The notes below the pieces were generated by a model that searched no databases, had not been told where the DNA came from, and saw only the letters and a program-made list of their open reading frames with translations. Of a stretch of DNA of 64,000 nucleotides, positions 1 through 64,000 are shown in pieces (the first letter of the stretch is position 1; each line of letters opens with the position of its first letter). The position numbers were made by a program, and so were the translations under genes. The DNA is taken from assembly GCF_055900595.2 (NCBI RefSeq), contig NZ_CM148325.1. One strand, given 5' to 3'.

Positions 1-519
1 TAATTCCCACAATAATTCGAAATCAGCCGTCGAGAGCGAGATTTCAGCATTAGCCAGAGTGACTACGCGGTTGATGGGATCGATAGTCAACGTGCCGAAA
101 TGCAGGGCTTTGTAGGGAGTCAGCGTCGTTTCCTGAAGACCTTTGCTCAGTGTGGCTTGCTCATTCTGACGTAAATGCAAACGTAAACGCGCTAACAAAA
201 CAGCAGGGGGCGTCGTTTTGAGAATATAGTCGCAGGCACCCATTTCTAGTGCCAGGATGTGGTTCATATCGCTATCGAGAGAGGTTAGAAGAACAATCGG
301 TCCGGACCACTTTGCGCGTAAATCACGACAAATGGTCATGCCGTCCTTGCCTGGTAGCATGATATCGAGTAACACCAAATCCGGATTTTCTCGCAGAATA
401 GTTTCTTCGGCCTGGTCGCCGCGCGGCTCTACGGTAACCTGCATATCATGTTTTGCCAGGTACGCGGCAATCAGTGAACCGACTTCCGCATCATCTTCCA
501 CAAATACGATAGTGTTCAT
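1..519 (-). CDS. rstA: Response regulator RstA (partial; C-terminal end lies beyond window start)
   Basis: Minus-strand ORF with ATG at 517-519; translation MNTIVFVEDDAEVGSLIAAYLAKHDMQVTV... is a CheY-like receiver domain matching E. coli RstA; followed by ydgC-folM as in E. coli. Confidence 0.9.
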   Translation of the reverse strand, partial: MNTIVFVEDDAEVGSLIAAYLAKHDMQVTVEPRGDQAEETILRENPDLVLLDIMLPGKDGMTICRDLRAKWSGPIVLLTSLDSDMNHILALEMGACDYILKTTPPAVLLARLRLHLRQNEQATLSKGLQETTLTPYKALHFGTLTIDPINRVVTLANAEISLSTADFELLWEL

Positions 520-647
520 ATTATTCACGGTAGATATAAAAACGTCACAATACACCGCGCTGTTTTTACTTACTATCAATCGTTTCTAAACAAGGTTTCA
601 TCAGGTATTCTACTGGTGACTTGTTATGGAAGTGTTAAGGTAAAAAG

Positions 648-983
648 ATGGGGCTGGTAATCAAAGCCGCGCTCGGTGCGCTGGTAGTGCTGTTGATTGG
701 TGTATTAGCAAAAACGAAAAATTATTATATCGCCGGACTGATTCCGCTTTTTCCGACTTTTGCGCTCATCGCGCATTATATTGTTGCCAGCGAACGCGGC
801 ATTGAAGCCTTACGTGCAACAATCATTTTTAGTATGTGGTCGATAATTCCCTATTTTGTTTACCTGGTGTCGCTGTGGTATTTCACCGGAATTATGCGCT
901 TGTCCGCCGCTTTTATCGGTTCTGTAGTGTGCTGGGGACTAAGCGCATGGGTGTTGATTATATGCTGGATTAAGCTGCATTAA
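648..983 (+). CDS. ydgC: GlpM-family inner membrane protein YdgC
   Basis: 111-aa hydrophobic ORF MGLVIKAALGALVVLLIGVLAKTKNYYIAGLIPLFPTF...; position between rstA and folM. Confidence 0.85.
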   Translation: MGLVIKAALGALVVLLIGVLAKTKNYYIAGLIPLFPTFALIAHYIVASERGIEALRATIIFSMWSIIPYFVYLVSLWYFTGIMRLSAAFIGSVVCWGLSAWVLIICWIKLH

Positions 984-1702
984 CGCAGATGACGACCGCC
1001 ATCAAGTGGGAAACTGCGTCCGGTGACAAAGCAACTGGTAAGTAAGTAATCGACCAGGTCGATCACTTCTTTCTCGCCAGGCGCGGTTTTCATCAGTGAT
1101 TTATTCAGCGCCTGTTGTCGATATTCGGCATCATCATGCTCATTAAACAGGATCAGCGATGGCGCAATAGAATTCACTTTCACTTCCGGTGCCAGCTTGC
1201 GGGCAAACGAGCGGGTCATATTATCCAGTGCCGCTTTGCTTGCAGCATAGGCAATATGTTTGTCGCTACCGCGCTCCACCACATAATCGGTAAAGTGAAT
1301 GATATCGCTGGCGGCGTGTCCGTGCCCACGCAGTAATCTTTCCAGCGCGTGGTTAAGTAGGTATGGGGCATTAACGTGGATCTGCATCATGCAGGCCAGT
1401 ACGTCGGTGAGTGGCATACCTGGTTTTTCTGCCATCCACGCACTGGCATTGTGCAACACCGCACGCAGGCCGTGGGTGCTTTTTAGCACTTCATCGGCAA
1501 ACGCCATCACACCGTCGTTGGTCGAAAAATCAGCCTGAATACACAGCGCACCCGCATTCATCAGCCCATCAATGGCAGGATAGTGTGTCCGATAGCTGAC
1601 TATCACCGGTTGCTTTTGATTAATGAAATGCCATGCGAGGGCGAGGCCGATGCGACGGCCGCCTCCAGTAATTAATATTGGCAAGGGCTGGGTTTTACCC
1701 AT
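980..1702 (-). CDS. folM: Dihydromonapterin/dihydrofolate reductase FolM (short-chain dehydrogenase)
   Basis: 240-aa ORF MGKTQPLPILITGGGRRIGLALAWHF... with Rossmann TGGGRRIG motif; 4-bp overlap with ydgC end. Confidence 0.9.
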   Translation of the reverse strand: MGKTQPLPILITGGGRRIGLALAWHFINQKQPVIVSYRTHYPAIDGLMNAGALCIQADFSTNDGVMAFADEVLKSTHGLRAVLHNASAWMAEKPGMPLTDVLACMMQIHVNAPYLLNHALERLLRGHGHAASDIIHFTDYVVERGSDKHIAYAASKAALDNMTRSFARKLAPEVKVNSIAPSLILFNEHDDAEYRQQALNKSLMKTAPGEKEVIDLVDYLLTSCFVTGRSFPLDGGRHLR

Positions 1703-1738
1703 CGTTATCTCCTTTGCTATCCAACGATGGGATGAACG

Positions 1739-3121
1739 TTATCCCACCAGCATCCAGGTCGCCGGAACTGAGGCAATTAACAGCATGCCAATCAGCACCA
1801 TTTCCTGACGATTCAGTACATTATCATGTGTATGCGTTTTACGCGCGTACAGGAAGACCAGTAGCCCTGGCGCATACAGAACGACGGACAACAGCAGATG
1901 CATTGGACCAGAGGCGTACAATAACCATAAGCCATAAATGCAGGCACCGACACCTACCGCTTTATGCAGTGGACGGGTTGCAATTTTCAGCAAGAACGCG
2001 CCGACCAGGAAATAAGGTACCAGAATCATTTCTGAGGCGATGGTCAGCAACGTGTTGTAATCGGAACCGGTCAGCCAGATCAGTACCAGACAAATTTGCA
2101 CGCAGATATTGGTCAGCCACAGTGAGGCGGATGGCGCGGCTTGTGCGTTCTGGCGCGCAAAAATGCGCGGGAATGCTTTATGGGTGGCTGCCAGGAACGG
2201 AACTTCTGCCGCCATGATGGTCCAGCTTAAGTACGCACCGCAAACGGAAACGATCAAACCGGCAGCGATGATGATTTCGCCCCACGGTCCCATCATTTCC
2301 ACCATCAGACCGGCCATTGACGGGTTACGAATTTCAGCCAGTTCAGGACGTGCTACCACGCCCAGCGAAAGCAGCGTTACCAGCAAGTAAACGCCCAGAG
2401 CGGAGAGAACCGCCAGCAGTGTTGCTTTACCTACATCACGTTTATTACGCGCACGCGCCGAAACGACCACAGCACCTTCCACACCAATGAAAACCCACAG
2501 GGTGATCAGCATGGTGTTTTTCACCTGTTCCCATACCGGTACGCCAAGTGCAAGGCCAGTAAAGTCGAGCTTGAAGGTGTCCAGTTTGAACATCATCATC
2601 GCCAGCACAATAAACAGGCCCAGCGGCAACAATTTTGCCAGTGTCGCCACCAGGTTAATGCTGGCAGCGGTTTGTACCCCGCGCAGGATCAAAAAGTGAA
2701 CAATCCACAATAAAGCCGAGGCACCGACGATCGATTGCCAGGTATTGCCATCGCCAAACAGACGCAATTCCGGCGTGTCCGTAAAAAAGCTTAACGCGGA
2801 AAAAACGATCACCAGATAGGAGACGTTGGCGATAACCGCGCACAGCCAGTACCCCCATGCGGAACAAAAGCCGATTAACTCACCAAACCCTTCGCGGGCA
2901 TAGGTAAAGATGCCGCCGTCAAGCTCGGGGCGAATGCGTGTGAGGATCAGCATGGCAAAGGCCAGCAATAAAATGCCAGCACCAGTAATGCTCCAGCCGA
3001 TGAGCAGTGCTGCCGGGCTGGCAACTGCCGCCATATTTTGCGGCAGACTGAAAACACCCGCGCCCAGCATTGAGCTTAATACCAGCGCGGTGAGTGCGCT
3101 CAGTCCCAGTTTCTTTTCCAT
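1739..3121 (-). CDS. ydgI: APC-family amino acid transporter (arginine:ornithine antiporter-like) YdgI
   Basis: 460-aa polytopic membrane ORF MEKKLGLSALTALVLSSMLGAGVFSLPQNMA... with the GAGVFSLP transporter signature. Confidence 0.9.
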   Translation of the reverse strand: MEKKLGLSALTALVLSSMLGAGVFSLPQNMAAVASPAALLIGWSITGAGILLLAFAMLILTRIRPELDGGIFTYAREGFGELIGFCSAWGYWLCAVIANVSYLVIVFSALSFFTDTPELRLFGDGNTWQSIVGASALLWIVHFLILRGVQTAASINLVATLAKLLPLGLFIVLAMMMFKLDTFKLDFTGLALGVPVWEQVKNTMLITLWVFIGVEGAVVVSARARNKRDVGKATLLAVLSALGVYLLVTLLSLGVVARPELAEIRNPSMAGLMVEMMGPWGEIIIAAGLIVSVCGAYLSWTIMAAEVPFLAATHKAFPRIFARQNAQAAPSASLWLTNICVQICLVLIWLTGSDYNTLLTIASEMILVPYFLVGAFLLKIATRPLHKAVGVGACIYGLWLLYASGPMHLLLSVVLYAPGLLVFLYARKTHTHDNVLNRQEMVLIGMLLIASVPATWMLVG

Positions 3122-3306
3122 CGATATCCAGTGGTTAAAACGTGATTAGAAGAATAAATATTAGGGCAAAACGCATAAAAATGGAGTTTGCCACTGAAGC
3201 GCGGGATTTTACGAAGAGATGTGTCTGCATGCAATGGTCGTGGGGAAATTTGTGACTAAAAATGCGAAAGGCGGCATTAAGCCGCCTTATAGTGGTAACT
3301 GAATAG

Positions 3307-3385
3307 TTATTTATACAGATCTGCGCTAACGGTGAGGTTATTACCTCGTTCCTGCCACTGGCGGGTGATGTGGTAATACTTAGCG
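3307..3385 (-). pseudogene. ydgH: Displaced 3' end of ydgH (last ~22 codons plus native TAA stop), separated from the gene body by IS10
   Basis: Reverse complement of 3307-3385 reads in the ydgH frame ...K G A K Y Y H I T R Q W Q E R G N N L T V S A D L Y K stop; the 9-bp duplicated target at 3377-3385 repeats the codons that end the truncated gene at 4715-4723. Confidence 0.75.
3377..3385. repeat. IS10 target-site duplication, left copy (TACTTAGCG)
   Basis: Identical 9-mer directly flanks both IS10 termini (3377-3385 and 4715-4723); near-match to the IS10 hotspot NGCTNAGCN. Confidence 0.9.
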
Positions 3386-4714
3386 CTGAGAGATCCCCTC
3401 ATAATTTCCCCAAAACGTAACCATGTGTGAATAGATTTTGAGTAAGCAGGGTTGCAGCCACGAGTGAGTCTTCCCTTGTTATTGTGTAGCCAGAATGCCG
3501 CAAAACTTCCATGCCTAAGCGAACTGTTGAGAGTACGTTTCGATTTCTGACTGTGTTAGCCTGGAAGTGCTTGTCCCAACCTTGTTTCTGAGCATGAACG
3601 CCCGCAAGCCAACATGTTAGTTGAAGCATCAGGGCGATTAGCAGCATGATATCAAAACGCTCTGAGCTGCTCGTTCGGCTATGGCGTAGGCCTAGTCCGT
3701 AGGCAGGACTTTTCAAGTCTCGGAAGGTTTCTTCAATCTGCATTCGCTTCGAATAGATATTAACAAGTTGTTTGGGTGTTCGAATTTCAACAGGTAAGTT
3801 AGTTGCTAGAATCCATGGCTCCTTTGCCGACGCTGAGTAGATTTTAGGTGACGGGTGGTGACAATGAGTCCGTGTCGAGCGCTGATTTTTTCGGCCTTTA
3901 GAGCGAGATTTATACAATAGAATTTGGCATGAGATTGGATTGCTTTTAGTCAGCCTCTTATAGCCTAAAGTCTTTGAGTGACTAGATGACATATCATGTA
4001 AGTTGCTGATAGGTTTCCAGTTTTCCGCTCCTAGGTCTGCATATTGTACTTTTCCTCTTACTCGACTTAACCAGTACCAACCCAGCTTCTCAACGGATTT
4101 ATACCATGGCACTTTAAAGCCAGCATCACTGACAATGAGCGGTGTGGTGTTACTCGGTAGAATGCTCGCAAGGTCGGCTAGAAATTGGTCATGAGCTTTC
4201 TTTGAACATTGCTCTGAAAGCGGGAACGCTTTCTCATAAAGAGTAACAGAACGACCGTGTAGTGCGACTGAAGCTCGCAATACCATAAGCCGTTTTTGCT
4301 CACGGATATCAGACCAGTCAACAAGTACAATGGGCATCGTATTGCCCGAACAGATAAAGCTAGCATGCCAACGGTATACAGCGAGTCGCTCTTTGTGGAG
4401 GTGACGATTACCTAACAATCGGTCGATTCGTTTGATGTTATGTTTTGTTCTCGCTTTGGTTGGCAGGTTACGGCCAAGTTCGGTAAGAGTGAGAGTTTTA
4501 CAGTCAAGTAAGGCGTGGCAAGCCAACGTTAAGCTGTTGAGTCGTTTTAAGTGTAATTCGGGGCAGAATTGGTAAAGAGAGTCGTGTAAAATATCGAGTT
4601 CGCACATTTTGTTGTCTGATTATTGATTTTTGGCGAAACCATTTGATCATATGACAAGATGTGTATCCACCTTAACTTAATGATTTTTACCAAAATCATT
4701 AGGGGATTCATCAG
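3386..4714 (-). mobile_element. Insertion sequence IS10 (IS4 family), complete 1,329-bp element
   Basis: Termini CTGAGAGATCCCCTCATAATTTCCCC (3386->) and CTGATGAATCCCCTAATGATTTTGG (reverse complement at 4714<-) form the IS10 inverted repeats; internal 402-aa transposase; length 1329 bp; flanked by 9-bp direct repeats. Confidence 0.95.
3399..4607 (-). CDS. IS10 transposase
   Basis: 402-aa ORF MCELDILHDSLYQFCPELHLKRLNSLTLACHALLDCKTLTLTELGRNLPTKARTKHNIKRIDRLLGNRHLHKERLAVYRWH... matches the IS10/Tn10 transposase as I recall it. Confidence 0.95.
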   Translation of the reverse strand: MCELDILHDSLYQFCPELHLKRLNSLTLACHALLDCKTLTLTELGRNLPTKARTKHNIKRIDRLLGNRHLHKERLAVYRWHASFICSGNTMPIVLVDWSDIREQKRLMVLRASVALHGRSVTLYEKAFPLSEQCSKKAHDQFLADLASILPSNTTPLIVSDAGFKVPWYKSVEKLGWYWLSRVRGKVQYADLGAENWKPISNLHDMSSSHSKTLGYKRLTKSNPISCQILLYKSRSKGRKNQRSTRTHCHHPSPKIYSASAKEPWILATNLPVEIRTPKQLVNIYSKRMQIEETFRDLKSPAYGLGLRHSRTSSSERFDIMLLIALMLQLTCWLAGVHAQKQGWDKHFQANTVRNRNVLSTVRLGMEVLRHSGYTITREDSLVAATLLTQNLFTHGYVLGKL

Positions 4715-5589
4715 TACTTAGCGCCTTTCTTCGCGGCACGTTTCGCAACCTGATAGGAGACTTCGGTCATGTTGCCATAGTTGCCAGAGAATTTGATGCT
4801 GTCGAATGGAACCATCATCGCTGCTGTTGCTTTGTTCAGTTCTTCGACTTTAGTACCATCAGGAAGCGTGACAGTGTAACGCCCGCCTTTTGATGACTGG
4901 GTTTCAAAGAAGCGACCAACTTCAGAACTTGGTGATGCGGTTGTCGCAACCCCTGGGATCTCTACTTTCTTCGCTGCTTCGCCACCCGCAGCCAGAGCTG
5001 CACGTCCCGCTTCGGAATCTGCCGGGATCACATCCGGGCTTTGTACGACGCGTTTCTTAGCATCTTTTTTATAGATGAACGCTGTAATGCGCTGGTTACC
5101 GCCCTGGTTAGCATCGATTTGACGAACAATGTAGAAAGCGTAAGCGCCTTTCGCTTTTGCCGCTTTGGTGATGGCGTCATTGACTTCAGGCTGGCTACGA
5201 TAGAAGCCCTGAACGGTAACCGTATCAAACGGTTCAATCAGAACGGCCTGATCTTTTGGCAGTTCGACAACACCGTTGATAACGCGATTACTTGTTTCTT
5301 CGGCTTTTTCAGCATCGGCTTTATAGAGGTCAGCGACCACACGCCAGTTACCGCTGTTACCAAAATCAGAAGTGTCGACAACATAAAAAGAGGCGGCACC
5401 TTCTTTATCAGCGCGACGAGAAACGGCTTTCACCGCTTCGCCAATAGCATTAAAACGACCGGTAACCACTACACGGTCAAAAGGTTTAACCGCTGCCGCT
5501 TGCTCCGGTGTCAGTTCTGTTGCTGCGTTAACGGAAAAGGCCGTAGCAGAAAGCAGTGCCGACGCCAGGAGGGTGTTCTTAAGCTTCAT
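4711..5589 (-). CDS. ydgH: Periplasmic DUF1471-repeat protein YdgH, C-terminally truncated by IS10 (stop codon supplied by the IS10 terminus)
   Basis: 292-aa ORF MKLKNTLLASALLSATAFSVNAATELTPEQ... with signal peptide; ends ...KKGAKY then TGA at 4711-4713, which lies inside the IS10 terminal repeat; native continuation is found at 3307-3385. Confidence 0.85.
   Translation of the reverse strand: MKLKNTLLASALLSATAFSVNAATELTPEQAAAVKPFDRVVVTGRFNAIGEAVKAVSRRADKEGAASFYVVDTSDFGNSGNWRVVADLYKADAEKAEETSNRVINGVVELPKDQAVLIEPFDTVTVQGFYRSQPEVNDAITKAAKAKGAYAFYIVRQIDANQGGNQRITAFIYKKDAKKRVVQSPDVIPADSEAGRAALAAGGEAAKKVEIPGVATTASPSSEVGRFFETQSSKGGRYTVTLPDGTKVEELNKATAAMMVPFDSIKFSGNYGNMTEVSYQVAKRAAKKGAKY
4715..4723. 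repeat. IS10 target-site duplication, right copy (TACTTAGCG)
   Basis: See left copy; identical 9-mer. Confidence 0.9.
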
Positions 5590-6049
5590 AAAAATAATCC
5601 TTCGCCTTGCGCAAACCAGGTACTGGTATTGTTATTAACGAGAAACGTGGCTGATTATTGCATTTAAACGGTGTAACTGTCTGCGTCATTTTTCATATCA
5701 CATTCCTTAAGCCAATTTTAATCGTGCTCAAATGACCGTCTATGCTTAAAAAACAGCCGTATCAGCATCAATACTACTGAAGCAACTGAATTGTATAAGT
5801 TAATTTAATGTTAAGTAGTGATTCGTGCCGGGGCGATGTCTCGTTTTACCCGACCGTCGAAGACAATTATCAGTCTTTATCCAGCGTTCTAAGGTGTTTA
5901 TCCCACTATCACGGCTGAATCGTTAATATTTTGCGAGTTCACGCCGAAATACTGATTTTTGGCGCTAGATCACAGGCATAATTTTCAGTACGTTATAGGG
6001 CGTTTGTTACTAATTTATTTTAACGGAGTAACATTTAGCTCGTACATGA

Positions 6050-7645
<1,596 letters not shown>

Positions 7646-7652
7646 GGGGTAA

Positions 7653-9044
<1,392 letters not shown>

Positions 9045-9047
9045 CCC

Positions 9048-9075
9048 TGACGGCCTCTGCGGAGGCCGTCACTCT
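9048..9075. terminator. Hairpin between convergent pntB and tqsA (bidirectional terminator candidate)
   Basis: GACGGCCTC-tgcg-GAGGCCGTC perfect 9-bp stem followed by T-rich tract. Confidence 0.5.
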
Positions 9076-10103
9076 TTATTGAGATCGCTTAACAGAACGG
9101 CGATGCTTTGACCTCCCGCTGTTTGTTCAAGCGCAATTTTGACAATAATTGTTAACGGCACGGAAAGCAGCATACCCACCGGTCCTAACAACCATCCCCA
9201 AAAAATCAACGACAAAAATACCACCAATGTGGAAAGCCCCAGCCCACGTCCCATGATGCGCGGCTCCAGAATATTGCCGAAGACCAGATTAATTAGCAGA
9301 TATCCCGCCAGCACCAGCAACGCTTCGTAGAAGCCATTAAACACCAGTACCTGAGCGATAGGGGGGATTGCCGCGAGAACTGAACCAATATTCGGGATGT
9401 AATTAAGCGCAAAGGCCAGCAATCCCCAGACAAAAGCGAAGCGAACATCGAGTGCGGCGAGCATCGCCCAGGCGACCAGGCCGGTGATGATGCTGATGGC
9501 TGTTTTCAGCACCAGATAATGAGACACACTGTCAATCGCGCGCTGAATCGCCGCCATCCCTTCAACCGGACGCGCCATCATTTGCTGAAATTTTCCGGGC
9601 AATTGTGGCACTTCGAGCAGCATAAACAGCACCGTCAGCAGCAATAAAAATATTGATGACATGGCATTAGATAACTGCGTCAATAAGTTGGTGAGCAACG
9701 TCATCGCCGCGTTCGGGTCAATGTAATGAGCCAGTTGGTCAACTGAGACATCAATCCCTACGCGTTGCAACAACGGTTCAATAGCTTGAAGTGGTGTCAT
9801 AATGGAGTTGCGATATTGCGGCAACGTCCTCGTTAATTCATTGAGCGCGGACCCCAGATAAGCTAGCAGCAACACCATTGCCATCACGATGATGGTCATC
9901 AAAATCGACACCGCCAGTACACGCGGCACTCGCCAGCGGACCATGTGTTGCACCAGCGGGTTAAGAATAACAGCAATAAATAATGCGAGAATAAACGGCA
10001 CGATGATCTCGGCGGCAAAACGGATACCGCAGAGAATAATGACCAGCATTCCCAACATAATGACGATTTTTAGGCCATTGAGCGTGATGATCGGCTTTGC
10101 CAT
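9069..10103 (-). CDS. tqsA: AI-2 exporter TqsA (AI-2E family transporter)
   Basis: 344-aa membrane [40 protein letters not shown]... Confidence 0.9.
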
Positions 10104-10514
10104 GCTTGTCCCCGTTTTTTCTTCCTTTGCTAATAATAATGTCTTTTTCGCTCCGTCATCATAACGAAAATCAAACCGCTCAGGTAAAGAAGTGAAAATA
10201 TTTTGAGTTAATTCTTAAGCTATGATACAAATCAGGCGTGTTCAACTACCGAGGACAATTATCATCCGCGATGATGAGAAGCAACACTGCGGATAATTGT
10301 AATATTATGGACAATTTGTTCAGGACGTTATTTTCTACATTTACCCATCTTCGTACCTCATCCACTATCTTGCTCGTAGGTGAGCAGCACTGGCGCAACG
10401 CGCTTTAGTCCTTTCTTCTGCCTAACCTTGCGCTATGCGCGGGGCTTGATCACTTTGCTCTGGTTTCGCTGAATTGAGCGAAAGATAAAATAATTCTCTT
10501 GCAGGAGAAGGACG

Positions 10515-10880
10515 ATGTATATTTATTGGATTTTATTAGGTCTGGCTATTGCTACGGAAATTACCGGCACGCTGTCAATGAAATGGGCGAGCGTCAGTGA
10601 GGGTAATGGCGGTTTTATTTTAATGCTGGTGATGATTTCTCTGTCGTATATATTTCTCTCCTTCGCCGTTAAAAAAATCGCCTTAGGCGTAGCTTATGCG
10701 CTGTGGGAAGGTATCGGTATTTTATTGATTACCTTGTTTAGCGTTTTGTTATTCGATGAAAGTTTATCGCTGATGAAAATTGCCGGGTTAACGACCCTGG
10801 TGGCTGGGATTGTATTAATCAAATCAGGTACCCGTAAAGCGTGTAAACCTGAGCCGGAGGTGAACCATGGCGCAGTTTGA
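10515..10880 (+). CDS. mdtJ: Spermidine export protein MdtJ (SMR family)
   Basis: 121-aa [33 protein letters not shown]...; overlaps mdtI start. Confidence 0.9.
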
Positions 10881-11196
10881 ATGGGTACACGCCGTCTGGC
10901 TGGCATTGGCAATCGTGCTGGAAATCGTTGCTAATGTCTTTTTGAAATTTTCTGACGGCTTTCGTCGCAAAATCTATGGTTTGCTCTCCCTGGCGGCGGT
11001 GCTGGCTGCCTTTAGTGCGCTTTCTCAAGCCGTTAAAGGGATTGACTTGTCTGTAGCCTATGCATTGTGGGGCGGATTTGGTATTGCCGCCACGTTAGTC
11101 GCAGGTTGGGTTTTGTTTGGTCAACGTTTAAATCGCAAAGGCTGGATTGGCCTGGTCTTGCTGTTGGCTGGAATGATTATGGTGAAGTTTGCCTGA
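10867..11196 (+). CDS. mdtI: Spermidine export protein MdtI (SMR family)
   Basis: 109-aa [34 protein letters not shown]... Confidence 0.9.
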
Positions 11197-11234
11197 TGAA
11201 CACGCTGCCCGTGCTGTCGGGCAGCGTTTGAATG

Positions 11235-12056
11235 CTATTTTTGCAAAAGTTGGTCTAGCTTGTCGCGAAAACCAGTGACAGAAATGGCCCGGTTATCGGC
11301 ACGCCAGCGATCTTTCGCGGCAGGAGCCGAACTTTGCACGCCAATTAACTGACAGCCGTTATCGGTATGCAACATCAGAGGCGAACCGCTATCACCCGGC
11401 AAAGTATCGCACTGATGCGACATCACCGACGTTTGCGCCCAGCCAGTTACTTCGCAATTTTGATGACTGTATAGCGTATCGAGGTGATCTTCAGGATATC
11501 CCGCTTGAGTCACTTTTCGACCTGCCGCTTTTAATGCGGCGGTAAGTGCGGCTTTATCTCCCGCAAATAACGGCAACGGTGTAATGCCAGAAGGGGGATT
11601 ACGTAGCACAATCAAACCGAAGTCCCACGGCGCAGCTGCGGGAGGAACAATCCAACCATCCCCATCTGCTTTTAACCGCTTTCCCAGTGTCGGGTCAACG
11701 CGGCCTTCTATGTCGTGGATCTCATAGCGCCAAAGACCTTTATTTGACACAAAACGCAGCGCCACCGCTTTATCGGCTTTACCCTTTGGCGGCATCAATA
11801 AACAGTGTCCTGCCGTTAATGCCAGATTGGGTGCAATCAGCGTCGCCGTACATAAATTGCCGCTGGCCGTTTCCAGTTGCCCAACCGCATCCCACGGTGA
11901 TTGGGTCGTGTCATTCACTGGCACACGATCATCATGACCAAAAAACAGGGTGCTGACCTCATCGTTTGCCGATTTGGCAACGTCTGGTTTATCTGCAAAC
12001 ACAAAAGCAGACGTCAAACTAATTGCACCCAACACTACAGCAATGGTTGTACGCAT
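11235..12056 (-). CDS. ydgD: Secreted trypsin-like serine protease YdgD
   Basis: 273-aa ORF with signal peptide [21 protein letters not shown], catalytic TAGHC and GDSGSP motifs. Confidence 0.85.
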
Positions 12057-12331
12057 ATCACACTCTGGTGGGTAATTATGATTATTAAAAGCAAACCCTC
12101 ATAAATACTATAGACGGGACGGGATGAAAGTGGGAGTAAAATCAGATAACTACGATCAGGAAAGATAAAAACGGGTGGCAATCAGTGCGCATAAAATAAG
12201 GATGATAAGAATGAACTCAAAGCGATAACGGCCCACCATACTACCCTCCGCTTAAGGCGGTGCTAAACGTTACCCGCTTAGCACCGTAATTTTCAGGCGC
12301 GAGGGGGCGCGCCAGCATTACTGTTGAAAAC

Positions 12332-12640
12332 TTACGCTGCGGGTTGTGCAGCAGGTTTTGCCGGTTGCTGATGGCTGTGTTTCTTGGCGTGTTTCTTCGC
12401 TGCCTGCGCTTTTTGTTCAGGGGCTTTCTGTTCAGCTTTCGCATTTTTATGATGCTTTTTAGCCGCCTGCGCTTTCTGGGCAGGTGCTGCTTTATGCTGT
12501 TTTTTATGATGTGTAGTTTTCGCCGGCGCTGCTTTGGTGGTCGTCGCAGTCGGAGCAGGTGTGGTCGCAGTCTCTGCAGCAAAGGCGGCAGAAGACAGAC
12601 CCATAGCAGCGGCAACAACCAGAGCTAATACTTTTTTCAT
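12332..12640 (-). CDS. asr: Acid shock protein Asr
   Basis: [26 protein letters not shown]... followed by Lys/Ala/His-rich repeats (QKAQAAKKH x2); start taken at the ATG (12638-12640) matching the Asr N-terminus, not the upstream in-frame ATG. Confidence 0.85.
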
Positions 12641-13062
12641 TGTCATACCCTCAATTTGTTTTTTCATTTAACCCCACTGCGGGGCCGTTGAAATAACTAT
12701 ATCCCTGGGAATGGCAGACTTCCGTGAGTGGTTGGTTTCAGCGTGTAACGATATGTACAATAGCAGAACAAATTACAGAATTGATAATAACGTATTGTGA
12801 CTTAAGGAAAATTCAGCTACCAATAATAGTAGTCTTGATCGGGTTAACTATTTTACTACGTACAAAGCAGTACAATACCTGCGCATCAGTAATAAATGAC
12901 ACACAGCAAAATGAATCCGTTTCTTTGGATATTTATAATCCTGATGACACTAGATGCGCTGCGGGAATTGGCTGGCGCTTCGTCTATTTTAGGATGGCTA
13001 TTAACGTTGGTTTGAGCAGGCAATAAGTCCGGATGGGTATTTACCGCAGTCCGGACTTATTT

Positions 13063-14316
13063 TTAGGCGTGCAGACGACGATGCAAACGCGTCCCGACCA
13101 GCAGAGCAATGACCAGCATCAGAGCAATAAATGCGCCGACGCCGTTCCAGCCATAGTTATGCCAGAAAACACCACCCAGCGTCCCGGCAATACTCGACCC
13201 CAGATAGTAACTGAACAGATACAGCGAGGAGGCCTGGCCTTTAGCGCGTTTTGCGCGGGGGCCGATCCAGCTGCTGGCAACGGAGTGGGCTGCGAAGAAT
13301 CCGGCTGAGAAGAGTAACATTCCGGCAAAGATTAGCCACAGCGAGCTGAATAAGGTCATCAGTAAACCAAACAGCATAACCCCCGTCGAAAACAACATCA
13401 CTGGACCGCGCCCATAGCGGGTGGTCATGGTTCCGGCTTTGGGTGAGCTCCATGTACCGGTCAAATAAGCCAGCGATAATAAGCCAACCACGGCCTGACT
13501 GACATGCCAGGGGGAAAGCATCAACCGATAGCCGATGTAATTAAACAGCGTGACGAACGACCCCATCAGCAAAAAGCCTTCTGCGAACAATAACGGCAAT
13601 CCCCGGTCACGCCAGTGCAGACGAAAGTTGATAAATAACGTCTTTGGTCGCAGGGAAGTCGGGCGAAAATGGCGTGATTCCGGGAGGATTTTCCAGAACA
13701 TCAACGCCGAGGCCAGCGCGAAACAGCCGATAGCCGCCAGAGCAATTCGCCAGTTGAAAAAGTCCGTGAAGACACCGCTAATTAAGCGTCCGCTCATGCC
13801 GCCAATTGAGTTGCCGCTGATATACAACCCCATCGAAAAGGCCACGAAACTGGGGTGGATTTCCTCGCTAAGATAAGTCATGCCAACAGCTGCCACGCCA
13901 CTTAACGAAAGCCCAATCAAGGCGCGCATAATCAAAATGCCGTGCCAGCTGGTCATCATTGTCGAAAGTAACGTACAAATGGAGGCCAACAGTAGCGCCG
14001 TGACCATCACTGGTTTGCGACCAATGGCATCGGATAGCGGGCCAGTAAACAGCAAACCGATAGCCAACATCGCCGTTGAAATGGACAGTGAAATACTACT
14101 GTTCGCAGGCGTTAAGCCAAACTCCTGCGAAAGCACCGGAAGGATAGGTTGCACACAATAGAGAAGTGCGAAGGTTGCCAGTCCGGCAGAGAAAAGCGCC
14201 AGGGTGACGCGCATAAATTGCGGCGTACCGCGTTTAATAAATTGATTTGGCTGAGAAATGCTTTGCTTGTCAGTGACGCTTGCCGGAGCGCCATCAACAG
14301 TTGTAGTACGGCTCAC
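13063..14316 (-). CDS. ynfM: MFS transporter YnfM
   Basis: 417-aa 12-TM-like ORF MSRTTTVDGAPASVTDKQSISQPNQFIKRG... Confidence 0.9.
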   Translation of the reverse strand: MSRTTTVDGAPASVTDKQSISQPNQFIKRGTPQFMRVTLALFSAGLATFALLYCVQPILPVLSQEFGLTPANSSISLSISTAMLAIGLLFTGPLSDAIGRKPVMVTALLLASICTLLSTMMTSWHGILIMRALIGLSLSGVAAVGMTYLSEEIHPSFVAFSMGLYISGNSIGGMSGRLISGVFTDFFNWRIALAAIGCFALASALMFWKILPESRHFRPTSLRPKTLFINFRLHWRDRGLPLLFAEGFLLMGSFVTLFNYIGYRLMLSPWHVSQAVVGLLSLAYLTGTWSSPKAGTMTTRYGRGPVMLFSTGVMLFGLLMTLFSSLWLIFAGMLLFSAGFFAAHSVASSWIGPRAKRAKGQASSLYLFSYYLGSSIAGTLGGVFWHNYGWNGVGAFIALMLVIALLVGTRLHRRLHA

Positions 14317-14422
14317 TTGAAATCCTTGCTAAATATGCCTGTGGATCAGGCTTATGAATAGATTAGGAAAATCGAATTGTTCTGTCTAATATATTAATAA
14401 TCTCAAATAAGATGTTTTAAAT

Positions 14423-15316
14423 ATGAATATTGAACTTCGTCATCTGCGTTACTTTGTTGCTGTTGCGGAAGAGCTGCATTTCGGGCGCGCCGCTGCCCGC
14501 CTGAATATTTCGCAACCACCGCTAAGTCAGCAGATTCAGGCGCTGGAGCAACAAATTGGTGCCCGACTGCTGGCACGGACCAATCGCAGTGTATTGCTGA
14601 CGGAAGCAGGAAAACAGTTTCTTGCAGATAGTCGGCAAATCCTGTCTATGGTGGATGACGCTGCCGCTCGCGCTGAAAGGCTGCATCAGGGCGAAGCGGG
14701 GGAGTTGCGCATTGGTTTTACTTCGTCCGCTCCTTTTATTCGGGCGGTGTCCGATACGTTATCGCTGTTTCGTCGTGATTATCCCGATGTCCATTTACAA
14801 ACCCGCGAAATGAACACTCGCGAGCAAATCGCTCCGCTCATTGAAGGAACGCTGGATATGGGATTGCTGCGTAACACAGCGTTACCGGAGACGCTTGAAC
14901 ACGCAGTCATCGTCCATGAACCGCTTATGGCGATGATCCCGCACGATCATCCCCTGGCAAATAACCCGAGTGTAACGCTGGCTGAACTGGCGAAAGAACC
15001 CTTTGTCTTTTTTGATCCGCACGTAGGGACAGGGCTGTATGACGATATTCTCGGGCTGATGAGACGTTACAATTTGACGCCCGTCATCACTCAGGAGGTG
15101 GGTGAGGCAATGACCATCATCGGTCTGGTTTCCGCTGGTCTGGGTGTTTCAATTTTGCCTGCGTCATTTAAACGTGTTCAGCTCAACGAAATGCGCTGGG
15201 TGCCGATTGCTGAAGAGGATGCGGTTTCTGAAATGTGGTTGGTCTGGCCGAAACACCATGAACAAAGTCCGGCTGCGCGTAACTTTCGTATTCATCTGCT
15301 GAATGCTCTCAGGTGA
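14423..15316 (+). CDS. ynfL: LysR-family transcriptional regulator YnfL
   Basis: 297-aa ORF MNIELRHLRYFVAVAEELHFGRAAARLNISQPPLSQQIQALE... (LysR HTH); divergent from ynfM. Confidence 0.9.
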   Translation: MNIELRHLRYFVAVAEELHFGRAAARLNISQPPLSQQIQALEQQIGARLLARTNRSVLLTEAGKQFLADSRQILSMVDDAAARAERLHQGEAGELRIGFTSSAPFIRAVSDTLSLFRRDYPDVHLQTREMNTREQIAPLIEGTLDMGLLRNTALPETLEHAVIVHEPLMAMIPHDHPLANNPSVTLAELAKEPFVFFDPHVGTGLYDDILGLMRRYNLTPVITQEVGEAMTIIGLVSAGLGVSILPASFKRVQLNEMRWVPIAEEDAVSEMWLVWPKHHEQSPAARNFRIHLLNALR

Positions 15317-15450
15317 GGGAAATTTCAGCGAAAAAGCCCGAAAAATGTGCTGTTAATCACATGCCTAAGTAAAAATTTGACGACACGTATTGAAGTGCTT
15401 CACCATAGCCTACAGATTATTTCGGAGCGCGAAAATATAGGGAGTATGCG

Positions 15451-16671
15451 GTGGTTGCTGAAAACCAGCCTGGGCACATTGATCAAATAAAGCAGACCAA
15501 CGCGGGCGCGGTTTATCGCCTGATTGATCAGCTTGGTCCAGTCTCGCGTATCGATCTTTCCCGTCTGGCGCAACTGGCTCCTGCCAGTATCACCAAAATT
15601 GTCCGTGAGATGCTCGAAGCACACCTGGTGCAAGAGCTGGAAATCAAAGAAGCGGGGAACCGTGGCCGTCCGGCGGTGGGGCTGGTGGTTGAAACTGAAG
15701 CCTGGCACTATCTTTCTCTGCGCATTAGTCGCGGGGAGATTTTCCTTGCTTTGCGCGATCTGAGCAGCAAACTGGTGGTGGAGGAGTCGCAGGAACTGGC
15801 GTTAAAAGATGACTCGCCATTGTTGGATCGTATCATTTCCCATATCGATCAGTTTTTTATCCGCCATCAGAAAAAACTTGAGCGTCTGACTTCGATTGCC
15901 ATTACCTTGCCGGGAATTATTGATACGGAAAATGGTATTGTACATCGCATGCCGTTCTACGAGGATGTAAAAGAGATGCCGCTCGGCGAGGCGCTGGAGC
16001 AGCATACCGGCGTACCGGTTTATATTCAGCATGATATCAGCGCATGGACGATGGCTGAGGCCTTGTTTGGTGCCTCACGCGGGGCGCGCGATGTGATTCA
16101 GGTGGTTATCGATCACAACGTGGGGGCGGGCGTCATTACCGATGGTCATCTGCTACACGCAGGCAGCAGTAGCCTCGTGGAGATTGGTCACACGCAGGTC
16201 GACCCATATGGGAAACGCTGTTATTGCGGGAATCACGGCTGCCTCGAAACCATTGCCAGTGTGGACAGTATTCTTGAGTTGGCACAGCTGCGTCTCAATC
16301 AATCCATGAGCTCGATGTTACATGGACAGCCGTTAACCGTGGACTCATTGTGTCAGGCGGCATTGCGCGGCGATCTGCTGGCAAAAGACATCATTACCGG
16401 GGTGGGCGCGCATGTCGGGCGCATTCTTGCCATCATGGTGAATTTATTTAACCCACAAAAAATACTGATTGGCTCACCGTTAAGTAAAGCGGCAGATATC
16501 CTCTTCCCGGTCATCTCGGACAGCATCCGTCAGCAGGCCCTTCCTGCGTATAGTCAGCACATTAGTGTTGAGAGTACTCAATTTTCTAACCAGGGTACGA
16601 TGGCAGGGGCTGCGCTGGTAAAAGACGCGATGTATAACGGTTCTTTGTTGATTCGTCTGTTGCAGGGTTAA
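15451..16671 (+). CDS. mlc: ROK-family global regulator Mlc (DgsA)
   Basis: 406-aa ORF, GTG start, (M)VAENQPGHIDQIKQTNAGAVYRLIDQLGPVSRIDLSRLAQ...; ROK zinc motif CYCGNHGCLE. Confidence 0.9.
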   Translation: MVAENQPGHIDQIKQTNAGAVYRLIDQLGPVSRIDLSRLAQLAPASITKIVREMLEAHLVQELEIKEAGNRGRPAVGLVVETEAWHYLSLRISRGEIFLALRDLSSKLVVEESQELALKDDSPLLDRIISHIDQFFIRHQKKLERLTSIAITLPGIIDTENGIVHRMPFYEDVKEMPLGEALEQHTGVPVYIQHDISAWTMAEALFGASRGARDVIQVVIDHNVGAGVITDGHLLHAGSSSLVEIGHTQVDPYGKRCYCGNHGCLETIASVDSILELAQLRLNQSMSSMLHGQPLTVDSLCQAALRGDLLAKDIITGVGAHVGRILAIMVNLFNPQKILIGSPLSKAADILFPVISDSIRQQALPAYSQHISVESTQFSNQGTMAGAALVKDAMYNGSLLIRLLQG

Positions 16672-16795
16672 CATTTTTTAACTGTTCTACCAAAATTTGC
16701 GCTATCTCAATTTGGGCCAGGAAAGCATAACTTAGACTTTCAAGGTTAATTATTTTCCTGGTTTATATTTGTGAAGCATAACGGTGGAGTTAGTG

Positions 16796-17491
16796 ATGCT
16801 GAAGCGTTTCTTTATTACCGGTACAGACACTTCTGTAGGGAAAACGGTGGTTTCCCGCGCATTGCTACAAGCGTTAGCCTCCCAGGGAAAAACGGTTGCG
16901 GGATATAAACCCGTAGCGAAGGGGAGCAAAGAGACACCCGAAGGGCTGCGTAATAAAGATGCCCTGGTGTTGCAGAGTGTTTCAACCATCGAACTGCCTT
17001 ATGAAGCAGTTAATCCTATCGCGTTAAGCGAAGAAGAAAGTAGCGTGGCGCACAGTTGCCCAATCAATTACACCCTCATTTCAAACGGCCTGGCAAACCT
17101 GACCGATAAAGTCGATCATGTCGTGGTAGAAGGGACTGGCGGCTGGCGCAGTCTGATGAATGATTTACGTCCGCTCTCTGAATGGGTGGTGCAGGAACAA
17201 CTGCCGGTGTTGATGGTTGTCGGTATTCAGGAAGGTTGCATTAACCATGCACTGCTGACAGCTCAGGCGATTGCCAACGACGGGCTGCCGCTCATTGGCT
17301 GGGTGGCTAACCGAATCAACCCAGGACTGGCGCATTATGCGGAAATCATTGATGTGCTGGGTAAAAAACTTCCAGCACCGCTCATTGGTGAACTGCCTTA
17401 TTTACCGCGCGCCGAACAGCGTGAACTGGGGCAATACATTCGCCTATCCATGCTGCGCAGTGTGCTGTCGGTAGATAGAGTCACGGTGTAA
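16796..17491 (+). CDS. ynfK: Dethiobiotin synthetase paralog YnfK (BioD2)
   Basis: [30 protein letters not shown]... with P-loop GTDTSVGKT; ATG at 16796 preferred (RBS GGTGGAG) over upstream GTG at 16784. Confidence 0.85.
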
Positions 17492-18700
17492 CGTCCGCGA
17501 AATTACCGACGCAATTACGCAGGCAATCAATAAACCGGGGAGTAGCTGATACTCCCCGGTCATTTCACATATCATCAACGTCGACATAATCGGCGCGTGC
17601 GTGGTCGCCGCCAACAGTGTCGCCATCCCGGTTAATCCGAGTAAGAGTGTCATTTCTTCGCCGTCAGGAAACCATAACCCCAGGCTACGTCCATACAACA
17701 TGCCAATGGCAAGACCGATAAAGAGTGTTGGTGTAAACACACCACCAGGCGCGCCGGAACCGCTACTCGCCAGAACGGCAAACAGTTTGCAAAGGAAGAT
17801 CCCGGCAATGATCATAAACAGTGGCGGGGCGGTTAAAAAGGATTGTACGGTGCTATAGCCGTTGCCCCACACGGCAGGGGTGAACAGGGAAAGCAGACCC
17901 ACGATCAACCCGCCGAGTGCCAGTTGCCAGGGGGGCGCAAGTTTGAGAATAACAAATCCTCGATGACTGGCGTTCATTAACGTTAACAACACTGGTCCGC
18001 ATAGACCTGCCAGCACACCAGTACTGATAATCAGCGCATAGTCACGAGCTTGAACCGTCACTGAGAGTTGCACGCTGTAGAGTAATGCATCGCTATGATT
18101 AATCAGATTGCTAATCAGCAACGCCACGACAGCAGAAATAACCACCGGTCCGAGAGAGGCCAACATCATAGTGCCAAACAGCACTTCGGCTATAAATAAA
18201 CTGCCAGCAAGCGGGGCGCGGTAAGCCGCAGCCATTCCCGCCGCAGCTCCACAGGCAATCCATAATTTCCACTCCTGGCGTGGCGTAAAACGCTGAGCAA
18301 AACAGGAGGCGGCAAGGGCAGCTAAAAGAATCATCGCACCTTCGCGACCAATTGCGCTGCCGCTAGTTACTACCAGCAGAGAGGCAAGCGATTTAACCAG
18401 GCTTGCTGCGTAATCGAATTTACCATCGGTTTGCAACGCTTCCATGTAATCGGTCGGCGCATGAGGGCGTTGCTGGGTAAATTTCTGCCAGCCCATCAAC
18501 AACAAACCCGCCGCCAGTCCGCCGAGCGCCGGAGTTAGCAGCCGTCGCCACGGAGAAAGATTCGTCGCTGCATTGACCAGACTGCCGGAGTCATTATTGA
18601 GGAACAGCCATTCCAGTAGCAGCATCGCGTGACGAAACGCGGCAACGGCAAAGGCCGCAAGAATACCGACTATTGTTGCGATAAGCAGACGGCGAAACAT
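17444..18700 (-). CDS. clcB: Voltage-gated ClC-type chloride channel ClcB
   Basis: Membrane [34 protein letters not shown]... with GREGA motif; start taken at the internal ATG matching the ClcB N-terminus; 3' end overlaps ynfK convergently. Confidence 0.85.
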
Positions 18701-18893
18701 AGTACGCAGATCCGGATAGCTGTGTAGATGGTGCATGAGCAGAAATGGACAATGAAACACGAGCGACTATTTTGCGGCAAAACAGGTTATCGGCAAAAGC
18801 AGTGCGTGCTTAAAGCGATAAAATACGTGACGTTGTAACGTATTATTGCCGAATAACGCGTGATTGTCGCCATCCGGCAATATTGCGGCAACT

Positions 18894-19508
18894 TTATCGA
18901 AACAGTGGTTTAACCGCGACAGGAATCAACAGTTGTGATTGCCATTGCGCCAGCGTTAAGCGAGCCAGTTCACCCAGCGCACGGTAGAAAGGGTGTTCTG
19001 CTTTTTCGATAAAAACGTCGAGAAAACGTGTTGACCACGGAAAAAGATGCCATGCCAGCAATTCTTCGCATTCTGTCTGGCGACCATTCTCCGCCAACCA
19101 TGCAACCATCAACAGCAGTGAGCCAAAATGATCTTCCGGTTCATTTTGCTTCATCTCAAACTGAATGCCTTTCTCGCGCATCCACTGACGAAGTGCCAAT
19201 GTTGAATCGCCAAACAGCACAGATTCGCGATCCAGCCAGACAGATCCCCATGGAGGAGACGGCAGAGCCCACGGGCCGACAAATAGACGCTGCCAGGCCT
19301 GGGTTCGAGTCTCTTCACTCTGTGTTTGAAACGCCGTCACCAGCGGTGTTAATGATGCTTCTGGTAGCGGCCACTGGTTTTCCCAGCCGTCGCTGGTGAG
19401 TACCGTAACCAGAGGGGCGGCTTCCGTACTCTCTGGGGCGTAATAAAACAGTGCGCCCAACACGCGCGCCGCGACAGAAAAATTATCTTGCTGTGAAAAA
19501 TGGGTCAT
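18894..19508 (-). CDS. dmsD: Tat proofreading chaperone DmsD
   Basis: ORF MTHFSQQDNFSVAARVLGALFYYAPESTEAAPLV... (TorD/DmsD family). Confidence 0.85.
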   Translation of the reverse strand: MTHFSQQDNFSVAARVLGALFYYAPESTEAAPLVTVLTSDGWENQWPLPEASLTPLVTAFQTQSEETRTQAWQRLFVGPWALPSPPWGSVWLDRESVLFGDSTLALRQWMREKGIQFEMKQNEPEDHFGSLLLMVAWLAENGRQTECEELLAWHLFPWSTRFLDVFIEKAEHPFYRALGELARLTLAQWQSQLLIPVAVKPLFR

Positions 19509-19550
19509 TCCTAACATCCTGAAATGTGCGGGTTGCCCCGCACCAATTTG

Positions 19551-20405
19551 TTAACCTGCAATAGCCATTCCTACCGTCATGTGCAGGCCATAAAAGAGCA
19601 CACGCCCGATCATCTCACCGCCAAGTATGAGGATTAGCCCCAGAATAAGTCCGGCAACGTGAGGTTCACGGCGACGAATGAGCGGACAAAGCCAGCATCC
19701 TAGACCTGTGCATAACAATACCACACGCCAGACCTGTAAGGAGGCGTAATCTGGTACCAGTGTGCTGGCTTGTTGTACGGATGAGTGAATAGACGCCAGA
19801 GACAAACCTTGCAGCACAATCACCCCGGCACAAGCGATCAGCGCCAGAACGCTAATGATGGCAAATGGTGTGGTATTAAATGTACCGCGGGCTGCCCGCA
19901 GAATTGCGGCAGCAAGTATTGGACCGCTCAATAATACTGTCAGGAAGAAAGCCAGCGTAGTGTAACCGTTATGCCAGGTTGGCACAGTGTCGATTTGATA
20001 CACGCCGGTCATCATCCAGACGAAAATGACGCCGAGCGCCATGCTGACAAGTAACCAGAGTTTCCCCAACGCTTGCGGCATTTTACCGATGACCGCCACC
20101 AGCCACCATAATCCGCCAACGGCAAAAAATATTGAACCGGCAGCAATCTCGTTACTCAGACCAGAAGCACCGATTCGATTCAGCGAGTTAAACGCCCGCA
20201 GTGGCGATCCCAGGTGCATGACAGAGGCAATAAACCCGATGCCCATCAACAGCCAGAGGAAAAACATGCCACGAACAATGTGCTGACGGTCTGCGTCATT
20301 TTTGGCGGCGAACCAGCCAATTCCGCTAACAATCAGCGCGCCTACTACGCATTGACCCAATACGGTAAAGATAACCAGTGGCCATTCATGCCATCCATTT
20401 CCCAT
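19551..20405 (-). CDS. ynfH: DMSO-reductase-type membrane anchor subunit YnfH (DmsC paralog)
   Basis: 284-aa polytopic ORF MGNGWHEWPLVIFTVLGQCVVGALIV... Confidence 0.9.
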   Translation of the reverse strand: MGNGWHEWPLVIFTVLGQCVVGALIVSGIGWFAAKNDADRQHIVRGMFFLWLLMGIGFIASVMHLGSPLRAFNSLNRIGASGLSNEIAAGSIFFAVGGLWWLVAVIGKMPQALGKLWLLVSMALGVIFVWMMTGVYQIDTVPTWHNGYTTLAFFLTVLLSGPILAAAILRAARGTFNTTPFAIISVLALIACAGVIVLQGLSLASIHSSVQQASTLVPDYASLQVWRVVLLCTGLGCWLCPLIRRREPHVAGLILGLILILGGEMIGRVLFYGLHMTVGMAIAG

Positions 20406-20406
20406 T

Positions 20407-21024
20407 TTACACTTCCTCCGGATTAGCCAGATAACCAGTGGTATCGCCGGTCGGGCGGCTGTTGGCGTTAGGTTTGATTACGATATTAGGTTTTGTGAAA
20501 TGCGCGCGCGGCAGTGGCGCGACGGCAGCCAGAGTACCGTGTTTCTGGCGCAGCTCTTCAATTGGACCGAACTCAAGTGCACGCAGCGGGCAGGATTCGA
20601 CACAGATGGGTTGTTTCCCTTCGGCGACGCGCGAATAACAACCATCGCACTTCGTCATGTGTCCTTTTTCAGCATTGTACTGTGGCGCGCCGTACGGACA
20701 AGCCATGTGGCAGTAGCGGCAGCCGATACAAACATCTTCATCAACCACCACAAAGCCATCTTCACGCTTATGCATTGCGCCGCTGGGGCAGACTTTTGTA
20801 CATGCGGGGTCATCGCAATGGTTACAGGAGATGGAGAGATAATAAGCGAACACGTTCTGGTGCCAGACGCCATTATCTTCCTGCCAGTCGCCGCCAGCAT
20901 ATTCATAAACACGGCGGAAACTGACTTCCGGGCCAAGATCTTTAAAATCTTTGCACGCCAGTTCGCAGGTTTTACAGCCTGTACAGCGGCTGGAATCGAT
21001 AAAAAATCCATATTGTGTGGTCAT
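20407..21024 (-). CDS. ynfG: 4Fe-4S electron-transfer subunit YnfG (DmsB paralog)
   Basis: 205-aa ORF with four CxxCxxCxxxCP ferredoxin motifs. Confidence 0.9.
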   Translation of the reverse strand: MTTQYGFFIDSSRCTGCKTCELACKDFKDLGPEVSFRRVYEYAGGDWQEDNGVWHQNVFAYYLSISCNHCDDPACTKVCPSGAMHKREDGFVVVDEDVCIGCRYCHMACPYGAPQYNAEKGHMTKCDGCYSRVAEGKQPICVESCPLRALEFGPIEELRQKHGTLAAVAPLPRAHFTKPNIVIKPNANSRPTGDTTGYLANPEEV

Positions 21025-21034
21025 GGGCTACTCC

Positions 21035-23458
21035 TTAAACCTTTTCGATCTGGACGAGATTGCTGTGCGACGGGTTTCCCTTTGCCAGCGGTGAAGGGCG
21101 GTGAGAGGTCAGAATATTGATGCTGCCACCGTGATCGACCCGGTCACCAAACATATCCGCTTTAAGCCACGCACCTTGCCCGATGGCGGTAACGCCAGGC
21201 AGAATACGCGGAGTCACTTTTGCGACAATGCGCATTTCTCCATTATTGTTAAATACCCGCACTGTATCGCCATGACGGATACCACGTGCCTGAGCATCAA
21301 TGGGGTTGATCCACACCTCTTGTGGGCAGGCCTGCTGTAACACATCAATATTGCCGTAGCTGGAGTGGGTACGCGCTTTGTAGTGGAAGCCCGTTAGCTG
21401 CAGTGGATAGGTTTTCCGCAGGGGATCGTCCCAGCCATCAAAACCTGGGGTATACGCAGGAAGGGGATGAATAATTTCATCTTTTTTCAATTCCCAGGTA
21501 TCCGCAATCGTCGCCAGTCGTTCAGAATAAATTTCGATTTTTCCCGAAGGTGTTTTCAACGGGTTTGCCTGTGGATCTTCACGGAATGCGCGGAAAGCGA
21601 CGTAATGTTCTTCCGGGCATTTTTTCTTAAAGATCCCGGTCGTTTTCATCTCCTCGTAGTCCGGCATCTCAGGGTTACGTTCCTTCGTTTTCGCATGGAG
21701 ATATTTGATCCATTCATGCTGGCTGCGACCTTCAGTAAAAGTTTGATAAACGTCTGGTCCTAAGCGTTTCGCGACTTCACTCAGCATCCAGTAGATGGGT
21801 TTGCGTTCAAATTTTGCCGAGGTGGCGGGTTGGGCGAGGATCACATAGCCCATATTCCCTGCAGATTCATGAGAGATAAGGTCTTCTTGCTCTGTTGGCA
21901 TCAGGTCGGGCAACAGGATATCGCAATACTTAGCCGAGGCCGTCATGAAGTGGTCAATGCCAACAATCATCTCGCACTTGCTGTCATCCTGAAGCACATC
22001 ATGGGTGTGATTGATGTCGCCATGTTGATTGATCAATGTGTTACTGGCGTAGCACCATAAAAACTTGATGGGGACATCCAGTTTTTCTTTTCCACGAATA
22101 CCATCACGGGTCGCGGTCATTTCCGTACCGTGGTCGATGGCATCTGTCCATGTAAAGACGGAAATCTGCGTTTTAACGGGATTATCAAGCATCGGGAACC
22201 ATTCGACCCCCAGATCCCAGCTACCTTCGCGTACACCTGAGTTGCCGCCGTTTATGCCGACGTTACCGGTGAGAACGGAAAGCATGGCAATAGCGCGGGA
22301 CGTTTGCTCACCGTTGGAGTGTCGTTGTGGCCCCCAACCCTGACAAATATAAGCAGGTTTTGCTGAACCGATCTCTCGTGCCAACTGGATAATTTTTTCT
22401 GCCGGGATGCTGGTGATTTTTGCTGCCCATTCCGGCGTTTTAGCAATGCCGTCAGGCCCTTCGCCCAGAATATAGGCTTTATAATGCGCGTTACGTGGTG
22501 CGCTGGGGGGCAGCGTTTTTTCATCGTAACCAACACAATATTTGTCGAGAAATGGCTGATCGACCATGTTTTCCGTAATTAGTACCCAGGCAATCGCACA
22601 GGCCAGTGCGCCATCGGTGCCAGGGCGAATGGGTAGCCATTCATCTTCACGCCCGGCAGCTGTGTCGTTATAACGTGGATCAATGACGATCATGCGTGCG
22701 TTTGAACGTTCGCGGGCTTGCTCGACGTAGTAAGTGACACCACCGCCGCTCATCCGCGTTTCTGCCGGGTTATTTCCGAACATAACGACCAGCTTCGTAT
22801 TGGCGATATCATCCGGGCTGTTGCCATCATTGGCACCGAACATATAACTCATTGCGGCACTGATCTGTGCGGTACTGTAGCTGCCATAGCGACTGAGAAA
22901 ACCACCACAAGAGTTCATCAGACGGTACGGGACGTTTGAGTTGGTGATGTTTCCGCCATCTACGCCTGTTCCGTACAGGACATGTACAGCCTCATTTCCG
23001 TAATCTTTTAGGATCCGCCGAAGATTATCACTGATGGTATCCAGGGCTTCGTCCCAACTTATCCGTTCAAATTTACCTTCACCGCGCTTGCCGACGCGCT
23101 TCATGGGATATTTCAGCCGATCAGGATGATTCATCCGTCGGCGGATAGAGCGCCCGCGTAAACAGGCCCGAACCTGATGATTACCGTAAACGTCGTCACC
23201 TGTCGTATCAGACTCCACCCAGTACACAGTGTCATCTTTCACATGCAAACGTAACAGACAGCGGCTCCCGCAGTTAACGGTGCAGGAACTCCAGACCGCT
23301 TTCTCTTCTACCGGAGCCTCTGCCGCTCGGACCATTTGGGAAAATGGCAGAGTGAAAGCACTGCTTGCCAGCGCGAGACTGCCAAGTGCGGAGGTTTTCA
23401 TCAGACTTCTACGGCTGATTTCAGCCTTCATGAGCGCCTCTGTGGTATGGATTTTCAT
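21035..23458 (-). CDS. ynfF: Molybdopterin oxidoreductase catalytic subunit YnfF (DmsA paralog)
   Basis: ORF MKIHTTEALMKAEISRRSLMKTSALGSLALASSAFTLPF... with Tat twin-arginine signal and N-terminal Cys cluster CTVNCGSRC. Confidence 0.9.
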   Translation of the reverse strand: MKIHTTEALMKAEISRRSLMKTSALGSLALASSAFTLPFSQMVRAAEAPVEEKAVWSSCTVNCGSRCLLRLHVKDDTVYWVESDTTGDDVYGNHQVRACLRGRSIRRRMNHPDRLKYPMKRVGKRGEGKFERISWDEALDTISDNLRRILKDYGNEAVHVLYGTGVDGGNITNSNVPYRLMNSCGGFLSRYGSYSTAQISAAMSYMFGANDGNSPDDIANTKLVVMFGNNPAETRMSGGGVTYYVEQARERSNARMIVIDPRYNDTAAGREDEWLPIRPGTDGALACAIAWVLITENMVDQPFLDKYCVGYDEKTLPPSAPRNAHYKAYILGEGPDGIAKTPEWAAKITSIPAEKIIQLAREIGSAKPAYICQGWGPQRHSNGEQTSRAIAMLSVLTGNVGINGGNSGVREGSWDLGVEWFPMLDNPVKTQISVFTWTDAIDHGTEMTATRDGIRGKEKLDVPIKFLWCYASNTLINQHGDINHTHDVLQDDSKCEMIVGIDHFMTASAKYCDILLPDLMPTEQEDLISHESAGNMGYVILAQPATSAKFERKPIYWMLSEVAKRLGPDVYQTFTEGRSQHEWIKYLHAKTKERNPEMPDYEEMKTTGIFKKKCPEEHYVAFRAFREDPQANPLKTPSGKIEIYSERLATIADTWELKKDEIIHPLPAYTPGFDGWDDPLRKTYPLQLTGFHYKARTHSSYGNIDVLQQACPQEVWINPIDAQARGIRHGDTVRVFNNNGEMRIVAKVTPRILPGVTAIGQGAWLKADMFGDRVDHGGSINILTSHRPSPLAKGNPSHSNLVQIEKV

Positions 23459-23518
23459 CATTACTCACTTATTGCTTTTCAAACAAAATGTCATGTCAAA
23501 ATTTATGGTCGTAGTGGG

Positions 23519-25945
23519 TTATATTTTGTCGATCTCGACCAGATTAGTGTGCTGCGGGTTTCCCTTCGCCAGTGGTGAAGGGCGCAGAGTGGTTAGCGTA
23601 TTCACACAGCCGCCGTGGTCGATTTTATCGCCAGACATATCGGCTTCGTGCCAGGCTCCCTGGCCCATAGCGCTAACTCCAGGGAGAATGCGTGGTGTCA
23701 CTTTGGCTGGTAGCCGAACTTCGCCACGATGGTTAAACACTCGCACCATATCGCCGTTGGCAATCCCACGTTTCTGTGCATCTATAGGGTTGATCCACAC
23801 TTCCTGACGGCAGGCTGCCTTCAGGACATCAATGTTGCCGTAGGTCGAGTGAGTACGGGATTTGTAATGGAAACCAAACAGTTGTAGCGGGAAGGTACTA
23901 CGTTCAGGGGCGTCCCAGCCTTCAAAGGTTGAGGCATAAACCGGCAGTGGGCTTATCACTTCATCTTTTTCCAGTTCCCAGGTACGGGCAATTTCCGCCA
24001 GCTTGCTGGAATAAATTTCAATCTTACCGGAAGGCGTTTTAAGTGGATTTGCCTCGGGGTCGTCACGAAATGCTTTGTAGGCGACAAAATGACCATTGGG
24101 ATCCTTACGCTTATAGATACCCATTTTTTTCAGTTCGTCGTAAGACGGTAACGCCGGATCTTTGGCAAGCATTTTGGCGTACAGATGTTGTAACCATTGT
24201 TCCTGAGTGCGGCCTTCAGTGAATTTTTGATAGACGTCAGGGCCAAGACGTTTCGCGACTTCACTTAGGATCCAGTAAATCGGTTTGCGTTCGAATTTTT
24301 CGCTGGTGACTGGCTGGAGGAAAATGAGATATCCCATGTTACCGGCGTAATCGTTAGGAATAATATCTTCCTGCTCAACGGTCATCAGGTCTGGCAGCAG
24401 AATGTCGGCATATTTCGCCGATGAGGTCATAAAGTTTTCGATGACCACAATCATTTCGCATTTCGATTCGTCCTGCAGAATTTCATGCGTTTTGTTAATG
24501 TCAGAATGCTGATTAACCAGGGTATTTCCCGCGTAGTTCCAGATGAACTTAATGGGCACATCCAGTTTATCTTTGCCGCGGACGCCGTCGCGGATTGCCG
24601 TCATTTGCGGGCCATGATCGATAGCATCCGTCCAGCTGAAGCAGGAGATTGATGTTTTGACCGGATTATCCAGCACCGGCAGGCGTTCTATGGTAATGGT
24701 ATAGGTGGATTCACGCGCGCCACTATTTCCGCCGCTGATGCCGACATTGCCCGTCAGAATAGGCAACATCGCAATAGCGCGTGCAGTCAGCTCGCCGTTT
24801 GCCTGGCGTTGCGGTCCCCAGCCCTGGCAGATATAAGCGGGTTTTGCTGTGCCAATTTCACGCGCCAGTTTGATGATACGGTCCACCGGGATACCGGTAA
24901 TTTGCGAAGCCCACTGCGGCGTTTTCGCTGTTTTGTCGTCTCCTTCACCAAGAATATAGGCTTTATAGTGACCATTTTTTGGTGCATCTGCGGGTAAGGT
25001 TTTTTCGTCATAGCCGACGCAGTATTTATCGAGAAAAGGTTGATCAACGAGATTTTCGTTAATCAATACCCAGGCAATGCCCGCTACCAGCGCGGCATCA
25101 GTGCCCGGGCGAATAGGAATCCACTCGTCTTCACGACCGGCAGCCGTATCGGTATATCGCGGATCGATAACAATCATTTTTGCGTTCGATTTCTCGCGCG
25201 CTTTTTCAAGAAGATAAGTGATGCCACCACCGCTCATGCGGGTTTCTGCCGGGTTGTTACCAAACATCACGACCAGCTTGCTGTTTTCAATATCCGTGGT
25301 GCTGTTGCCATCATTACTGCCGTAGGTGTAGGGCATGGCACAGGAAATTTGCGCAGTGCTGTAGGAGCCATACTGGTTGAGTGAACCGCCGTAGCAGTTC
25401 ATCAGGCGTTTGACCGCCGAGGCCGATGGCGAAGAGCGGGTCATATTGCCGCCAACGATCCCCGAAGAGTACTGAATATATACAGCCTCATTGCCATATT
25501 GTTCGACGGTTTTCTTCAGGCTACTGGCGATAGTATCCAGGGCTTCATCCCAGCTAATCCGTTCGAATTTGCCTTCGCCACGTTTGCCCACGCGTTTCAT
25601 TGGGTAATTCAAGCGATCGGGATGATTAATACGTCGACGAATGGACCGACCGCGCAAACAGGCGCGTACTTGATGATTGCCATACTCGTCGTTGCCGGTG
25701 TTGTCAGTTTCCACCCAGGTGACTTCATTATCTTTAACATGTAGACGAAGTGCACAGCGGCTACCACAGTTGACGGAACAGGCACCCCAGACCACTTTTT
25801 CGCTGGCCTGTTGTACCGCTGCCGCTGCACTGCGCAGGGTGAACGGTAAAGAAAAACCGCCTGCAGCCAGCGCCAGAGAACCTATCGCGGTAGATTTAAC
25901 GAGTGTTCTGCGGCTGATGCCCACCATTTGTTCATTTTTGGACAT
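23519..25945 (-). CDS. ynfE: Molybdopterin oxidoreductase catalytic subunit YnfE (DmsA paralog)
   Basis: 808-aa ORF MSKNEQMVGISRRTLVKSTAIGSLALAAGG... Tat signal; tandem paralog of ynfF. Confidence 0.9.
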   Translation of the reverse strand: MSKNEQMVGISRRTLVKSTAIGSLALAAGGFSLPFTLRSAAAAVQQASEKVVWGACSVNCGSRCALRLHVKDNEVTWVETDNTGNDEYGNHQVRACLRGRSIRRRINHPDRLNYPMKRVGKRGEGKFERISWDEALDTIASSLKKTVEQYGNEAVYIQYSSGIVGGNMTRSSPSASAVKRLMNCYGGSLNQYGSYSTAQISCAMPYTYGSNDGNSTTDIENSKLVVMFGNNPAETRMSGGGITYLLEKAREKSNAKMIVIDPRYTDTAAGREDEWIPIRPGTDAALVAGIAWVLINENLVDQPFLDKYCVGYDEKTLPADAPKNGHYKAYILGEGDDKTAKTPQWASQITGIPVDRIIKLAREIGTAKPAYICQGWGPQRQANGELTARAIAMLPILTGNVGISGGNSGARESTYTITIERLPVLDNPVKTSISCFSWTDAIDHGPQMTAIRDGVRGKDKLDVPIKFIWNYAGNTLVNQHSDINKTHEILQDESKCEMIVVIENFMTSSAKYADILLPDLMTVEQEDIIPNDYAGNMGYLIFLQPVTSEKFERKPIYWILSEVAKRLGPDVYQKFTEGRTQEQWLQHLYAKMLAKDPALPSYDELKKMGIYKRKDPNGHFVAYKAFRDDPEANPLKTPSGKIEIYSSKLAEIARTWELEKDEVISPLPVYASTFEGWDAPERSTFPLQLFGFHYKSRTHSTYGNIDVLKAACRQEVWINPIDAQKRGIANGDMVRVFNHRGEVRLPAKVTPRILPGVSAMGQGAWHEADMSGDKIDHGGCVNTLTTLRPSPLAKGNPQHTNLVEIDKI

Positions 25946-26143
25946 AACTCACTCCCTGTTCTTTATCGTTATATAAAAGTTTATATATTGAATATTTAGC
26001 GCGCTAACAATAGAGGGAGTCTACCCATTTTGGGTTAAGAATTATTAATCCATATCAATAGAACGGTATGAGTAATAAGGCGGGATTATGTTGTATGTTC
26101 ATATCGCCGGACCTGTTGAATCCGGCGTTTAGTCAATAATGTG

Positions 26144-26449
26144 TTACTGCGGTTCGGCAGGCGCGCCATCCTGAGTAGACTGCGCGGGGGCAGAGACGTT
26201 ACCGCTGGTGGTGCGGGTGTAAAGAATTTTATGCGTATCATTGGCGCAATGCCCGACGACCTGGGAATCAGGCTGATCAACCTGGTCATTGGGTACAATA
26301 CTTAACGTGAAGCTGCTTTCAGGTACGCCATTATTGATAATACGCTGTAATATATCGCTCTGTATGCGCTCACAGGAAACCGGGACGGCGAGTACCGCGG
26401 GTGAGGTGAGTGCGAGCAGAAGCGCGGCACAGCAGGTTGAGAGTTTCAT
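26144..26449 (-). CDS. ynfD: DUF1161 periplasmic protein YnfD
   Basis: ORF MKLSTCCAALLLALTSPAVLAVPVSCERIQSDILQRIINNG... with signal peptide; start at the internal ATG. Confidence 0.8.
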   Translation of the reverse strand: MKLSTCCAALLLALTSPAVLAVPVSCERIQSDILQRIINNGVPESSFTLSIVPNDQVDQPDSQVVGHCANDTHKILYTRTTSGNVSAPAQSTQDGAPAEPQ

Positions 26450-26556
26450 CATAAGCTCCTTACGCGAAGATAACTTCTTTAAGCATAGCATTTAACGTGT
26501 AAAGTACTGTATTTGCTATTATGATTGAGAATCATCTCTACTGTCTGGTGACTGTT

Positions 26557-27267
26557 GTGAAATACAAATTACTACCATGCTTACTCGCGATATTACTCAC
26601 AGGATGTGACCGCACAGAGGTAACACTTTCATTTACCCCTGAGATGGCCAGTTTCTCTAATGAATTCGATTTTGATCCGCTGCGTGGTCCGGTAAAAGAT
26701 TTCACTCAGACATTAATGGATGAGCAAGGGGAAGTAACGAAGCGTGTTTCGGGGACTTTGTCGGAAGAAGGCTGTTTTGATTCACTCGAATTACTGGATC
26801 TGGAAAATAATACCGTGGTTGCCCTGGTACTGGACGCCAATTATTACCGTGATGCCCAGACACTGGAGAAAAGAGTTCGTTTGCAGGGAAAATGCCAGCT
26901 AGCAGAATTACCTTCTGCCGGGGTGAGTTGGGAAACCGATGATAATGGCTTCGTGATTAAAGCCAGCAGCCAACAAATGCAGATGGAATATCGCTATGAT
27001 GAGCAGGGGTATCCGCTGGGTAAAACCACGAAAAGTAACGACAAAACATTATCTGTCAGCGCCACGCCATCAACGGATCCGATCAAAAAATTAGATTACA
27101 CCGCGGTTACTTTACTGAATAATCAACGGGTAGGTAATGTAAAACAGAGCTGTGAATATGACAGTCACGCCAATCCGGTGGACTGTCAGCTAATCATTGT
27201 TGATGAAGGAGTAAAACCCGCCGTCGAACGGGTTTATACCATCAAAAATACAATAGATTATTATTAA
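26557..27267 (+). CDS. ynfC: UPF0257 lipoprotein YnfC
   Basis: ORF (GTG start) VKYKLLPCLLAILLTGCDRTEVTLSF... with lipobox LTGC. Confidence 0.8.
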   Translation: MKYKLLPCLLAILLTGCDRTEVTLSFTPEMASFSNEFDFDPLRGPVKDFTQTLMDEQGEVTKRVSGTLSEEGCFDSLELLDLENNTVVALVLDANYYRDAQTLEKRVRLQGKCQLAELPSAGVSWETDDNGFVIKASSQQMQMEYRYDEQGYPLGKTTKSNDKTLSVSATPSTDPIKKLDYTAVTLLNNQRVGNVKQSCEYDSHANPVDCQLIIVDEGVKPAVERVYTIKNTIDYY

Positions 27268-27269
27268 TG

Positions 27270-27830
27270 CTATTGTGCGGTCGGCTTCAGGAGAGTCTGC
27301 CCCGGTGTTTTGTGCTCTGCCAGATACTGATGCTGGAATATGCACATACGAATGGCATTACGATATTGACCATTAATAAAGAACTCATGCATCAATTCAC
27401 CTTCAACCGTAAAGCCAAGCTTACGGTAAATGTGAATTGCTTTTTCGTTCTCTTTATCGACGATCAGATACAGCTTATAAAGATTGAGAACGGTGAAGCC
27501 ATAGTCCATTGCTAATTTTGCGGCGCGGGTAGCCAGACCTTTCCCCTGATACTCCGGGGAGATAATTATCTGAAATTCTGCGCGGCGATGGACATGGTTA
27601 ATTTCCACCAGCTCCACCAGACCGGCTTTTTCGCCGTCACATTCCACCACGAAGCGCCGCTCGCTCTGATCGTGAATATGCTTATCATACAGATCAGAGA
27701 GTTCAACGAAGGCTTCGTAGGGTTCCTCAAACCAGTAACGCATCACACTGGCGTTATTGTCGAGTTGATGTACATAGCGTAAATCTTCACGCTCCAGCGG
27801 ACGTAGCTTAACACTGTGGGCGCTTGGCAT
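27270..27830 (-). CDS. speG: Spermidine N1-acetyltransferase SpeG (GNAT)
   Basis: 186-aa [47 protein letters not shown]... Confidence 0.9.
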
Positions 27831-27864
27831 AACGTGTCCTTACATTCCTTAAATCAATAACAGG

Positions 27865-28206
27865 TTAGGGGGTAATAACGCGGCCAGTTCGACGGTCCAG
27901 GCAGCGCAATGTATTTGGCTCCCAGTAGGCATTGATGTTGGCACTTTGCTCGCATTTATCGCGGTTATCAAAAGCGGCGTCGGCTTTATCCCACTCTTTT
28001 TCAGTGCGTTTATTCACTTTCTGTCGCAGATTGCGCGTGTCATTCCATTGTTCTTTTTCCATTGCAGCGTGCTGGCGGCTTTGTGCACTGTCTCCAGACT
28101 CAATCACCAGTTTGTTAGTTTCGGCATGGGCCGTTGTGCTCAATGCCAGTGCGCAAGGCAGCAGAAAAGCGAGCAGGCCGATTCGTTTGCTGAGAGTGAC
28201 TTTCAT
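27865..28206 (-). CDS. ynfB: UPF0482 secreted protein YnfB
   Basis: 113-aa [36 protein letters not shown]... with signal peptide. Confidence 0.85.
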
Positions 28207-28340
28207 AATTCATTCCTTGTGTGAATGATTAAAGGCGATTCTACACCATCCACTGTGAACGCAAAACGCACCGGGAGGATGTTTATATTGATGATATTAT
28301 GTCGCCCTATAACTATACATGATGTCAATAAGTGACAAAG

Positions 28341-28667
28341 ATGATTAAAACAACGTTACTGTTTTTTGCTACTGCGCTGTGTGAAATTATTGGATGCTTT
28401 CTGCCTTGGTTGTGGTTAAAACGAAACGCCAGTATCTGGCTGTTGCTTCCGGCGGGGATTTCACTGGCGCTATTTGTCTGGTTGTTAACGTTGCATCCTG
28501 CGGCGAGTGGGCGTGTTTACGCGGCTTATGGTGGCGTTTATGTCTGCACGGCGTTGATTTGGCTGCGCGTTGTGGATGGCGTGAAACTGAGTCTTTATGA
28601 CTGGACGGGGGCGTTGATTGCGCTTTGCGGCATGTTGATCATTGTTGCGGGCTGGGGGCGCGCGTAA
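28341..28667 (+). CDS. ynfA: UPF0060 small membrane protein YnfA
   Basis: [36 protein letters not shown]... Confidence 0.85.
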
Positions 28668-28872
28668 GGACATAAATCCATTTTATCAATAAGATACAAG
28701 GAAGTGTCAGCTGACAAAAGGTATTCTATTTCATCTTTTGTCAACCATTCACGGCGCAAATATACGCCTTTTTTTGTGATCACTCCGGCTTTTTTCGATC
28801 TTCATACTTGTATGGTAGTAGCTCAGTTGCGTAGATTTCATGCATCACGACAAGCGATGCAAGGAATCGAAC

Positions 28873-30087
28873 ATGAAGATCGTAAAGGCTGAAGTTTTTG
28901 TTACCTGTCCGGGGCGTAATTTCGTCACATTAAAAATCACCACTGAGGACGGTATTACGGGCCTTGGGGATGCCACCCTCAATGGACGTGAGCTTTCCGT
29001 GGCCTCTTATTTGCAGGATCACCTTTGTCCGCAGCTTATTGGTCGCGATGCACAGCGTATCGAAGATATCTGGCAGTTTTTCTATAAAGGTGCGTACTGG
29101 CGTCGCGGTCCGGTGACGATGTCGGCCATTTCAGCGGTTGATATGGCGCTGTGGGATATTAAAGCCAAAGCTGCCAACATGCCGCTTTACCAGTTACTCG
29201 GCGGCGCGTCTCGTGAAGGGGTGATGGTTTATTGCCATACCACCGGTCACAGTATTGATGAAGCTCTGGATGATTATGCCCGTCATCAGGAGCTGGGATT
29301 CAAAGCCATCCGCGTGCAGTGCGGAATCCCTGGTATGAAAACCACCTACGGCATGTCGAAAGGCAAAGGTCTGGCTTATGAACCCGCAACCAAAGGACAG
29401 TGGCCGGAAGAGCAGCTGTGGTCGACGGAGAAATACCTCGATTTCATGCCGAAATTGTTTGACGCGGTACGTAACAAGTTTGGTTTTAATGAACATTTGC
29501 TGCATGACATGCACCATCGCTTAACGCCTATTGAAGCGGCGCGCTTTGGTAAAAGCATTGAAGATTATCGCATGTTCTGGATGGAAGACCCGACGCCTGC
29601 GGAAAACCAGGAATGCTTCCGCCTGATTCGCCAACACACCGTCACGCCAATTGCAGTGGGTGAAGTCTTCAACAGCATCTGGGACTGCAAACAGCTGATT
29701 GAAGAGCAACTTATCGACTATATCCGCACCACGCTGACTCACGCGGGGGGGATTACCGGTATGCGCCGGATTGCCGATTTTGCTTCGTTGTATCAGGTAC
29801 GTACTGGCTCACACGGTCCTTCCGATTTGTCACCAGTCTGCATGGCTGCGGCGCTGCACTTTGATCTGTGGGTCCCCAATTTCGGTGTCCAGGAATACAT
29901 GGGCTATTCCGAACAAATGCTTGAAGTCTTCCCGCACAACTGGACTTTCGATAACGGCTATATGCATCCGGGAGACAAACCGGGTCTTGGCATCGAATTC
30001 GATGAAAAGCTGGCGGCGAAATATCCCTATGAACCTGCTTATCTGCCAGTCGCACGTCTGGAAGATGGCACGCTGTGGAACTGGTAA
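28873..30087 (+). CDS. rspA: Starvation-sensing protein RspA (enolase superfamily, mannonate dehydratase-like)
   Basis: [43 protein letters not shown]... Confidence 0.9.
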
Positions 30088-30098
30088 GGAGTAAGATA

Positions 30099-31118
30099 AT
30101 GAAAAGCATTTTAATTGAAAAACCGAATCAACTGGCAATTATCGAACGCGAAATACCCACCCCGTCAGCGGGTGAAGTACGAGTAAAAGTGAAACTTGCC
30201 GGAATTTGTGGTTCAGATAGCCATATTTATCGTGGGCATAATCCTTTTGCGAAATATCCGCGCGTCATTGGACATGAATTCTTTGGCGTCATTGATGCAG
30301 TGGGTGAAGGCGTGGAAAGCGACAGAGTCGGTGAACGCGTTGCTGTCGATCCGGTGGTCAGCTGTGGGCATTGCTATCCGTGCTCTATAGGTAAGCCGAA
30401 CGTTTGTACGACACTGGCTGTATTAGGTGTGCACGCTGACGGTGGTTTCAGTGAATATGCCGTGGTGCCGGCAAAAAATGCGTGGAAAATTCCTGAAGCA
30501 GTGGCCGATCAATATGCGGTGATGATCGAACCTTTTACCATTGCGGCTAACGTTACCGGTCATGGTCAACCGACTGAAAATGATACCGTTCTGGTTTACG
30601 GTGCAGGTCCAATCGGCCTGACAATCGTTCAGGTATTAAAAGGCGTCTATAACGTTAAGAATGTGATTGTTGCCGATCGCATTGATGAACGACTGGAAAA
30701 AGCGAAAGAGAGCGGGGCAGACTGGGCGATTAATAACAGCCAGACACCGCTTGGCGAGATTTTCGCTGAAAAAGGCATAAAGCCGACATTAATTATCGAT
30801 GCGGCTTGTCATCCTTCAATCCTGAAAGAAGCCGTAATGCTGGCTTCTCCAGCGGCACGTATTGTATTGATGGGCTTCTCCAGTGAACCGTCTGAGGTGA
30901 TTCAGCAAGGAATTACCGGAAAAGAACTCTCTATTTTCTCTTCACGCTTAAATGAAAATAAATTCCCGGTCGTTATCGACTGGTTAAGTAAAGGGTTAAT
31001 TAAACCAGAAAAACTAATTACCCATACGTTTGATTTCCAGCATGTTGCTGATGCCATTAGTTTATTTGAACAGGATCAAAAGCATTGCTGCAAAGTCTTA
31101 CTCACTTTTTCTGAATAA
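30099..31118 (+). CDS. rspB: Zn-dependent alcohol dehydrogenase-family protein RspB
   Basis: ORF MKSILIEKPNQLAIIEREIPTPSAGEVRVKVKLAGICGSDSHIYRGHN... with zinc-ADH GHE signature and GAGPIG NAD motif. Confidence 0.9.
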   Translation: MKSILIEKPNQLAIIEREIPTPSAGEVRVKVKLAGICGSDSHIYRGHNPFAKYPRVIGHEFFGVIDAVGEGVESDRVGERVAVDPVVSCGHCYPCSIGKPNVCTTLAVLGVHADGGFSEYAVVPAKNAWKIPEAVADQYAVMIEPFTIAANVTGHGQPTENDTVLVYGAGPIGLTIVQVLKGVYNVKNVIVADRIDERLEKAKESGADWAINNSQTPLGEIFAEKGIKPTLIIDAACHPSILKEAVMLASPAARIVLMGFSSEPSEVIQQGITGKELSIFSSRLNENKFPVVIDWLSKGLIKPEKLITHTFDFQHVADAISLFEQDQKHCCKVLLTFSE

Positions 31119-31175
31119 TACCAATAACGGCGAGTAAGTAGTACGCATCTTACCTCTTTTTTAGAGATAACCATT

Positions 31176-31268
31176 ATGACAATAGAAAAACACGAAAGAA
31201 GCACTAAGGATTTGGTGAAAGCAGCAGTATCGGGATGGCTGGGCACTGCGCTTGAATTTATGGATTTC
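31176..31268 (+). pseudogene. ydfJ: 5' fragment of MFS transporter gene ydfJ, interrupted by prophage integration
   Basis: ORF MTIEKHERSTKDLVKAAVSGWLGTALEFMDF matches the YdfJ N-terminus then diverges into 12 unrelated codons and a stop; integrase gene ends 38 bp further on. Confidence 0.65.
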
Positions 31269-31305
31269 AAGAGTCATACGTGTCAACTATTTGATAAATA
31301 TTAAA

Positions 31306-32586
31306 TTAATTTTTCATTGCTTCGTTATGGGGCATGGTTGGGGCAAACTCGCTTAACTGTGTATTTAACAAAGCTACCTGTGCATTATTGTTTTCAGACA
31401 TCCATTTTCCGTATACCTGAAATACCATTTGCGCATCTGCATGGCCCATCTGGTTTGCTATAAATGCCGGATTAGCACCAGCTGTCAGCGACCAGCAGGC
31501 ATAAGTATGTCTCGACTGATATGATTTTCGATGGCGGAGTCCGGCACGTTTTATCGCTGCGTCCCACATCTGCCTTATTGAGTCAACGGTAAAATGGTCA
31601 CCATAATTTTTTACTCTCGCTGACACTTCAGGTTGAAAAACAAAGGTGCATTTTTGTTTTTCTGTTCTGCCATACTCTCTGAGGTGAACATCAATGATAT
31701 GCTCTTTGCTCAGTCTCGTTAATGTCATCTGACTCCGGAGAGCGTCGATTGCTGGCTTAATAAGATGAATGACCCGATTGGTTCCCGCCTGTGTTTTTGG
31801 TACCGTGAAACGGTCTTTTGCTAAATTTCTCCTGATCATCATTGTTCCATTTTTCAGATCTATGTCCTCCCATCCAAGTGCACACAGCTCACCAGGGCGA
31901 ACGCCAGTATAAACAGAAACACACCATAAATTTTTTGCTTGCTGATTTCTGCACGCATCGATAAGACGGATAAATTCCTCCCGCGAAAGAGGATCCGGAA
32001 TGGTTCTTGATTCCTTTAATGGCGAGATCCCCTTAAACGGATTATCTGGCAGGTAACCGTTATCAACACCAAACTGGAACACGGCGTTAAGATTTGTCAT
32101 GTAATTATTTACAGTTACAGCCGATCTCCCTGGTTGTGTAACAATATAGTTACTTTTGGGGATCTGGTATCCAGTCAGTAGCTCTTTACGAACCTCCAGT
32201 AATTTTTCTTTATTAATCGATGAGGCAAGATTTTTTTCACCGATTATGCTCAGGATATTTTTGATGACGGCACGGTATGTGTTGAGTGATGTTTTGGCGA
32301 CTTCAGTTTCTTTCAGTGCCAGAAATTTTTCAGCCAGTTCTTTTATGGTTAAATCTTGTCGGGCCTCACCAAATTTTTCCAGATTGCGTGAGGAGGGAAA
32401 CTGTTTTGCATAGTCGAAAACACCAGTTTTTATTGCGTAACAAACAGAGGCGCGTAGTTCACCTGCAACGCGCCTGTTTTTTGCTGTGTCAGGAACCCCC
32501 AGATTTTCCCTGACTCTTACGCCTTTATAAACAAACCAGATACGTAATTTCCCTCCATGGTTTTCCACGCCTGTCGGATATTTCAT
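31306..32586 (-). CDS. Prophage tyrosine integrase (IntQ/IntR-like)
   Basis: ORF MKYPTGVENHGGKLRIWFVYKGVRVRE... with C-terminal catalytic region ...RHTYACWSLTAGANPAFIANQMGHADAQMVFQVYGKW; start at ATG 32584-32586 with RBS GAGAGAGG. Confidence 0.9.
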   Translation of the reverse strand: MKYPTGVENHGGKLRIWFVYKGVRVRENLGVPDTAKNRRVAGELRASVCYAIKTGVFDYAKQFPSSRNLEKFGEARQDLTIKELAEKFLALKETEVAKTSLNTYRAVIKNILSIIGEKNLASSINKEKLLEVRKELLTGYQIPKSNYIVTQPGRSAVTVNNYMTNLNAVFQFGVDNGYLPDNPFKGISPLKESRTIPDPLSREEFIRLIDACRNQQAKNLWCVSVYTGVRPGELCALGWEDIDLKNGTMMIRRNLAKDRFTVPKTQAGTNRVIHLIKPAIDALRSQMTLTRLSKEHIIDVHLREYGRTEKQKCTFVFQPEVSARVKNYGDHFTVDSIRQMWDAAIKRAGLRHRKSYQSRHTYACWSLTAGANPAFIANQMGHADAQMVFQVYGKWMSENNNAQVALLNTQLSEFAPTMPHNEAMKN

Positions 32587-32620
32587 TTCAACCTCTCTCA
32601 TTAGTTAGTGTGGCTTTTAG

Positions 32621-32872
32621 TCAAGTAAGATGACGTCTTGGTCTCGCTGATGCCTGGCGCTCAATCCAGCGATCAATTTCTTCCAGGTTGTAAAAGCATG
32701 GACTGTTATCCCATGGCATACCGTCATGAGCGACATGCTTATATTCCCTTCCTTCCATAAACGATTTTTCCCGGGCCTTTTTTAACGTACCTTTTTTTAT
32801 TCCTTTCAGCGCAATTAACTGCTCTTCGGATACCCATTTGCCGGGAGAGACAATCATGATTACTTCGCTCAT
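32621..32872 (-). CDS. Putative excisionase / small DNA-binding protein
   Basis: 83-aa basic ORF immediately upstream of int, same strand. Confidence 0.55.
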   Translation of the reverse strand: MSEVIMIVSPGKWVSEEQLIALKGIKKGTLKKAREKSFMEGREYKHVAHDGMPWDNSPCFYNLEEIDRWIERQASARPRRHLT

Positions 32873-32944
32873 CGATTTCTTTATCTCTTACATCAGACGA
32901 GCGCCGGTTGCAGAATACCAGTCACAACCGGCGACAGTTGAACA

Positions 32945-35416
32945 TTAAGAATCAGCCTGACTCGGGATCAGTTTTTGCCAGATAACTGAAACGTATTTTG
33001 CCTGGTAACGGGCGTCATCAAGTGCATTATGCCGCTCACCTTCGAATGGAATAGCCGTTCTGGCATCGAAGTCTATGGCTTTCCCCAGCTCAACGATTGT
33101 GCGTACATCGCGATCGTTGTAGTAACGCCACGGGCAGGGGATCCCCTGCCGTTCGTATGAACGGCGCAAAATCGTGTTGTCGAAGTTGGCTCCATTTCCC
33201 CAGACCTGAACAAAAAATTCACCGGAGTTTTCGTCGATAAATTCCCGCAATTGTAACAGTGCATCATCTAACGGGATTTCATCGGTCATAATGGCAGACT
33301 GCGCTTCACGTGATTGCTTCAGCCACCATTTAATGACGTCACGATCAATGACTCCGCCAGCAGTATTCAGATCTATGGTCTTGCTAAATTCCGGTCCCAT
33401 ATCTCCGGTTTGTGGATCGAAAAATATTGCGCCTATTGAGATAATCGGGGCATCAGGATTTTTTCCCATGGTTTCAAGGTCGATCATTAGATGGTCACAC
33501 GTCCTGCTGGTGGATGTGATAACGTGATGACCGTTCACCGTAATTAAGGGATCTGCCGTCTCGCCAGTTTCACTATCGCTGGCGTGATCCTGAGCGCTGC
33601 CAGCATTCTCCTTGTGTGGATGTTCAGCGCCTTCCATTTTCTCCGAATCGTCTTCCTGAACTTCAACCTGGTTCTTGTCATCGAATGTTTCCTGGTATGT
33701 TGCGTCGCCCATCACCGCACCACATTCAGGGCAGTTGCCGCCGCCGGTCTGACCGTAGGCGGTGCAGATTTTTTCCGCTTCCTGTTGCGCTACTGGCTCA
33801 GGTTGTTTCGTTTCTGGCTCGTTTTGTAACGCATTTGGGCTGTTTTGTTCCGCTTTCTGGTCGTTCTGTTCCGTTTCTTGCTGGTTCTGGTTCACTGAAT
33901 CGCGGGTTTCAATCCCCTTCACCCATTTCGGATCATTCGGATCGCTAATCCCTGCAACAAATTCACCACGTGATACAGCAAGCAACTGATTGGCGTCAGG
34001 CTGGCTGATATTGGCTGCCTGCATAATTTTGTTTACTTCGTCAGCGGTAATTTTTACCGGCTCTGGTTGTGCGGTCGTGTCAGATGCACCAGTATTTTGT
34101 TGTGAACCTGAGTATGTACCGTTTTTGCGGGCGAAATATTCTTCTTTCGTGATTTCAGTAGCCCCGGCAGCCAGCGCCTTATCCAGACCAGAAAGTTTGT
34201 TTGCGCGACCGTATTTTTCGCCATCCTTGTCGGTAAAGAGGAAGTAGAACGGCCCCTCACGCTCTACAGATGGTTCGACTTCCACTTTGCATTCAGTTTT
34301 TTCGTTGCCCGGAATTGCCGTTTCCACTGCATCAGTTTCTGGTACTGGCGACGAGAGAGTATCAGTTGCGCTCTGATTTGTTCCTTCATCTTCAAACACG
34401 CCCTTTGTAGTCAGGTATTTAGTAATGTATTTGTTCAGTGCCACAGGGTCTTTGTGAATGTCGATCGGACGTTCACGGACAAGGCCAAAAATAGTCTGGC
34501 GGTCGTAGCGAAGGGCATCAGGCTGTTTGCGCATTGATGCCGAGATACGCTTCCAGTCTTCGCGGTCGTTGTCGATAACTTCATTTTTTGCCCAGCGATG
34601 GATGCTGCCGTCAATGTTTCCGGCATCCACATCACCAGGCCAGAGAGCGTAGGCCAGTTCGTCATCCAGTGTTTTCCATGTCTGCTTGTATTCGCGATGA
34701 GTGGCAGCAATGACCGGGTTGATTTTTCCTGTTGAATTTTCAGTGTGCTGTTGATTGGCTCTGGCGCGGGCGAGATCAACAACAGACGTGTATTTTCCGG
34801 TTTCCTTGCGTTCATTTTCGCGACGTTTTTTCCAGATGCGCATCTCTGCCTGAATTTCGGGCCATTTAGCTCCAGGATTACATTTATGTTTAACCCACCC
34901 GATGGCATGCAGCTTAAGCTCCGGATACATGGCGTTAACTTCTGGCATTTTCATCAACGCTTCAACGATATGTCCGTCGAATGTTGCCATGTCTTCCTGC
35001 AACAATTCCTGCGCGCTAATCACCATATCAACGGTGATGTTTTCACATGTGTCGAACTTAACCATGACAGCGTTCTGTACTTCAGGGGCCAGCTTGTCAA
35101 AAGTGACGTTCATCGGATCTGATTCAGTCTCAACCGGGACAAAGGAAGCAGACTCCTCATCCCAGCGGTTTTCCTGCATATATTCAGCATCCCAGGAATC
35201 GAGGGCAGGGCGGGGTATACCGGGTTTATCCTCGCAAACAAGAAATTTATAAGCGCAGTCCTGAGCAACCGGATAATGTTCCAGGAATTGCCAGTGAAAT
35301 TTTGCGCGGGCGCGACGTTCATCACCGGCTTCAATGGCAGTGGCTACAGCGATTGCACCTTCTTCCTTTATTGCCTGTTCGTCCGGAATGGCGGCGCAAA
35401 TAAAGACTTTACTCAT
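32945..35416 (-). CDS. Large RecE-like prophage exonuclease-family protein with C-terminal DnaQ-like (DEDDh) 3'-5' exonuclease domain
   Basis: 823-aa ORF; central segment ...LLAVSRGEFVAGISDPNDPKWVKGIETRDSV... resembles the RecE/YdfE family as I recall it; C-terminus has Exo I (MIDLETMG), Exo II and Exo III (ERHNALDDARYQ) DEDDh motifs. Confidence 0.7.
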   Translation of the reverse strand: MSKVFICAAIPDEQAIKEEGAIAVATAIEAGDERRARAKFHWQFLEHYPVAQDCAYKFLVCEDKPGIPRPALDSWDAEYMQENRWDEESASFVPVETESDPMNVTFDKLAPEVQNAVMVKFDTCENITVDMVISAQELLQEDMATFDGHIVEALMKMPEVNAMYPELKLHAIGWVKHKCNPGAKWPEIQAEMRIWKKRRENERKETGKYTSVVDLARARANQQHTENSTGKINPVIAATHREYKQTWKTLDDELAYALWPGDVDAGNIDGSIHRWAKNEVIDNDREDWKRISASMRKQPDALRYDRQTIFGLVRERPIDIHKDPVALNKYITKYLTTKGVFEDEGTNQSATDTLSSPVPETDAVETAIPGNEKTECKVEVEPSVEREGPFYFLFTDKDGEKYGRANKLSGLDKALAAGATEITKEEYFARKNGTYSGSQQNTGASDTTAQPEPVKITADEVNKIMQAANISQPDANQLLAVSRGEFVAGISDPNDPKWVKGIETRDSVNQNQQETEQNDQKAEQNSPNALQNEPETKQPEPVAQQEAEKICTAYGQTGGGNCPECGAVMGDATYQETFDDKNQVEVQEDDSEKMEGAEHPHKENAGSAQDHASDSETGETADPLITVNGHHVITSTSRTCDHLMIDLETMGKNPDAPIISIGAIFFDPQTGDMGPEFSKTIDLNTAGGVIDRDVIKWWLKQSREAQSAIMTDEIPLDDALLQLREFIDENSGEFFVQVWGNGANFDNTILRRSYERQGIPCPWRYYNDRDVRTIVELGKAIDFDARTAIPFEGERHNALDDARYQAKYVSVIWQKLIPSQADS

Positions 35417-35509
35417 TTTGTTTTAACCTCATGACAGATTTAAGGGTGAACAAATCCCTGCCATTGCTGGCATATAAGAATGAAATCGGATGTTTATTAC
35501 GGAACTGTT

Positions 35510-35701
35510 TTAAAGACCTGCCGGGATTTCGTTATTATCCTGGTGAATAACTTTATCGACAGGGTAACAGTTACCGGGAATTTTCTGTTCGGTTGCTGCA
35601 GTCACACACTCCTGCATTGTCCTGTGAACACTGACTGCAATATCAACTGGTTCTCCGGAAACAAGAAAAACTGTCAGAACAAGTGCAAATGCTGTATTCA
35701 T
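35510..35701 (-). CDS. ydfD: Small lysis-associated membrane protein YdfD
   Basis: 63-aa ORF MNTAFALVLTVFLVSGEPVDIAVSVHRTMQECVTAATEQKIPGNCYPVDKVIHQDNNEIPAGL; overlaps dicB stop by 4 nt. Confidence 0.8.
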   Translation of the reverse strand: MNTAFALVLTVFLVSGEPVDIAVSVHRTMQECVTAATEQKIPGNCYPVDKVIHQDNNEIPAGL

Positions 35702-35886
35702 TGCCAGCATCCTTTTTGTATCGGACGTAAACGGGCCAGCATTGAAAGAATGCATACTTTATTTAATAGCTCCCGTTCTTGTTTTCTCTTGTTAATGGCA
35801 TCTTCAGTAAATACTGGGTTACTGATAGTGACACCAATTTCAAAACAACCTTCAGACGTATTAACGTTTGGTAATAACGTTTTCAT
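35698..35886 (-). CDS. dicB: Cell division inhibitor DicB (MinC activator; functional analogue of lambda Kil)
   Basis: 62-aa ORF MKTLLPNVNTSEGCFEIGVTISNPVFTEDAINKRKQERELLNKVCILSMLARLRPIQKGCWQ. Confidence 0.85.
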   Translation of the reverse strand: MKTLLPNVNTSEGCFEIGVTISNPVFTEDAINKRKQERELLNKVCILSMLARLRPIQKGCWQ

Positions 35887-36060
35887 TATCGCGTCCTCAA
35901 CAATGAATTTTGTGATGCAGTGCCTGGTGCCTCCAGGTGACGTTAACCAGTTAACAATTAACGTCGGATACAGAGAATCCACCCATAACACTGTTTTTGG
36001 TTTTAACTGTTCCGCGTGCGCTCAGCCGCATTCACCGCATCACAAAATTCACTTTAAAAA

Positions 36061-36113
36061 CGGCGGCAGAGCAGTCACGGAGTAAAACTGATACCGCTAA
36101 ACGTCACCAGAAA
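36061..36113 (-). ncRNA. dicF: DicF small regulatory RNA (ftsZ-targeting sRNA)
   Basis: Reverse complement TTTCTGGTGACGTTTAGCGGTATCAGTTTTACTCCGTGACTGCTCTGCCGCCG followed by T-run; near-identical to the 53-nt DicF sequence as I recall it; located just upstream of dicB. Confidence 0.75.
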
Positions 36114-36372
36114 ATTGATAACAGAGGGCGTTGCAGCGGGGTTGTCACTTAAGCGTATGGTCAACCTGACAACCCGGTGTCCTCAACGGGGAAGGAATAA
36201 CCCCGCCATACTTACCGCCGCGCCATTTCGCGGGTTGCCACAACCGGAAGCGCACGGTCGAATTAAATTTAACGACACCGTACAGTGAGACGAACTTCGC
36301 CGTGCGCTTTCGTGTTGTGTGCCTGCTTTTAACCACGTCAGGCGAGGTGGTATCCTTAAAATCACCACAGTT

Positions 36373-36948
36373 TTAAGGATTCATTAAGCAATGTCGCAAC
36401 CACCAATAAATCCGCTTAAGAACATGAAAATTGATTACTGGTATAAAGCGCTTACAGTTGTTGGCGCTGCGTTGTTTGTCTTTAATGGAACGTCTTTTTT
36501 TGACAGATATTCCGTTGTTCCATTGGGTTTTTTGTCCTCCGGCATCTTTTTTATTGGTTTGGGGGAGTGGATTAATCACCCTCTCAAAGTGAGATTTATT
36601 GGTCCTGGAGTTTGGACTCGTGGATATAATCGTTCTTCGTGCGCACTCGGTATCATCTTCGACATACTTGGTTGTTTCCTGATTGTTACAGGAGTCGTCA
36701 AGTTCTTCTGATGTAAAACCGCAAATGGGGCACGTAACGGGAATTTTGAAAAGCGTTTCTCCGGGTTCCAGAACAAAATTTTCTGCGGTCTGATTTTGCT
36801 TCTCATATTTGTGCTCCGCGTCATTGTGAGAGCACATTCTTATTCTGAGGGCCTGTTTAAACTCACTGAAGCTGAGAGCTTCTTCGCCTTCGGCAAGGCC
36901 TTCGAAGTATTCTTCGTAAGCCTTTTCCATGATTGTGTCGAAATCCAT
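36373..36948 (-). CDS. Hypothetical protein, ydfB-like N-terminus continuing as a long ORF
   Basis: ORF MDFDTIMEKAYEEYFEGLAEGEEALSFSEFKQAL... starts 1 nt after the ydfA stop; contains CPICGF motif; distal part looks low-quality and an antisense membrane-like ORF overlaps it, so extent is uncertain. Confidence 0.35.
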   Translation of the reverse strand: MDFDTIMEKAYEEYFEGLAEGEEALSFSEFKQALRIRMCSHNDAEHKYEKQNQTAENFVLEPGETLFKIPVTCPICGFTSEELDDSCNNQETTKYVEDDTECARRTIISTSPNSRTNKSHFERVINPLPQTNKKDAGGQKTQWNNGISVKKRRSIKDKQRSANNCKRFIPVINFHVLKRIYWWLRHCLMNP

Positions 36949-36949
36949 A

Positions 36950-37105
36950 TCACTCACCTGAGTTTCTTTCCAGCCAGCGACGGGCACCATTTTCGGTTTT
37001 AAACGTTTTGCTTTTGGTATACGTCATCGCGGTGAACGTGCCGTCCTGGTTGGGAAACACGCCGTACACCAGAGATTCGCTGTTGCCAAGATCGATAGTA
37101 TCCAT
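36950..37105 (-). CDS. ydfA: Small prophage protein YdfA
   Basis: 51-aa ORF MDTIDLGNSESLVYGVFPNQDGTFTAMTYTKSKTFKTENGARRWLERNSGE. Confidence 0.75.
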   Translation of the reverse strand: MDTIDLGNSESLVYGVFPNQDGTFTAMTYTKSKTFKTENGARRWLERNSGE

Positions 37106-37397
37106 GCTGACCTCATTTCCCCTTAACGCCGGGGTAGCGGAACAAAAACCTGCTGCATAGTTATTAAAGTTGAACCCTGCCGTCATGTTCTTACGCCTCG
37201 GGCTGGCTACTTAACCCCTGACCACTGCCTGGTAACTCGACGTATTGCCCTGCATTCTGTGGGGCGGGGTGAGGGAATGAATGAAGTTTAGAAAAATGAA
37301 CATTTAAGGTCAATGTTTTTTTATCAAAACATTTTAAGCAGGCAGCTGTTACGCCATCACTACGATGGCATACAGTTAATCAAATAGATGAGGTTGG

Positions 37398-38036
37398 TTA
37401 AATATCTTTTTGAATTTTAAAGCATACTCCCAATATGCAAGATAGATCATCCAGCATAATTGAAGGGTAGCGAGGATTCGTGGGGACTAAAAGAATATCC
37501 GGCCCTTCTATCTCCAGTTTGCGAATGACAGGCGTTGTGGTCCCTTTGGGTAAGGCAAGGACAATATTTCCTGGTTGTACGATTCGATCGGGATCAACAA
37601 AAACTGTTGAACCATTTGGGATGGAAACTCCACCACCAGATGTCGACATACTGTCACTCTCTAGAACAACAGCAAAGGTATTGGCCGGGATTTCTCCGAC
37701 AAGCTGCACACAAGAGGTTATTGAGGAATTTTTCATATAATCACTCCAGCTTGCTGCCTGCTGAAGTGATAGTAGCGGAACCGTTTTTATCGGCGGTAAA
37801 GATAGATCAAGCGAATCACCTGTATTTAACTCTCCTCCATTAAGAAGCCAATTTTCGTTTACTTTCAATATCTTTGCCAGTGAGCTTATGTAACGCGAGG
37901 ACGGCGCTCCTCCACCGTTCATCCATTGACTTACGGAGCCTTTTGATGCGCCAGTGGCATTGACAAGGTCTTTGCCTTTCAAGTTTAGCGCATGCATACG
38001 TTGGGTTATGCGTTCAGATATTGTTTGCTTGTTCAT
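37398..38036 (-). CDS. CI-like prophage repressor (XRE HTH + LexA/S24 autopeptidase domain)
   Basis: 212-aa ORF; N-terminal HTH (...LKGKDLVNATGASKGSVSQWMNGG...) and C-terminal S24 fold with ESDSMSTSGGG serine motif; divergent from the Cro-like gene. Confidence 0.85.
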   Translation of the reverse strand: MNKQTISERITQRMHALNLKGKDLVNATGASKGSVSQWMNGGGAPSSRYISSLAKILKVNENWLLNGGELNTGDSLDLSLPPIKTVPLLSLQQAASWSDYMKNSSITSCVQLVGEIPANTFAVVLESDSMSTSGGGVSIPNGSTVFVDPDRIVQPGNIVLALPKGTTTPVIRKLEIEGPDILLVPTNPRYPSIMLDDLSCILGVCFKIQKDI

Positions 38037-38127
38037 GTTTTGATTTTAAAACACAGATGGTTTTGTTTCTTGACTTTCTTTGGTTTTGATTATTAAACTT
38101 TTGGCGTTCAGTTTTATGGAGCGAATC
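38037..38127. promoter_or_regulatory. Divergent repressor/cro promoter-operator region with three phased GTTTTG(A/T)TT repeats
   Basis: GTTTTGATTTT (38037), GTTTTGTTTC (38060), GTTTTGATT (38083) at 23-bp spacing between divergent start codons; TTGACT -35-like hexamer at 38070. Confidence 0.45.
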
Positions 38128-38370
38128 ATGAAAAAATCAGAAGTATTAGGCTATTTTGGCGGAGTTGTTAAAACAGCCGCCGCTCTAGGAACGTCAAAAA
38201 CCACAGTCAGCATGTGGGGGGAAGACGTTCCGTGGAAATGGGCGTTGCTAATTCAGGCAGTCACTGCCGGGGCGCTCAAATATGAGTTACACATACCGAC
38301 GGTTGTCATTCCCGGTTCTGATCATAATCCGCCTTCTAACCAAGGGGGGATTCATGAAAATCAAGCATGA
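38128..38370 (+). CDS. Cro/YdaS-like small HTH regulator
   Basis: ORF MKKSEVLGYFGGVVKTAAALGTSKTTVSMWGEDVPWKWALLIQ...; RBS GGAG 5 nt upstream of ATG 38128; divergent from the repressor. Confidence 0.7.
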   Translation: MKKSEVLGYFGGVVKTAAALGTSKTTVSMWGEDVPWKWALLIQAVTAGALKYELHIPTVVIPGSDHNPPSNQGGIHENQA

Positions 38371-38779
38371 ACACATCCGCATGGCGATGAATGCCTGGGC
38401 ACGTCCTGATGGCGAAAAAGTTCCGGCAGCTGGAATAACCCAGGCTTATTTTGAGTTGGGTATGACGTTTCCTAAACTGTACGACGACAGCCATCCGGAA
38501 GCCCTGGCTCGCAATACCCAGAAAATTTTCCGCTGGATAGAGAAAGACACCCCTGATGCAGTTGAAAAAATTCAGGCGTTGTTACCAGCGATCGAAAAGG
38601 CAATGCCACCTTTGCTGGTGGCCAGAATGCGCAGCCACAGTTCAGCTTATTTTCGGGAGCTGGTGGAGACGCGGGAGCGACTGGTGAGAGACGCTGATGA
38701 TTTTGTCGCAGTGGCAATCGCCGGTTTCAATCAGATGAACCGTGGTGGCCCGGCTGGAAATGCTGTGGCAGTACATTGA
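38354..38779 (+). CDS. YdaT-like early regulatory protein (CII-position gene)
   Basis: 141-aa ORF MKIKHEHIRMAMNAWARPDGEKVPAAG...; N-terminus matches Rac YdaT (MKIKHEHI...) as I recall it; RBS AAGGGGGG. Confidence 0.6.
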   Translation: MKIKHEHIRMAMNAWARPDGEKVPAAGITQAYFELGMTFPKLYDDSHPEALARNTQKIFRWIEKDTPDAVEKIQALLPAIEKAMPPLLVARMRSHSSAYFRELVETRERLVRDADDFVAVAIAGFNQMNRGGPAGNAVAVH

Positions 38780-38850
38780 CTGACAATAGCCATATCGAAT
38801 CGCTTCCGGCAACTCGTGAGTAAAAAGATTCGGTATCAGAAGAGGTGAGT

Positions 38851-39921
38851 ATGGCTAACGCCTGGCTCAGATTATGGCATGACATGCCAAATGACCCTAA
38901 GTGGCGAACAATTGCCAGGGTGTCAGGGCAGCCAATTGCAACAGTGATGGCAGTGTATATCCACCTCCTGGTGAGCGCGTCACGAAATGTCACGCGAGGT
39001 CACATTGATGTCACGACAGAAGATTTGGCAAGTGCGCTCGACGTGACAGAAGAGGTAATTGATTCAATTTTGCAGACGATGCAGGGGCGGGTACTTGATG
39101 GTGATTTAATCACTGGATGGGAAAAACGCCAGGTGCTGAAAGAGGACAACGGTAATATTTCGCAAACCGCAAAATCTCCGGCAGAGCGCAAGAGGGCGCA
39201 GCGAGAGAGGGAAAGAAAGCGGGAACAAAATGGCGATTGTCACGGCGAGTCACGAAATGTCACGCACATGTCACGACGAGTCACGACAGATAAAGATACA
39301 GATAAAGATACAGATCAAGAAGATCAAAACACTATGGTCCATGGCGTAAAAAACGCCGCGAACCAGGCAGGGGATGTTCAGACCGTCAATCTTGGTCAGC
39401 CAGCAGGCACGACACCGGAAGCCGATTCAGCGTATGCGCTGAAAGCCGATTCGGGCGCTGTGCAGCAGGTGATGACCGCAAGGCAGGAGCAATCACACCA
39501 ACTTCAGCAGCCTGAAGCCGATTCCGCCATTCAGCGGGAAGCCGATCGGGTAGTCCCGGAAAACACCGGGCAGCCTGTGGGACGAGTGGATTATCCTGAT
39601 GTGTTCGAACAGGTCTGGCGGGAATACCCGTTGCGTGCCGGGGCAAACCCGAAGAAATCCGCTTTCAGTGCCTGGAAGGCCAGATTACGCGAGGGGGTGC
39701 CACCAGAGGCCATGCTGGATGGCGTGAGGCGTTACGCAAGATACCTGGCGGCTACCGGGAAAACGGGAACGGAATTTGTTCAGCGAGCGACGACGTTTTT
39801 TGGACCGGACCGGAATTTTGAAAACCCCTGGTTGCTCCCGGTAAGCGGTACGAACAACCAGCGTTGTGTGAATCATATTTCTGAACCGGATACCGAAATT
39901 CCACCGGGCTTCAGGGGGTAA
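38851..39921 (+). CDS. Phage replication initiation protein (DUF1376/YdaU-like, lambda O-position) containing internal iterons
   Basis: ORF MANAWLRLWHDMPNDPKWRTIARVSGQPIATVMAVYIHLLV...; position after the cro/cII-like genes; internal phased GTCACG repeats. Confidence 0.6.
   Translation: MANAWLRLWHDMPNDPKWRTIARVSGQPIATVMAVYIHLLVSASRNVTRGHIDVTTEDLASALDVTEEVIDSILQTMQGRVLDGDLITGWEKRQVLKEDNGNISQTAKSPAERKRAQRERERKREQNGDCHGESRNVTHMSRRVTTDKDTDKDTDQEDQNTMVHGVKNAANQAGDVQTVNLGQPAGTTPEADSAYALKADSGAVQQVMTARQEQSHQLQQPEADSAIQREADRVVPENTGQPVGRVDYPDVFEQVWREYPLRAGANPKKSAFSAWKARLREGVPPEAMLDGVRRYARYLAATGKTGTEFVQRATTFFGPDRNFENPWLLPVSGTNNQRCVNHISEPDTEIPPGFRG
38979..39015. repeat. Iteron cluster A (4 x GTCAC(G/A) at 10-11 bp phasing) inside the replication gene
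   Basis: GTCACG at 38979, 38989, 39010 and GTCACA at 38999; shares 17-mer GTCACGAAATGTCACGC with cluster B. Confidence 0.55.
39239..39330. repeat. Iteron cluster B (5 x GTCACG at 10-11 bp phasing) plus adjacent A-rich tract; candidate phage ori
   Basis: GTCACG at 39239, 39249, 39259, 39270, 39280 followed by GATAAAGATACAGATAAAGATACAGATCAAGAAGATCAAAAC. Confidence 0.55.
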
Positions 39922-39961
39922 GTGTGTATTTCAGGTCATGAGGTAATTTTCAGGAGGACTT

Positions 39962-40387
39962 GTGGCAAAAGTTTTTACACAAGAAGAGCGAGAAAAAATT
40001 AAGGGGCAGGTTGTTGAACTTGTACGTCTGAGTGGTCGCGAGACGTTACGGGCTCTGGAGGCTAAAACCGGTGCATCAAGGTATTACATAAGCACTCTCG
40101 CCAGAGAGCTGGTTGCCAGCGGCGATGTATACAACTCTGGTTACGGATTATTCCCGTCTGAACAGGCTCGTAAGGACTGGCAAAATGCCCGCAAAAAACT
40201 CTCAAGGGCAAAGCTGAAGAAAAAAACATCTGTGGTTGATCCGGACCTTATCTGGTCATTACCTGACGGAGAAATACGTCGCTACGACAGTCGTCTAAAC
40301 ATAATCTGTCGCGAGTGCCGGAAGAGCGAAGTTATGCAGCGCATACTGGCATTTTATCAGGGAAATGTTTGGTATTTATTGAAATGA
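39962..40387 (+). CDS. Hypothetical prophage early protein
   Basis: 141-aa ORF (GTG start) (M)AKVFTQEEREKIKGQVVELVRLSGRETLRALEAKTGASRYYISTLARELV... ; basic, possible HTH. Confidence 0.45.
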   Translation: MAKVFTQEEREKIKGQVVELVRLSGRETLRALEAKTGASRYYISTLARELVASGDVYNSGYGLFPSEQARKDWQNARKKLSRAKLKKKTSVVDPDLIWSLPDGEIRRYDSRLNIICRECRKSEVMQRILAFYQGNVWYLLK

Positions 40388-40627
40388 CGAGATTAAAGAG
40401 CATTAGTTCAGATATTAATTGACACTTCGGTTGCATAAGACTAGAACTAGTGTGATTGGCATCTTTGTACCAAAAACGGACATTACAGTGTATGGTTAAT
40501 TCTGCCTGTCAAATAACTTACATTCATCAAATGATCGAAATTATGACTTAGCTCAACAATTAGGTTTAGCATGGGTCATATGACTAGAGTGTAGCAACTT
40601 TCTGCTATAATTTAATAAGGATAAAAA

Positions 40628-40855
40628 ATGCCAGCTTATGCTAATAAAGGCGGTAATTCGGGTATAGTGTTTTATGAGATTACTCCAGATGCTATCACAG
40701 TACAGTTTAAAGATGGATGGAAATACGTTTACGATTCTACAAAACCAGGGGCTTCAACGGTCTCTAGGATGAAAGAGTTAGCCCAGGCTGGGCATGGGCT
40801 AAATAGTTTTATTAGTAGTGTGGTTAAGAAAAATTTCTCACGTAAATACCTTTAA
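40628..40855 (+). CDS. KTSC-domain small protein
   Basis: 75-aa ORF MPAYANKGGNSGIVFYEITPDAITVQFKDGWKYVYDSTKPGASTVSRMKELAQAGHGLNSFISSVVKKNFSRKYL fits the KTSC pattern; RBS TAAGGA; followed by hairpin GAGGGTG...CACCCTC. Confidence 0.6.
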   Translation: MPAYANKGGNSGIVFYEITPDAITVQFKDGWKYVYDSTKPGASTVSRMKELAQAGHGLNSFISSVVKKNFSRKYL

Positions 40856-41008
40856 TTTTAATTGAGGGTGGGAAGGACTATCACCCTCATAATTCTTCAC
40901 CATTCAATCAAGAGCAATTCAAGGTGATTTGCTCTGTACATAGTCGGTTAGTTAGCACTTCGTAATTTATTGAATAGAAGGCTTTTGGAACAGTATCTTC
41001 ACTCGTGC

Positions 41009-41257
41009 TTATCGCCCAGCAGATTTAGCAAGAATAGTCTCGAGCATTTCTGGTACGTTGCCTTTAGCATTGATAGTTGCTGTTCGGTAAGCTAGTTGAT
41101 TTTTTGAGAGATTGATTCCTGTAAGTGCTTCAATTTCGTTGCAGGCCTTACCCCATTCTACCCAGTTTTCAGACAAAAAAGATTCAAGATGATCCGCAAA
41201 TATAGCAATATCATTAGTAACTGTTGCAGCTGGAATATAGACTATGCGAAAAGCCAT
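41009..41257 (-). CDS. Hypothetical protein (convergent with KTSC gene)
   Basis: 82-aa ORF MAFRIVYIPAATVTNDIAIFADHLESFLSENWVEWGKACNEIEALTGINL...; no recognisable motif. Confidence 0.4.
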   Translation of the reverse strand: MAFRIVYIPAATVTNDIAIFADHLESFLSENWVEWGKACNEIEALTGINLSKNQLAYRTATINAKGNVPEMLETILAKSAGR

Positions 41258-41579
41258 TGGTTGACTACTTCAATGTATCCTGTATCAACAATGAAAATGT
41301 CCGTTCTTCGCTCACAGAATTAGTGCGACAGCTTCGCACCAAGAGCTGACATTGTAATATCCGACAGGCTATTGCCTGTCAGTTAACAGTTACGTGTTAT
41401 AAAAGGTCAGGCGGGATCCTGACTAGGTGTGTTTAAAGAAGTGCTGGTGGTGAGCGGGTGTTGTGTCCAATTTCCACAGAAAAAAATCTGAGAAACTATA
41501 CCCAATAGTTGTATTGAATCACTGACGAGACAGCCTCATATTTATCAGGACTGGTGTACTTCCAATTCAGGAGGTTGTC

Positions 41580-41669
41580 GTGCTGGTTCTCAAATGTGCG
41601 CTAGCTATTGCGGCTGTAATGGCAATTTATTGTCTTGCTGTTGTTCTTACGGATCGCCTTTCTGATTGA
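41580..41669 (+). CDS. Candidate small hydrophobic peptide (29 aa), possible small membrane toxin
   Basis: Perfect SD AGGAGG (41569-41574), 5-nt spacer, GTG start; translation (M)LVLKCALAIAAVMAIYCLAVVLTDRLSD = single predicted TM helix with charged tail. Confidence 0.35.
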   Translation: MLVLKCALAIAAVMAIYCLAVVLTDRLSD

Positions 41670-41823
41670 TTTTATATTGGCGAGGTGACGTGAGTTAAGT
41701 AGAATTGCTGCGGGTGCTTGAGGCTATCTGCCTCAGGCATGAACACCAACGGCAGATAGAGAAAAGCCCCAGTTAACATTACGCGTCCTGCAAGACGCTT
41801 AACATTAATCTGAGGCCAATTTC

Positions 41824-42036
41824 ATGCTAGACACATGTAGGTTAGCCTCTTACGTGCCGGAAGGCAAGGAGAAGCAGGCTATGAAGCAGCAAAAGGCGAT
41901 GTTAATCGCCCTGATCGTCATCTGTTTAACCGTCATAGTGACGGCACTGGTAACGAGGAAAGACCTCTGCGAGGTACGAATCCGAACCGGCCAGACGGAG
42001 GTCGCTGTCTTCACAGCTTACGAACCTGAGGAGTAA
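41824..42036 (+). CDS. mokD: Mok-like leader frame (N-terminally extended hok reading frame)
   Basis: ATG at 41824, MLDTCRLASYVPEGKEKQA-MKQQK...; same frame as hok, as in annotated mok/hok pairs. Confidence 0.5.
   Translation: MLDTCRLASYVPEGKEKQAMKQQKAMLIALIVICLTVIVTALVTRKDLCEVRIRTGQTEVAVFTAYEPEE
41881..42036 (+). CDS. hokD: Hok-family type I toxin (HokD/RelF-like)
   Basis: 51-aa ORF MKQQKAMLIALIVICLTVIVTALVTRKDLCEVRIRTGQTEVAVFTAYEPEE. Confidence 0.9.
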   Translation: MKQQKAMLIALIVICLTVIVTALVTRKDLCEVRIRTGQTEVAVFTAYEPEE

Positions 42037-42104
42037 GAGACTAAGCGGGGGAGAAATCCCTCGCCACCTCTGATGAGTCAGGCATCCTCAATGCACCCGC
42101 GCTT

Positions 42105-42126
42105 AACCCGCTTCGGCGGGTTTTTC
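42105..42126 (+). terminator. Rho-independent terminator after hok
   Basis: CCCGC-ttcg-GCGGG stem-loop followed by TTTTT. Confidence 0.7.
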
Positions 42127-42202
42127 TAGCATCTACCTGGTTGACAAAGTCGATGTTAAATGGAAATATGGTTGACACCAAAACAACAAGGATATTACGG
42201 TC

Positions 42203-42817
42203 ATGCAGAATTTATCTCAACAGTTGTTAGAAGCATATGACAAGGAGTGCCGCAAAGAGCTTTCGATCGCGTTAGCACAGGCTTATCTTCATTCGCATAT
42301 GAAGGCAAAAGAGTTTGGTTCTTTTTGGGCTCAAGCACAGTCATATTTGCGCTGGTTTTATGCCGATGCATTGCTTGAGAATGCGGCTAAGCGTGTGGGG
42401 CTGGATTTTGAAGTCGGTAGCAATGCTGCTAAAAATTGTAAACACATTGCGATTCACTCGAACAACTGGAAAATGACGGCACATCATTTATCGGGTAATG
42501 CGCCACTTCCTAAGCAGGCATTGTATAGAGCTGTTTACGCTAATCAAAATTATGAATTGAATTTTGGGGATGAAAATGCCGACTCCCTGGATGGGAGAGC
42601 GTCTGGTGGACATGTTTATATGTTACATGATGGCAGTAATCAGCACTTGTCCAAACTGAATTTAACTGTTCCTTCTTCGGATAATTACGGGATTCTTTAT
42701 ACTGAGTCTTTACCAATTATGACGATGGTAGAAGTTGAAGCAGAAAATGTGGATTCTGAGATTGAAGATAAAATCAAGATTCTTACCGAACAAATAATTA
42801 AATCACAGCAATCATGA
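42203..42817 (+). CDS. Uncharacterised protein, upstream partner of the HTH-peptidase gene (candidate toxin/effector)
   Basis: 204-aa ORF MQNLSQQLLEAYDKECRKELSIALAQAYLHSHMKAKEFGSFW...; RBS AAGGA; stop overlaps the next gene's start (ATGA); no motif recognised; AT-rich. Confidence 0.7.
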   Translation: MQNLSQQLLEAYDKECRKELSIALAQAYLHSHMKAKEFGSFWAQAQSYLRWFYADALLENAAKRVGLDFEVGSNAAKNCKHIAIHSNNWKMTAHHLSGNAPLPKQALYRAVYANQNYELNFGDENADSLDGRASGGHVYMLHDGSNQHLSKLNLTVPSSDNYGILYTESLPIMTMVEVEAENVDSEIEDKIKILTEQIIKSQQS

Positions 42818-43959
42818 GCATGAATATCGCACAAACACCATTTACTGATAAATCGTTTAATCCTCGTCGCCTTGAGGAGGCAAGAGAGGCAAAAGGGTTG
42901 ACGATGGCTGAACTTGCCAGAGTGCTCAATATTTCAAGACAAGCTATTTCGTCATTTGAGAAGGGGTTGAAGTCTCCCTCTGCTGATACACTTTCTGCAA
43001 TAGCCAAGGTGTTAGGATTTCCAGAACGATTTTTCTTAGCCTCCAGTGCTTCTCCATCTCTGGAGGGGGCGATTCATTTTAGAAGTCGTTCAACTGCGAC
43101 CAAAAAGGCTCGAGTTACAGGGAAAACACGTGGGCGTTGGGCGGCATTAATATTGGATGAATGTCTAAAATATGCTCAATTACCAGATGTGGTTCTGCCT
43201 GAATTCGATATTATTGATTTTGAGGTTCTGTCTCTATCTGATATTGAGGATATGTCCACCCAATTAAGGCGTTTTTGGGGGTTAGGTGATGGTCCAATAC
43301 TCAATTTAACTAGACTTGTTGAAAATAAAGGAATCGTGGTTTCTCATTTACCTTCTGGTGAGAAAGTTGATGCCTTTTCGTTCTGGCATAATGGGCGGCC
43401 TTTAATTATGTTAGATAGCTCGAAGACGGCTGTTCGCATGCGATTTAGTCTTGCTCATGAACTTGGCCATTTAATTATGCATAGGGCAGTGGAGGATGAC
43501 TACCTGAATGATAAAGAATTATTCGACCTGGTGGAGTTGCAGGCCGATTATTTTGCCTCCAGCTTTTTAATGCCAGCCACCACTTTCGGGCGTGAATTTT
43601 ATAGTCCAAATTTATCAGCGTTAGAACGATTAAAACTACGTTGGATTACATCTATCGGTAGTATTGCCATGAGGAGTCATAGCCTTAAGTTAATCAGCGA
43701 TAATCAGAAAAGCTATATATTTAAGCAATTAGCGCCATTCCATCGTAGGGAGCCGTTAGATGATGCAATCCCAAAAGAAGAGCCTGAGTTACTTAATAAG
43801 TTACTTTTACTTCTTGATAAGCATTCAATCATAAAGGTAACTGAGTTAACTGATATCTTTGCTCTTCCCTTAAATGAGTTATCTGCAATTACACGATTTA
43901 AAGAATCAGATATGATTCATTCTGACAATGTTATTTCATTTACCATAAAACAAAAATAA
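42814..43959 (+). CDS. XRE-family HTH fused to ImmA/IrrE-type zinc metallopeptidase
   Basis: 381-aa ORF; N-terminal HTH (...LTMAELARVLNISRQAISSFEKGLKSPSADTLSAIAKVLGF...) and HExxH motif in ...RFSLAHELGHLIMH...; translationally coupled to upstream gene. Confidence 0.8.
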   Translation: MSMNIAQTPFTDKSFNPRRLEEAREAKGLTMAELARVLNISRQAISSFEKGLKSPSADTLSAIAKVLGFPERFFLASSASPSLEGAIHFRSRSTATKKARVTGKTRGRWAALILDECLKYAQLPDVVLPEFDIIDFEVLSLSDIEDMSTQLRRFWGLGDGPILNLTRLVENKGIVVSHLPSGEKVDAFSFWHNGRPLIMLDSSKTAVRMRFSLAHELGHLIMHRAVEDDYLNDKELFDLVELQADYFASSFLMPATTFGREFYSPNLSALERLKLRWITSIGSIAMRSHSLKLISDNQKSYIFKQLAPFHRREPLDDAIPKEEPELLNKLLLLLDKHSIIKVTELTDIFALPLNELSAITRFKESDMIHSDNVISFTIKQK

Positions 43960-43970
43960 TTCTCATTCAT

Positions 43971-43994
43971 ACCCGCCTCGGCGGGTTTTTGTTT
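43971..43994 (+). terminator. Rho-independent terminator after the HTH-peptidase gene
   Basis: CCCGCC-tc-GGCGGG stem followed by TTTTTGTTTT. Confidence 0.75.
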
Positions 43995-44065
43995 TACGTA
44001 TTCTGGTTTACAATCCACAGGCCAGCCTGAACAACTGGCACCTGCTGCGCCAGCAGAGACAACCG

Positions 44066-44344
44066 ATGGCGCACGATACCAAATTACACAATTCTGATGA
44101 TTCTGCCGTCTTTGCCAGCAGGCACGGGCGGCGCTCTCACGCATTTAAATCTGATTGGTACCAGCATCCCCCATGCACTGAAGAACAGGCCGAATGGCTG
44201 ATTCATTCTTACCGCAGGCGCGGGTTCGAGGTTAAGAAAGCTCTCAGTCTCGACTATCGGCACTGGATAATCTCTGTCAGGCTGCCTTATTCCGAACGCC
44301 CACCACGTGCGTCCCGCACTTTCCAGCAACGGATCTGGAGGTAA
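44066..44344 (+). CDS. Hypothetical prophage protein (upstream of ydfU-like gene)
   Basis: 92-aa basic ORF MAHDTKLHNSDDSAVFASRHGRRSHAFKSDWYQHPPCTEEQAEWLIHSYRRRGFEV... Confidence 0.4.
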   Translation: MAHDTKLHNSDDSAVFASRHGRRSHAFKSDWYQHPPCTEEQAEWLIHSYRRRGFEVKKALSLDYRHWIISVRLPYSERPPRASRTFQQRIWR

Positions 44345-44345
44345 C

Positions 44346-45395
44346 GTGCGGGTATTACTTAGACCTGTTCTGGTGCCAGAGCTTGGGCTGGTGGTCCTTA
44401 AACTAGGCCGTGAATCCATGCCGGTATTCCACAATACCCGGGTACTGGTGGAGCCGGAACCGAAAAGCATGCGTAATCTGCCGTCCGGGGTCGTTCCTGC
44501 CGTTCGCCAGCCGCTGGTGGAAGACAAAACATTGCTGCCGTTTTTCAGTAACGCACGGGTGATTCGTGCTGCTGGTGGTGCTGGTGCATTGTCTGACTGG
44601 CTGTTGCGCCATATTAAATCCTGCCAGTGGCCGCACGGCGATTATCATCACAGCGAAACCGTCATTCACCGTTATGGTACCGGCGCAATGGTGTTGTGCT
44701 GGCACTGCGACAACCAACTGCGTGACCAGACATCCGAATCACTCGAGCAACTTGCTCATCAAAACCTGTCAGCATGGATGATTGACGTCATCGGTCACGC
44801 AATAAGCGGTACGCAGGAGCGTGAATTATCTCTGGCTGAATTATCCTGGTGGGCGCTCCGCAATCAGGTGGCGGACGCGCTACCGGAAGCGGTATTACGT
44901 CGTTCGCTGGGATTACCAGCGGAAAAAATCTGCTCGGTGTACCGCGAGAGCGACATCGTACCGGGAGAGCAGACCGCCACCAGCATATTGAAACAACGCA
45001 CAAAAAATCTTGCACCGTTGCCTTACGCCCACCAGCAACAAAAACCACCACAGGAAAAGACGGTGGTAAGCATCACCGTTGATCCAGAGTCTCCGGAATC
45101 TTTCATGAAGCTGCCTAAACGTCACCGTTGGGTTAAGGAGAAATACACACGCTGGGTTAAGACACAGCCGTGTGCTTGCTGCGGGATGCCAGCCGACGAT
45201 CCGCATCATCTGATTGGTCACGGGCAGGGCGGAATGGGAACCAAAGCACATGATCTCTTTGTGTTGCCTTTGTGCAGAAAGCATCACGACGAGTTGCATA
45301 CGGATACCGTGGTATTTGAAGAGAAGTATGGCTCCCAACTGGAGCTGATTTTTCGATTTATCGATCGCGCGCTGGCAATTGGTGTGCTGGCCTAA
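44346..45395 (+). CDS. ydfU: YdfU-like prophage protein (DUF968; HNH-like Cys/His motif)
   Basis: ORF (GTG start after GGAGG) (M)[32 protein letters not shown]...; C-terminal [21 protein letters not shown]...CRKHHDELH. Confidence 0.8.
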
Positions 45396-45412
45396 TTTTG
45401 TGGAGTAAGTTG

Positions 45413-45790
45413 ATGCGTGATATTCAGATGGTTCTTGAGCGTTGGGGGGCATGGGCGGCTAATAATCATGAAGATGTGACCTGGTCGTCCATTGCCGCTG
45501 GTTTTAAGGGATTAATTCCTTCAAAAGTAAGATCTCGTCCGCAATGCTGTGACGATGACGCGATGATCATTTGTGAATGTATGGCTCGCCTGAGAAAAAA
45601 CAACAGCGATTTACATGGTTTATTGGTGGACTATTATGTCGGCGGCATGACTTTTATGGCGCTTGCACGTAAGCATGGGCGATCTGATTGTTGGGTTGGC
45701 AGGATGCTCCAGAAAGCTGAGGGCGTAGTGGAGGGCATGCTGATGGTATTGGATCTCCGATTGGAGATGGATGCTGATTGTTCGAAATAA
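45413..45790 (+). CDS. Late-gene antiterminator Q (short QuuD-type)
   Basis: [79 protein letters not shown]...; RBS GGAG. Confidence 0.85.
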
Positions 45791-45888
45791 TTAAAGGAAA
45801 AGTTGCTGTCTGATTGTCATTAGTCTAACATTTTAAATGTTGGAATCGCAACGTAGTTATTATCATATAACAGCTTGTTTCCTGATTT

Positions 45889-45918
45889 AGCCAGCCTCCC
45901 CAAAGGCTGGTTTTTTTC
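45889..45918 (+). terminator. Rho-independent terminator downstream of Q (tR'-like)
   Basis: CCAGCC-tccccaaa-GGCTGG stem followed by TTTTTTT. Confidence 0.55.
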
Positions 45919-45945
45919 TAATAAGTATCATTTCGGGTAGGGATT

Positions 45946-46476
45946 TTATTGTTTAACCCATAATAATTCATTGACATTGAATCCCAACTTTTGAGCGGTT
46001 CGCACATAGTCTGCTTTTACTTTATCTGGAATAGTTGGGGTCCTTGCCAGAATCCATAGGTATTCTCTGTTCGAACCACTAACAAGAGCATACTTATACT
46101 CATCATCCAGTTTGATTACATTATAGCCACCATAGAAGGGGCCAAAAAACGAAACCTTCAACGCTGCAGTTTTAGTATCTCCAGTAAAGTATGCTTTACC
46201 TTCGCTCTCGCTCCATTTATTTTTCGTTGGATCGTATCCACGGTTAAGTACACGAATCCCTCCGTCGTTCCGTTTTCCATAAGTAGCGCTGACCTGCTCC
46301 AGACCACGTTCGAACCGGTTCTCGAGGCGAGCTATTTCATACCATTTTCCGAGGTAGCGGTTGGCGTCAAAATTTGTAATCGGCTGCACACCTTTAGGTG
46401 GTGTCGGGGCCTTACATGCTATAAGAGTGAAAGAGAGTGCAATGCCAGTCAACACAGGCCATAACTTCATAATCAA
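45946..46476 (-). CDS. Outer-membrane lipocalin (Blc homolog) lipoprotein, prophage moron
   Basis: 176-aa ORF with lipobox (...SFTLIAC) and lipocalin core FDANRYLGKWYEIARLENRFERGLE...YLWILARTPTIP; opposite strand to flanking late genes. Confidence 0.85.
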   Translation of the reverse strand: MIMKLWPVLTGIALSFTLIACKAPTPPKGVQPITNFDANRYLGKWYEIARLENRFERGLEQVSATYGKRNDGGIRVLNRGYDPTKNKWSESEGKAYFTGDTKTAALKVSFFGPFYGGYNVIKLDDEYKYALVSGSNREYLWILARTPTIPDKVKADYVRTAQKLGFNVNELLWVKQ

Positions 46477-46662
46477 TCCTGTACTTTTGATAGTTGAGAG
46501 TAAGTATGAAAGATAGATGATTACGACCGATCACTTAAAGAACTTTCATACTATATTAGGAATAGTCCATAACAGAAAAATTGTCAGTGATGACGTCAGA
46601 AAGGCAATTTATTCCGTGCACTACACAGTTTATGTGTTAATGAATTAGTCAAGGGGGAGGAT

Positions 46663-47622
46663 ATGATAAAAAAACCTGTGATTGGAATCAGCGGTTGTTT
46701 GGCCGGTTCTGCTGTTCGTTTTGATGGTGGTCACAAAAGAGCTGACTTTTTAATGGACAAATTAGTGGAATGGGTAACATTCAGACCAGTATGTCCGGAA
46801 ATGGCTATAGGGCTGCCAGTTCCGCGTCCTGCTCTACGTCTTGTGCGCTCGAAGCAAGGAAATATACGGATGTGTTTCAGCCACGACCAGAATGAGGATG
46901 TGACAGAGAGAATGACAGAGTTTAGTCGTTCTTATATGCACAAATTAAAGGATGTATCGGGGTTTGTGGTTTGTGCTAAATCTCCCAGCTGTGGCATGGA
47001 GCGCGTGCGTGTCTATGATGAAAATGGTAATCGAGGTCGTAAAGATGGAGTGGGACTATTTACGAGCACTTTGATGGAAAAGTTTTCCTGGCTACCGGTT
47101 GAAGAGGATGGGCGATTACATGATCCAGTGCTTCGTGAGAATTTTGTTGAAAGAGTTTTTGCTTTGCATGAGCTCAATCACCTTTACAAGGAGAAATTAT
47201 CAAGAAGAGAGTTATTAGCTTTTCATAGTCGTTATAAGCTTCAGTTGTTGGCGCATAGTCAGGCAGGCTATAAAGATATGGGACCATTTGTGGCTGCAAT
47301 ACACGAGTGGGCGGACCTTGAATCATACTTTGAGGTGTATCGTGATAAGCTGATGGCGATTCTCAGAAAACCTGCATCACGTAAAAATCACACGAATGTG
47401 CTGATGCATATACAGGGGTATTTTAGTAATTACTTAAGTACACGCCAGCGTAAAGAGTTGACCGAGGTTATACTTAACTATCGCTTTGGCACATTGCCTC
47501 TTCTTGCGCCGTTGACTCTGCTGAAGCATTATCTGGGTGAGTATCCTAATGATTACTTGCTTACACAGAATTACTTCGATCCCTATCCGGAAGAACTGGC
47601 TCTAAGACTGATGGTGAATTAA
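46663..47622 (+). CDS. DUF523 (TudS-like Fe-S) / DUF1722 (YbgA-like) fusion protein, prophage moron
   Basis: 319-aa ORF; N-terminus MIKKPVIGISGCLAGSAVRFDGGHKRADFL... with conserved cysteines; C-terminal half resembles YbgA/DUF1722; RBS AAGGGGGAGG. Confidence 0.7.
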   Translation: MIKKPVIGISGCLAGSAVRFDGGHKRADFLMDKLVEWVTFRPVCPEMAIGLPVPRPALRLVRSKQGNIRMCFSHDQNEDVTERMTEFSRSYMHKLKDVSGFVVCAKSPSCGMERVRVYDENGNRGRKDGVGLFTSTLMEKFSWLPVEEDGRLHDPVLRENFVERVFALHELNHLYKEKLSRRELLAFHSRYKLQLLAHSQAGYKDMGPFVAAIHEWADLESYFEVYRDKLMAILRKPASRKNHTNVLMHIQGYFSNYLSTRQRKELTEVILNYRFGTLPLLAPLTLLKHYLGEYPNDYLLTQNYFDPYPEELALRLMVN

Positions 47623-48028
47623 CTGTATGCGATATCATCTGAAAGTGATGAGTTCCTGTATGCAGGATATTTACAATCGTAAAAACTACACTATGATACC
47701 CATAGTGTCAGTTTGTATAAAAATCCTGTTCACGCTGAAGAAAACATTGAGATGCAATTTAATGTTGGTAAACATACCAGCCCCAAAAGATTTTATTCAA
47801 TCTGTTTTTATATGAAGATATTTCAAGTGAATATTAAGAGTATATAATATTATTATTGCACGCAGCTATTATAATATAACAGATTAGTTTAATGATTTGT
47901 TTTTTGTGAGTTAAACACATGGTTTTATAGTTGTGATGCAATGAGATTTTCCTTATTGTTGAACTGGCGAATATTGATTTTCCACCTATACTTACCTGGT
48001 GTAACCCCAGTGATATCAGGTGGATAAT

Positions 48029-48742
48029 ATGCCATACATATGTTCTGTCATTTTGGTGTTGAACTCGTTTGGTGTCCGAATTGGTAAAGAAGATATTTTG
48101 TTTAAAAAAGGAAGTGCTGTCCTCATCGAATACAATTTAAAAGATCTTTTTTCGTCAAATACAGATCATCTAATGATCGTAGATGTTGAGGAGAAAACAG
48201 TTAATGATTTCTTTAAAAACTACACACTCTCACCTTTTTCTGTAAGAAGGTTTTATCCGTCATACTTGATAGTAGAATGTGAAGATTTTTCATTGTTAAG
48301 GAACTTGGTTGCATGCTTGAATTGTGATAGCAAAACCGTGGATGTAGTTAGAAATCAAATATCACTTGCATGTCTTGCTGTCTTATCTTCAGAGAAAATA
48401 GTGCAAAGTTTTTTGTTCGGAAGTCTTAATAGCTTAGGTTGTAAAGTTAAGGCTATTATTCACTCGGATATCTCAGCGTCATGGAGACTTTGTGATATAT
48501 CTTCAAGATTATATATGAGCGAGAGTTTGTTAAAAAGAAAATTAAAAGACGAAGGATTATCGTTTAGTAAATTAATTCTTGAAGAACGAATGATGATGGC
48601 GCAAAGATTATTGATCTACAGTAACCATACTGTCGGCAAGGTGGCGGGAATATGCGGGTATGACAATGCATCATATTTTGTAAGTGTTTTTAGAGGATAT
48701 TTTGGTGTGCCTCCGCACCAATATTTATCAAGATTTTCTTAG
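48029..48742 (+). CDS. AraC/XylS-family transcriptional regulator (prophage-encoded), in AT-rich block
   Basis: ORF MPYICSVILVLNSFGVRIGKEDILFKKG...; C-terminal AraC HTH (...SESLLKRKLKDEGLSFSKLILEERMMMAQRLLIYSNHTVGKVAGICGYDNASYFVSVFRGYFGVPPHQY); RBS AGGTGG. Confidence 0.8.
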   Translation: MPYICSVILVLNSFGVRIGKEDILFKKGSAVLIEYNLKDLFSSNTDHLMIVDVEEKTVNDFFKNYTLSPFSVRRFYPSYLIVECEDFSLLRNLVACLNCDSKTVDVVRNQISLACLAVLSSEKIVQSFLFGSLNSLGCKVKAIIHSDISASWRLCDISSRLYMSESLLKRKLKDEGLSFSKLILEERMMMAQRLLIYSNHTVGKVAGICGYDNASYFVSVFRGYFGVPPHQYLSRFS

Positions 48743-48932
48743 AAGATATGATGTGATGGCATTTTATAAAGTTATTTTTTGAAGTGTAAGATTATACGAT
48801 ATTTTTAGCTACGCCAGAATAATTGCTGGCGTTTTTCTTTTTGAATAGATGTTCGGGCCTTACGCTAATGTAACTTCTTTCCTTCTTCGAACCAAACCGT
48901 GTACACCATCCGTTATCTGCGGAGGTGAGGCT

Positions 48933-49148
48933 ATGAAATCCATGGATAAGTTAACAACGGGCATCGCCTACAGCACCTCTGCAGGCAGTGCTGGCTACTG
49001 GTTTTTACAGTTGCTCGATAAAGTCACGCCCTCACAGTGGGCGGCAATAGGTGTATTGGGTAGTCTGGTATTTGGCATGCTGACGTATCTGACAAACCTT
49101 TATTTCAAGATTAAAGAAGACAGGCGTAAGGTTGCGAGAAGAGAGTAA
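48933..49148 (+). CDS. Holin (EssD/lambda S-like class)
   Basis: 71-aa [74 protein letters not shown]; RBS GAGGTGAGG. Confidence 0.85.
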
Positions 49149-49152
49149 TCCA

Positions 49153-49704
49153 ATGACTCAAGACTATGAACTGGTTGTGAAAGGAGTTCGCAATTTTGAG
49201 AATAAAGTGGCGGTAACTGTAGCCTTACGGGACAAAAAACACTTTGACGGTGAAATTTTTGACCTGGACATCTCGCTGGACCGTGTTGAAGGTGCCGCGC
49301 TGGAGTTTTATGAGGCAGCAGCCAGAAGGAGCATCAGACAGGTCTTCCTGGATGTTGCTGCCGGGTTATGTGAAGGGGATGAGCAGTCGCCGGAAAAGCG
49401 CCCCATAATTTTAGAGGCGCAGAATGTGTGGATAACCTACAAAGGAAAGCTACCGGGAAGAATTACTGGTTCTCTGAAGACGCCACCGACGGCATTGCGG
49501 TCAGAAAAAGATGATATTGAATCGCCCATTGAAAAACTGGAGGGCAGCGTCGCTGATCTGAATAAAAAATTGTCGGTGCTGATTCCTTCTGAAGATGAAA
49601 AAAAACGCCGCGATGAGCAGTTTGCGGCGTTTTACGATTATTGCATTGAAGTTACTCGCAGGAATTTTGTGAAGATTTTTGAGGAGGGTAAATCTCTTCA
49701 GTAA
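49153..49704 (+). CDS. Hypothetical protein inserted between holin and endolysin
   Basis: 183-aa ORF MTQDYELVVKGVRNFENKVAVTVALRDKKHFDGEIFDLDISLDRVEG...; RBS GAGAG; no recognisable motif. Confidence 0.5.
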   Translation: MTQDYELVVKGVRNFENKVAVTVALRDKKHFDGEIFDLDISLDRVEGAALEFYEAAARRSIRQVFLDVAAGLCEGDEQSPEKRPIILEAQNVWITYKGKLPGRITGSLKTPPTALRSEKDDIESPIEKLEGSVADLNKKLSVLIPSEDEKKRRDEQFAAFYDYCIEVTRRNFVKIFEEGKSLQ

Positions 49705-49912
49705 GCTTATTGGCGGACGCTGCAATTAATTCAGGAAGGTCCGCAAGGTCATCTGTCAGTGGATATGATGAAAAATCGGCGGCAGTTCTGTTAAGAAGCG
49801 CTTTAACTAATTCCTTTTCCTTCTCCGGCAACAAGTTGATTAGAGCTACGACTGCTTGCCTGAGTGCGATTAAATCAGCAAAAGTTTGTTTAGGTAGATT
49901 TGTGTAATCCAT
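49652..49912 (-). CDS. Hypothetical protein, convergent and 3'-overlapping the preceding gene
   Basis: 86-aa ORF MDYTNLPKQTFADLIALRQAVVALINLLPEKEKELVKALLNRTAADFSSYPL...; RBS GAGG 7 nt upstream; 53-nt 3' overlap with the plus-strand ORF. Confidence 0.35.
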   Translation of the reverse strand: MDYTNLPKQTFADLIALRQAVVALINLLPEKEKELVKALLNRTAADFSSYPLTDDLADLPELIAASANKLTEEIYPPQKSSQNSCE

Positions 49913-50025
49913 AGTCGCCTCTGTGTTTATCAGATTGACATCCTCCTCCCGCCAGTGCCCATCACTGGTGAGGTAAGATTTAACATATCCGGGGATTTGA
50001 AGCCGATAAATCCTGATAAATATCC

Positions 50026-51053
<1,028 letters not shown>

Positions 51054-51416
51054 ATTAATATTAAATCGGATTATTTTTAGCGCTGAATGTGAAATTTAAA
51101 TAAAAAGGACTCTTCCATGAGTCAAAATCCTTGAAATCTTAAGGGTAAGATAAAAGGTCATTAGACAGAATGACACGTTTTATTAATAAATAAAGCTATT
51201 GTTTCATTCGTGTGTTTTTCTTTACAAAAGTAATCCTTGCTATGGTTGGTTAATCATGCGTTAATGGTGTTCTGGTTTGTTACAAAATTATCTGAAGCAG
51301 TCATTGTTATAATTTTATTATTTGTACCTCTTGAGATTTCCTTGTTGGTTTTTCTCTCTGATATTTTTTTTCGGACCATTCTGCCCAAGGGCTAACTTCT
51401 TCAAAAGGTAATAATG

Positions 51417-51629
51417 ATGTCTAACAAAATGACTGGTTTAGTGAAATGGTTTAACCCTGAAAAAGGTTTTGGTTTCATCACGCCGAAAGATGGTAGCAAA
51501 GATGTGTTTGTCCATTTCTCAGCTATTCAGAGCAACGATTTCAAAACGTTAACTGAGAATCAGGAAGTCGAATTTGGTATTGAGAACGGACCTAAAGGCC
51601 CCGCGGCTGTTCATGTTGTGGCACTTTGA
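51417..51629 (+). CDS. cspI: Cold-shock protein (CspA family; CspI-like)
   Basis: 70-aa [73 protein letters not shown]; preceded by ~360-bp untranslated AT-rich leader. Confidence 0.85.
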
Positions 51630-51828
51630 GGTAGATAATATTACAAACCATATTCACTTTAGATGCCCGTGTTGCCATGGTTCTCAGTATAGAACATCAT
51701 CTTTTGATGTTTCTGACAGGAATCCTTTCGGGGCAAAATGTATCTTTTGTAAATCAATGATGATTACATTTGATAATATTTCACAATACTTAAATGTTAG
51801 CCGTCTATCGTTAGATTTAAGAAAGTGA
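51613..51828 (+). CDS. Candidate small zinc-ribbon-like protein (CPCC...CxxC)
   Basis: [51 protein letters not shown]...; overlaps csp 3' end; weak RBS; followed by terminator. Confidence 0.25.
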
Positions 51829-51833
51829 AAATG

Positions 51834-51858
51834 AAGGCTCCTTCGGGAGCTTTTTTTC
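51834..51858 (+). terminator. Rho-independent terminator
   Basis: GCTCC-ttcg-GGAGC stem followed by TTTTTTT. Confidence 0.65.
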
Positions 51859-51900
51859 TTAGTGTCTAGTCGATGGATACTCACATAATACGGTAACATT

Positions 51901-52131
51901 ATGAAAAAAATAATAGTTTTTTTTAACTCTGAACCAGCAATGGTAGTGCCAGTGATGACCGGAGTTAACACCATCATGCGTGAATATCCAAATGGCGAAA
52001 CAACACACCTCACTGTAATGGCTGCAGGGTTTCCATCTCTGACCGGAGATCATAAAATCATTTATGTAGCAGCGGATCGACATGTAACTTCAGAAGAAAT
52101 TCTGGAAGCAGCAATGAGACTCTTGAATTGA
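51901..52131 (+). CDS. Small prophage protein (YdfK/YnaE-like, tentative)
   Basis: 76-aa ORF MKKIIVFFNSEPAMVVPVMTGVNTIMREYPNGETTHLTVMAAGFPSLTGDHKIIYVAADRHVTSEEILEAAMRLLN; family assignment from memory. Confidence 0.45.
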   Translation: MKKIIVFFNSEPAMVVPVMTGVNTIMREYPNGETTHLTVMAAGFPSLTGDHKIIYVAADRHVTSEEILEAAMRLLN

Positions 52132-52303
52132 TTTGATTCTAATGCATTGATAATAAATGATAATCATCTTTATCTGTTTGTGTGAAATTTAGACCGTCGT
52201 ATGTTGATTATTGCGATGTTTCATCTTATCTTTTATACGTTTGCTCCATATAATTGACACTACTGTGTACCAGGAAAGTCATAACAGACTAAAAGAGGAA
52301 ATG

Positions 52304-52477
52304 ATGAACATTGAAGAGTTAAAAACAAAAACAGAAGCAGATATTTCTGAATATATAACAAAAAAAATCATTGAGCTTAAGAAAAAGACCGGGAAAGAAG
52401 TTACCAGTATCCAGTTTACTGCACGGGAAAAAATGACTGGTCTTGAAAGCTATGATATCAAGATTGATTTAATCTAG
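52304..52477 (+). CDS. gnsB: GnsA/GnsB-family protein
   Basis: 57-aa ORF MNIEELKTKTEADISEYITKKIIELKKKTGKEVTSIQFTAREKMTGLESYDIKIDLI; RBS AGAGGA. Confidence 0.8.
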   Translation: MNIEELKTKTEADISEYITKKIIELKKKTGKEVTSIQFTAREKMTGLESYDIKIDLI

Positions 52478-52770
52478 TCTGTTTAGTATTAGCATCAATT
52501 TCTCATCAGATGCTATTCAACAATACAAATTACCCATAAACCTCGTTTTTACGGGGTTTTGTTATATTTAAACATTACCGAATAGGTATAAATCTCGATT
52601 GTCGATGGTATTGGTTGTGTGACAATACCTAGTCTTTCCGGTATGCCTGATGAGAATACAAACGACAGATTATGTAAGGGAAACGCGCTGAATCTTTAAC
52701 TCTTTCATGCTGAGTGATTTGACGTTATATTTTTAGCCGTAAGTGAAGAGCAAACGCATGGAGCGACAAA

Positions 52771-52977
52771 ATGCATAAAGATCAATACACTGATGCCCCC
52801 TCCCAGGAGCAGGTTCGTGTAAAAACTATGCTTAATAGCACCATTTCGATGGGTTACCCGGATGTTGTAATTGCATGTATAGAACATCAAGTGTCTCTGG
52901 AAGCATTCAGGGCAATTGAGGCCGCGTTAGTAAAGCACGATAAGAATACGAAGGATTATTCCCTGGTGGTTGACTGA
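52771..52977 (+). CDS. Hypothetical small protein
   Basis: 68-aa [71 protein letters not shown]; no motif recognised. Confidence 0.3.
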
Positions 52978-53539
52978 TCACCATAACTGCTAACCATTCT
53001 GACCATTTCACAAGTGACAGAGTCAATATCGTATTCTGTCACTGTCAGGCTAATACAGCAATGCAATTCAACTACAGCAATGCCTCGTATTTAGGTGAAT
53101 TTACAATATCGTCCAGTTCGGATGCCGGCTGCATTTCTGAAGATAAGGCATTTCGGTTCTCGTATTTTCCCCTCATGCTCGTCAGTCCTGCGCGTAGTAA
53201 GAAACAGGACACTCACACTAATTTGTGTGGGCATGCTGTGATGTCCTTCTGAATTATCCCCATGCCATTATGTAAAGCTCTGTTACAGATGCTCGTCACG
53301 GTTGTCAGGCTGTCGGGTCCTCCCAGTGGGGGGCCCTGCCACGGGGCGGGAGCGTCGCGGAAAAAGGCTAGTTTTTGCATTTCCATGGCGGCGGCAGCAT
53401 GTTTGGTAATTTATTGATAATTAAAAGTTATTTCCCTTTTCACCTGTACAATATTTTTTTCTTCCTGTCATTAGACCAGTTTGCAATTAATTGAAATATA
53501 TAAATAAACCTGATTTTCACCTGCCAGATGGAGTTGCTT

Positions 53540-54067
53540 ATGTCAAATGTGAGCGGGATCGGTGATGCTTATTACTGGAGTGTTTTTAAAATCGCCGAGG
53601 CCTTTGGGCTTCACCGGGACACAGTAAAAAAACGGCTCCTCGCGGCCAACACTCCTGTGGCTGCGACTGTCAGGGGGAACCCCGTTTACGCCCTGCAGCA
53701 TGTCGGGCCCGCCCTGTTTAGTGTGAAGCATGAGGCAGCAGACTCTGTTCATGATCCATCCCGTATGGAGCCGAAAGAGAGAAAGGACTGGTACCAGTCT
53801 GAAAATGAAAGGATCAAGCTGGAAAAGGAGCAGCGAAAACTCATCCCAGTTGATGAAGTAGTCATCGTCTATTCGTCCATGAGAAAGGCTGTCGTCCAGG
53901 TTCTGGAGACAATTCCGGATGTTCTTGAACGCGATTGCGCTCTGACTCCTCAGGCCGTCGGCGTTGTACAGCAGGCCATTGATGACCTGCGATACACTCT
54001 TCAGGAAAAATCCTACGAGGCTTGTGCTGCTGAATTAATTCCTGATGAGGAAGGAGAGAGTCTCTAG
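53540..54067 (+). CDS. Terminase small subunit (putative)
   Basis: ORF MSNVSGIGDAYYWSVFKIAEAFGLHRDTVKKRLLAANTPVAATVRGNPVYALQHV... with N-terminal HTH-like segment; directly upstream of large terminase; RBS GGAG. Confidence 0.65.
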   Translation: MSNVSGIGDAYYWSVFKIAEAFGLHRDTVKKRLLAANTPVAATVRGNPVYALQHVGPALFSVKHEAADSVHDPSRMEPKERKDWYQSENERIKLEKEQRKLIPVDEVVIVYSSMRKAVVQVLETIPDVLERDCALTPQAVGVVQQAIDDLRYTLQEKSYEACAAELIPDEEGESL

Positions 54068-54075
54068 GAGGAATA

Positions 54076-56175
54076 ATGGGTTTTTCATCAGCCCGAAATT
54101 TGGGAAGGGACATATCGGCAGGATTTTCCCCACCACGTCGCATGCCGATTTCGGAGGCTGTTAAAAAATTCATGCGTGTTCCCAAGGGGGCTGGTAACTC
54201 GGTGCCATGGGATCCTGAACTGACACCCTACATCATTGAGCCCATGAACTGCCTGGCATCGCGTGAATACGATGCGGTGATTTTTGTTGGTCCTGCGCGA
54301 ACAGGGAAGACCATTGGTCTGATCGATGGATGGATTGTCTATACCATCGTTTGCGATCCTTCGGACATGCTCGTTGTGCAGATGACCGAAGATAAGGCCC
54401 GCGAGCATTCTAAAAAGCGCCTCGACAGAACGTTCAGAAGCAGTGCGGCGGTAAAGAAAAGAATGAGTCCACGTCGTAACGACAATAATGTCCATGATAA
54501 GACGTTCAGGGATGGCTCGTTCCTTAAAATTGGTTGGCCCTCGGTCAACATTATGTCGTCGTCGGATTACCGGTTTGTCGCCTTAACCGATTACGACCGT
54601 TTTCCGGAGAATATCGACAGCGAGGGTGATGGTTTCTCCCTGGCCTCAAAACGTACCACCACATTTATGTCCGCCGGGATGACTCTGGTGGAGAGCTCGC
54701 CGGGACGTGACATCTGCGACAGCAAATGGCGACGTAAGTCGCCTCATGAAGCGCCACCGACGACTGGTATTCTTTCCCTTTACAATCGTGGTGACCGCCG
54801 CCGCTGGTACTGGCCATGTCCGCACTGCGGTGAATATTTTCAGCCAGCTATGGATGCCATGACCGGCTACCGTAATGAACCGGATCCCTTTAAAGCCAGT
54901 GAGGCGGCGTATCTACTTTGCCCGCACTGCAGCGGCATTATCACTGCGGAGAAAAAGCGTGAGCTCAATAGTGCAGGAGTCTGGTTGCGTGAAGGTCAGG
55001 TCATTGATCGTAACGGCAACGTTTCCGGTGAACCGCGCCGCTCCCGTATCGCCAGTTTCTGGATGGAAGGGCCAGCTGCTGCGTATCAGACCTGGGCGCA
55101 ACTGGTTTACAAATTACTGACTGCAGAACAGGAGTATGAAGCGACAGGAAGCGAAGAAACACTCAGGGCGGTTATCAACACCGACTGGGGATTGCCTTAT
55201 CTTCCTCGTGCCAGCATGGAGCAACGAAAAAGTGAACTGCTTGAGCAGCGGGCAGAGCCAGTTCCTTCCTGCAGTGTGCCGGATGGCGTTAATTTCCTTG
55301 TGGCGACAGTGGATGTGCAGGCGGGACGTCATCGCCGTTTTGTGGTTCAGGTAACTGGCTATGGCAGTCGTGGCGAACGCTGGATTATTGATCGTTACAA
55401 TATCACGCAGTCATTGCGCAGTGACTGCGACGGGGAGAGCCAGCGAATTGATCCGGCCAGCTATCCGGAAGACTGGGATGTCCTGCTGACGGATGTTTTT
55501 CATAAAAGCTGGCCGCTGGCCTCCGATCCTTCTCAACAAATGCGACTGATGGCAATGGCGGTGGACTCCGGCGGTGAAGACGGGGTCACTGATAATGCCT
55601 ATAAATTCTGGCGTCGTTGCCGTCGTGATGGCCTTGGTAAACGTATTTACCTGTTTAAGGGCGACAGCATCCGGCGCGCAAAACTGATCACCCGTACATT
55701 CCCTGATAACACCGGACGAACGGGCCGACGGGCGCAGGCCGCAGGTGATGTGCCGCTCTGGCTTCTTCAGACGGATGCACTGAAAGACCGGGTGAATAAC
55801 GCGTTATGGCGTGACTCGCCAGGTCCCGGCTATGTGCATTTCCCTGACTGGCTGGGGAGCTGGTTTTACGACGAACTGACGTATGAAGAGCGGAGCAGTG
55901 ACGGGAAATGGAGTAAGCCGGGTCGCGGTGCCAACGAAGCTTTTGACCTGATGGTGTATGCCGAGGCTCTGGTCATTCTGCATGGATACGAAAAGATCCG
56001 CTGGCCGGATGCACCGGAGTGGGCGAGCCGGGAAACCTGGCTGGAGTGTGTCCCGGACAGTACCGAACCGTCACCCTCACCGGAACCGGTATCCACGCCT
56101 GTTAAAAAACAAAAACGGAAGAAAACAGTAACTGACGATGTTAACCCCTGGCTGACTTCCGGAGGATGGTTATGA
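54076..56175 (+). CDS. Terminase large subunit (lambda gpA-like)
   Basis: 699-aa ORF with Walker A (VGPARTGKT) and C-terminal nuclease region; RBS AGGAGG. Confidence 0.9.
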   Translation: MGFSSARNLGRDISAGFSPPRRMPISEAVKKFMRVPKGAGNSVPWDPELTPYIIEPMNCLASREYDAVIFVGPARTGKTIGLIDGWIVYTIVCDPSDMLVVQMTEDKAREHSKKRLDRTFRSSAAVKKRMSPRRNDNNVHDKTFRDGSFLKIGWPSVNIMSSSDYRFVALTDYDRFPENIDSEGDGFSLASKRTTTFMSAGMTLVESSPGRDICDSKWRRKSPHEAPPTTGILSLYNRGDRRRWYWPCPHCGEYFQPAMDAMTGYRNEPDPFKASEAAYLLCPHCSGIITAEKKRELNSAGVWLREGQVIDRNGNVSGEPRRSRIASFWMEGPAAAYQTWAQLVYKLLTAEQEYEATGSEETLRAVINTDWGLPYLPRASMEQRKSELLEQRAEPVPSCSVPDGVNFLVATVDVQAGRHRRFVVQVTGYGSRGERWIIDRYNITQSLRSDCDGESQRIDPASYPEDWDVLLTDVFHKSWPLASDPSQQMRLMAMAVDSGGEDGVTDNAYKFWRRCRRDGLGKRIYLFKGDSIRRAKLITRTFPDNTGRTGRRAQAAGDVPLWLLQTDALKDRVNNALWRDSPGPGYVHFPDWLGSWFYDELTYEERSSDGKWSKPGRGANEAFDLMVYAEALVILHGYEKIRWPDAPEWASRETWLECVPDSTEPSPSPEPVSTPVKKQKRKKTVTDDVNPWLTSGGWL

Positions 56176-56384
56176 ACCAGAATGATATCGAAGCCATGAT
56201 TCAGCGTTATACGGAAGCTGAAATGGCGGTGCTGGACGGAAAATCCGTCACCTTTAATGGTCAGCAGATGACCATGGAAAACTTATCTGAGATCCGGCAG
56301 GGACGGCAGGAGTGGGAGCGCCGCCTTGCGGCTCTGATTACACGACGACGGGGGCATCCCGGGTACCGGCTGGCGAGGTTCTGA
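56172..56384 (+). CDS. Head-tail joining protein (lambda gpW-like)
   Basis: 70-aa ORF MNQNDIEAMIQRYTEAEMAVLDGKSVTFNGQQMTMENLSEIRQGRQEWERRLAALITRRRG...; start overlaps terminase stop (ATGA). Confidence 0.6.
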   Translation: MNQNDIEAMIQRYTEAEMAVLDGKSVTFNGQQMTMENLSEIRQGRQEWERRLAALITRRRGHPGYRLARF

Positions 56385-57892
56385 TGGCAATTCTTGATGA
56401 TGTGATTGGCGTTTTTTCACCAGGATGGAAAGCGGCAAGGCTGCGTTCCCGGGCGGTGATCCAGGCTTATGAGGCCGTAAAAACGACGCGGACACACAAA
56501 GCCCGGCGGGAAAACCGAACTGCCGACCAGTTAAGCCTCTACGGGGCCGTGTCGTTACGTGAGCAGGCCCGTTACCTTGATAACAACCACGATCTGGTCA
56601 TTGGTGTATTTGACAAGCTGGAAGAACGGGTGGTGGGGAAAAACGGGATTATTGTCGAGCCACATCCGGTATTACGCAATGGGGCCATTGCCCGTGATCT
56701 GGCAGCGGAGATACGCACCCGATGGAGTGAATGGTCTGTCAGTCCGGAAGTTACCGGGCAGTTTACCCGTCCGATGCTGGAACGTCTGATGCTGCGTACC
56801 TGGCTGCGCGATGGTGAGGTGTTTGCCCAGATGGTTTCCGGGCGCATAAACAGCCTGACGCCTTCTGCCGGTGTTCATTTCTGGCTGGAGGCACTCGAGC
56901 CAGACTTTATTCCCATGACCAGTGATGAGAGCAACAGGCTGAATCAGGGCGTGTTTGTTGATGACTGGGGGCGTCCCGAAAAATATCTGGTGTATAAAAG
57001 TCGTCCTGTATCCGGACGGCAGATGGAAACCAAAGAAGTGGATGCAGAGCGAATGCTGCATCTTAAATTTGTTCGCCGTCTGCACCAGATGCGCGGGACG
57101 TCTTTATTGTCCGGTGTGCTGATCCGCCTCAGTGCCCTGAAAGAATATGAAGATTCTGAGCTGACTGCAGCAAGGATCGCTGCTGCTCTGGGGATGTACA
57201 TCCGCAAAGGCGACGGACAGAGCTATGAAACGGATGGTAATGACAGCAAGGAGAATGAACGCGAGCTTACCATTCAGCCAGGCATTATTTACGACGATCT
57301 GAAACCCGGCGAAGAAATCGGAATGGTGAAGTCGGATCGCCCCAATCCTAACCTTGAAACTTTTCGTAATGGTCAGTTGCGTGCCGTGGCGGCGGGCAGT
57401 CGTCTGAGTTTTTCCAGTACAGCGCGCAACTATAACGGCACTTACAGCGCCCAGCGTCAGGAGCTGGTTGAATCCACTGATGGCTACCTGATCCTGCAGG
57501 ACTGGTTTATTGGTGCCGTCACCCGCCCGATGTATCGTGCCTGGCTGAAACAGGCTGTGGCATCCGGTGTTATCAGGCTACCCCGCGATCTTGACCGTTC
57601 TTCACTGTATACCGCGGTGTATTCCGGACCGGTGATGCCGTGGATTGACCCTGTTAAGGAGGCTGAGGCCTGGAAAATTCAGATTCGTGGTGGAGCGGCG
57701 ACAGAATCAGACTGGGTACGTGCAGGTGGTCGTAATCCGGATGATGTCAAACGTCGGCGCAAGGCAGAAATTGATGAAAACCGCAAGCTGGATCTGGTAT
57801 TTGATACCGATCCGGCCAGTGATAAAGGAGGCAGCAGTGCCGCAACGAAACGACAGGAGCCGCAGCACACCGACGACCAGTCCGAAGAATAA
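56384..57892 (+). CDS. Portal protein (lambda gpB-like)
   Basis: 502-aa ORF MAILDDVIGVFSPGWKAARLRSRAVIQAYEAVKT...; start overlaps gpW-like stop. Confidence 0.85.
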   Translation: MAILDDVIGVFSPGWKAARLRSRAVIQAYEAVKTTRTHKARRENRTADQLSLYGAVSLREQARYLDNNHDLVIGVFDKLEERVVGKNGIIVEPHPVLRNGAIARDLAAEIRTRWSEWSVSPEVTGQFTRPMLERLMLRTWLRDGEVFAQMVSGRINSLTPSAGVHFWLEALEPDFIPMTSDESNRLNQGVFVDDWGRPEKYLVYKSRPVSGRQMETKEVDAERMLHLKFVRRLHQMRGTSLLSGVLIRLSALKEYEDSELTAARIAAALGMYIRKGDGQSYETDGNDSKENERELTIQPGIIYDDLKPGEEIGMVKSDRPNPNLETFRNGQLRAVAAGSRLSFSSTARNYNGTYSAQRQELVESTDGYLILQDWFIGAVTRPMYRAWLKQAVASGVIRLPRDLDRSSLYTAVYSGPVMPWIDPVKEAEAWKIQIRGGAATESDWVRAGGRNPDDVKRRRKAEIDENRKLDLVFDTDPASDKGGSSAATKRQEPQHTDDQSEE

Positions 57893-57905
57893 TTCCTGGT
57901 TCAGG

Positions 57906-59864
57906 ATGCAGGCTGGTCACCAGAGTGACGCGGATATTTATATTTATGACGAGATTGGTTTCTGGGGTGTTACAGCGAAGCAGTTTATCAGTGATCTGAA
58001 TGCACTGGGCGATATCACCCACATTAATCTCCATATCAATTCACCGGGTGGCGATGTCTTTGAAGGCATCGCCATTTTTAATGCGCTGAAAACACATGGT
58101 GCGTCCATTACCGTTTATGTCGACGGTGTGGCGGCGTCAATGGCGTCGGTCATTGCGATGGTGGGAAACCCGGTCATTATGCCGGAAAACACCTTCATGA
58201 TGATTCATAAACCATTTGGCTTTACGGGCGGTGATGCGGAGGACATGCGCACCTATGCCGACCTGCTCGATAAGGTTGAGGCGGTTCTGTTACCCGCTTA
58301 TGCACAGAAAACCGGGAAAACCACCGATGAAATTGCTGCCATGCTGGCGGATGAGACCTGGATGTCCGGTGCCGAATGTCTGGCACATGGATTTGCTGAT
58401 CAGGTGACGCCAGCCGTTAAGGCAATGGCATGTATTCAGTCAAAACGTACAGAGGAATTTAAAAAGATGCCGGAATCCATTCGAAACATGATTACTCCGC
58501 CACGCAACAGTGCTCCACGCGTACAGGATGATGAACCTGCAGCCTCCCGGACGCCAGTGCAGGCAGCAGCACCCGTGGTGGATGAAAACAGTATCCGTGC
58601 GCAGGTACTGGCAGAGCAAAAAGCGCGTGTAAACGGTATTAATGATCTGTTTGCCATGTTTGGCGGGCGTTATCAGACGCTGCAGGCTCAGTGTCTTGCC
58701 GATCCTGAGTGTTCGCTGGAGCAGGCCCGCGAAAAGCTGTTGAACGAGATGGGGCGCGAGTCCACGCCATCCAATAAAAATACACCGGCTCATATTTATG
58801 CTGGTAACGGTAATTTTGTGGGGGACGGGATCCGCCAGGCGCTGATGGCGCGTGCCGGATTTGAAAAAACCGAACGTGATAATGTCTACAACGGGATGAC
58901 CCTGCGTGAATATGCCCGTATGTCACTGACTGAACGGGGTATTGGGGTTTCCGGTTATAACCCGATGCAGATGGTCGGTGCGGCGTTCACCCACAGTACG
59001 TCTGACTTCGGTAATATTCTGCTGGATGTTGCGAACAAAGCCATTCTGCAGGGCTGGGAAGATGCTCCTGAAACCTATGAACAATGGACGCGGAAAGGTC
59101 AGTTGTCTGATTTTAAAATTGCCCATCGTGTGGGTATGGGGGGCTTCAGTGCTCTGCGTCAGGTGCGTGAAGGGGCGGAATATAAATACGTCACCACCGG
59201 AGATAAACAGGCCACTATTGCACTGGCGACCTATGGCGAGCTGTTCAGTATCACCCGTCAGGCCATTATCAATGATGATCTGAATATGCTGACCGATGTC
59301 CCGATGAAACTGGGCCGTGCGGCGAAATCCACTATTGCCGATCTGGTTTATGCCATTCTGACGTCTAACCCGAAAATCTCCACAGATAATGTAAGTCTGT
59401 TCGATAAAGCGAAACATGCAAACGTACTGGAGAGCGCTGCAATGGACGTGGCATCGCTGGATAAAGCCCGCCAGTTGATGCGCGTTCAGAAAGAGGGGGA
59501 GCGTCATCTGAATATTCGTCCTGCGTTCGTACTGGTACCGACGGCGATGGAGTCTGTTGCTAACCAGGTCATTCGCTCCTCAAGTGTCAAGGGGGCTGAC
59601 ATTAACGCCGGTATTATTAACCCGGTGAAAGATTTTGCGACCGTTATTGCAGAGCCTCGTCTTGATGATAACAGCCAGACCACCTTCTACCTGGCTGCGT
59701 CAAAAGGCTCCGATACGATTGAAGTGGCTTATCTCAACGGTGTGGATACGCCATATATTGATCAGATGGAGGGCTTCAGTGTGGATGGCGTGACAACGAA
59801 AGTGCGTATTGACGCCGGTGTCGCGCCAGTTGATCACCGCGGTCTGGTGAAATGTACGGCGTAA
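57906..59864 (+). CDS. Fused prohead protease (ClpP/S49-like) - scaffold - major capsid protein
   Basis: 652-aa ORF; N-terminal ClpP-like segment (...IYIYDEIGFWG...INSPGGDVFEGIAIFNALKTH...MMIHKPF...) and C-terminal capsid-like domain. Confidence 0.8.
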   Translation: MQAGHQSDADIYIYDEIGFWGVTAKQFISDLNALGDITHINLHINSPGGDVFEGIAIFNALKTHGASITVYVDGVAASMASVIAMVGNPVIMPENTFMMIHKPFGFTGGDAEDMRTYADLLDKVEAVLLPAYAQKTGKTTDEIAAMLADETWMSGAECLAHGFADQVTPAVKAMACIQSKRTEEFKKMPESIRNMITPPRNSAPRVQDDEPAASRTPVQAAAPVVDENSIRAQVLAEQKARVNGINDLFAMFGGRYQTLQAQCLADPECSLEQAREKLLNEMGRESTPSNKNTPAHIYAGNGNFVGDGIRQALMARAGFEKTERDNVYNGMTLREYARMSLTERGIGVSGYNPMQMVGAAFTHSTSDFGNILLDVANKAILQGWEDAPETYEQWTRKGQLSDFKIAHRVGMGGFSALRQVREGAEYKYVTTGDKQATIALATYGELFSITRQAIINDDLNMLTDVPMKLGRAAKSTIADLVYAILTSNPKISTDNVSLFDKAKHANVLESAAMDVASLDKARQLMRVQKEGERHLNIRPAFVLVPTAMESVANQVIRSSSVKGADINAGIINPVKDFATVIAEPRLDDNSQTTFYLAASKGSDTIEVAYLNGVDTPYIDQMEGFSVDGVTTKVRIDAGVAPVDHRGLVKCTA

Positions 59865-59885
59865 ACGTCGCAGACAACAACTCTG

Positions 59886-59908
59886 ATGGCCCGTAAGGGC
59901 TTTTTTTG
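59886..59908 (+). terminator. Hairpin plus T-run after capsid gene (partial terminator candidate)
   Basis: GGCCC-gtaa-GGGC followed by TTTTTTT. Confidence 0.5.
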
Positions 59909-59950
59909 TACCTGAAATCAGCCCCTGAACGGGGCTGTGCGGAGACAGTT

Positions 59951-60274
59951 ATGGCAAAGAATTTTGTAGAAGAAGGAAAAACGGTGGCGATTGTTGCCAG
60001 TGCAGCCATCAGCAGCGGAGAGCTGGTGCAGGTGGGTGATGTTTTTGCGGTGGCGCTGACCGATATTCCACAGGGTGAAACAGGCGACGGCATGACCGAA
60101 GGTGTGTTTATGCTGCCTAAGCTGAAAACGGATGACATGAAAACGGGTAAGAAGGTTTATCTGAAGTCCGGAAAAGTTCAGCTGACTAACAGCGGCTCTG
60201 ATCCGCTGGTCGGGGTTGTCTGGGCAGATGCCGGAACCAGTGCAGAAGAAGTGCCGGTAAAACTCAATGTCTGA
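59951..60274 (+). CDS. Small head protein (head completion/decoration candidate)
   Basis: 108-aa ORF MAKNFVEEGKTVAIVASAAISSGELVQVGDVFAVALTDIPQGETGDGMTEG...; RBS GGAGA; position after capsid gene. Confidence 0.5.
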   Translation: MAKNFVEEGKTVAIVASAAISSGELVQVGDVFAVALTDIPQGETGDGMTEGVFMLPKLKTDDMKTGKKVYLKSGKVQLTNSGSDPLVGVVWADAGTSAEEVPVKLNV

Positions 60275-60542
60275 TCCCTTTTCCCGGCTGGCAGCGCGTA
60301 TGGATGCGATCACGGTCAGAAAGATGGGAAAGACAGCCTCGATTAATGATGTCGATATGACTGTGATCCCGGGAGAAACACTGGCAGAGCTGAATGCTCT
60401 GTCCGGACCTGCGGTCTCTCTGGTGGTGTTTTCTTCGGGATACCGCCCACGGCGCGGGGATCGCGTTGTTTATGACGGACAACAATGGACGGTCACACGG
60501 CATGAACGCTTTAACGGTAAGCCAATGATCTTTATTGAGTAA
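60267..60542 (+). CDS. Head-tail connector protein (lambda gpFII-like)
   Basis: 91-aa ORF MSDPFSRLAARMDAITVRKMGKTASINDVDMTVIPGETLAELN...RRGDRVVYDGQQWTV... Confidence 0.55.
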   Translation: MSDPFSRLAARMDAITVRKMGKTASINDVDMTVIPGETLAELNALSGPAVSLVVFSSGYRPRRGDRVVYDGQQWTVTRHERFNGKPMIFIE

Positions 60543-60553
60543 AGAGGTGTGGG

Positions 60554-61144
60554 ATGAAGGGGCTTGAGAATGCCATCCGCAATCTGAACAGCCTTGATAC
60601 CCGTATGGTGCCACAGGCCAGCGCATGGGCGATAAACCGTGTGGCACAGAAAGCGGTCTCGGTTGCCACCCGGCAGGTTGCCGGGAATACCGTTGCGGGA
60701 GATAACCAGGTGAAAGGGATCCCCCTGAAACTGGTACGTCAGCGTGTCCGGGTGTTTAAAGCCAGTCCGTCAGGAAAAATGACGGCCAGGATCCGCGTTA
60801 ACCGGGGCAATCTGCCCGCCATCAAACTGAACACAACACGGCGGCGTGCTGGTGAAGGACTGAGAGTGGGAAAATACTTTTTCCGGGGGGCATTTGTTCA
60901 GCAACTGGCGAATGGCCGCTGGCATGTTCTGAGGCGTCTTCCTGAAGCGCGTTTTGCAACAGGGCATGACCATCAGGGCAGGCCAAGAAAAAATCGTCTT
61001 CCTGTGGAGGTAGTGAAAATCCCGCTGTCCGGACCGCTGACACAGGCATTTGAAGATGCCCGCGACCACATCATTGCTGCGGAAATGCCGAAACAGCTGG
61101 GGTATGCACTGAAACAACAACTGAGGTTATGGCTGACCCGATGA
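60554..61144 (+). CDS. Tail completion protein (lambda gpZ-like)
   Basis: 196-aa ORF MKGLENAIRNLNSLDTRMVPQASAWAINRVAQKAVSVATRQVAGN... Confidence 0.65.
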   Translation: MKGLENAIRNLNSLDTRMVPQASAWAINRVAQKAVSVATRQVAGNTVAGDNQVKGIPLKLVRQRVRVFKASPSGKMTARIRVNRGNLPAIKLNTTRRRAGEGLRVGKYFFRGAFVQQLANGRWHVLRRLPEARFATGHDHQGRPRKNRLPVEVVKIPLSGPLTQAFEDARDHIIAAEMPKQLGYALKQQLRLWLTR

Positions 61145-61542
61145 ACCGACATACACAAATCCGCCAGGTCGTACTGGCACGCCTTCGGGAACAGTGTGGA
61201 GACAGCGCCACGTTTTTTGACGGGCTTCCGGCATTTATTGATGCGCAGGAACTGCCTGCCGTGGCGGTGTGGCTGAGTGATGCTCAGTACACCGGAAAAA
61301 TGACGGATGAAGATGACTGGCAGGCTGTTCTGCATATTGCCGTCTTCATCCGGGCACAGGCACCGGATTCAGAGCTGGATATGTGGATGGAGAGCACCAT
61401 TTTCCCGGCCCTGAATGATGTACCGGCACTTTCCGGACTCATCGACACCCTGAACCCACTCGGTTTTAACTATCAACGTGATAATGAGATGGCCACCTGG
61501 GCGATGGCGGAAATCACGTACCAGATCACGTACACGAATTAA
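61141..61542 (+). CDS. Tail terminator protein (lambda gpU-like)
   Basis: ORF MNRHTQIRQVVLARLREQCGDSATFFDGLPAFIDAQELPAVAVWLSDAQYTGK... aligns with lambda gpU (…ATFFDGRPAVFDEADFPAVAVYLTGAEYTGE…) from memory; start overlaps gpZ stop. Confidence 0.8.
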   Translation: MNRHTQIRQVVLARLREQCGDSATFFDGLPAFIDAQELPAVAVWLSDAQYTGKMTDEDDWQAVLHIAVFIRAQAPDSELDMWMESTIFPALNDVPALSGLIDTLNPLGFNYQRDNEMATWAMAEITYQITYTN

Positions 61543-61552
61543 GGAGGTGGTA

Positions 61553-62296
61553 ATGACCACACCAAATCCACTGGCAAAGACGAAAGGTGCGGGGACGACG
61601 TTCTGGATGTATACCGGCAACGGCGATGCGTTTGCGAACCCTTTGTCGGACACTGACTGGCTGCGTCTTGCGATGGTGAAGGATCTGCAACCTGGCGAAA
61701 TGACCGCTGATGCAGAAGATGACACTTATCTCGATGATGAAGATGCAGACTGGAAAACGACAACCCAGGGGCAGAAATCCGTTGGTGATACTTCGGCGAC
61801 GCTGGCCTGGCGTCCGGGTGACAGCGGGCAGAAAAAACTGGTTCAGTTGTTCGACTCCGGTGAAGTCTGCGCGTTTCGTATCAAATATCCCAACGGCACT
61901 GTTGATGTTTTCCGTGGCTGGCTGAGCTCACTGGGTAAAACCATTGCCTCAAAAGACGTGATGACCCGCACTGTGAAAATCAGCGGTGTGGGGCGTCCGT
62001 ATCTGGCAGAGGAAGGCACTGAAACCGTGAGCGTTACCGGGCTGACAGTATCACCGGCGTCTGCCAGTGTAAAAGTGGGAGCAACCACCACGCTGACCTT
62101 TACAGTAAAACCTGACGGAGCCAGTGACAAAGCGATCAGTGTGCATTCGTCAGATCCACAGACTGCCACGGTTACCCTGAACGGACTTGTGGCCACGGTA
62201 AAAGGCGTGAAGCAGGGCAGTGTCAGCATTGTGGGCATGACCGCTGACGGGAATTTTGTGGCTGTGACTGCGGTGACTGTCAGCGCAGCAGGTTAA
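61553..62296 (+). CDS. Major tail protein (lambda gpV-like) with C-terminal Ig-like domain
   Basis: ORF MTTPNPLAKTKGAGTTFWMYTGNGDAFANPLSDTDWLRLAMVKDL...YLDDEDADW...NGTVDVFRGW...; RBS AAGGAGG. Confidence 0.85.
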   Translation: MTTPNPLAKTKGAGTTFWMYTGNGDAFANPLSDTDWLRLAMVKDLQPGEMTADAEDDTYLDDEDADWKTTTQGQKSVGDTSATLAWRPGDSGQKKLVQLFDSGEVCAFRIKYPNGTVDVFRGWLSSLGKTIASKDVMTRTVKISGVGRPYLAEEGTETVSVTGLTVSPASASVKVGATTTLTFTVKPDGASDKAISVHSSDPQTATVTLNGLVATVKGVKQGSVSIVGMTADGNFVAVTAVTVSAAG

Positions 62297-62315
62297 CAGG
62301 ACGATACTCATCATT

Positions 62316-62341
62316 TGCCCCGGTTATGCGGGGCTTTTTTG
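62316..62341 (+). terminator. Rho-independent terminator after major tail gene
   Basis: GCCCCG-gttatg-CGGGGC stem followed by TTTTTT. Confidence 0.6.
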
Positions 62342-62353
62342 CAGGTGGAGAAC

Positions 62354-62743
62354 ATGATGTTTCTGAAACAGGACACGTTTAATTATGAAAAACAGTCCGT
62401 GGTGCTCAGTGAGCTGTCCGGGCTGCAGAGAATTGAATATCTGACGTTTGTTCAGCAGCGAACGGCAAAGTTTGATGCCGTGGAGGGAGAACTGCCGGAG
62501 GCTGAACGACAGATTGCTTTTCTGCGGATGGGGATGGATATCAATGCCTGGCTGGTTTCCCGCTCACTGTGGAATGCGGATCAGTCTAAGGATGTAGAGA
62601 CGCTTTGCGCATCCGTTATTACAACATGGTCGTATGATGCCCTGGGTGCGGGGGCGGAGATGGTTCTGTCGCTGAGCGGTATGGGGGCCATTGATAATGC
62701 CGTGGATGATGAGCATGAGGCGCTGACGCCGGAAAAGTCCTGA
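62354..62743 (+). CDS. Tail assembly chaperone (lambda gpG-like)
   Basis: ORF MMFLKQDTFNYEKQSVVLSELSGLQRIEYLTFVQQ... aligns with lambda gpG (MFLKTESFEHNGVTVTLSELSALQRIEHL...) from memory; RBS GGAG. Confidence 0.8.
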   Translation: MMFLKQDTFNYEKQSVVLSELSGLQRIEYLTFVQQRTAKFDAVEGELPEAERQIAFLRMGMDINAWLVSRSLWNADQSKDVETLCASVITTWSYDALGAGAEMVLSLSGMGAIDNAVDDEHEALTPEKS

Positions 62744-63081
62744 CGCGGGAAATGCAGTTTGTCATGCGGCTTGCCCGGGAGTTCCGGCGGGCAGACTGGC
62801 GGCGGATGCTGTCGGAAATGTCGGCCACTGAGCTTGGTGAGTGGGGCGATTATTTCCGGATGCAGAGCTTCAGTGATGTGTGGATGGATGCGCAGTTTGC
62901 CTCGCTGAAGGCATTGATCGTGAGAATGGTGTCCGGCAGCAGTGATGCTGCGGTGGCTGATTTCAGCCTTTTACCGGAAGAGAACGGGATACCGGAGCGA
63001 ACGGACGAAGAACTGATGCATCTTGGGGAAGGTATTTCCGGAGGTGTGCGTTATGGACCAGATAGCCAACCTGGTCATTGA
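62719..63081 (+). CDS. Tail assembly chaperone T segment (expected to be expressed as G-T fusion by -1 frameshift)
   Basis: -1 frame relative to G is open from 62719 (after TGA at 62716-62718) to 63081 and overlaps the last 8 codons of G; candidate slip site GGAAAAG at 62731-62737. Confidence 0.6.
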   Translation, partial: GADAGKVLTREMQFVMRLAREFRRADWRRMLSEMSATELGEWGDYFRMQSFSDVWMDAQFASLKALIVRMVSGSSDAAVADFSLLPEENGIPERTDEELMHLGEGISGGVRYGPDSQPGH

Positions 63082-64000
63082 TTTGGGGATTGATGCGGCA
63101 GAGTTTAAAAATGAAATTCCCCGTATCAAAAACCTTCTGAATGGTGCAGCCAGCGATGCAGAACGGTCTTCTGCCCGTATGCAGCGTTTTATGGAGCGTC
63201 AGACTCAGGCCGCCCGGCAGACAACGCAGGCAGCTTCTTCGGCTGCAACAGCCGCATCCGTCCATGCGCAGACGGTGGAGAAGAACGCACAGGCTCATGA
63301 ACGCATGGCCCGCGAGGTGGAGAAAACCCGCCAGCGCATGGAGGCACTGAGCCAGAAAATGCGCGAGGAACAGGCGCAGGCCATCGCTCTGGCGGAGGCT
63401 CAGGATAAAGCGGCTGCTGCGTTTTATCGTCAGATTGACAGTGTGAAACAGGCCAGTGCGGGGCTGCAGGAATTACAGCGTATTCAGCAGCAGATCCGAC
63501 AGGCCAGAAACAGTGGCGGGATTGGTCAGCAGGATTATCTGGCGCTGATTTCTGAGGTTACGGCGAAAACCCGTGTTCTTACGCAGGCTGAGGCAGAGGC
63601 TACCCGACAGAAAGTGGCGTTTATCCGTCAGCTTAAAGAGCAGGCAACCCGCCAGAATCTTTCTTCTTCTGAGTTGCTTCGTGCCAGGGCTGCCCAGCTG
63701 GGGGTAAGCAGTGCTGCAGAAGTGTATATCCGCAAAATGGAGCGGGCAGGAAAAGCCACGCATTCGCTGGGTCTGAAAAGTGCAGCGGCCCGCCAGGAGA
63801 TAGGCGTTCTGATAGGTGAACTGGCCCGCGGCAATTTAGGGGCGCTGAGGGGATCCGGGATAACGCTGGCTAACCGTGCCGGATGGATAGACACACTGAT
63901 GTCACCGAAAGGCATGATGCTGGGCGGGGTTATTGGCGGTATTACCGCGGCCGTCTATGGTCTGGGTAAAGCCTGGTATGACGGTCAGAAGGAGGGGGAA
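63053..64000 (+). CDS. Tail tape measure protein (lambda gpH-like), 5' portion; continues beyond window
   Basis: Open frame from ATG 63053 (RBS GGAGG) to window end: MDQIANLVIDLGIDAAEFKNEIPRIKNLLNGAASDAERSSARMQRFMERQTQAARQ...; Ala/Gln-rich coiled-coil character. Confidence 0.8.
   Translation, partial: MDQIANLVIDLGIDAAEFKNEIPRIKNLLNGAASDAERSSARMQRFMERQTQAARQTTQAASSAATAASVHAQTVEKNAQAHERMAREVEKTRQRMEALSQKMREEQAQAIALAEAQDKAAAAFYRQIDSVKQASAGLQELQRIQQQIRQARNSGGIGQQDYLALISEVTAKTRVLTQAEAEATRQKVAFIRQLKEQATRQNLSSSELLRARAAQLGVSSAAEVYIRKMERAGKATHSLGLKSAAARQEIGVLIGELARGNLGALRGSGITLANRAGWIDTLMSPKGMMLGGVIGGITAAVYGLGKAWYDGQKEGE

Follow-up and report, generated by a model that had tools for sequence, protein, structure and literature searches.

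What is the function of the GC-rich block that lies just upstream of the terminase genes in a lambdoid prophage of Escherichia coli? We analyzed this question in a continuous DNA stretch of 64 kb (the window). Its first part is E. coli chromosome (tus, rstAB, pntAB ... rspAB), after which comes a lambdoid prophage at the Qin locus. This prophage sits between rspB and ydfJ, extends beyond the end of the window and contains the Qin-type genes dicB, DicF, hokD, cspI, gnsB and pinQ. Its portal protein belongs to the lambda family according to a Pfam domain search. The E. coli genome NZ_CP042899 is colinear with the window (99.7% identity) only over 47386-64000, and its coordinates were not used to the left of this part. 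Rfam matches elsewhere in the window are the cspA thermoregulator, DicF, sok and RNA-OUT; a tRNA scan of the whole window found none. The coordinates of all relevant features are listed in Table 1.

The initial annotation described the block as strongly GC-rich in an otherwise AT-rich region, about 200 bp upstream of the small terminase gene at the place where the lambda cos site lies relative to Nu1, and proposed it as a candidate packaging site. The GC-richness was borne out, and the quoted letters lie where they had been placed. The G+C content is 0.66 over 53300-53399, as opposed to 0.25-0.30 to the right (53400-53549) and about 0.44 upstream. The stretch 53311-53360 reaches 0.80; this is the maximum among all 50-bp stretches of the 64 kb, of which only 0.01% attain this value. 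The description of the surroundings as AT-rich applies mainly to the right of the block (G+C 0.285 for 53403-53539); the gap as a whole (52978-53539) has 0.44. The block extends from about 230 bp to about 140 bp upstream of the small terminase gene. Its predicted nick, which is described below, lies 185-197 bp before the gene start; the range reflects a start at 53528, as in the annotation of phage cdtI, or at the conserved position 53540. In lambda Nu1 starts at bp 191. The placement is in this sense like that in lambda, but the small terminase itself is a member of the DUF1441 family and not of the Nu1 family.

Next we compared the block with phage lambda, whose right and left ends were joined and then set beside the window. 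The layout in the window is GGGTCCT-N22-CCACG/GGGCGGGAGCGT/CGCGG (next base A; slashes indicate nicks, predicted in the case of the window), while that of lambda is GGGTCCT-N23-TTACG/GGGCGGCGACCT/CGCGG (next base G). The spacer, counted from the heptamer to the predicted nick, is 22 bp here, 23 bp in lambda and 22-24 bp among relatives. A direct comparison of cosN with lambda ACGGGGCGGCGACCTCGCGGG gave 16 matches in 21 bases. The lambda-derived pattern ACGGGGCGG-N5-TCGCGG has a single occurrence in the window, at 53341-53360, with 0.01 expected. The dyad symmetry of cosN includes 6 of 11 base pairs, compared with 5 of 11 in lambda. The overhang differs from that of lambda only at positions 7, 8, 9 and 11; the left half and both nick flanks (ACG/GGGCGG...T/CGCGG) are identical. 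The resemblance to the lambda cohesive end is hence stronger than originally claimed, with 8 of 12 overhang bases matching and the GGGTCCT heptamer upstream of them.

The heptamer by itself is not rare (2 in the window against 4.1 expected), so that its weight rests on its position and its conservation. It is kept in 18 of the 22 related cos regions that were tabulated, while AAGGTACTCC takes its place in the loci L064 and L075-L078 and in Gifsy-2. A highly conserved 7-bp cosQ is known from lambda-like phages, in which changes at bp 7-12 of the overhang are common (Feiss et al., PMC4669245).

Together, these data suggest that the sequence from 53315 to about 53527 very probably serves the Qin-locus prophage as a lambda-type cos site. 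This reading is supported by the lambda alignment, by the ends of two phage genome records, by the families of the downstream genes and by the layout in relatives. The span of 53280-53420 that had been proposed includes all of cosQ and cosN, but of cosB only the left part; the complete site extends further to the right. The nick positions and the length and polarity of the overhang in Table 1 are those predicted from the alignment.

Table 1. Features of the putative cos site and of its surroundings. Slashes indicate predicted nicks; bp numbers are counted from the predicted left end of the mature chromosome.
Feature	Position	Strand	Evidence or remark
Integrase-sized ORF	31306..32601	-	Same position as annotated integrase of comparator genome
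Lysozyme	50026..50559		Late region
Rz-like	50556..51053		Late region
Small Qin-type accessory genes cspI, ymcF, ynfN, gnsB	Between Rz-like gene and 562-bp gap		
Gap without annotated gene (562 bp)	52978-53539		Holds the GC-rich block
cosQ-type heptamer GGGTCCT	53315..53321	+	Identical to lambda heptamer, same relative place
cosN, 22-bp nicking site CCACG/GGGCGGGAGCGT/CGCGG	53339..53360	.	Match to lambda cosN
Predicted 12-nt 5' cohesive end GGGCGGGAGCGT, left end of mature chromosome	53344..53355	+	Ends of cdtI and Tritos records
Conserved block AAAAAGGCTAGTTTTTGCATTTCC adjoining cosN, lambda I2 position	53361..53383	+	Common to phages of another small-terminase group
GC-rich element CATGGCGGCGGCAGCATG, R3 position of cosB, bp 41-58	53384..53401	+	Conservation
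IHF consensus TATCAATAAATTA (fits WATCAANNNNTTR), I1-like putative bend site, bp 64-76	53407..53419	-	Perfect consensus match
TTTTCACCTG, candidate small-terminase binding repeat, R2 position, bp 94-103	53437..53446	+	Repeat count
Conserved block TGTCATTAGACCAGTTTG inside cosB	53466..53483	+	TGTCA invariant in 11 of 11 aligned loci
TTTTCACCTG, second candidate binding repeat, R1 position, bp 171-180	53514..53523	+	Directly before ribosome-binding site
Small terminase, 175 aa, Pfam DUF1441, ATG at bp 197	53540..54067	+	E 1.7e-44; GGAG at 53530-53533
Large terminase, 699 aa, lambda gpA family, expected cosN nicking enzyme	54076..56175	+	Pfam GpA_ATPase 5e-81, GpA_nuclease 2.3e-86
Small head-tail joining protein, portal, ClpP-protease/major-capsid fusion	In that order after large terminase		

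A sensitive search with 53300-53400 found the cos core in 35 phage records. These include HannyBb, mEp460 variants, PhiR40_1/47_1/55_1, phi458, mEp213, mEp043 and relatives of LLS, as well as VT1-Sakai, several Stx2 phages, CP-1639 and a Klebsiella phage. Across these relatives the flanks CACG/ and /CGCGG-AAAA(A/C)GGC are fixed, while positions 7-12 of the overhang vary; this is the pattern that Feiss et al. (PMC4669245) give for lambda-like cos sites. A scan of viral contigs for the small terminase resulted in 71 loci, among them groups with 89-96%, 55-57% and 42% identity. The layout of cosQ, cosN, IHF site and repeats persists even where the identity of the small terminase has dropped to 42-57%. 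An alignment of 11 upstream regions with a small-terminase identity of 55-100% showed as conserved features the cosQ/cosN frame, an IHF-like TAA....TGA core, TCACCTG-type motifs at two positions and the TGTCA block.

The predicted nick can be compared with the ends of deposited genomes. In a megablast search of a phage collection with 53000-54100, base 1 of cdtI (AB285204/NC_009514) and of Tritos (OV696610, a linear record) aligns with query base 345 and hence with window position 53344. The last bases of both records (...CCACG) correspond to 53343, and circularising the records restores the window sequence across the junction. The junction in both records coincides with the nick that was set by the lambda alignment, between 53343 and 53344. 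These are the ends as deposited, which were either measured or set by analogy with lambda. Between cosQ and the small-terminase ATG, Tritos matches the window in 225 of 228 bases and cdtI in 219 of 228; cosQ, cosN, the IHF core and both repeats are free of changes, and the small terminase is 100% identical. The DNA immediately to the left of cosQ is unrelated in cdtI and has one extra 8-bp unit in Tritos. The prophage of the window is located at the Qin site, in contrast to cdtI and Tritos.

The paper on Tritos (PMC9928086) and a paper on infant-gut coliphages are silent on genome ends, and a literature search for the exact string GGGCGGGAGCGT returned unrelated eukaryotic papers only, with no match in a phage context. 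Among the IMG/VR contigs in the match table that encode the small terminase and are cut close to the gene, none begins at the distance expected from cos; these contigs hence give no independent evidence of physical ends. The record of mEp460_4F5 begins 5 bp to the left of the predicted nick and is devoid of 3 bases inside cosN. This start might stem from misassembly at genuine ends and is too weak to use.

The identity of the site is separate from the question of whether it is active. The sequence could be a cos site by descent that is no longer used, in a defective prophage like that of K-12 Qin at the same locus; such a relic could at most be used by a superinfecting phage with the same packaging specificity. 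The prophage indeed sits at the Qin locus among Qin-type genes, and the closest annotated genome has pseudogenes in it, namely a partial ydfR, a frameshifted ybgA-like gene and a partial tail-fibre assembly gene. Against this stands the presence of integrase, excisionase, Q, holin, lysozyme, Rz, both terminase subunits, portal, protease-capsid fusion and a full set of tail genes. Furthermore all cos elements are identical to those of Tritos, a prophage of LF82 that forms plaques on an hsdR- derivative of MG1655 and has siphovirus particles (PMC9928086). The fact that Tritos forms plaques with the same cos elements indicates that this combination of cos and terminase works in a live phage. We consider it unlikely that the site is a relic; this alternative concerns its activity and not its identity.

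The block could also be protein coding. Two ORFs run across it, 53262..53417 (+, 51 aa) and 53213..53386 (-, 57 aa), and hypothetical-protein genes are annotated at the equivalent place in HannyBb, mEp460_ev081, 569R4 and PhiR40_1. However, PGAP annotates nothing in 52978-53539 of an identical E. coli sequence, and no gene is annotated there in cdtI or Tritos. The 8-bp length difference just left of cosQ in Tritos breaks the frame, as do the unrelated left flank of cdtI and the 1-bp changes of the cosQ-cosN spacer among relatives; the conservation tracks motifs and not codons. A coding function is in the light of these data very improbable. Slightly less probable still is a role as transcription signal or structured RNA, for example a terminator hairpin, a late-operon attenuator, a small RNA or a REP-like element. 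The block is GC-rich, lies inside the late transcript and could form a short hairpin between GGGTCCTCC and GGGGGGCCC. But a scan of 52900-53700 found no promoter or terminator, folding of 53295-53385 is no better than that of shuffled sequence (z = -0.07), and Rfam gave no match over the block, either in 51000-54200 at E up to 1 or in the whole window at gathering scores. Equally remote is headful (pac-type) packaging with a coincidental likeness to lambda cos, which has no finding in its favor and is contradicted by a large terminase of the gpA family and a portal of the lambda family, given that a passage of PMC12315714, citing Casjens, reports a correlation between large-terminase type and end type, and also by the independent cdtI and Tritos records, which are cut exactly at the predicted nick, a unique site.

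Having favored a cos site, we analyzed the sequence to the right of cosN for the elements of a cosB. The 23-bp block AAAAAGGCTAGTTTTTGCATTTCC, which adjoins cosN and may correspond in function to its lambda position, I2, is also present in mEp460, phi458, 569R4 and PhiR40_1, phages that have a small terminase and a cosB of another group. This indicates that the block travels with cosN and the large terminase and not with small-terminase specificity. The next element, CATGGCGGCGGCAGCATG, is kept in loci with a small terminase of at least 90% identity and altered to CATGCTGTCAGCAGCAGG in the 55% group. In close relatives it holds CAGGTC, which is almost the CACCTG repeat in inverted form. The element is a candidate binding site of the small terminase.

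It is followed by the putative IHF site. Only 6 matches to the IHF consensus occur in the 64 kb, and the core TAA....TGA of this one is invariant in the 11 aligned loci, down to a small-terminase identity of 55%. In lambda the I1 site is located between R3 and R2 (PMC4669245), and the predicted binding of IHF at 53407-53419 would likewise fall between repeat positions.

An automated repeat search of 53280-53560 returned no direct-repeat families; the two TTTTCACCTG 10-mers were found by direct search. This 10-mer occurs 3 times in the window, where 0.22 are expected, and two of the copies are in cosB, 77 bp apart. In the column of the first copy, TCACCTG is kept in the 90-96% group, while the 55% group has the related and possibly inverted GAGGTGACA. 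In the column of the second copy, TTCACCTG(C/A)CAG is kept in all 11 aligned loci, the 55% group included. The spacing of these elements is similar to that in lambda, where, counted from the sequence, R3 is at about bp 53-66, R2 at about 105-120 and R1 at about 155-167. Lambda-type R sequences (CGTTTCC...) were not found in 53356-53539. The two clear copies of TTTTCACCTG are in direct orientation and the element at the R3 position is at best a degenerate inverted copy, whereas R2 and R1 of lambda are mutually inverted; the assignment of R sites in Table 1 is for this reason tentative. Judging from their sequence and conservation, these repeats are candidates for the sites that the small terminase would bind.

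We then asked which kind of protein the small terminase is. The ATG at 53540 is the start that is conserved across loci and also the choice of PGAP, while the ATG at 53528 in the cdtI record is not conserved. The protein has a Pfam match to DUF1441 only and none to Phage_Nu1, and a BLASTP comparison with Nu1 was not significant (E 4.6). A profile from 10 sequences aligned residues 13-57 with residues 3-48 of Nu1, albeit weakly (hhalign E 1e-3, probability 22%). Homologs with 35-42% identity are annotated as small terminase in Gifsy-2, Fels-1, mEp213, mEp460 and LLS; the homolog at the small-terminase position of VT1-Sakai is annotated as hypothetical protein only. A search by sequence against solved structures gave no significant match, the best being a MarR regulator with E 0.05.

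The AlphaFold2 model of the protein has a mean pLDDT of 76.7. Residues 8-60 are modelled as strand-helix-helix-strand-strand-helix with a pLDDT of 80-87, and long helices follow. The best matches among PDB structures are winged helix-turn-helix proteins of the MerR type (RacA, BldC, NmlR, CadR) and 7lwr, the title of which refers to viral DNA-packaging motors. The target TM is about 0.6 and the rmsd 2.2-2.7 A over about 50 residues, with all E-values at 0.06 or worse; Nu1 is absent among the 50 structure matches listed. The DNA-binding domain of Nu1 is a MerR-like winged helix-turn-helix. The model is consistent with the view that the N-terminal domain of the small terminase is the same kind of DNA reader as Nu1. 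In the alignment this N-terminal domain differs most between cosB groups, while the C-terminal half is shared mosaically. This is what is expected for a DNA-specificity domain that is joined to a domain for binding the large terminase. A BLASTP alignment of the large terminase with lambda gpA spans about 630 residues at 24% identity (E 7e-22).

On the model of lambda, the site could work as follows. During late lytic growth, dimers of the DUF1441 small terminase would bind the CACCTG-type repeats in cosB (53384-53527), aided by an IHF-induced bend at 53407-53419. The bound small terminase would place the gpA-family large terminase on cosN, where its nick in the top strand would fall between 53343 and 53344 and that in the bottom strand 12 bp further right. 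The predicted product is a chromosome with the 5' overhang GGGCGGGAGCGT at its left end. From there the DNA would be pumped rightwards into the prohead, with the terminase genes first. At the next cos on the concatemer, cosQ (53315-53321) together with cosN would trigger the terminating cut.

In many respects the site resembles that of lambda. Both have the same heptamer, the same left half and flanks of cosN, a distance of ~190 bp to the small terminase, an IHF site (putative in the window) between repeat positions, a large terminase of the gpA family and a portal of the lambda family; packaging towards the terminase genes would also be common to both. In addition to the spacer and the overhang, the differences concern the small terminase (DUF1441 instead of Phage_Nu1), the repeats in cosB (CACCTG-type with the two clear copies direct, instead of CGTTTCC-type and inverted) and the head module, which in the window is Gifsy-like and has its capsid protein joined to a ClpP protease. 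The fact that the small terminase is of the DUF1441 and not of the Nu1 family places the prophage in the Gifsy/mEp213/cdtI branch of lambda-like cos phages and sets it apart from the packaging specificity of lambda itself.

Phages of the mEp213/LLS/Gifsy type share the cosQ-cosN frame with the window, and their small terminases are of the same family with 35-42% identity; their N-terminal DNA-binding domain is divergent. The LLS record has a 12-nt 5'-extended cohesive site GGGCGGCGCGCT annotated at the aligned position, and the same 12-nt 5' overhang was inferred for mEp213 (PMC12315714, citing Feiss). In this group of phages, positions 7-11 of the overhang differ from the window and TCATCATCATCA-type runs replace the CACCTG repeats in cosB. 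Gifsy-1 has been listed among the lambda-like cos phages with the cosB order R3-I1-R2-R1 (Feiss and co-workers). Gifsy-2 differs from the window not only in its heptamer but also in having 14 nt between the conserved flanks.

The comparison with mEp460, phi458 and PhiR40_1 is different. Here cosQ, cosN, the overhang and the block adjoining cosN are identical to the window, but cosB and the DNA-binding domain of the small terminase belong to a different group; the likeness of phages with an mEp460-type small terminase ends at about 53383, about 40 bp to the right of the nick. This split parallels that between lambda and phage 21, which share cosN and differ in cosB specificity. The divergence at about 53383, together with that of cdtI to the left of cosQ, indicates that cosQ, cosN and the 23-bp block travel together, while cosB travels with the DNA-binding domain of the small terminase. 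The fact that the latter two change together suggests that cos acts as a mosaic junction. In this way the cos site likely helps to determine which E. coli prophages cross-package. The element is very common: of 5426 complete E. coli genomes, 2201 match some part of a 1.1-kb query, and 623 match at least 80% of it.

The site is of the cdtI/Tritos type, a known and ordinary feature that is already in public records, and its meaning beyond annotation is small. A cos between 53343 and 53344 gives the correct linear map of the virion DNA of this prophage, which can be assigned to those lambda-like cos phages whose small terminase is of the DUF1441 family; the hypothetical proteins called over the block in several phage records are probably spurious. 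It is mildly useful to know that cosQ, cosN and the 28 bp that follow are common to phages whose small terminases fall into different groups. A more far-reaching view, which we advance only tentatively and consider rather doubtful, is that DUF1441 small terminases read an uncharacterised type of cosB, in which CACCTG-type repeats (two clear copies being direct) surround a conserved IHF site, and that this repeat-IHF-repeat module is duplicated in some relatives. If this were true, there would be one or more classes of packaging specificity distinct from those of lambda, 21 and N15. Since ~40% of complete E. coli genomes match some part of the locus, mapping such specificities could then help to predict which prophages and satellites can package each other's DNA.

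In three Shiga-toxin phages, L010 (VT1-Sakai, about 1501-1565), L012 (CP-1639) and L015 (Stx2_14040), cosQ and both cosN flanks are kept and the spacer from cosQ to the nick is 24 nt. The flanks themselves are separated by 11 nt in VT1-Sakai and by 10 nt in the other two phages, compared with 12 nt in the window and in lambda. This short stretch means that either the overhang is altered or the right flank is displaced. In Gifsy-2 (L089, about 480-560) the conserved flanks CCACG and CGCGG enclose 14 nt, GGTGGCTTCGGGCT, and the position of cosQ is occupied by AAGGTACTCC instead of GGGTCCT. Loci L064 and L075-L081 share this replacement of GGGTCCT with Gifsy-2.

The left edge of cos is also variable. 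An 8-bp unit resembling GCTGTCAG abuts cosQ on its left side (window 53301-53314); it occurs in two copies in the window versus three in the phage Tritos, a minor polymorphism in copy number at the border of cos. The linear record of mEp460_4F5 (L007 1-20, LR595868) begins 5 bp to the left of the predicted nick, and its cosN is three bases short (GGGCGGGAGCGCGG versus GGGCGGGAGCGTCGCGG in other phages). Both the start of this record and the gap in its cosN may be an assembly artefact at the physical ends of the DNA.

In L075 and L085, two distant relatives with small terminases only 57% and 42% identical to that of the window, the cosB module (repeat, IHF-like site, repeat) is apparently doubled in tandem within the 260 bp that precede the small terminase gene. 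A search of the 260 bp upstream of this gene in L068, whose small terminase is 89% identical, detected neither cosQ nor cosN; upstream of 1501 only the proximal ~80 bp of cosB are kept. This locus possibly belongs to a prophage that has undergone rearrangement or decay.

The head genes of the window prophage resemble those of Gifsy-2-type heads, which likewise have a fusion of protease and major capsid protein. PGAP names ORF 57645..59864 a protease/major capsid fusion and places its start at 57837.

Features located in the prophage and in the chromosomal part of the window
Feature	Coordinates	Strand	Remarks
RNA-OUT match	4600-4669		97 bits; within IS10 segment
402-aa ORF	3399..4607	minus	within IS10 segment
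DicF small RNA	36061-36112	-	prophage early region
sok antitoxin RNA	41712-41886	+	prophage early region; hokD adjoins in comparator annotation
cspA thermoregulator 5' leader match	51259-51675		full-length; 113 bits
cspI-like cold-shock gene	51414..51629		the cspA thermoregulator leader runs into this gene
ClpP-like prohead protease + major capsid	57645..59864		one ORF; Pfam CLP_protease and Phage_capsid_4

The chromosomal part of the window contains an IS10 insertion (3385-4714). Comparison with the E. coli genome NZ_CP042899 showed that this 1.33-kb segment is missing there and that the insertion point, in the coordinates of that genome, lies within ydgH. The two flanks overlap by 8 bp in NZ_CP042899, which is consistent with a target-site duplication by IS10.

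On the map of the prophage, the cspA-type leader and the cspI-like gene follow the lysis genes and precede cos. The Tritos homologue of cspI is reported to be an accessory gene that is strongly expressed in the lysogen (PMC9928086). The presence of DicF and sok is typical of the content of the Qin locus.

Follow-up and report, generated by a model that had tools for sequence, protein, structure and literature searches.

Fused head genes in known phages

Several tailed phages are known or proposed to encode prohead protease, scaffold and capsid functions in a single gene. According to passages in PMC12315714 and PMC8538268, which cite Effantin et al. (2010, Virology 402:355), the prohead protease and coat genes of phage Gifsy-2 are fused, and the heads of phage mEp213 are similar. 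The Gifsy-2 cement protein is described as a trimer sitting on the 3-fold axes of the shell. Experimental capsid data (cryo-electron microscopy, T=7 lattice, trimeric decoration) belong to Gifsy-2 only, whereas the gene described here is known from its sequence. For Pseudomonas phage MD8 and MD8-like phages, a computational study proposed that protease, scaffold and capsid reside in one 693-aa gene, gp5, with a ClpP-like protease and a capsid part nearest to Mu gpT (PMC8508860). MD8 infects a different host genus, and an internal start is not discussed in PMC8508860; Pseudomonas homologs are approximately 56% identical to the protein described below.

In phage lambda, the same functional set (protease, scaffold, cement, and HK97-fold capsid protein) follows a lambda-family portal gene but is divided among four genes, C, Nu3, D, and E, compared with one gene plus a cement gene at the present locus. 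The lambda protease is of the S49 type and not ClpP-like, and its cement protein belongs to the gpD family, whereas that found here belongs to Phage_cement_2. The start of Nu3 is nested in frame within C, an arrangement that sets the ratio of protease to scaffold. In phage HK97 (gp4/gp5), the scaffold is built into the N terminus of the capsid protein and is removed by a co-assembled protease; the HK97 fold is common to both systems, but the HK97 protease is of a different family and is encoded separately. HK97 lacks a cement protein and forms a covalent chainmail. The capsid domain found here belongs to the Mu-gpT sequence family, as in phage Mu (gpI/gpZ plus gpT) and in the capsid of Pseudomonas phage JBD30 (PDB 8rkc, 8rkx), although in Mu-like phages the capsid protein, of about 305 aa, has its own gene and another protein serves as protease/scaffold.

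A common prophage head gene of E. coli

The window, that is, the whole 64,000-nucleotide stretch of DNA analyzed, contains one open reading frame (ORF) in which a ClpP-like prohead protease, a scaffold-like middle region, and a major capsid protein follow each other (Table 1). The sequence-only reading had recognized this arrangement as a known module, which agrees with the curated family models, with identity and synteny to Gifsy-2, and with the literature. The protein scores 985.7 bits (cutoff, 475) against NF045540, [quoted passage not shown] over residues 32 to 674 and profile positions 2 to 651 of 652, and it also matches PHROG 133. The product of the "tripartite capsid gene" of the Salmonella phage Gifsy-2 (STM1033/STM1034.3n) has the same one-ORF architecture and is 69% identical over 668 residues; it comes from a different host and represents a different allele, and its record annotates a longer N terminus (696 aa). 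Synteny with Gifsy-2 extends over the small and large terminase, the W-like gene, the portal, the fusion gene, the 107-aa cement gene, an STM1035-like connector, and Z, U, and V.

Much closer copies exist. The phages mEp460, cdtI, Ayreon, Tritos, and phi458 carry the gene with 98 to 99.8% DNA identity, and the RefSeq protein WP_001136590.1 is 100% identical to the encoded product. The fusion gene is present in 2,124 of 5,426 complete Escherichia coli genomes (approximately 39%), so that the module, first taken to be less common, is not so in this species. Given this distribution, the gene is already known; it is a curated head gene that is very common among E. coli prophages. We put at roughly 90% the probability that it represents the capsid gene in a lambdoid prophage head module of the Gifsy-2/mEp460/cdtI type and works by the general protease-scaffold-capsid mechanism.

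The names given to the gene in its relatives conflict, ranging over protease, scaffold, Nu3, and major head protein. The database names ClpP, Nu3, "head-tail preconnector protease C," and "major head protein" all designate one tripartite gene.

Table 1. Features of the fusion gene and its immediate surroundings (positions in the window)
Feature	Position	Strand	Basis
Portal gene (lambda family), upstream	56384..57892	+	Phage_portal_2 E 9.5e-82; RefSeq portal
Shine-Dalgarno sequence AAGGAGG, full-length product	57825..57831	+	Sequence
Full-length CDS, 675 aa, 73.5 kDa: ClpP-like prohead protease/scaffold-like region/major capsid protein	57837..59864	+	NF045540, PHROG 133, RefSeq WP_001136590.1, Trp21/Phe22
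ClpP-fold protease domain, residues ~22-191	57900..58409	+	PF00574, ClpP structure alignments, Foldseek
Predicted catalytic residues Ser101, His124, Asp188	58137-58139, 58206-58208, 58398-58400	+	ClpP alignments, conservation
Candidate internal Shine-Dalgarno sequence GAGGA in the codons of Glu206-Glu207, 10 nt before ATG 58467	58452..58456	+	Codon conservation
Putative nested CDS from Met211, 465 aa, 50.7 kDa: scaffold-like region and capsid without protease	58467..59864	+	Conservation of Met211 and Shine-Dalgarno sequence
Disordered, indel-rich linker, residues 224-245	58506..58571	+	pLDDT <50; lowest conservation and most numerous gaps in alignment
Helical scaffold-like (delta-domain-like) region, residues ~250-374	58584..58958	+	AlphaFold helices, profile alignment to lambda C
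HK97-fold major capsid protein domain, residues ~375-675, Mu-gpT/Phage_capsid_4 type	58959..59861	+	PF25209, PF10124, PDB profiles, Foldseek
Intrinsic-terminator-like hairpin and T run, 24 nt 3' of the stop codon	59888..59908	+	Sequence; terminator annotation in phage Ayreon
Capsid cement/decoration protein gene, 107 aa, downstream, same head module	59951..60274	+	Phage_cement_2 E 1.5e-20

Reading frame and start codon

Reading of the sequence shows an uninterrupted plus-strand frame that is open from position 57645 and ends at the stop codon at 59862 to 59864. No stop codon occurs between 57837 and 59861, showing that the protease and capsid parts share one ORF. The single ORF of 652 aa that had been described from ATG 57906 is therefore correct in its length and its continuity, but its start is most likely misplaced. 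The best start is GTG 57837, located 69 nt upstream, and no other in-frame start codon lies between the two. The Shine-Dalgarno sequence AAGGAGG ends 5 nt before this GTG, and the RefSeq CDS WP_001136590.1 agrees with it in both coordinates and product name. In the homolog alignment, the conserved residues Trp21 and Phe22 are both encoded upstream of position 57906, and the methionine encoded there aligns with an internal isoleucine of most homologs. Residues 22 to 26 form a confident β-strand in the AlphaFold model. The annotated start differs among relatives, being GTG in RefSeq and ATG in phage Ayreon; in annotation, the start of the fusion gene should be placed at GTG 57837.

Head module and neighboring genes

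The fusion gene begins in a different frame inside the portal gene and shares its last 56 nt. A programmed frameshift joining the two genes was considered and rejected: the 1,159-aa portal-protease-capsid proteins found in databases have their junctions at five places within a 250-nt stretch in which both frames are open, and such variation points to random indels or assembly errors. Accidental chimeras of this kind would fit a reading of the long ORF itself as an artifact or decayed gene, in which the protease and capsid genes of a defective prophage would have run together after loss of a stop codon, a frameshift, or a sequencing error. However, the same 675-aa ORF recurs with 100% identity in many independent complete genomes, its RefSeq copies sharing one product name, and the gene is carried by the plaque-forming phages Ayreon, mEp460, cdtI, and Tritos. 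More than 100 clusters (50% identity) contain full-length fusions, with the architecture conserved down to 34% identity, and Gifsy-2, which carries the fusion gene, makes capsids. The artifact reading is effectively refuted.

Downstream of the gene, the hairpin GGCCC-GTAA-GGGCT (59888 to 59901) is followed by a T run, confirming the terminator hairpin proposed from the sequence. Of 87 related loci, 69 have a hairpin with a T run after the gene; its stem is conserved and its loop varies. An Rfam search gave no match. The cement protein gene also adjoins the fusion gene in all eight distant loci examined, and the context of a lambda-family portal upstream and a cement gene downstream is shared by the window, Gifsy-2, and the 8 distant homologs.

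The large terminase is 72% identical to that of Gifsy-2 and 24% identical to that of lambda, the portal protein shares 64% identity with the Gifsy-2 portal and 21% with lambda B, and the cement protein is 59% identical to its Gifsy-2 homolog. Clear similarity to lambda is seen in the tail genes Z, U, V, G, and T (30 to 55%) and only in these. The "lambda-like tail and terminase" of the sequence-only reading thus holds for these tail genes, whereas the terminase is lambda-like at the family level only. Judged by the terminase and portal identities, the packaging-plus-head block as a whole is of the Gifsy-2 type.

Protease, scaffold-like, and capsid regions

The AlphaFold model of the fusion protein has a pLDDT of 88.8 and clear domain boundaries. 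A ClpP-like protease at the N terminus, as claimed from the sequence, is upheld by the domain searches: the Pfam family CLP_protease (PF00574) spans residues 31 to 191 with an E value of 2.8e-36, the score for the model NF045542 ("head maturation protease, ClpP-related") is 215.7 bits (cutoff, 120), and Foldseek superimposes the domain on ClpP structures with a TM score of about 0.8 and an RMSD of about 2 Å. Among 73 diverse homologs, the predicted catalytic residues Ser101 and His124 are invariant and Asp188 is retained in 57. The alternative label "S49-like" is not sustained, because the S49/SppA domain model reaches 22.3 bits, below its cutoff of 155; the protease is of the ClpP/S14 type.

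The resemblance to ClpP in sequence and fold, together with the many database entries titled "ATP-dependent Clp protease proteolytic subunit," might suggest that the N-terminal domain is a cellular-type ClpP that partners with host ClpX or ClpA, or that the gene benefits the host, rather than a prohead protease. This is very improbable, since the best scores against the cellular ClpP equivalog and subfamily models are 55 to 80 bits, far under their cutoffs of 228 to 361 (TIGR00493, 59.6 versus 308.6), whereas the phage-specific NF045542 lies above its cutoff. The protease domain is moreover linked covalently to a capsid protein, its place is always between portal and cement genes, and a PADLOC search gave no match.

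The capsid domain claimed for the C-terminal part is also supported. Pfam Phage_capsid_4 (PF25209) covers residues 375 to 672 (E, 1.1e-54), and the Mu-gpT family PF10124 matches as well (E, 4e-8). When the whole protein, as a query or as a profile, is compared with the PDB, matches are to ClpP only, whereas a profile of the C-terminal part alone retrieves the "Mu GpT domain" capsid proteins 8rkc and 8rkx (E, 1e-11). Likewise, Foldseek with the whole model is dominated by ClpP matches, and a separate model of residues 300 to 675 was needed to reveal the capsid fold, which then matches HK97 and encapsulins with a probability of 1.0.

Between these domains, AlphaFold predicts helices at residues 250 to 273, 280 to 288, 294 to 307, 327 to 339, and 356 to 366. 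The "Ala/Gln-rich linker" of the sequence-only reading is weakly true: a 22-residue disordered stretch at 224 to 245 is rich in Pro, Ala, and Gln, but residues 193 to 374 as a whole contain 12% Ala and 5% Gln, against 12 to 13% Ala in the remainder of the protein. Compared alone with lambda Nu3, the profile of the scaffold region gives a weak match (E, 0.005; probability, 7%), and the alignment of the family profile to lambda C continues through the Nu3 part of C. A scaffold role for residues ~250 to 374 is inferred from position, helicity, and this weak Nu3 similarity.

BLASTP searches against lambda C, Nu3, D, E, Nu1, W, and FII gave no match. Profile comparison of the family with lambda C aligned 260 columns (probability, 85%; E, 6e-6), a clan-level relationship that is the sole link to C, and hhalign detected no profile similarity to lambda E (probability, 0.05%). 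The lambda type, with a gpE-homologous capsid protein and a gpD-homologous cement protein, is thus not what is found at this locus.

Candidate internal translation start

The codons of residues 206 to 211 contain a candidate internal ribosome-binding site followed by an ATG, in the frame of the protease as in nested gene pairs of the C/Nu3 type. The codon of Glu206 is GAG in 65 of 65 sequences, compared with 17 to 65% GAG at 17 other conserved Glu columns, and the replacements seen at residues 206 and 207 (Q-E, K-E, K-D, and G-D) all retain the AGGA/GGAG core. Met211 is invariant across 81 distinct coding sequences, all 81 of which have a Shine-Dalgarno core before it; at 12 other conserved Met columns such a core is found in 0 to 18%, with a background of 6.7%. 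Gifsy-2 shares the methionine with an upstream GAGGAG ("VEEFEHMP"), as well as a similar terminator after the gene. The linkers of distant homologs are otherwise unalignable; in 7 of 7 cases, an ATG within the linker is preceded at a distance of 6 to 8 nt by GAGG or AAGGAGG, and most distant homologs retain a canonical Shine-Dalgarno sequence and ATG there. The predicted mRNA accessibility at the internal start is in the 94th percentile.

Other internal starts were considered and set aside. At the family's main Met column (Val229 in the present protein), the codon in the window is GTA and has no Shine-Dalgarno sequence, so that this position is not used here; in the clade of the window gene, the candidate internal start is Met211 rather than the Val229 column. 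At residue 137, an ATG or GTG occurs with a Shine-Dalgarno-like motif that is not conserved, and the motifs at residues 536 and 649 are not associated with conserved Met columns.

Because of this conserved internal ribosome-binding site and ATG, the gene, read at first as the source of a single polypeptide, probably makes two products. Use of Met211, which would yield a 465-aa scaffold-capsid protein beginning MPESIRN besides the 675-aa chain, has on this evidence a slightly better than even chance. That the internal start is both real and previously undescribed is less likely than its use alone. No published description of a nested start in protease-capsid fusions was found in the literature searched, in which Effantin et al. 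2010 is represented through citing papers, and the annotations of RefSeq, Ayreon, and other named relatives list no nested CDS. The evidence for this second, internal start is the sole new point, the gene itself being ordinary and already named. The presence of a canonical Shine-Dalgarno sequence and ATG in the linkers of most distant homologs also suggests that a protease gene and a capsid gene may have become fused when the stop codon separating them was lost, the capsid gene retaining its start.

Alternatively, the gene may encode a single-product polyprotein, in which only the 675-aa chain is made, every subunit carries a protease, and the Shine-Dalgarno-like motif and Met211 are unused or are conserved for reasons of the protein. 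Publications describe a fused gene and annotations give one CDS, as this would predict. The spacing between GAGGA and ATG in the clade of the window gene is 10 to 11 nt, compared with 6 to 8 nt in the distant homologs, and 10 to 11 nt is near the upper limit of function in E. coli. Pro212 is at least 90% conserved family-wide, and Met211-Pro212 lies within a peptide motif, so that conservation around Met211 may partly act at the protein level. By a rough estimate, 415 full-length inner parts would take up only about half the space in a T=7 procapsid, which makes a protease on every subunit physically possible. Against this reading stand the fixed G in the third position of the Glu206 codon, the preservation of the AGGA/GGAG core through every change at residues 206 and 207, the far higher frequency of the core before Met211 than at other conserved Met columns, and the canonical signal inside linkers that cannot otherwise be aligned. 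On these grounds a single product appears somewhat unlikely, and two products remain the preferred reading.

Proposed assembly pathway

By analogy with Gifsy-2, HK97, and lambda, the capsid domains would assemble together on the portal, forming a T=7 procapsid in which the N-terminal parts face inward. The tethered proteases would next digest the protease and scaffold parts, leaving a mature capsid protein of a predicted ~33 to 38 kDa; the maturation cleavage is predicted to fall somewhere between residues ~308 and 385. DNA packaging would then lead to expansion of the shell, which trimers of the downstream 107-aa decoration protein would cement. With the nested start in use, the shell would be built from a mixture of the full-length chain and the 50.7-kDa scaffold-capsid protein, the latter corresponding directly to HK97 gp5 including the delta domain. 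The protease would enter the procapsid covalently tethered to a subset of the capsid subunits, and the relative use of the two starts would determine its dose, much as the protease-to-scaffold ratio is set in lambda C/Nu3 and herpesvirus UL26/UL26.5.

The fusion gene as first noted matters little, having been correctly recognized and being curated and very common. If the internal start is true, it would explain how fused genes avoid placing a protease on each of ~415 subunits, and it would provide a mechanistic link to lambda C/Nu3, Mu I/Z, and herpesvirus UL26/UL26.5. A synonymous change of the Glu206 codon from GAG to GAA would then offer a simple handle on protease dosage in capsid maturation.

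Reading frame and start codon

The fusion gene occupies a plus-strand frame that runs without interruption to the stop codon at 59862-59864. The sequence-only reading began it at ATG 57906, which indeed encodes the 652 aa that it reported. The start is, however, most likely GTG 57837 rather than this ATG. A consensus AAGGAGG (57825-57831) lies 5 nt upstream of the GTG, no other in-frame start codon occurs between 57837 and 57906, and GTG is the start annotated by RefSeq on a 100% identical copy; the annotation of phage Ayreon chose the ATG. Across 73 diverse homologs, the alignment shows conservation of Trp21/Phe22, which precede the Met at 57906; that Met is aligned mostly with Ile. Residues 22 to 26 form a confident strand of the protease domain in the AlphaFold model. 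Because GTG 57837 is the most likely start, the protein (675 aa, 73.5 kDa) is numbered from there.

The frame is also open for 192 nt upstream of the GTG, from 57645, and overlaps the 3' end of the portal gene (57645-57892), so that any 1-nt deletion there merges the two genes. About a dozen "portal-protease-capsid" proteins of 1158 to 1159 aa are present in public databases, among them P0005, P0007, P0009, P0011, and P0012. Programmed frameshifting from the portal into the fusion gene was rejected as their origin; because the junctions vary between entries, the 1159-aa proteins are attributed to random single-base deletions or assembly errors within the 250 nt over which the two frames overlap without a stop.

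Domain architecture of the fusion protein

Pfam identifies CLP_protease at residues 31 to 191 (E 2.8e-36), Phage_capsid_4 at residues 375 to 672 (E 1.1e-54), and a weaker Mu-like_gpT match. From end to end, the protein fits the curated NCBIfam model NF045540 ([quoted passage not shown]) at 985.7 bits, where the cut-off is 475. PHROG 133 also matches along its full length, and NF045542 ("head maturation protease, ClpP-related"), a domain model of NCBIfam, reaches 215.7 with a cut-off of 120. All cellular ClpP models and the S49/SppA model of NCBIfam score far below their own cut-offs, and a cellular ClpP identity was rejected on the scores of the ClpP models. A defence gene identity was rejected on a PADLOC search, which gave no hit.

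Mean pLDDT is 88.8 in the AlphaFold model, for which the 73-sequence alignment served as input. Its N-terminal domain superimposes on ClpP structures with a TM of about 0.8 and an rmsd of about 2 Å over about 165 residues. The ClpP-type catalytic Ser101 (first serine of GVAASMAS) and His124 (MMIHKP) are invariant in 73/73 homologs, and Asp188 is retained in 57 of them. Residues 300 to 675, modelled separately, match (probability 1.0) the proheads and heads of HK97 as well as encapsulins and the capsids of other phages, and a profile of the C-terminal part picks up two solved capsid proteins of the "Mu GpT domain" type, 8rkc and 8rkx (E 1e-11). Sequence and structure prediction show a single chain: an intact Ser/His protease of ClpP fold comes first, then a flexible linker and a helical region, and finally a capsid protein of HK97 fold. 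Domain searches support the protease N terminus, and the earlier claim therefore survives; of the "ClpP/S49-like" description, ClpP stands on Pfam, NF045542, and the fold, but S49 does not, given the SppA score. The proposed capsid domain agrees with the Phage_capsid_4 and HK97-fold matches. Apart from the start, which is corrected, the observation is confirmed; its interpretation is right at the core, with side statements corrected.

Features of the head region and of the fusion protein (window positions unless residues are stated)
Feature	Position	Strand	Remark
DUF1441 protein (probable small terminase)	53528-54067	+	
gpA-type large terminase	54076-56175	+	
Small W-like protein	56172-56384	+	
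Lambda-family portal	56384-57892	+	
Fusion gene	57837-59864	+	
Terminator hairpin	59888-59908		between capsid gene and cement gene
Phage_cement_2 decoration protein	59951-60274	+	
"Gifsy-2" family (PF13856) connector	60267-60542	+	
gpZ-like	60554-61144	+	
gpU-like	61141-61542	+	
gpV-like	61553-62296	+	
Compact N-terminal domain	residues 22-191		AlphaFold model
Two short helices			AlphaFold model, after N-terminal domain
Disordered stretch	residues 224-245		AlphaFold model
Helical region	residues about 250-366		AlphaFold model
C-terminal domain with long spine helix	spine helix, residues 482-510		AlphaFold model

Gene neighborhood

The gene order from the small terminase through V is identical in the Salmonella phage Gifsy-2, whose fusion protein and V product are each 69% identical to their window counterparts; the large terminase reaches 72%, the portal 64%, and the cement protein 59%. 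In contrast, similarity to lambda is clear only in the tail genes (Z, 40%; U, 53%; V, 55%; G, 30%; T, 38%), in line with the proposed lambda-like tail. The large terminase and portal are only 24% and 21% identical to those of lambda, and lambda C, Nu3, D, and E have no BLASTP match to the window proteins. The terminase is thus lambda-like at the family level but not closely similar. From these identities, the entire packaging-plus-head block is therefore of the Gifsy-2 type.

The product in the small-terminase position, named "DUF1441 family protein" by RefSeq, shares 40% identity with the small terminase of Gifsy-2 and has no BLASTP similarity to lambda Nu1. The 91-aa connector gene occupies the expected head-tail connector (FII-like) position and is annotated as a connector in Ayreon; its names are misleading in PGAP ("DNA breaking-rejoining protein") and for PF13856 ("ATP-binding sugar transporter from pro-phage"). 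In the identical RefSeq copy of the prophage, the stretch that separates the lysis genes from the terminase (L001 2581-4141, corresponding to about 51.2 to 53.4 kb of the window) holds the small cargo genes cspI, ymcF, ynfN, and the gnsB toxin-family gene.

Middle region and capsid maturation

The middle part had been described as an Ala/Gln-rich linker, which holds only loosely. Residues 193 to 374 contain 12% Ala and 5% Gln, with Ala no higher than in the remainder of the protein, but the disordered, indel-rich stretch of 22 residues that precedes the conserved helices is rich in Pro/Ala/Gln. In profile comparison, 260 columns of the family align to lambda gpC (probability 85%, E 6e-6), and this alignment continues through the Nu3 part of C; the scaffold region alone gives a weak signal against Nu3 (E 0.005, probability 7%). 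A scaffold (delta-domain-like) role can reasonably be inferred for the middle part from its position, helicity, and analogy. The profile alignments hint that the scaffold parts of the ClpP-like fusion family and of lambda S49 gpC may be homologous, whereas the capsid proteins are not detectably so. The first scaffold helices of the family (AE..R...I) visibly match Nu3 residues about 110 to 157 (AENSRIMGIL) when the 73-homolog alignment is set against lambda C (L003 4418-5734).

By a pathway inferred from Gifsy-2, HK97, and lambda, about 415 copies would build a T=7 procapsid on the portal, their N-terminal parts lying inside. The concentrated protease domains would then remove the protease and scaffold parts, the shell would expand on packaging, and trimers of the 107-aa decoration protein would cement the 3-fold sites. 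Because the alignment to solved capsid proteins of the Mu type begins at about residue 385 to 395, and a low-confidence loop lies at about residues 308 to 326 of the AlphaFold model, the mature capsid protein should be about 33 to 38 kDa.

Downstream hairpins

The reported terminator hairpin is present 24 nt past the stop codon as GGCCC-GTAA-GGGCT followed by a T run, and is also marked in the Ayreon annotation. Of 87 related loci (L005-L091), 69 have a comparable hairpin behind the gene, Gifsy-2 included; the L004 counterpart lies at 24590-24610. The stem GCCC/GGGC is conserved and the tetraloop varies (GTAA, TGAC, GAAA, ATAA, GGAA, and others); no Rfam family matches the region. The hairpin is presumably read through in the Q-antiterminated late operon, and it may mainly affect where transcripts end or how stable they are. 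Another strong hairpin, CAGCCCC-TGAAC-GGGGCTG (59919-59950), lacks a T run. The GGAG and ATG (59951) of the cement protein gene follow directly behind it, and it might influence the translation or mRNA stability of that gene. Compared with shuffled controls, the 86-nt intergenic region has the better fold (z -2.4).

Distribution and a candidate internal start

The fusion gene is 98 to 99.8% identical in DNA to those of phages mEp460, cdtI, Ayreon, Tritos, and phi458, about 78% identical to the Stx-phage and VT1-Sakai versions, and present in 2,124 of 5,426 complete E. coli genomes; the listed E. coli records carry the same PGAP name as NF045540. Full-length fusions form well over a hundred clusters in a 50%-identity library, down to about 34% identity. 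In 8/8 distant members whose contigs were examined, the gene lies between a portal and a Phage_cement_2 gene, and the portal is of the lambda family wherever its product had a Pfam entry. An assembly artefact or decayed gene was rejected on the identical copies, functional phages, and deep conservation. In the passage of a paper that cites Effantin et al. 2010, the prohead protease and coat genes of Gifsy-2 are fused and mEp213 heads are similar; the mEp213 protein is 73% identical to that of the window. Gifsy-2 is also described as having a trimeric cement protein at the 3-fold axes. The MD8 paper (PMC8508860) proposed one 693-aa gene for protease, scaffold, and capsid protein, and "major capsid and protease fusion protein" is a standard name among actinobacteriophage annotators. 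The curated model, the frequency in E. coli, and this literature therefore show that the fusion gene was already known, as the sequence-only reading held.

One column stands out as conserved in the linker, which otherwise cannot be aligned: it holds Met in 55 of 73 sequences, usually with Glu/Lys-Glu/Asp two to four residues upstream. In the DNA of seven distant homologs with this Met, GAGG, GAGGA(G), or AAGGAGG lies 6 to 8 nt before the ATG. The window codon at this column is GTA. Met211 (ATG 58467-58469, preceded by GAGGA at 58452-58456) is invariant in the window gene and its whole clade, which comprises 79 IMG/VR loci, Gifsy-2, and the window (81 distinct CDS, 53 to 99% identity). The Glu206 codon is GAG in 65/65 sequences, compared with 17 to 65% at 17 other conserved Glu columns. 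Where residues 206-207 are Q-E, K-E, K-D, or G-D, the DNA still reads CAGGAG, AAGGAG, AAGGAT, or AGGAGA, and the flanking synonymous sites are free to vary. An SD core lies 5 to 18 nt upstream of Met211 in 81/81 sequences, against 0 to 18% at 12 other conserved Met columns and a background of 6.7%. The codon, variant, and SD-core comparisons argue for selection on the nucleotides beyond the peptide alone, and the start site is predicted to be unusually unpaired (94th percentile). However, the SD-to-ATG spacing of 10 to 11 nt is longer than in the distant homologs, and Pro212 belongs to a peptide motif conserved family-wide; both are caveats to a start at Met211. On balance, a second product from Met211, a scaffold-capsid protein without protease (residues 211 to 675, 465 aa, 50.7 kDa), is predicted as somewhat probable. 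It would correspond to HK97 gp5 including the delta domain, by the same logic as in lambda C/Nu3; no annotation of the fusion gene that was checked includes a nested CDS.

Follow-up and report, generated by a model that had tools for sequence, protein, structure and literature searches.

The gene G of the lambdoid prophage that lies at the end of the window (the whole stretch of 64,000 nucleotides analyzed) very probably undergoes a programmed -1 frameshift at the heptamer G GAA AAG, which would yield a G-T fusion protein of the lambda type. The observations behind this prediction are the anatomy of the sequence, its homology with known tail assembly genes, and the conservation of both the site and the T frame, and from them we infer that the shift takes place. 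According to the proposed mechanism, a minority of the ribosomes translating G would slip back one base at the heptamer and continue into T, giving the G-T fusion, while the remaining ones would stop two codons later and release G alone. By analogy with lambda, G and the G part of the G-T fusion would coat the tape measure protein and the T part would recruit the tail-tube protein, and the shift would hold G-T at a low, constant proportion relative to G.

The last 6 kb of the window are the head-tail module of the prophage. The region 62300-63100 is 97.5-99.9% identical to the phages PhiR55_1, mEp460, cdtI, Tritos, and Ayreon and 100% identical to the chromosome of E. coli Ecol_316, and the same module is present in 1845 of 5426 complete E. 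coli genomes (about a third), O157:H7 EDL933 among them. The gene G matches the Pfam family PF06894 (E 5.9e-40) and the NCBIfam equivalog TIGR01674 (182 bits; cut-off 74), and it is annotated as gpG in RefSeq. RefSeq places its start at 62357, the mEp460 record uses the alternative ATG at 62354, and the N-terminal sequence MFLK is common to the whole family. The T ORF, which is found in the -1 frame and overlaps the 3' end of G, matches PF06223 (E 5.1e-15) and the NCBIfam equivalog TIGR01715 (136.8 bits; cut-off 77). The G/T pair is placed between the genes encoding the major tail tube and the tape measure proteins, as expected of a lambda-type pair, and the start of the tape measure gene overlaps the end of T. 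The coordinates of these features are collected in Table 1.

Table 1. Features of the G/T region, in positions of the window.
Feature	Coordinates	Strand	Remarks
Major tail tube gene, lambda V homologue with C-terminal Big_2, directly upstream of G	61553-62296	+	PF16461, E 5e-67; PF02368, E 2.1e-12
Gene G, tail assembly chaperone, 128 aa	62357-62743	+	stop TGA at 62741-62743
SD-like GAGG, candidate 5' stimulator	62717-62720	+	10-nt spacer to the heptamer
G/T overlap	62719-62743	+	25 nt; seven sense codons plus the stop
Candidate shift site G GAA AAG	62731-62737	+	sole re-pairing heptamer in the overlap
T portion of the predicted fusion	62737-63081	+	-1 frame from GTC 62737 (VLTREMQF...) to TGA 63079-63081
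ATG used as stand-alone T start in public records	62752-62754	+	mEp460, cdtI, RefSeq; 8 nt after the G stop
Tape measure gene, lambda H homologue	63053-64000, leaves the window	+	PF06791 (TMP_2), E 7.3e-8; annotations in relatives

The G frame ends with the codons GCG CTG ACG CCG GAA AAG TCC TGA. An earlier sequence-only reading had claimed that the -1 frame of T is open only from 62719, and in fact a TGA occupies 62716-62718, after which the frame runs open to its stop at 63079-63081. The same reading had named G GAA AAG as the only candidate slip site, and the listing of every in-phase heptamer of the overlap agrees, as none of the others re-pairs. The site is one base apart from the G GGA AAG of lambda, as had been noted. 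The tRNA-Lys in the A site can re-pair from AAG to AAA, which would be the driver of the shift. The tRNA-Glu in the P site can re-pair from GAA to GGA through a G:C, a central G.U, and an A:U pair, a probable aid to the shift that depends on the middle G-U pair already pointed out by that reading. The heptamer departs from the canonical X XXY YYZ rule, its positions 1-3 being G, G, and A, and it contains a tetranucleotide of the Z_ZZN type, the in-frame A_AAG at 62734-62737. The predicted fusion has 241 aa, 127 from G and 114 from T, and a calculated mass of about 27 kDa, with the junction ALTPEK/VLTREMQF that had been deduced correctly from the sequence.

Among the 19,397 in-frame codon positions of the long ORFs in the window, A_AAG occurs in frame at 0.28% and G_GAA_AAG at 0.036%; within an overlap of eight codons, the corresponding chances are about 2% and about 0.3%. 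The conservation of the heptamer among relatives is a stronger argument than these rates. A total of 143 G-T loci, made up of 49 plus 80 IMG/VR loci and of annotated phages, gave 53 distinct junction sequences. In an alignment of the junctions of 17 phages, the G GAA AAG of the window falls in the same column as the G GGA AAG of lambda and the A AAA AAG of Stx2d_112808, and the fusion peptides are colinear in all of them (e.g., SAGK/VFDGELSF in lambda, TAEK/ALASELKF in N15, and TPEK/VLTREMQF in the window). The sequence GGAAAAG is invariant in 44 distinct junctions, in which the identity of G to that of the window goes down to 31%. In these junctions, Glu is always encoded by GAA and Lys always by AAG, and the codon preceding GAA always ends in G (CCG in 38, GCG in five, and CTG in one), whereas the adjacent Thr codon varies among ACC, ACG, ACA, and ACT. 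Such frozen synonymous sites, located where the T frame is not translated because it lies upstream of the shift, suggest that selection acts on the nucleotide motif itself. One relative has its stop directly after the heptamer. Another one, an IMG/VR locus (3300036792_000541; L130:1263-1392), carries C GCA AAG at the homologous position, where only the A AAG tetramer is kept and P-site re-pairing is impossible, and shows an SD-like AGGA 7 nt upstream.

The sequence-only reading had also called the heptamer non-canonical, with the implication of an unusual local deviation from lambda, and this part was not supported. G GAA AAG is found at the homologous position in N15, HK225, Phi06_2987, phi80, mEp213, and Fels-1, and the N15 record NC_001901 labels the same seven bases (10027-10033) as "slippery sequence for -1 translational frameshift". 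It is also the commonest heptamer among the sampled relatives, far above that of lambda, in a sampling that favoured relatives of the window. A text search of the literature for the heptamer in a phage context gave a paper on EF-G as the sole relevant match. Judged by these records and alignments, G GAA AAG is already known and is the heptamer normally seen in this branch, not a local deviation from lambda. The idea of a G-T tail-chaperone -1 shift with an unusual heptamer is retained, supported by strong comparative evidence, as far as the shift at G GAA AAG is concerned, but not as to the oddity of the site.

The public records offer a different reading, in which T is a gene of its own that starts at ATG 62752, perhaps reached by ribosomes that re-initiate once they have terminated at the G stop, and no frameshift is involved. 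Its closeness to the G stop is in line with this, and the mEp460, cdtI, and RefSeq records do annotate a T of 109 aa from that ATG. However, the position is occupied by Met in only five of 25 lineages, being Leu in 12, Ile in seven, and His in one, and the first in-frame ATG falls at codon 2, 3, 6, 10, 16, or 24 of the T frame depending on the relative (GTC 62737 being codon 1). Moreover, the conservation at the protein level begins upstream of the ATG, with the pattern [VA]-[LF]-x-x-E, whose Glu codon at 62749-62751 is invariant in the 25 lineages (GAA in 15 and GAG in ten), and the TIGR01715 profile starts at this same Glu, the fifth residue after the shift. No properly spaced Shine-Dalgarno sequence was seen on reading the sequence before ATG 62752, the sole purine run being GGGAA at 62747-62751, which abuts the ATG, its last G 2 nt upstream, and is therefore too close to serve as such a site. 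An independent T would also leave the frozen synonymous sites of the heptamer unexplained, and the T of lambda is known to act only when fused to G. The rarity of Met at this position, the shifting first ATG, and the conservation of the frame upstream of it together argue against independent initiation of T, which we consider very improbable. Re-initiation at this ATG, 8 nt after the G stop, may occur at a low level, and the codon is probably an internal Met of the G-T fusion. As in a lambda-type pair, T lacks a conserved start codon, and the constraint on its coding sequence sets in at the shift site; on the aligned sequences, selection on the protein encoded in the T frame is seen from the heptamer on. 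A change of frame at the RNA level, through slippage of RNA polymerase on the A run with the gain or loss of one base, would give an indistinguishable protein product, but it is hardly credible here, given that the run has only four A's, when the documented cases involve more than seven A's or more than eight T's, and that the conserved AAG (instead of AAA) and the conserved first G are features of tRNA re-pairing.

Even if the ribosome shifts at G GAA AAG, as we favour, slippage might involve a single tRNA on A AAG, with tRNA-Glu not re-pairing and the heptamer amounting to no more than a tetramer whose context is favourable. Among tetramers, A_AAG is the one most prone to shift in E. coli, a point that also speaks for the shift itself. 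On its own it supports shifting, as a recognised minimal -1 site, and IS1222 uses it productively at G_CGA_AAG, the efficiency depending on the P-site codon. The C GCA AAG of the L130 locus and the view that a second-position mismatch is unfavourable point in the same direction. On the other side, the first G of the heptamer, which is the fourfold-degenerate third position of its codon, is G in all 44 GGAAAAG junctions, unlike the third position of the neighbouring Thr codon, where all four bases are used. An invariant G is expected here only if the G:C pair formed after slippage matters, and since this base is relevant only to P-site re-pairing, its conservation favours tandem slippage with a central G.U. 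In addition, in dnaX variants the replacement of a P-site A.U by a G.U pair costs about 5 kJ/mol and substantial shifting remains, a penalty that is moderate rather than prohibitive, the first position being the only one measured. The authors of PRFect observed that motifs outside the XXXYYY type are common in annotated phage frameshifts, and that some of these would make sense if tRNA-Glu paired with GGA through G.U. We consider the single-tRNA mode unlikely, and the tandem mode would be the one used at the site.

Some biochemical data count against the shift. In a reconstituted system of purified E. coli components, G GAA AAG, described as the "less slippery" counterpart of G GGA AAG, yielded for the most part the 0-frame product, the stated reason being the second-position mismatch of tRNA-Glu. 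Likewise, A_AAG reaches 5.6% shifting with a strong pseudoknot and falls near background without a stimulator. In view of this in-vitro work, it is plausible that the site of the window is less efficient than that of lambda or mechanistically variant, as the sequence-only reading had proposed.

The lack of a significant or conserved downstream RNA structure also counts against the shift. The segments 62738-62840 (z -0.61) and 62738-62790 (z +1.09), 3' of the heptamer, did not show a significant stimulatory fold. A conserved 3' structure was not supported either, the consensus fold of 19 lineages having -2.3 kcal/mol and covariation at one of seven predicted pairs, and an Rfam scan of 62200-63200 returned matches at chance level only (E about 0.6). 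In lambda, the 103 nt that follow G GGA AAG (L052:1217-1319) fold with -41.4 kcal/mol (z -2.07), 6 of 200 shuffles being as good, and the equivalent segment of the window does not fold better than its shuffles.

A candidate stimulator was found on the 5' side, where the GAGG of Table 1 resembles a Shine-Dalgarno sequence. SD-like elements located 6-17 nt upstream have been shown to stimulate -1 shifting, and GAGG lies within this range. This element, missed by the sequence-only reading, could compensate for a weak heptamer and is a possible aid in the mechanism proposed above. Using the published definition (any one of GAGG, GGAG, AGGA, GGNGG, and AGGKG, 6-17 nt ahead of the motif's second base), SD-like elements were found in 15 of 19 lineages of the clade of the window and in none of six lambda/N15/phi80 lineages, lineages that are not fully independent in these counts. 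As a control, 91 in-phase positions of the same genes gave a mean of 3.1 of 19 lineages and a maximum of 10. A null model based on synonymous shuffling, which keeps the acidic peptide, gave 10.2 +/- 1.9 lineages (P=0.009). The energy of the duplex with the anti-SD peaks at about -5 kcal/mol for the 8-mers starting at -18 to -15, versus about -1.5 elsewhere, and the synonymous-shuffle test on this energy gave P=0.003, with an energy window picked after seeing the profile. The element reads GAGG in the window, AAGGAGGTG in L098, GGAGG in L105, and AGGA in Fels-1, and this difference between lineages argues against simple inheritance.

The hallmark of this clade is that G stops one codon after the heptamer, within CC GGAAAAG YCC followed by TGA or TAG. 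Across the clade (loci L128-L141), the stop equivalent to 62741-62743 is TGA, where the T frame reads CTG A.., or TAG, where the Leu of the T frame is CTA. In E. coli, CTA is a rare Leu codon, perhaps the rarest one. The adjacent 0-frame stop was considered as a stimulator in its own right and is left as an observation, no mechanism having been conceived because the stop enters the A site only after tRNA-Lys leaves the P site. As a tentative proposal, the signal of the mEp460/cdtI/Fels-1 clade may be a composite one unlike that of lambda, formed by an intrinsically weak heptamer, an SD-like stimulator whose position 10-13 nt upstream is conserved, and a 0-frame stop held one codon downstream. 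G GAA AAG is found on both sides of the deepest split of the family, and therefore the G GGA AAG of lambda may be a derived state.

The window shares with the lambda G/G-T system the homologous G and T families (TIGR01674 and TIGR01715), the gene order V-G-T-H, the column of the site, the AAG codon in the A site, and the architecture of the fusion. In lambda, the G:G-T ratio is about 30:1 and is crucial for tail assembly. The two systems differ in that the P-site codon of the window is GAA, not GGA, so that re-pairing needs the central G.U, in the SD-like element 10 nt upstream, which lambda lacks, in the distance to the G stop, which is one codon in the window and five in lambda, and in the sequence of G, with an identity of only about 30%. 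The phages N15 (genes 14/15), phi80, HK225, mEp213, and Fels-1 have the identical G GAA AAG at the homologous position. Fels-1 is a member of the clade of the window, whereas in N15, phi80, HK225, and mEp213 G stops five codons after the heptamer, and no SD-like element is found at 6-17 nt. The likeness to the G_CGA_AAG of IS1222 consists of the A-site tRNA-Lys moving from AAG to AAA and a P-site codon that departs from the XXY rule. Unlike the A_AAG tetramer sites, the site of the window has Watson-Crick pairing at two of the three P-site positions after slippage and a conserved first base, suggesting that this base contributes to the shift. E. coli dnaX and IS911 also have, some 10 nt 5' of a site ending in A AAG, an SD-like sequence that acts as a stimulator, a role that the GAGG of the window may share with them, and in dnaX the spacer is also 10 nt. 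They differ from the window in having a 3' stem-loop, and dnaX also in its fully canonical heptamer, while the window has no detectable 3' structure.

A textbook recoding site, in a known variant and in a ubiquitous prophage, has little biological consequence by itself. Nevertheless, in a very common prophage module, T is probably annotated wrongly when it is given as a stand-alone gene that starts at a non-conserved ATG. RefSeq (WP_001161009.1) and most of the GenBank phage records present it as a stand-alone protein of 109 aa with no ribosomal-slippage join, and thus the predicted fusion of 241 aa is absent from the protein databases for this module. On the other hand, the relatives provide a natural series at one homologous site, i.e., G GGA AAG, G GAA AAG, A AAA AAG, and C GCA AAG, with or without an upstream SD-like element. 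This series could be used to calibrate models of how well P-site mismatches are tolerated when bacterial ribosomes shift to the -1 frame.

Some other observations were made in the module. Four IMG/VR prophage contigs (L019, L026, L028, and L029) have single-base indels in G runs inside T that break the T frame. They were considered as natural variants of the G/T frame relationship and rejected, as the indels are well inside T in otherwise near-identical prophages; they are prophage decay or homopolymer sequencing errors. Upstream of the tail genes, a stop-to-stop ORF of 739 aa spans 57645-59864, and our guess, from its sequence and position, is that it encodes a prohead protease fused to the major capsid protein. 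Finally, a terminator-like hairpin (GCCCCG GTTATG CGGGGC, then TTTTTT) lies at 62317-62340, between the tail-tube gene and G, and the same hairpin is annotated in mEp460, Ayreon, N15, and HK225. It would reduce the transcription of G, T, and H relative to that of the tube protein.
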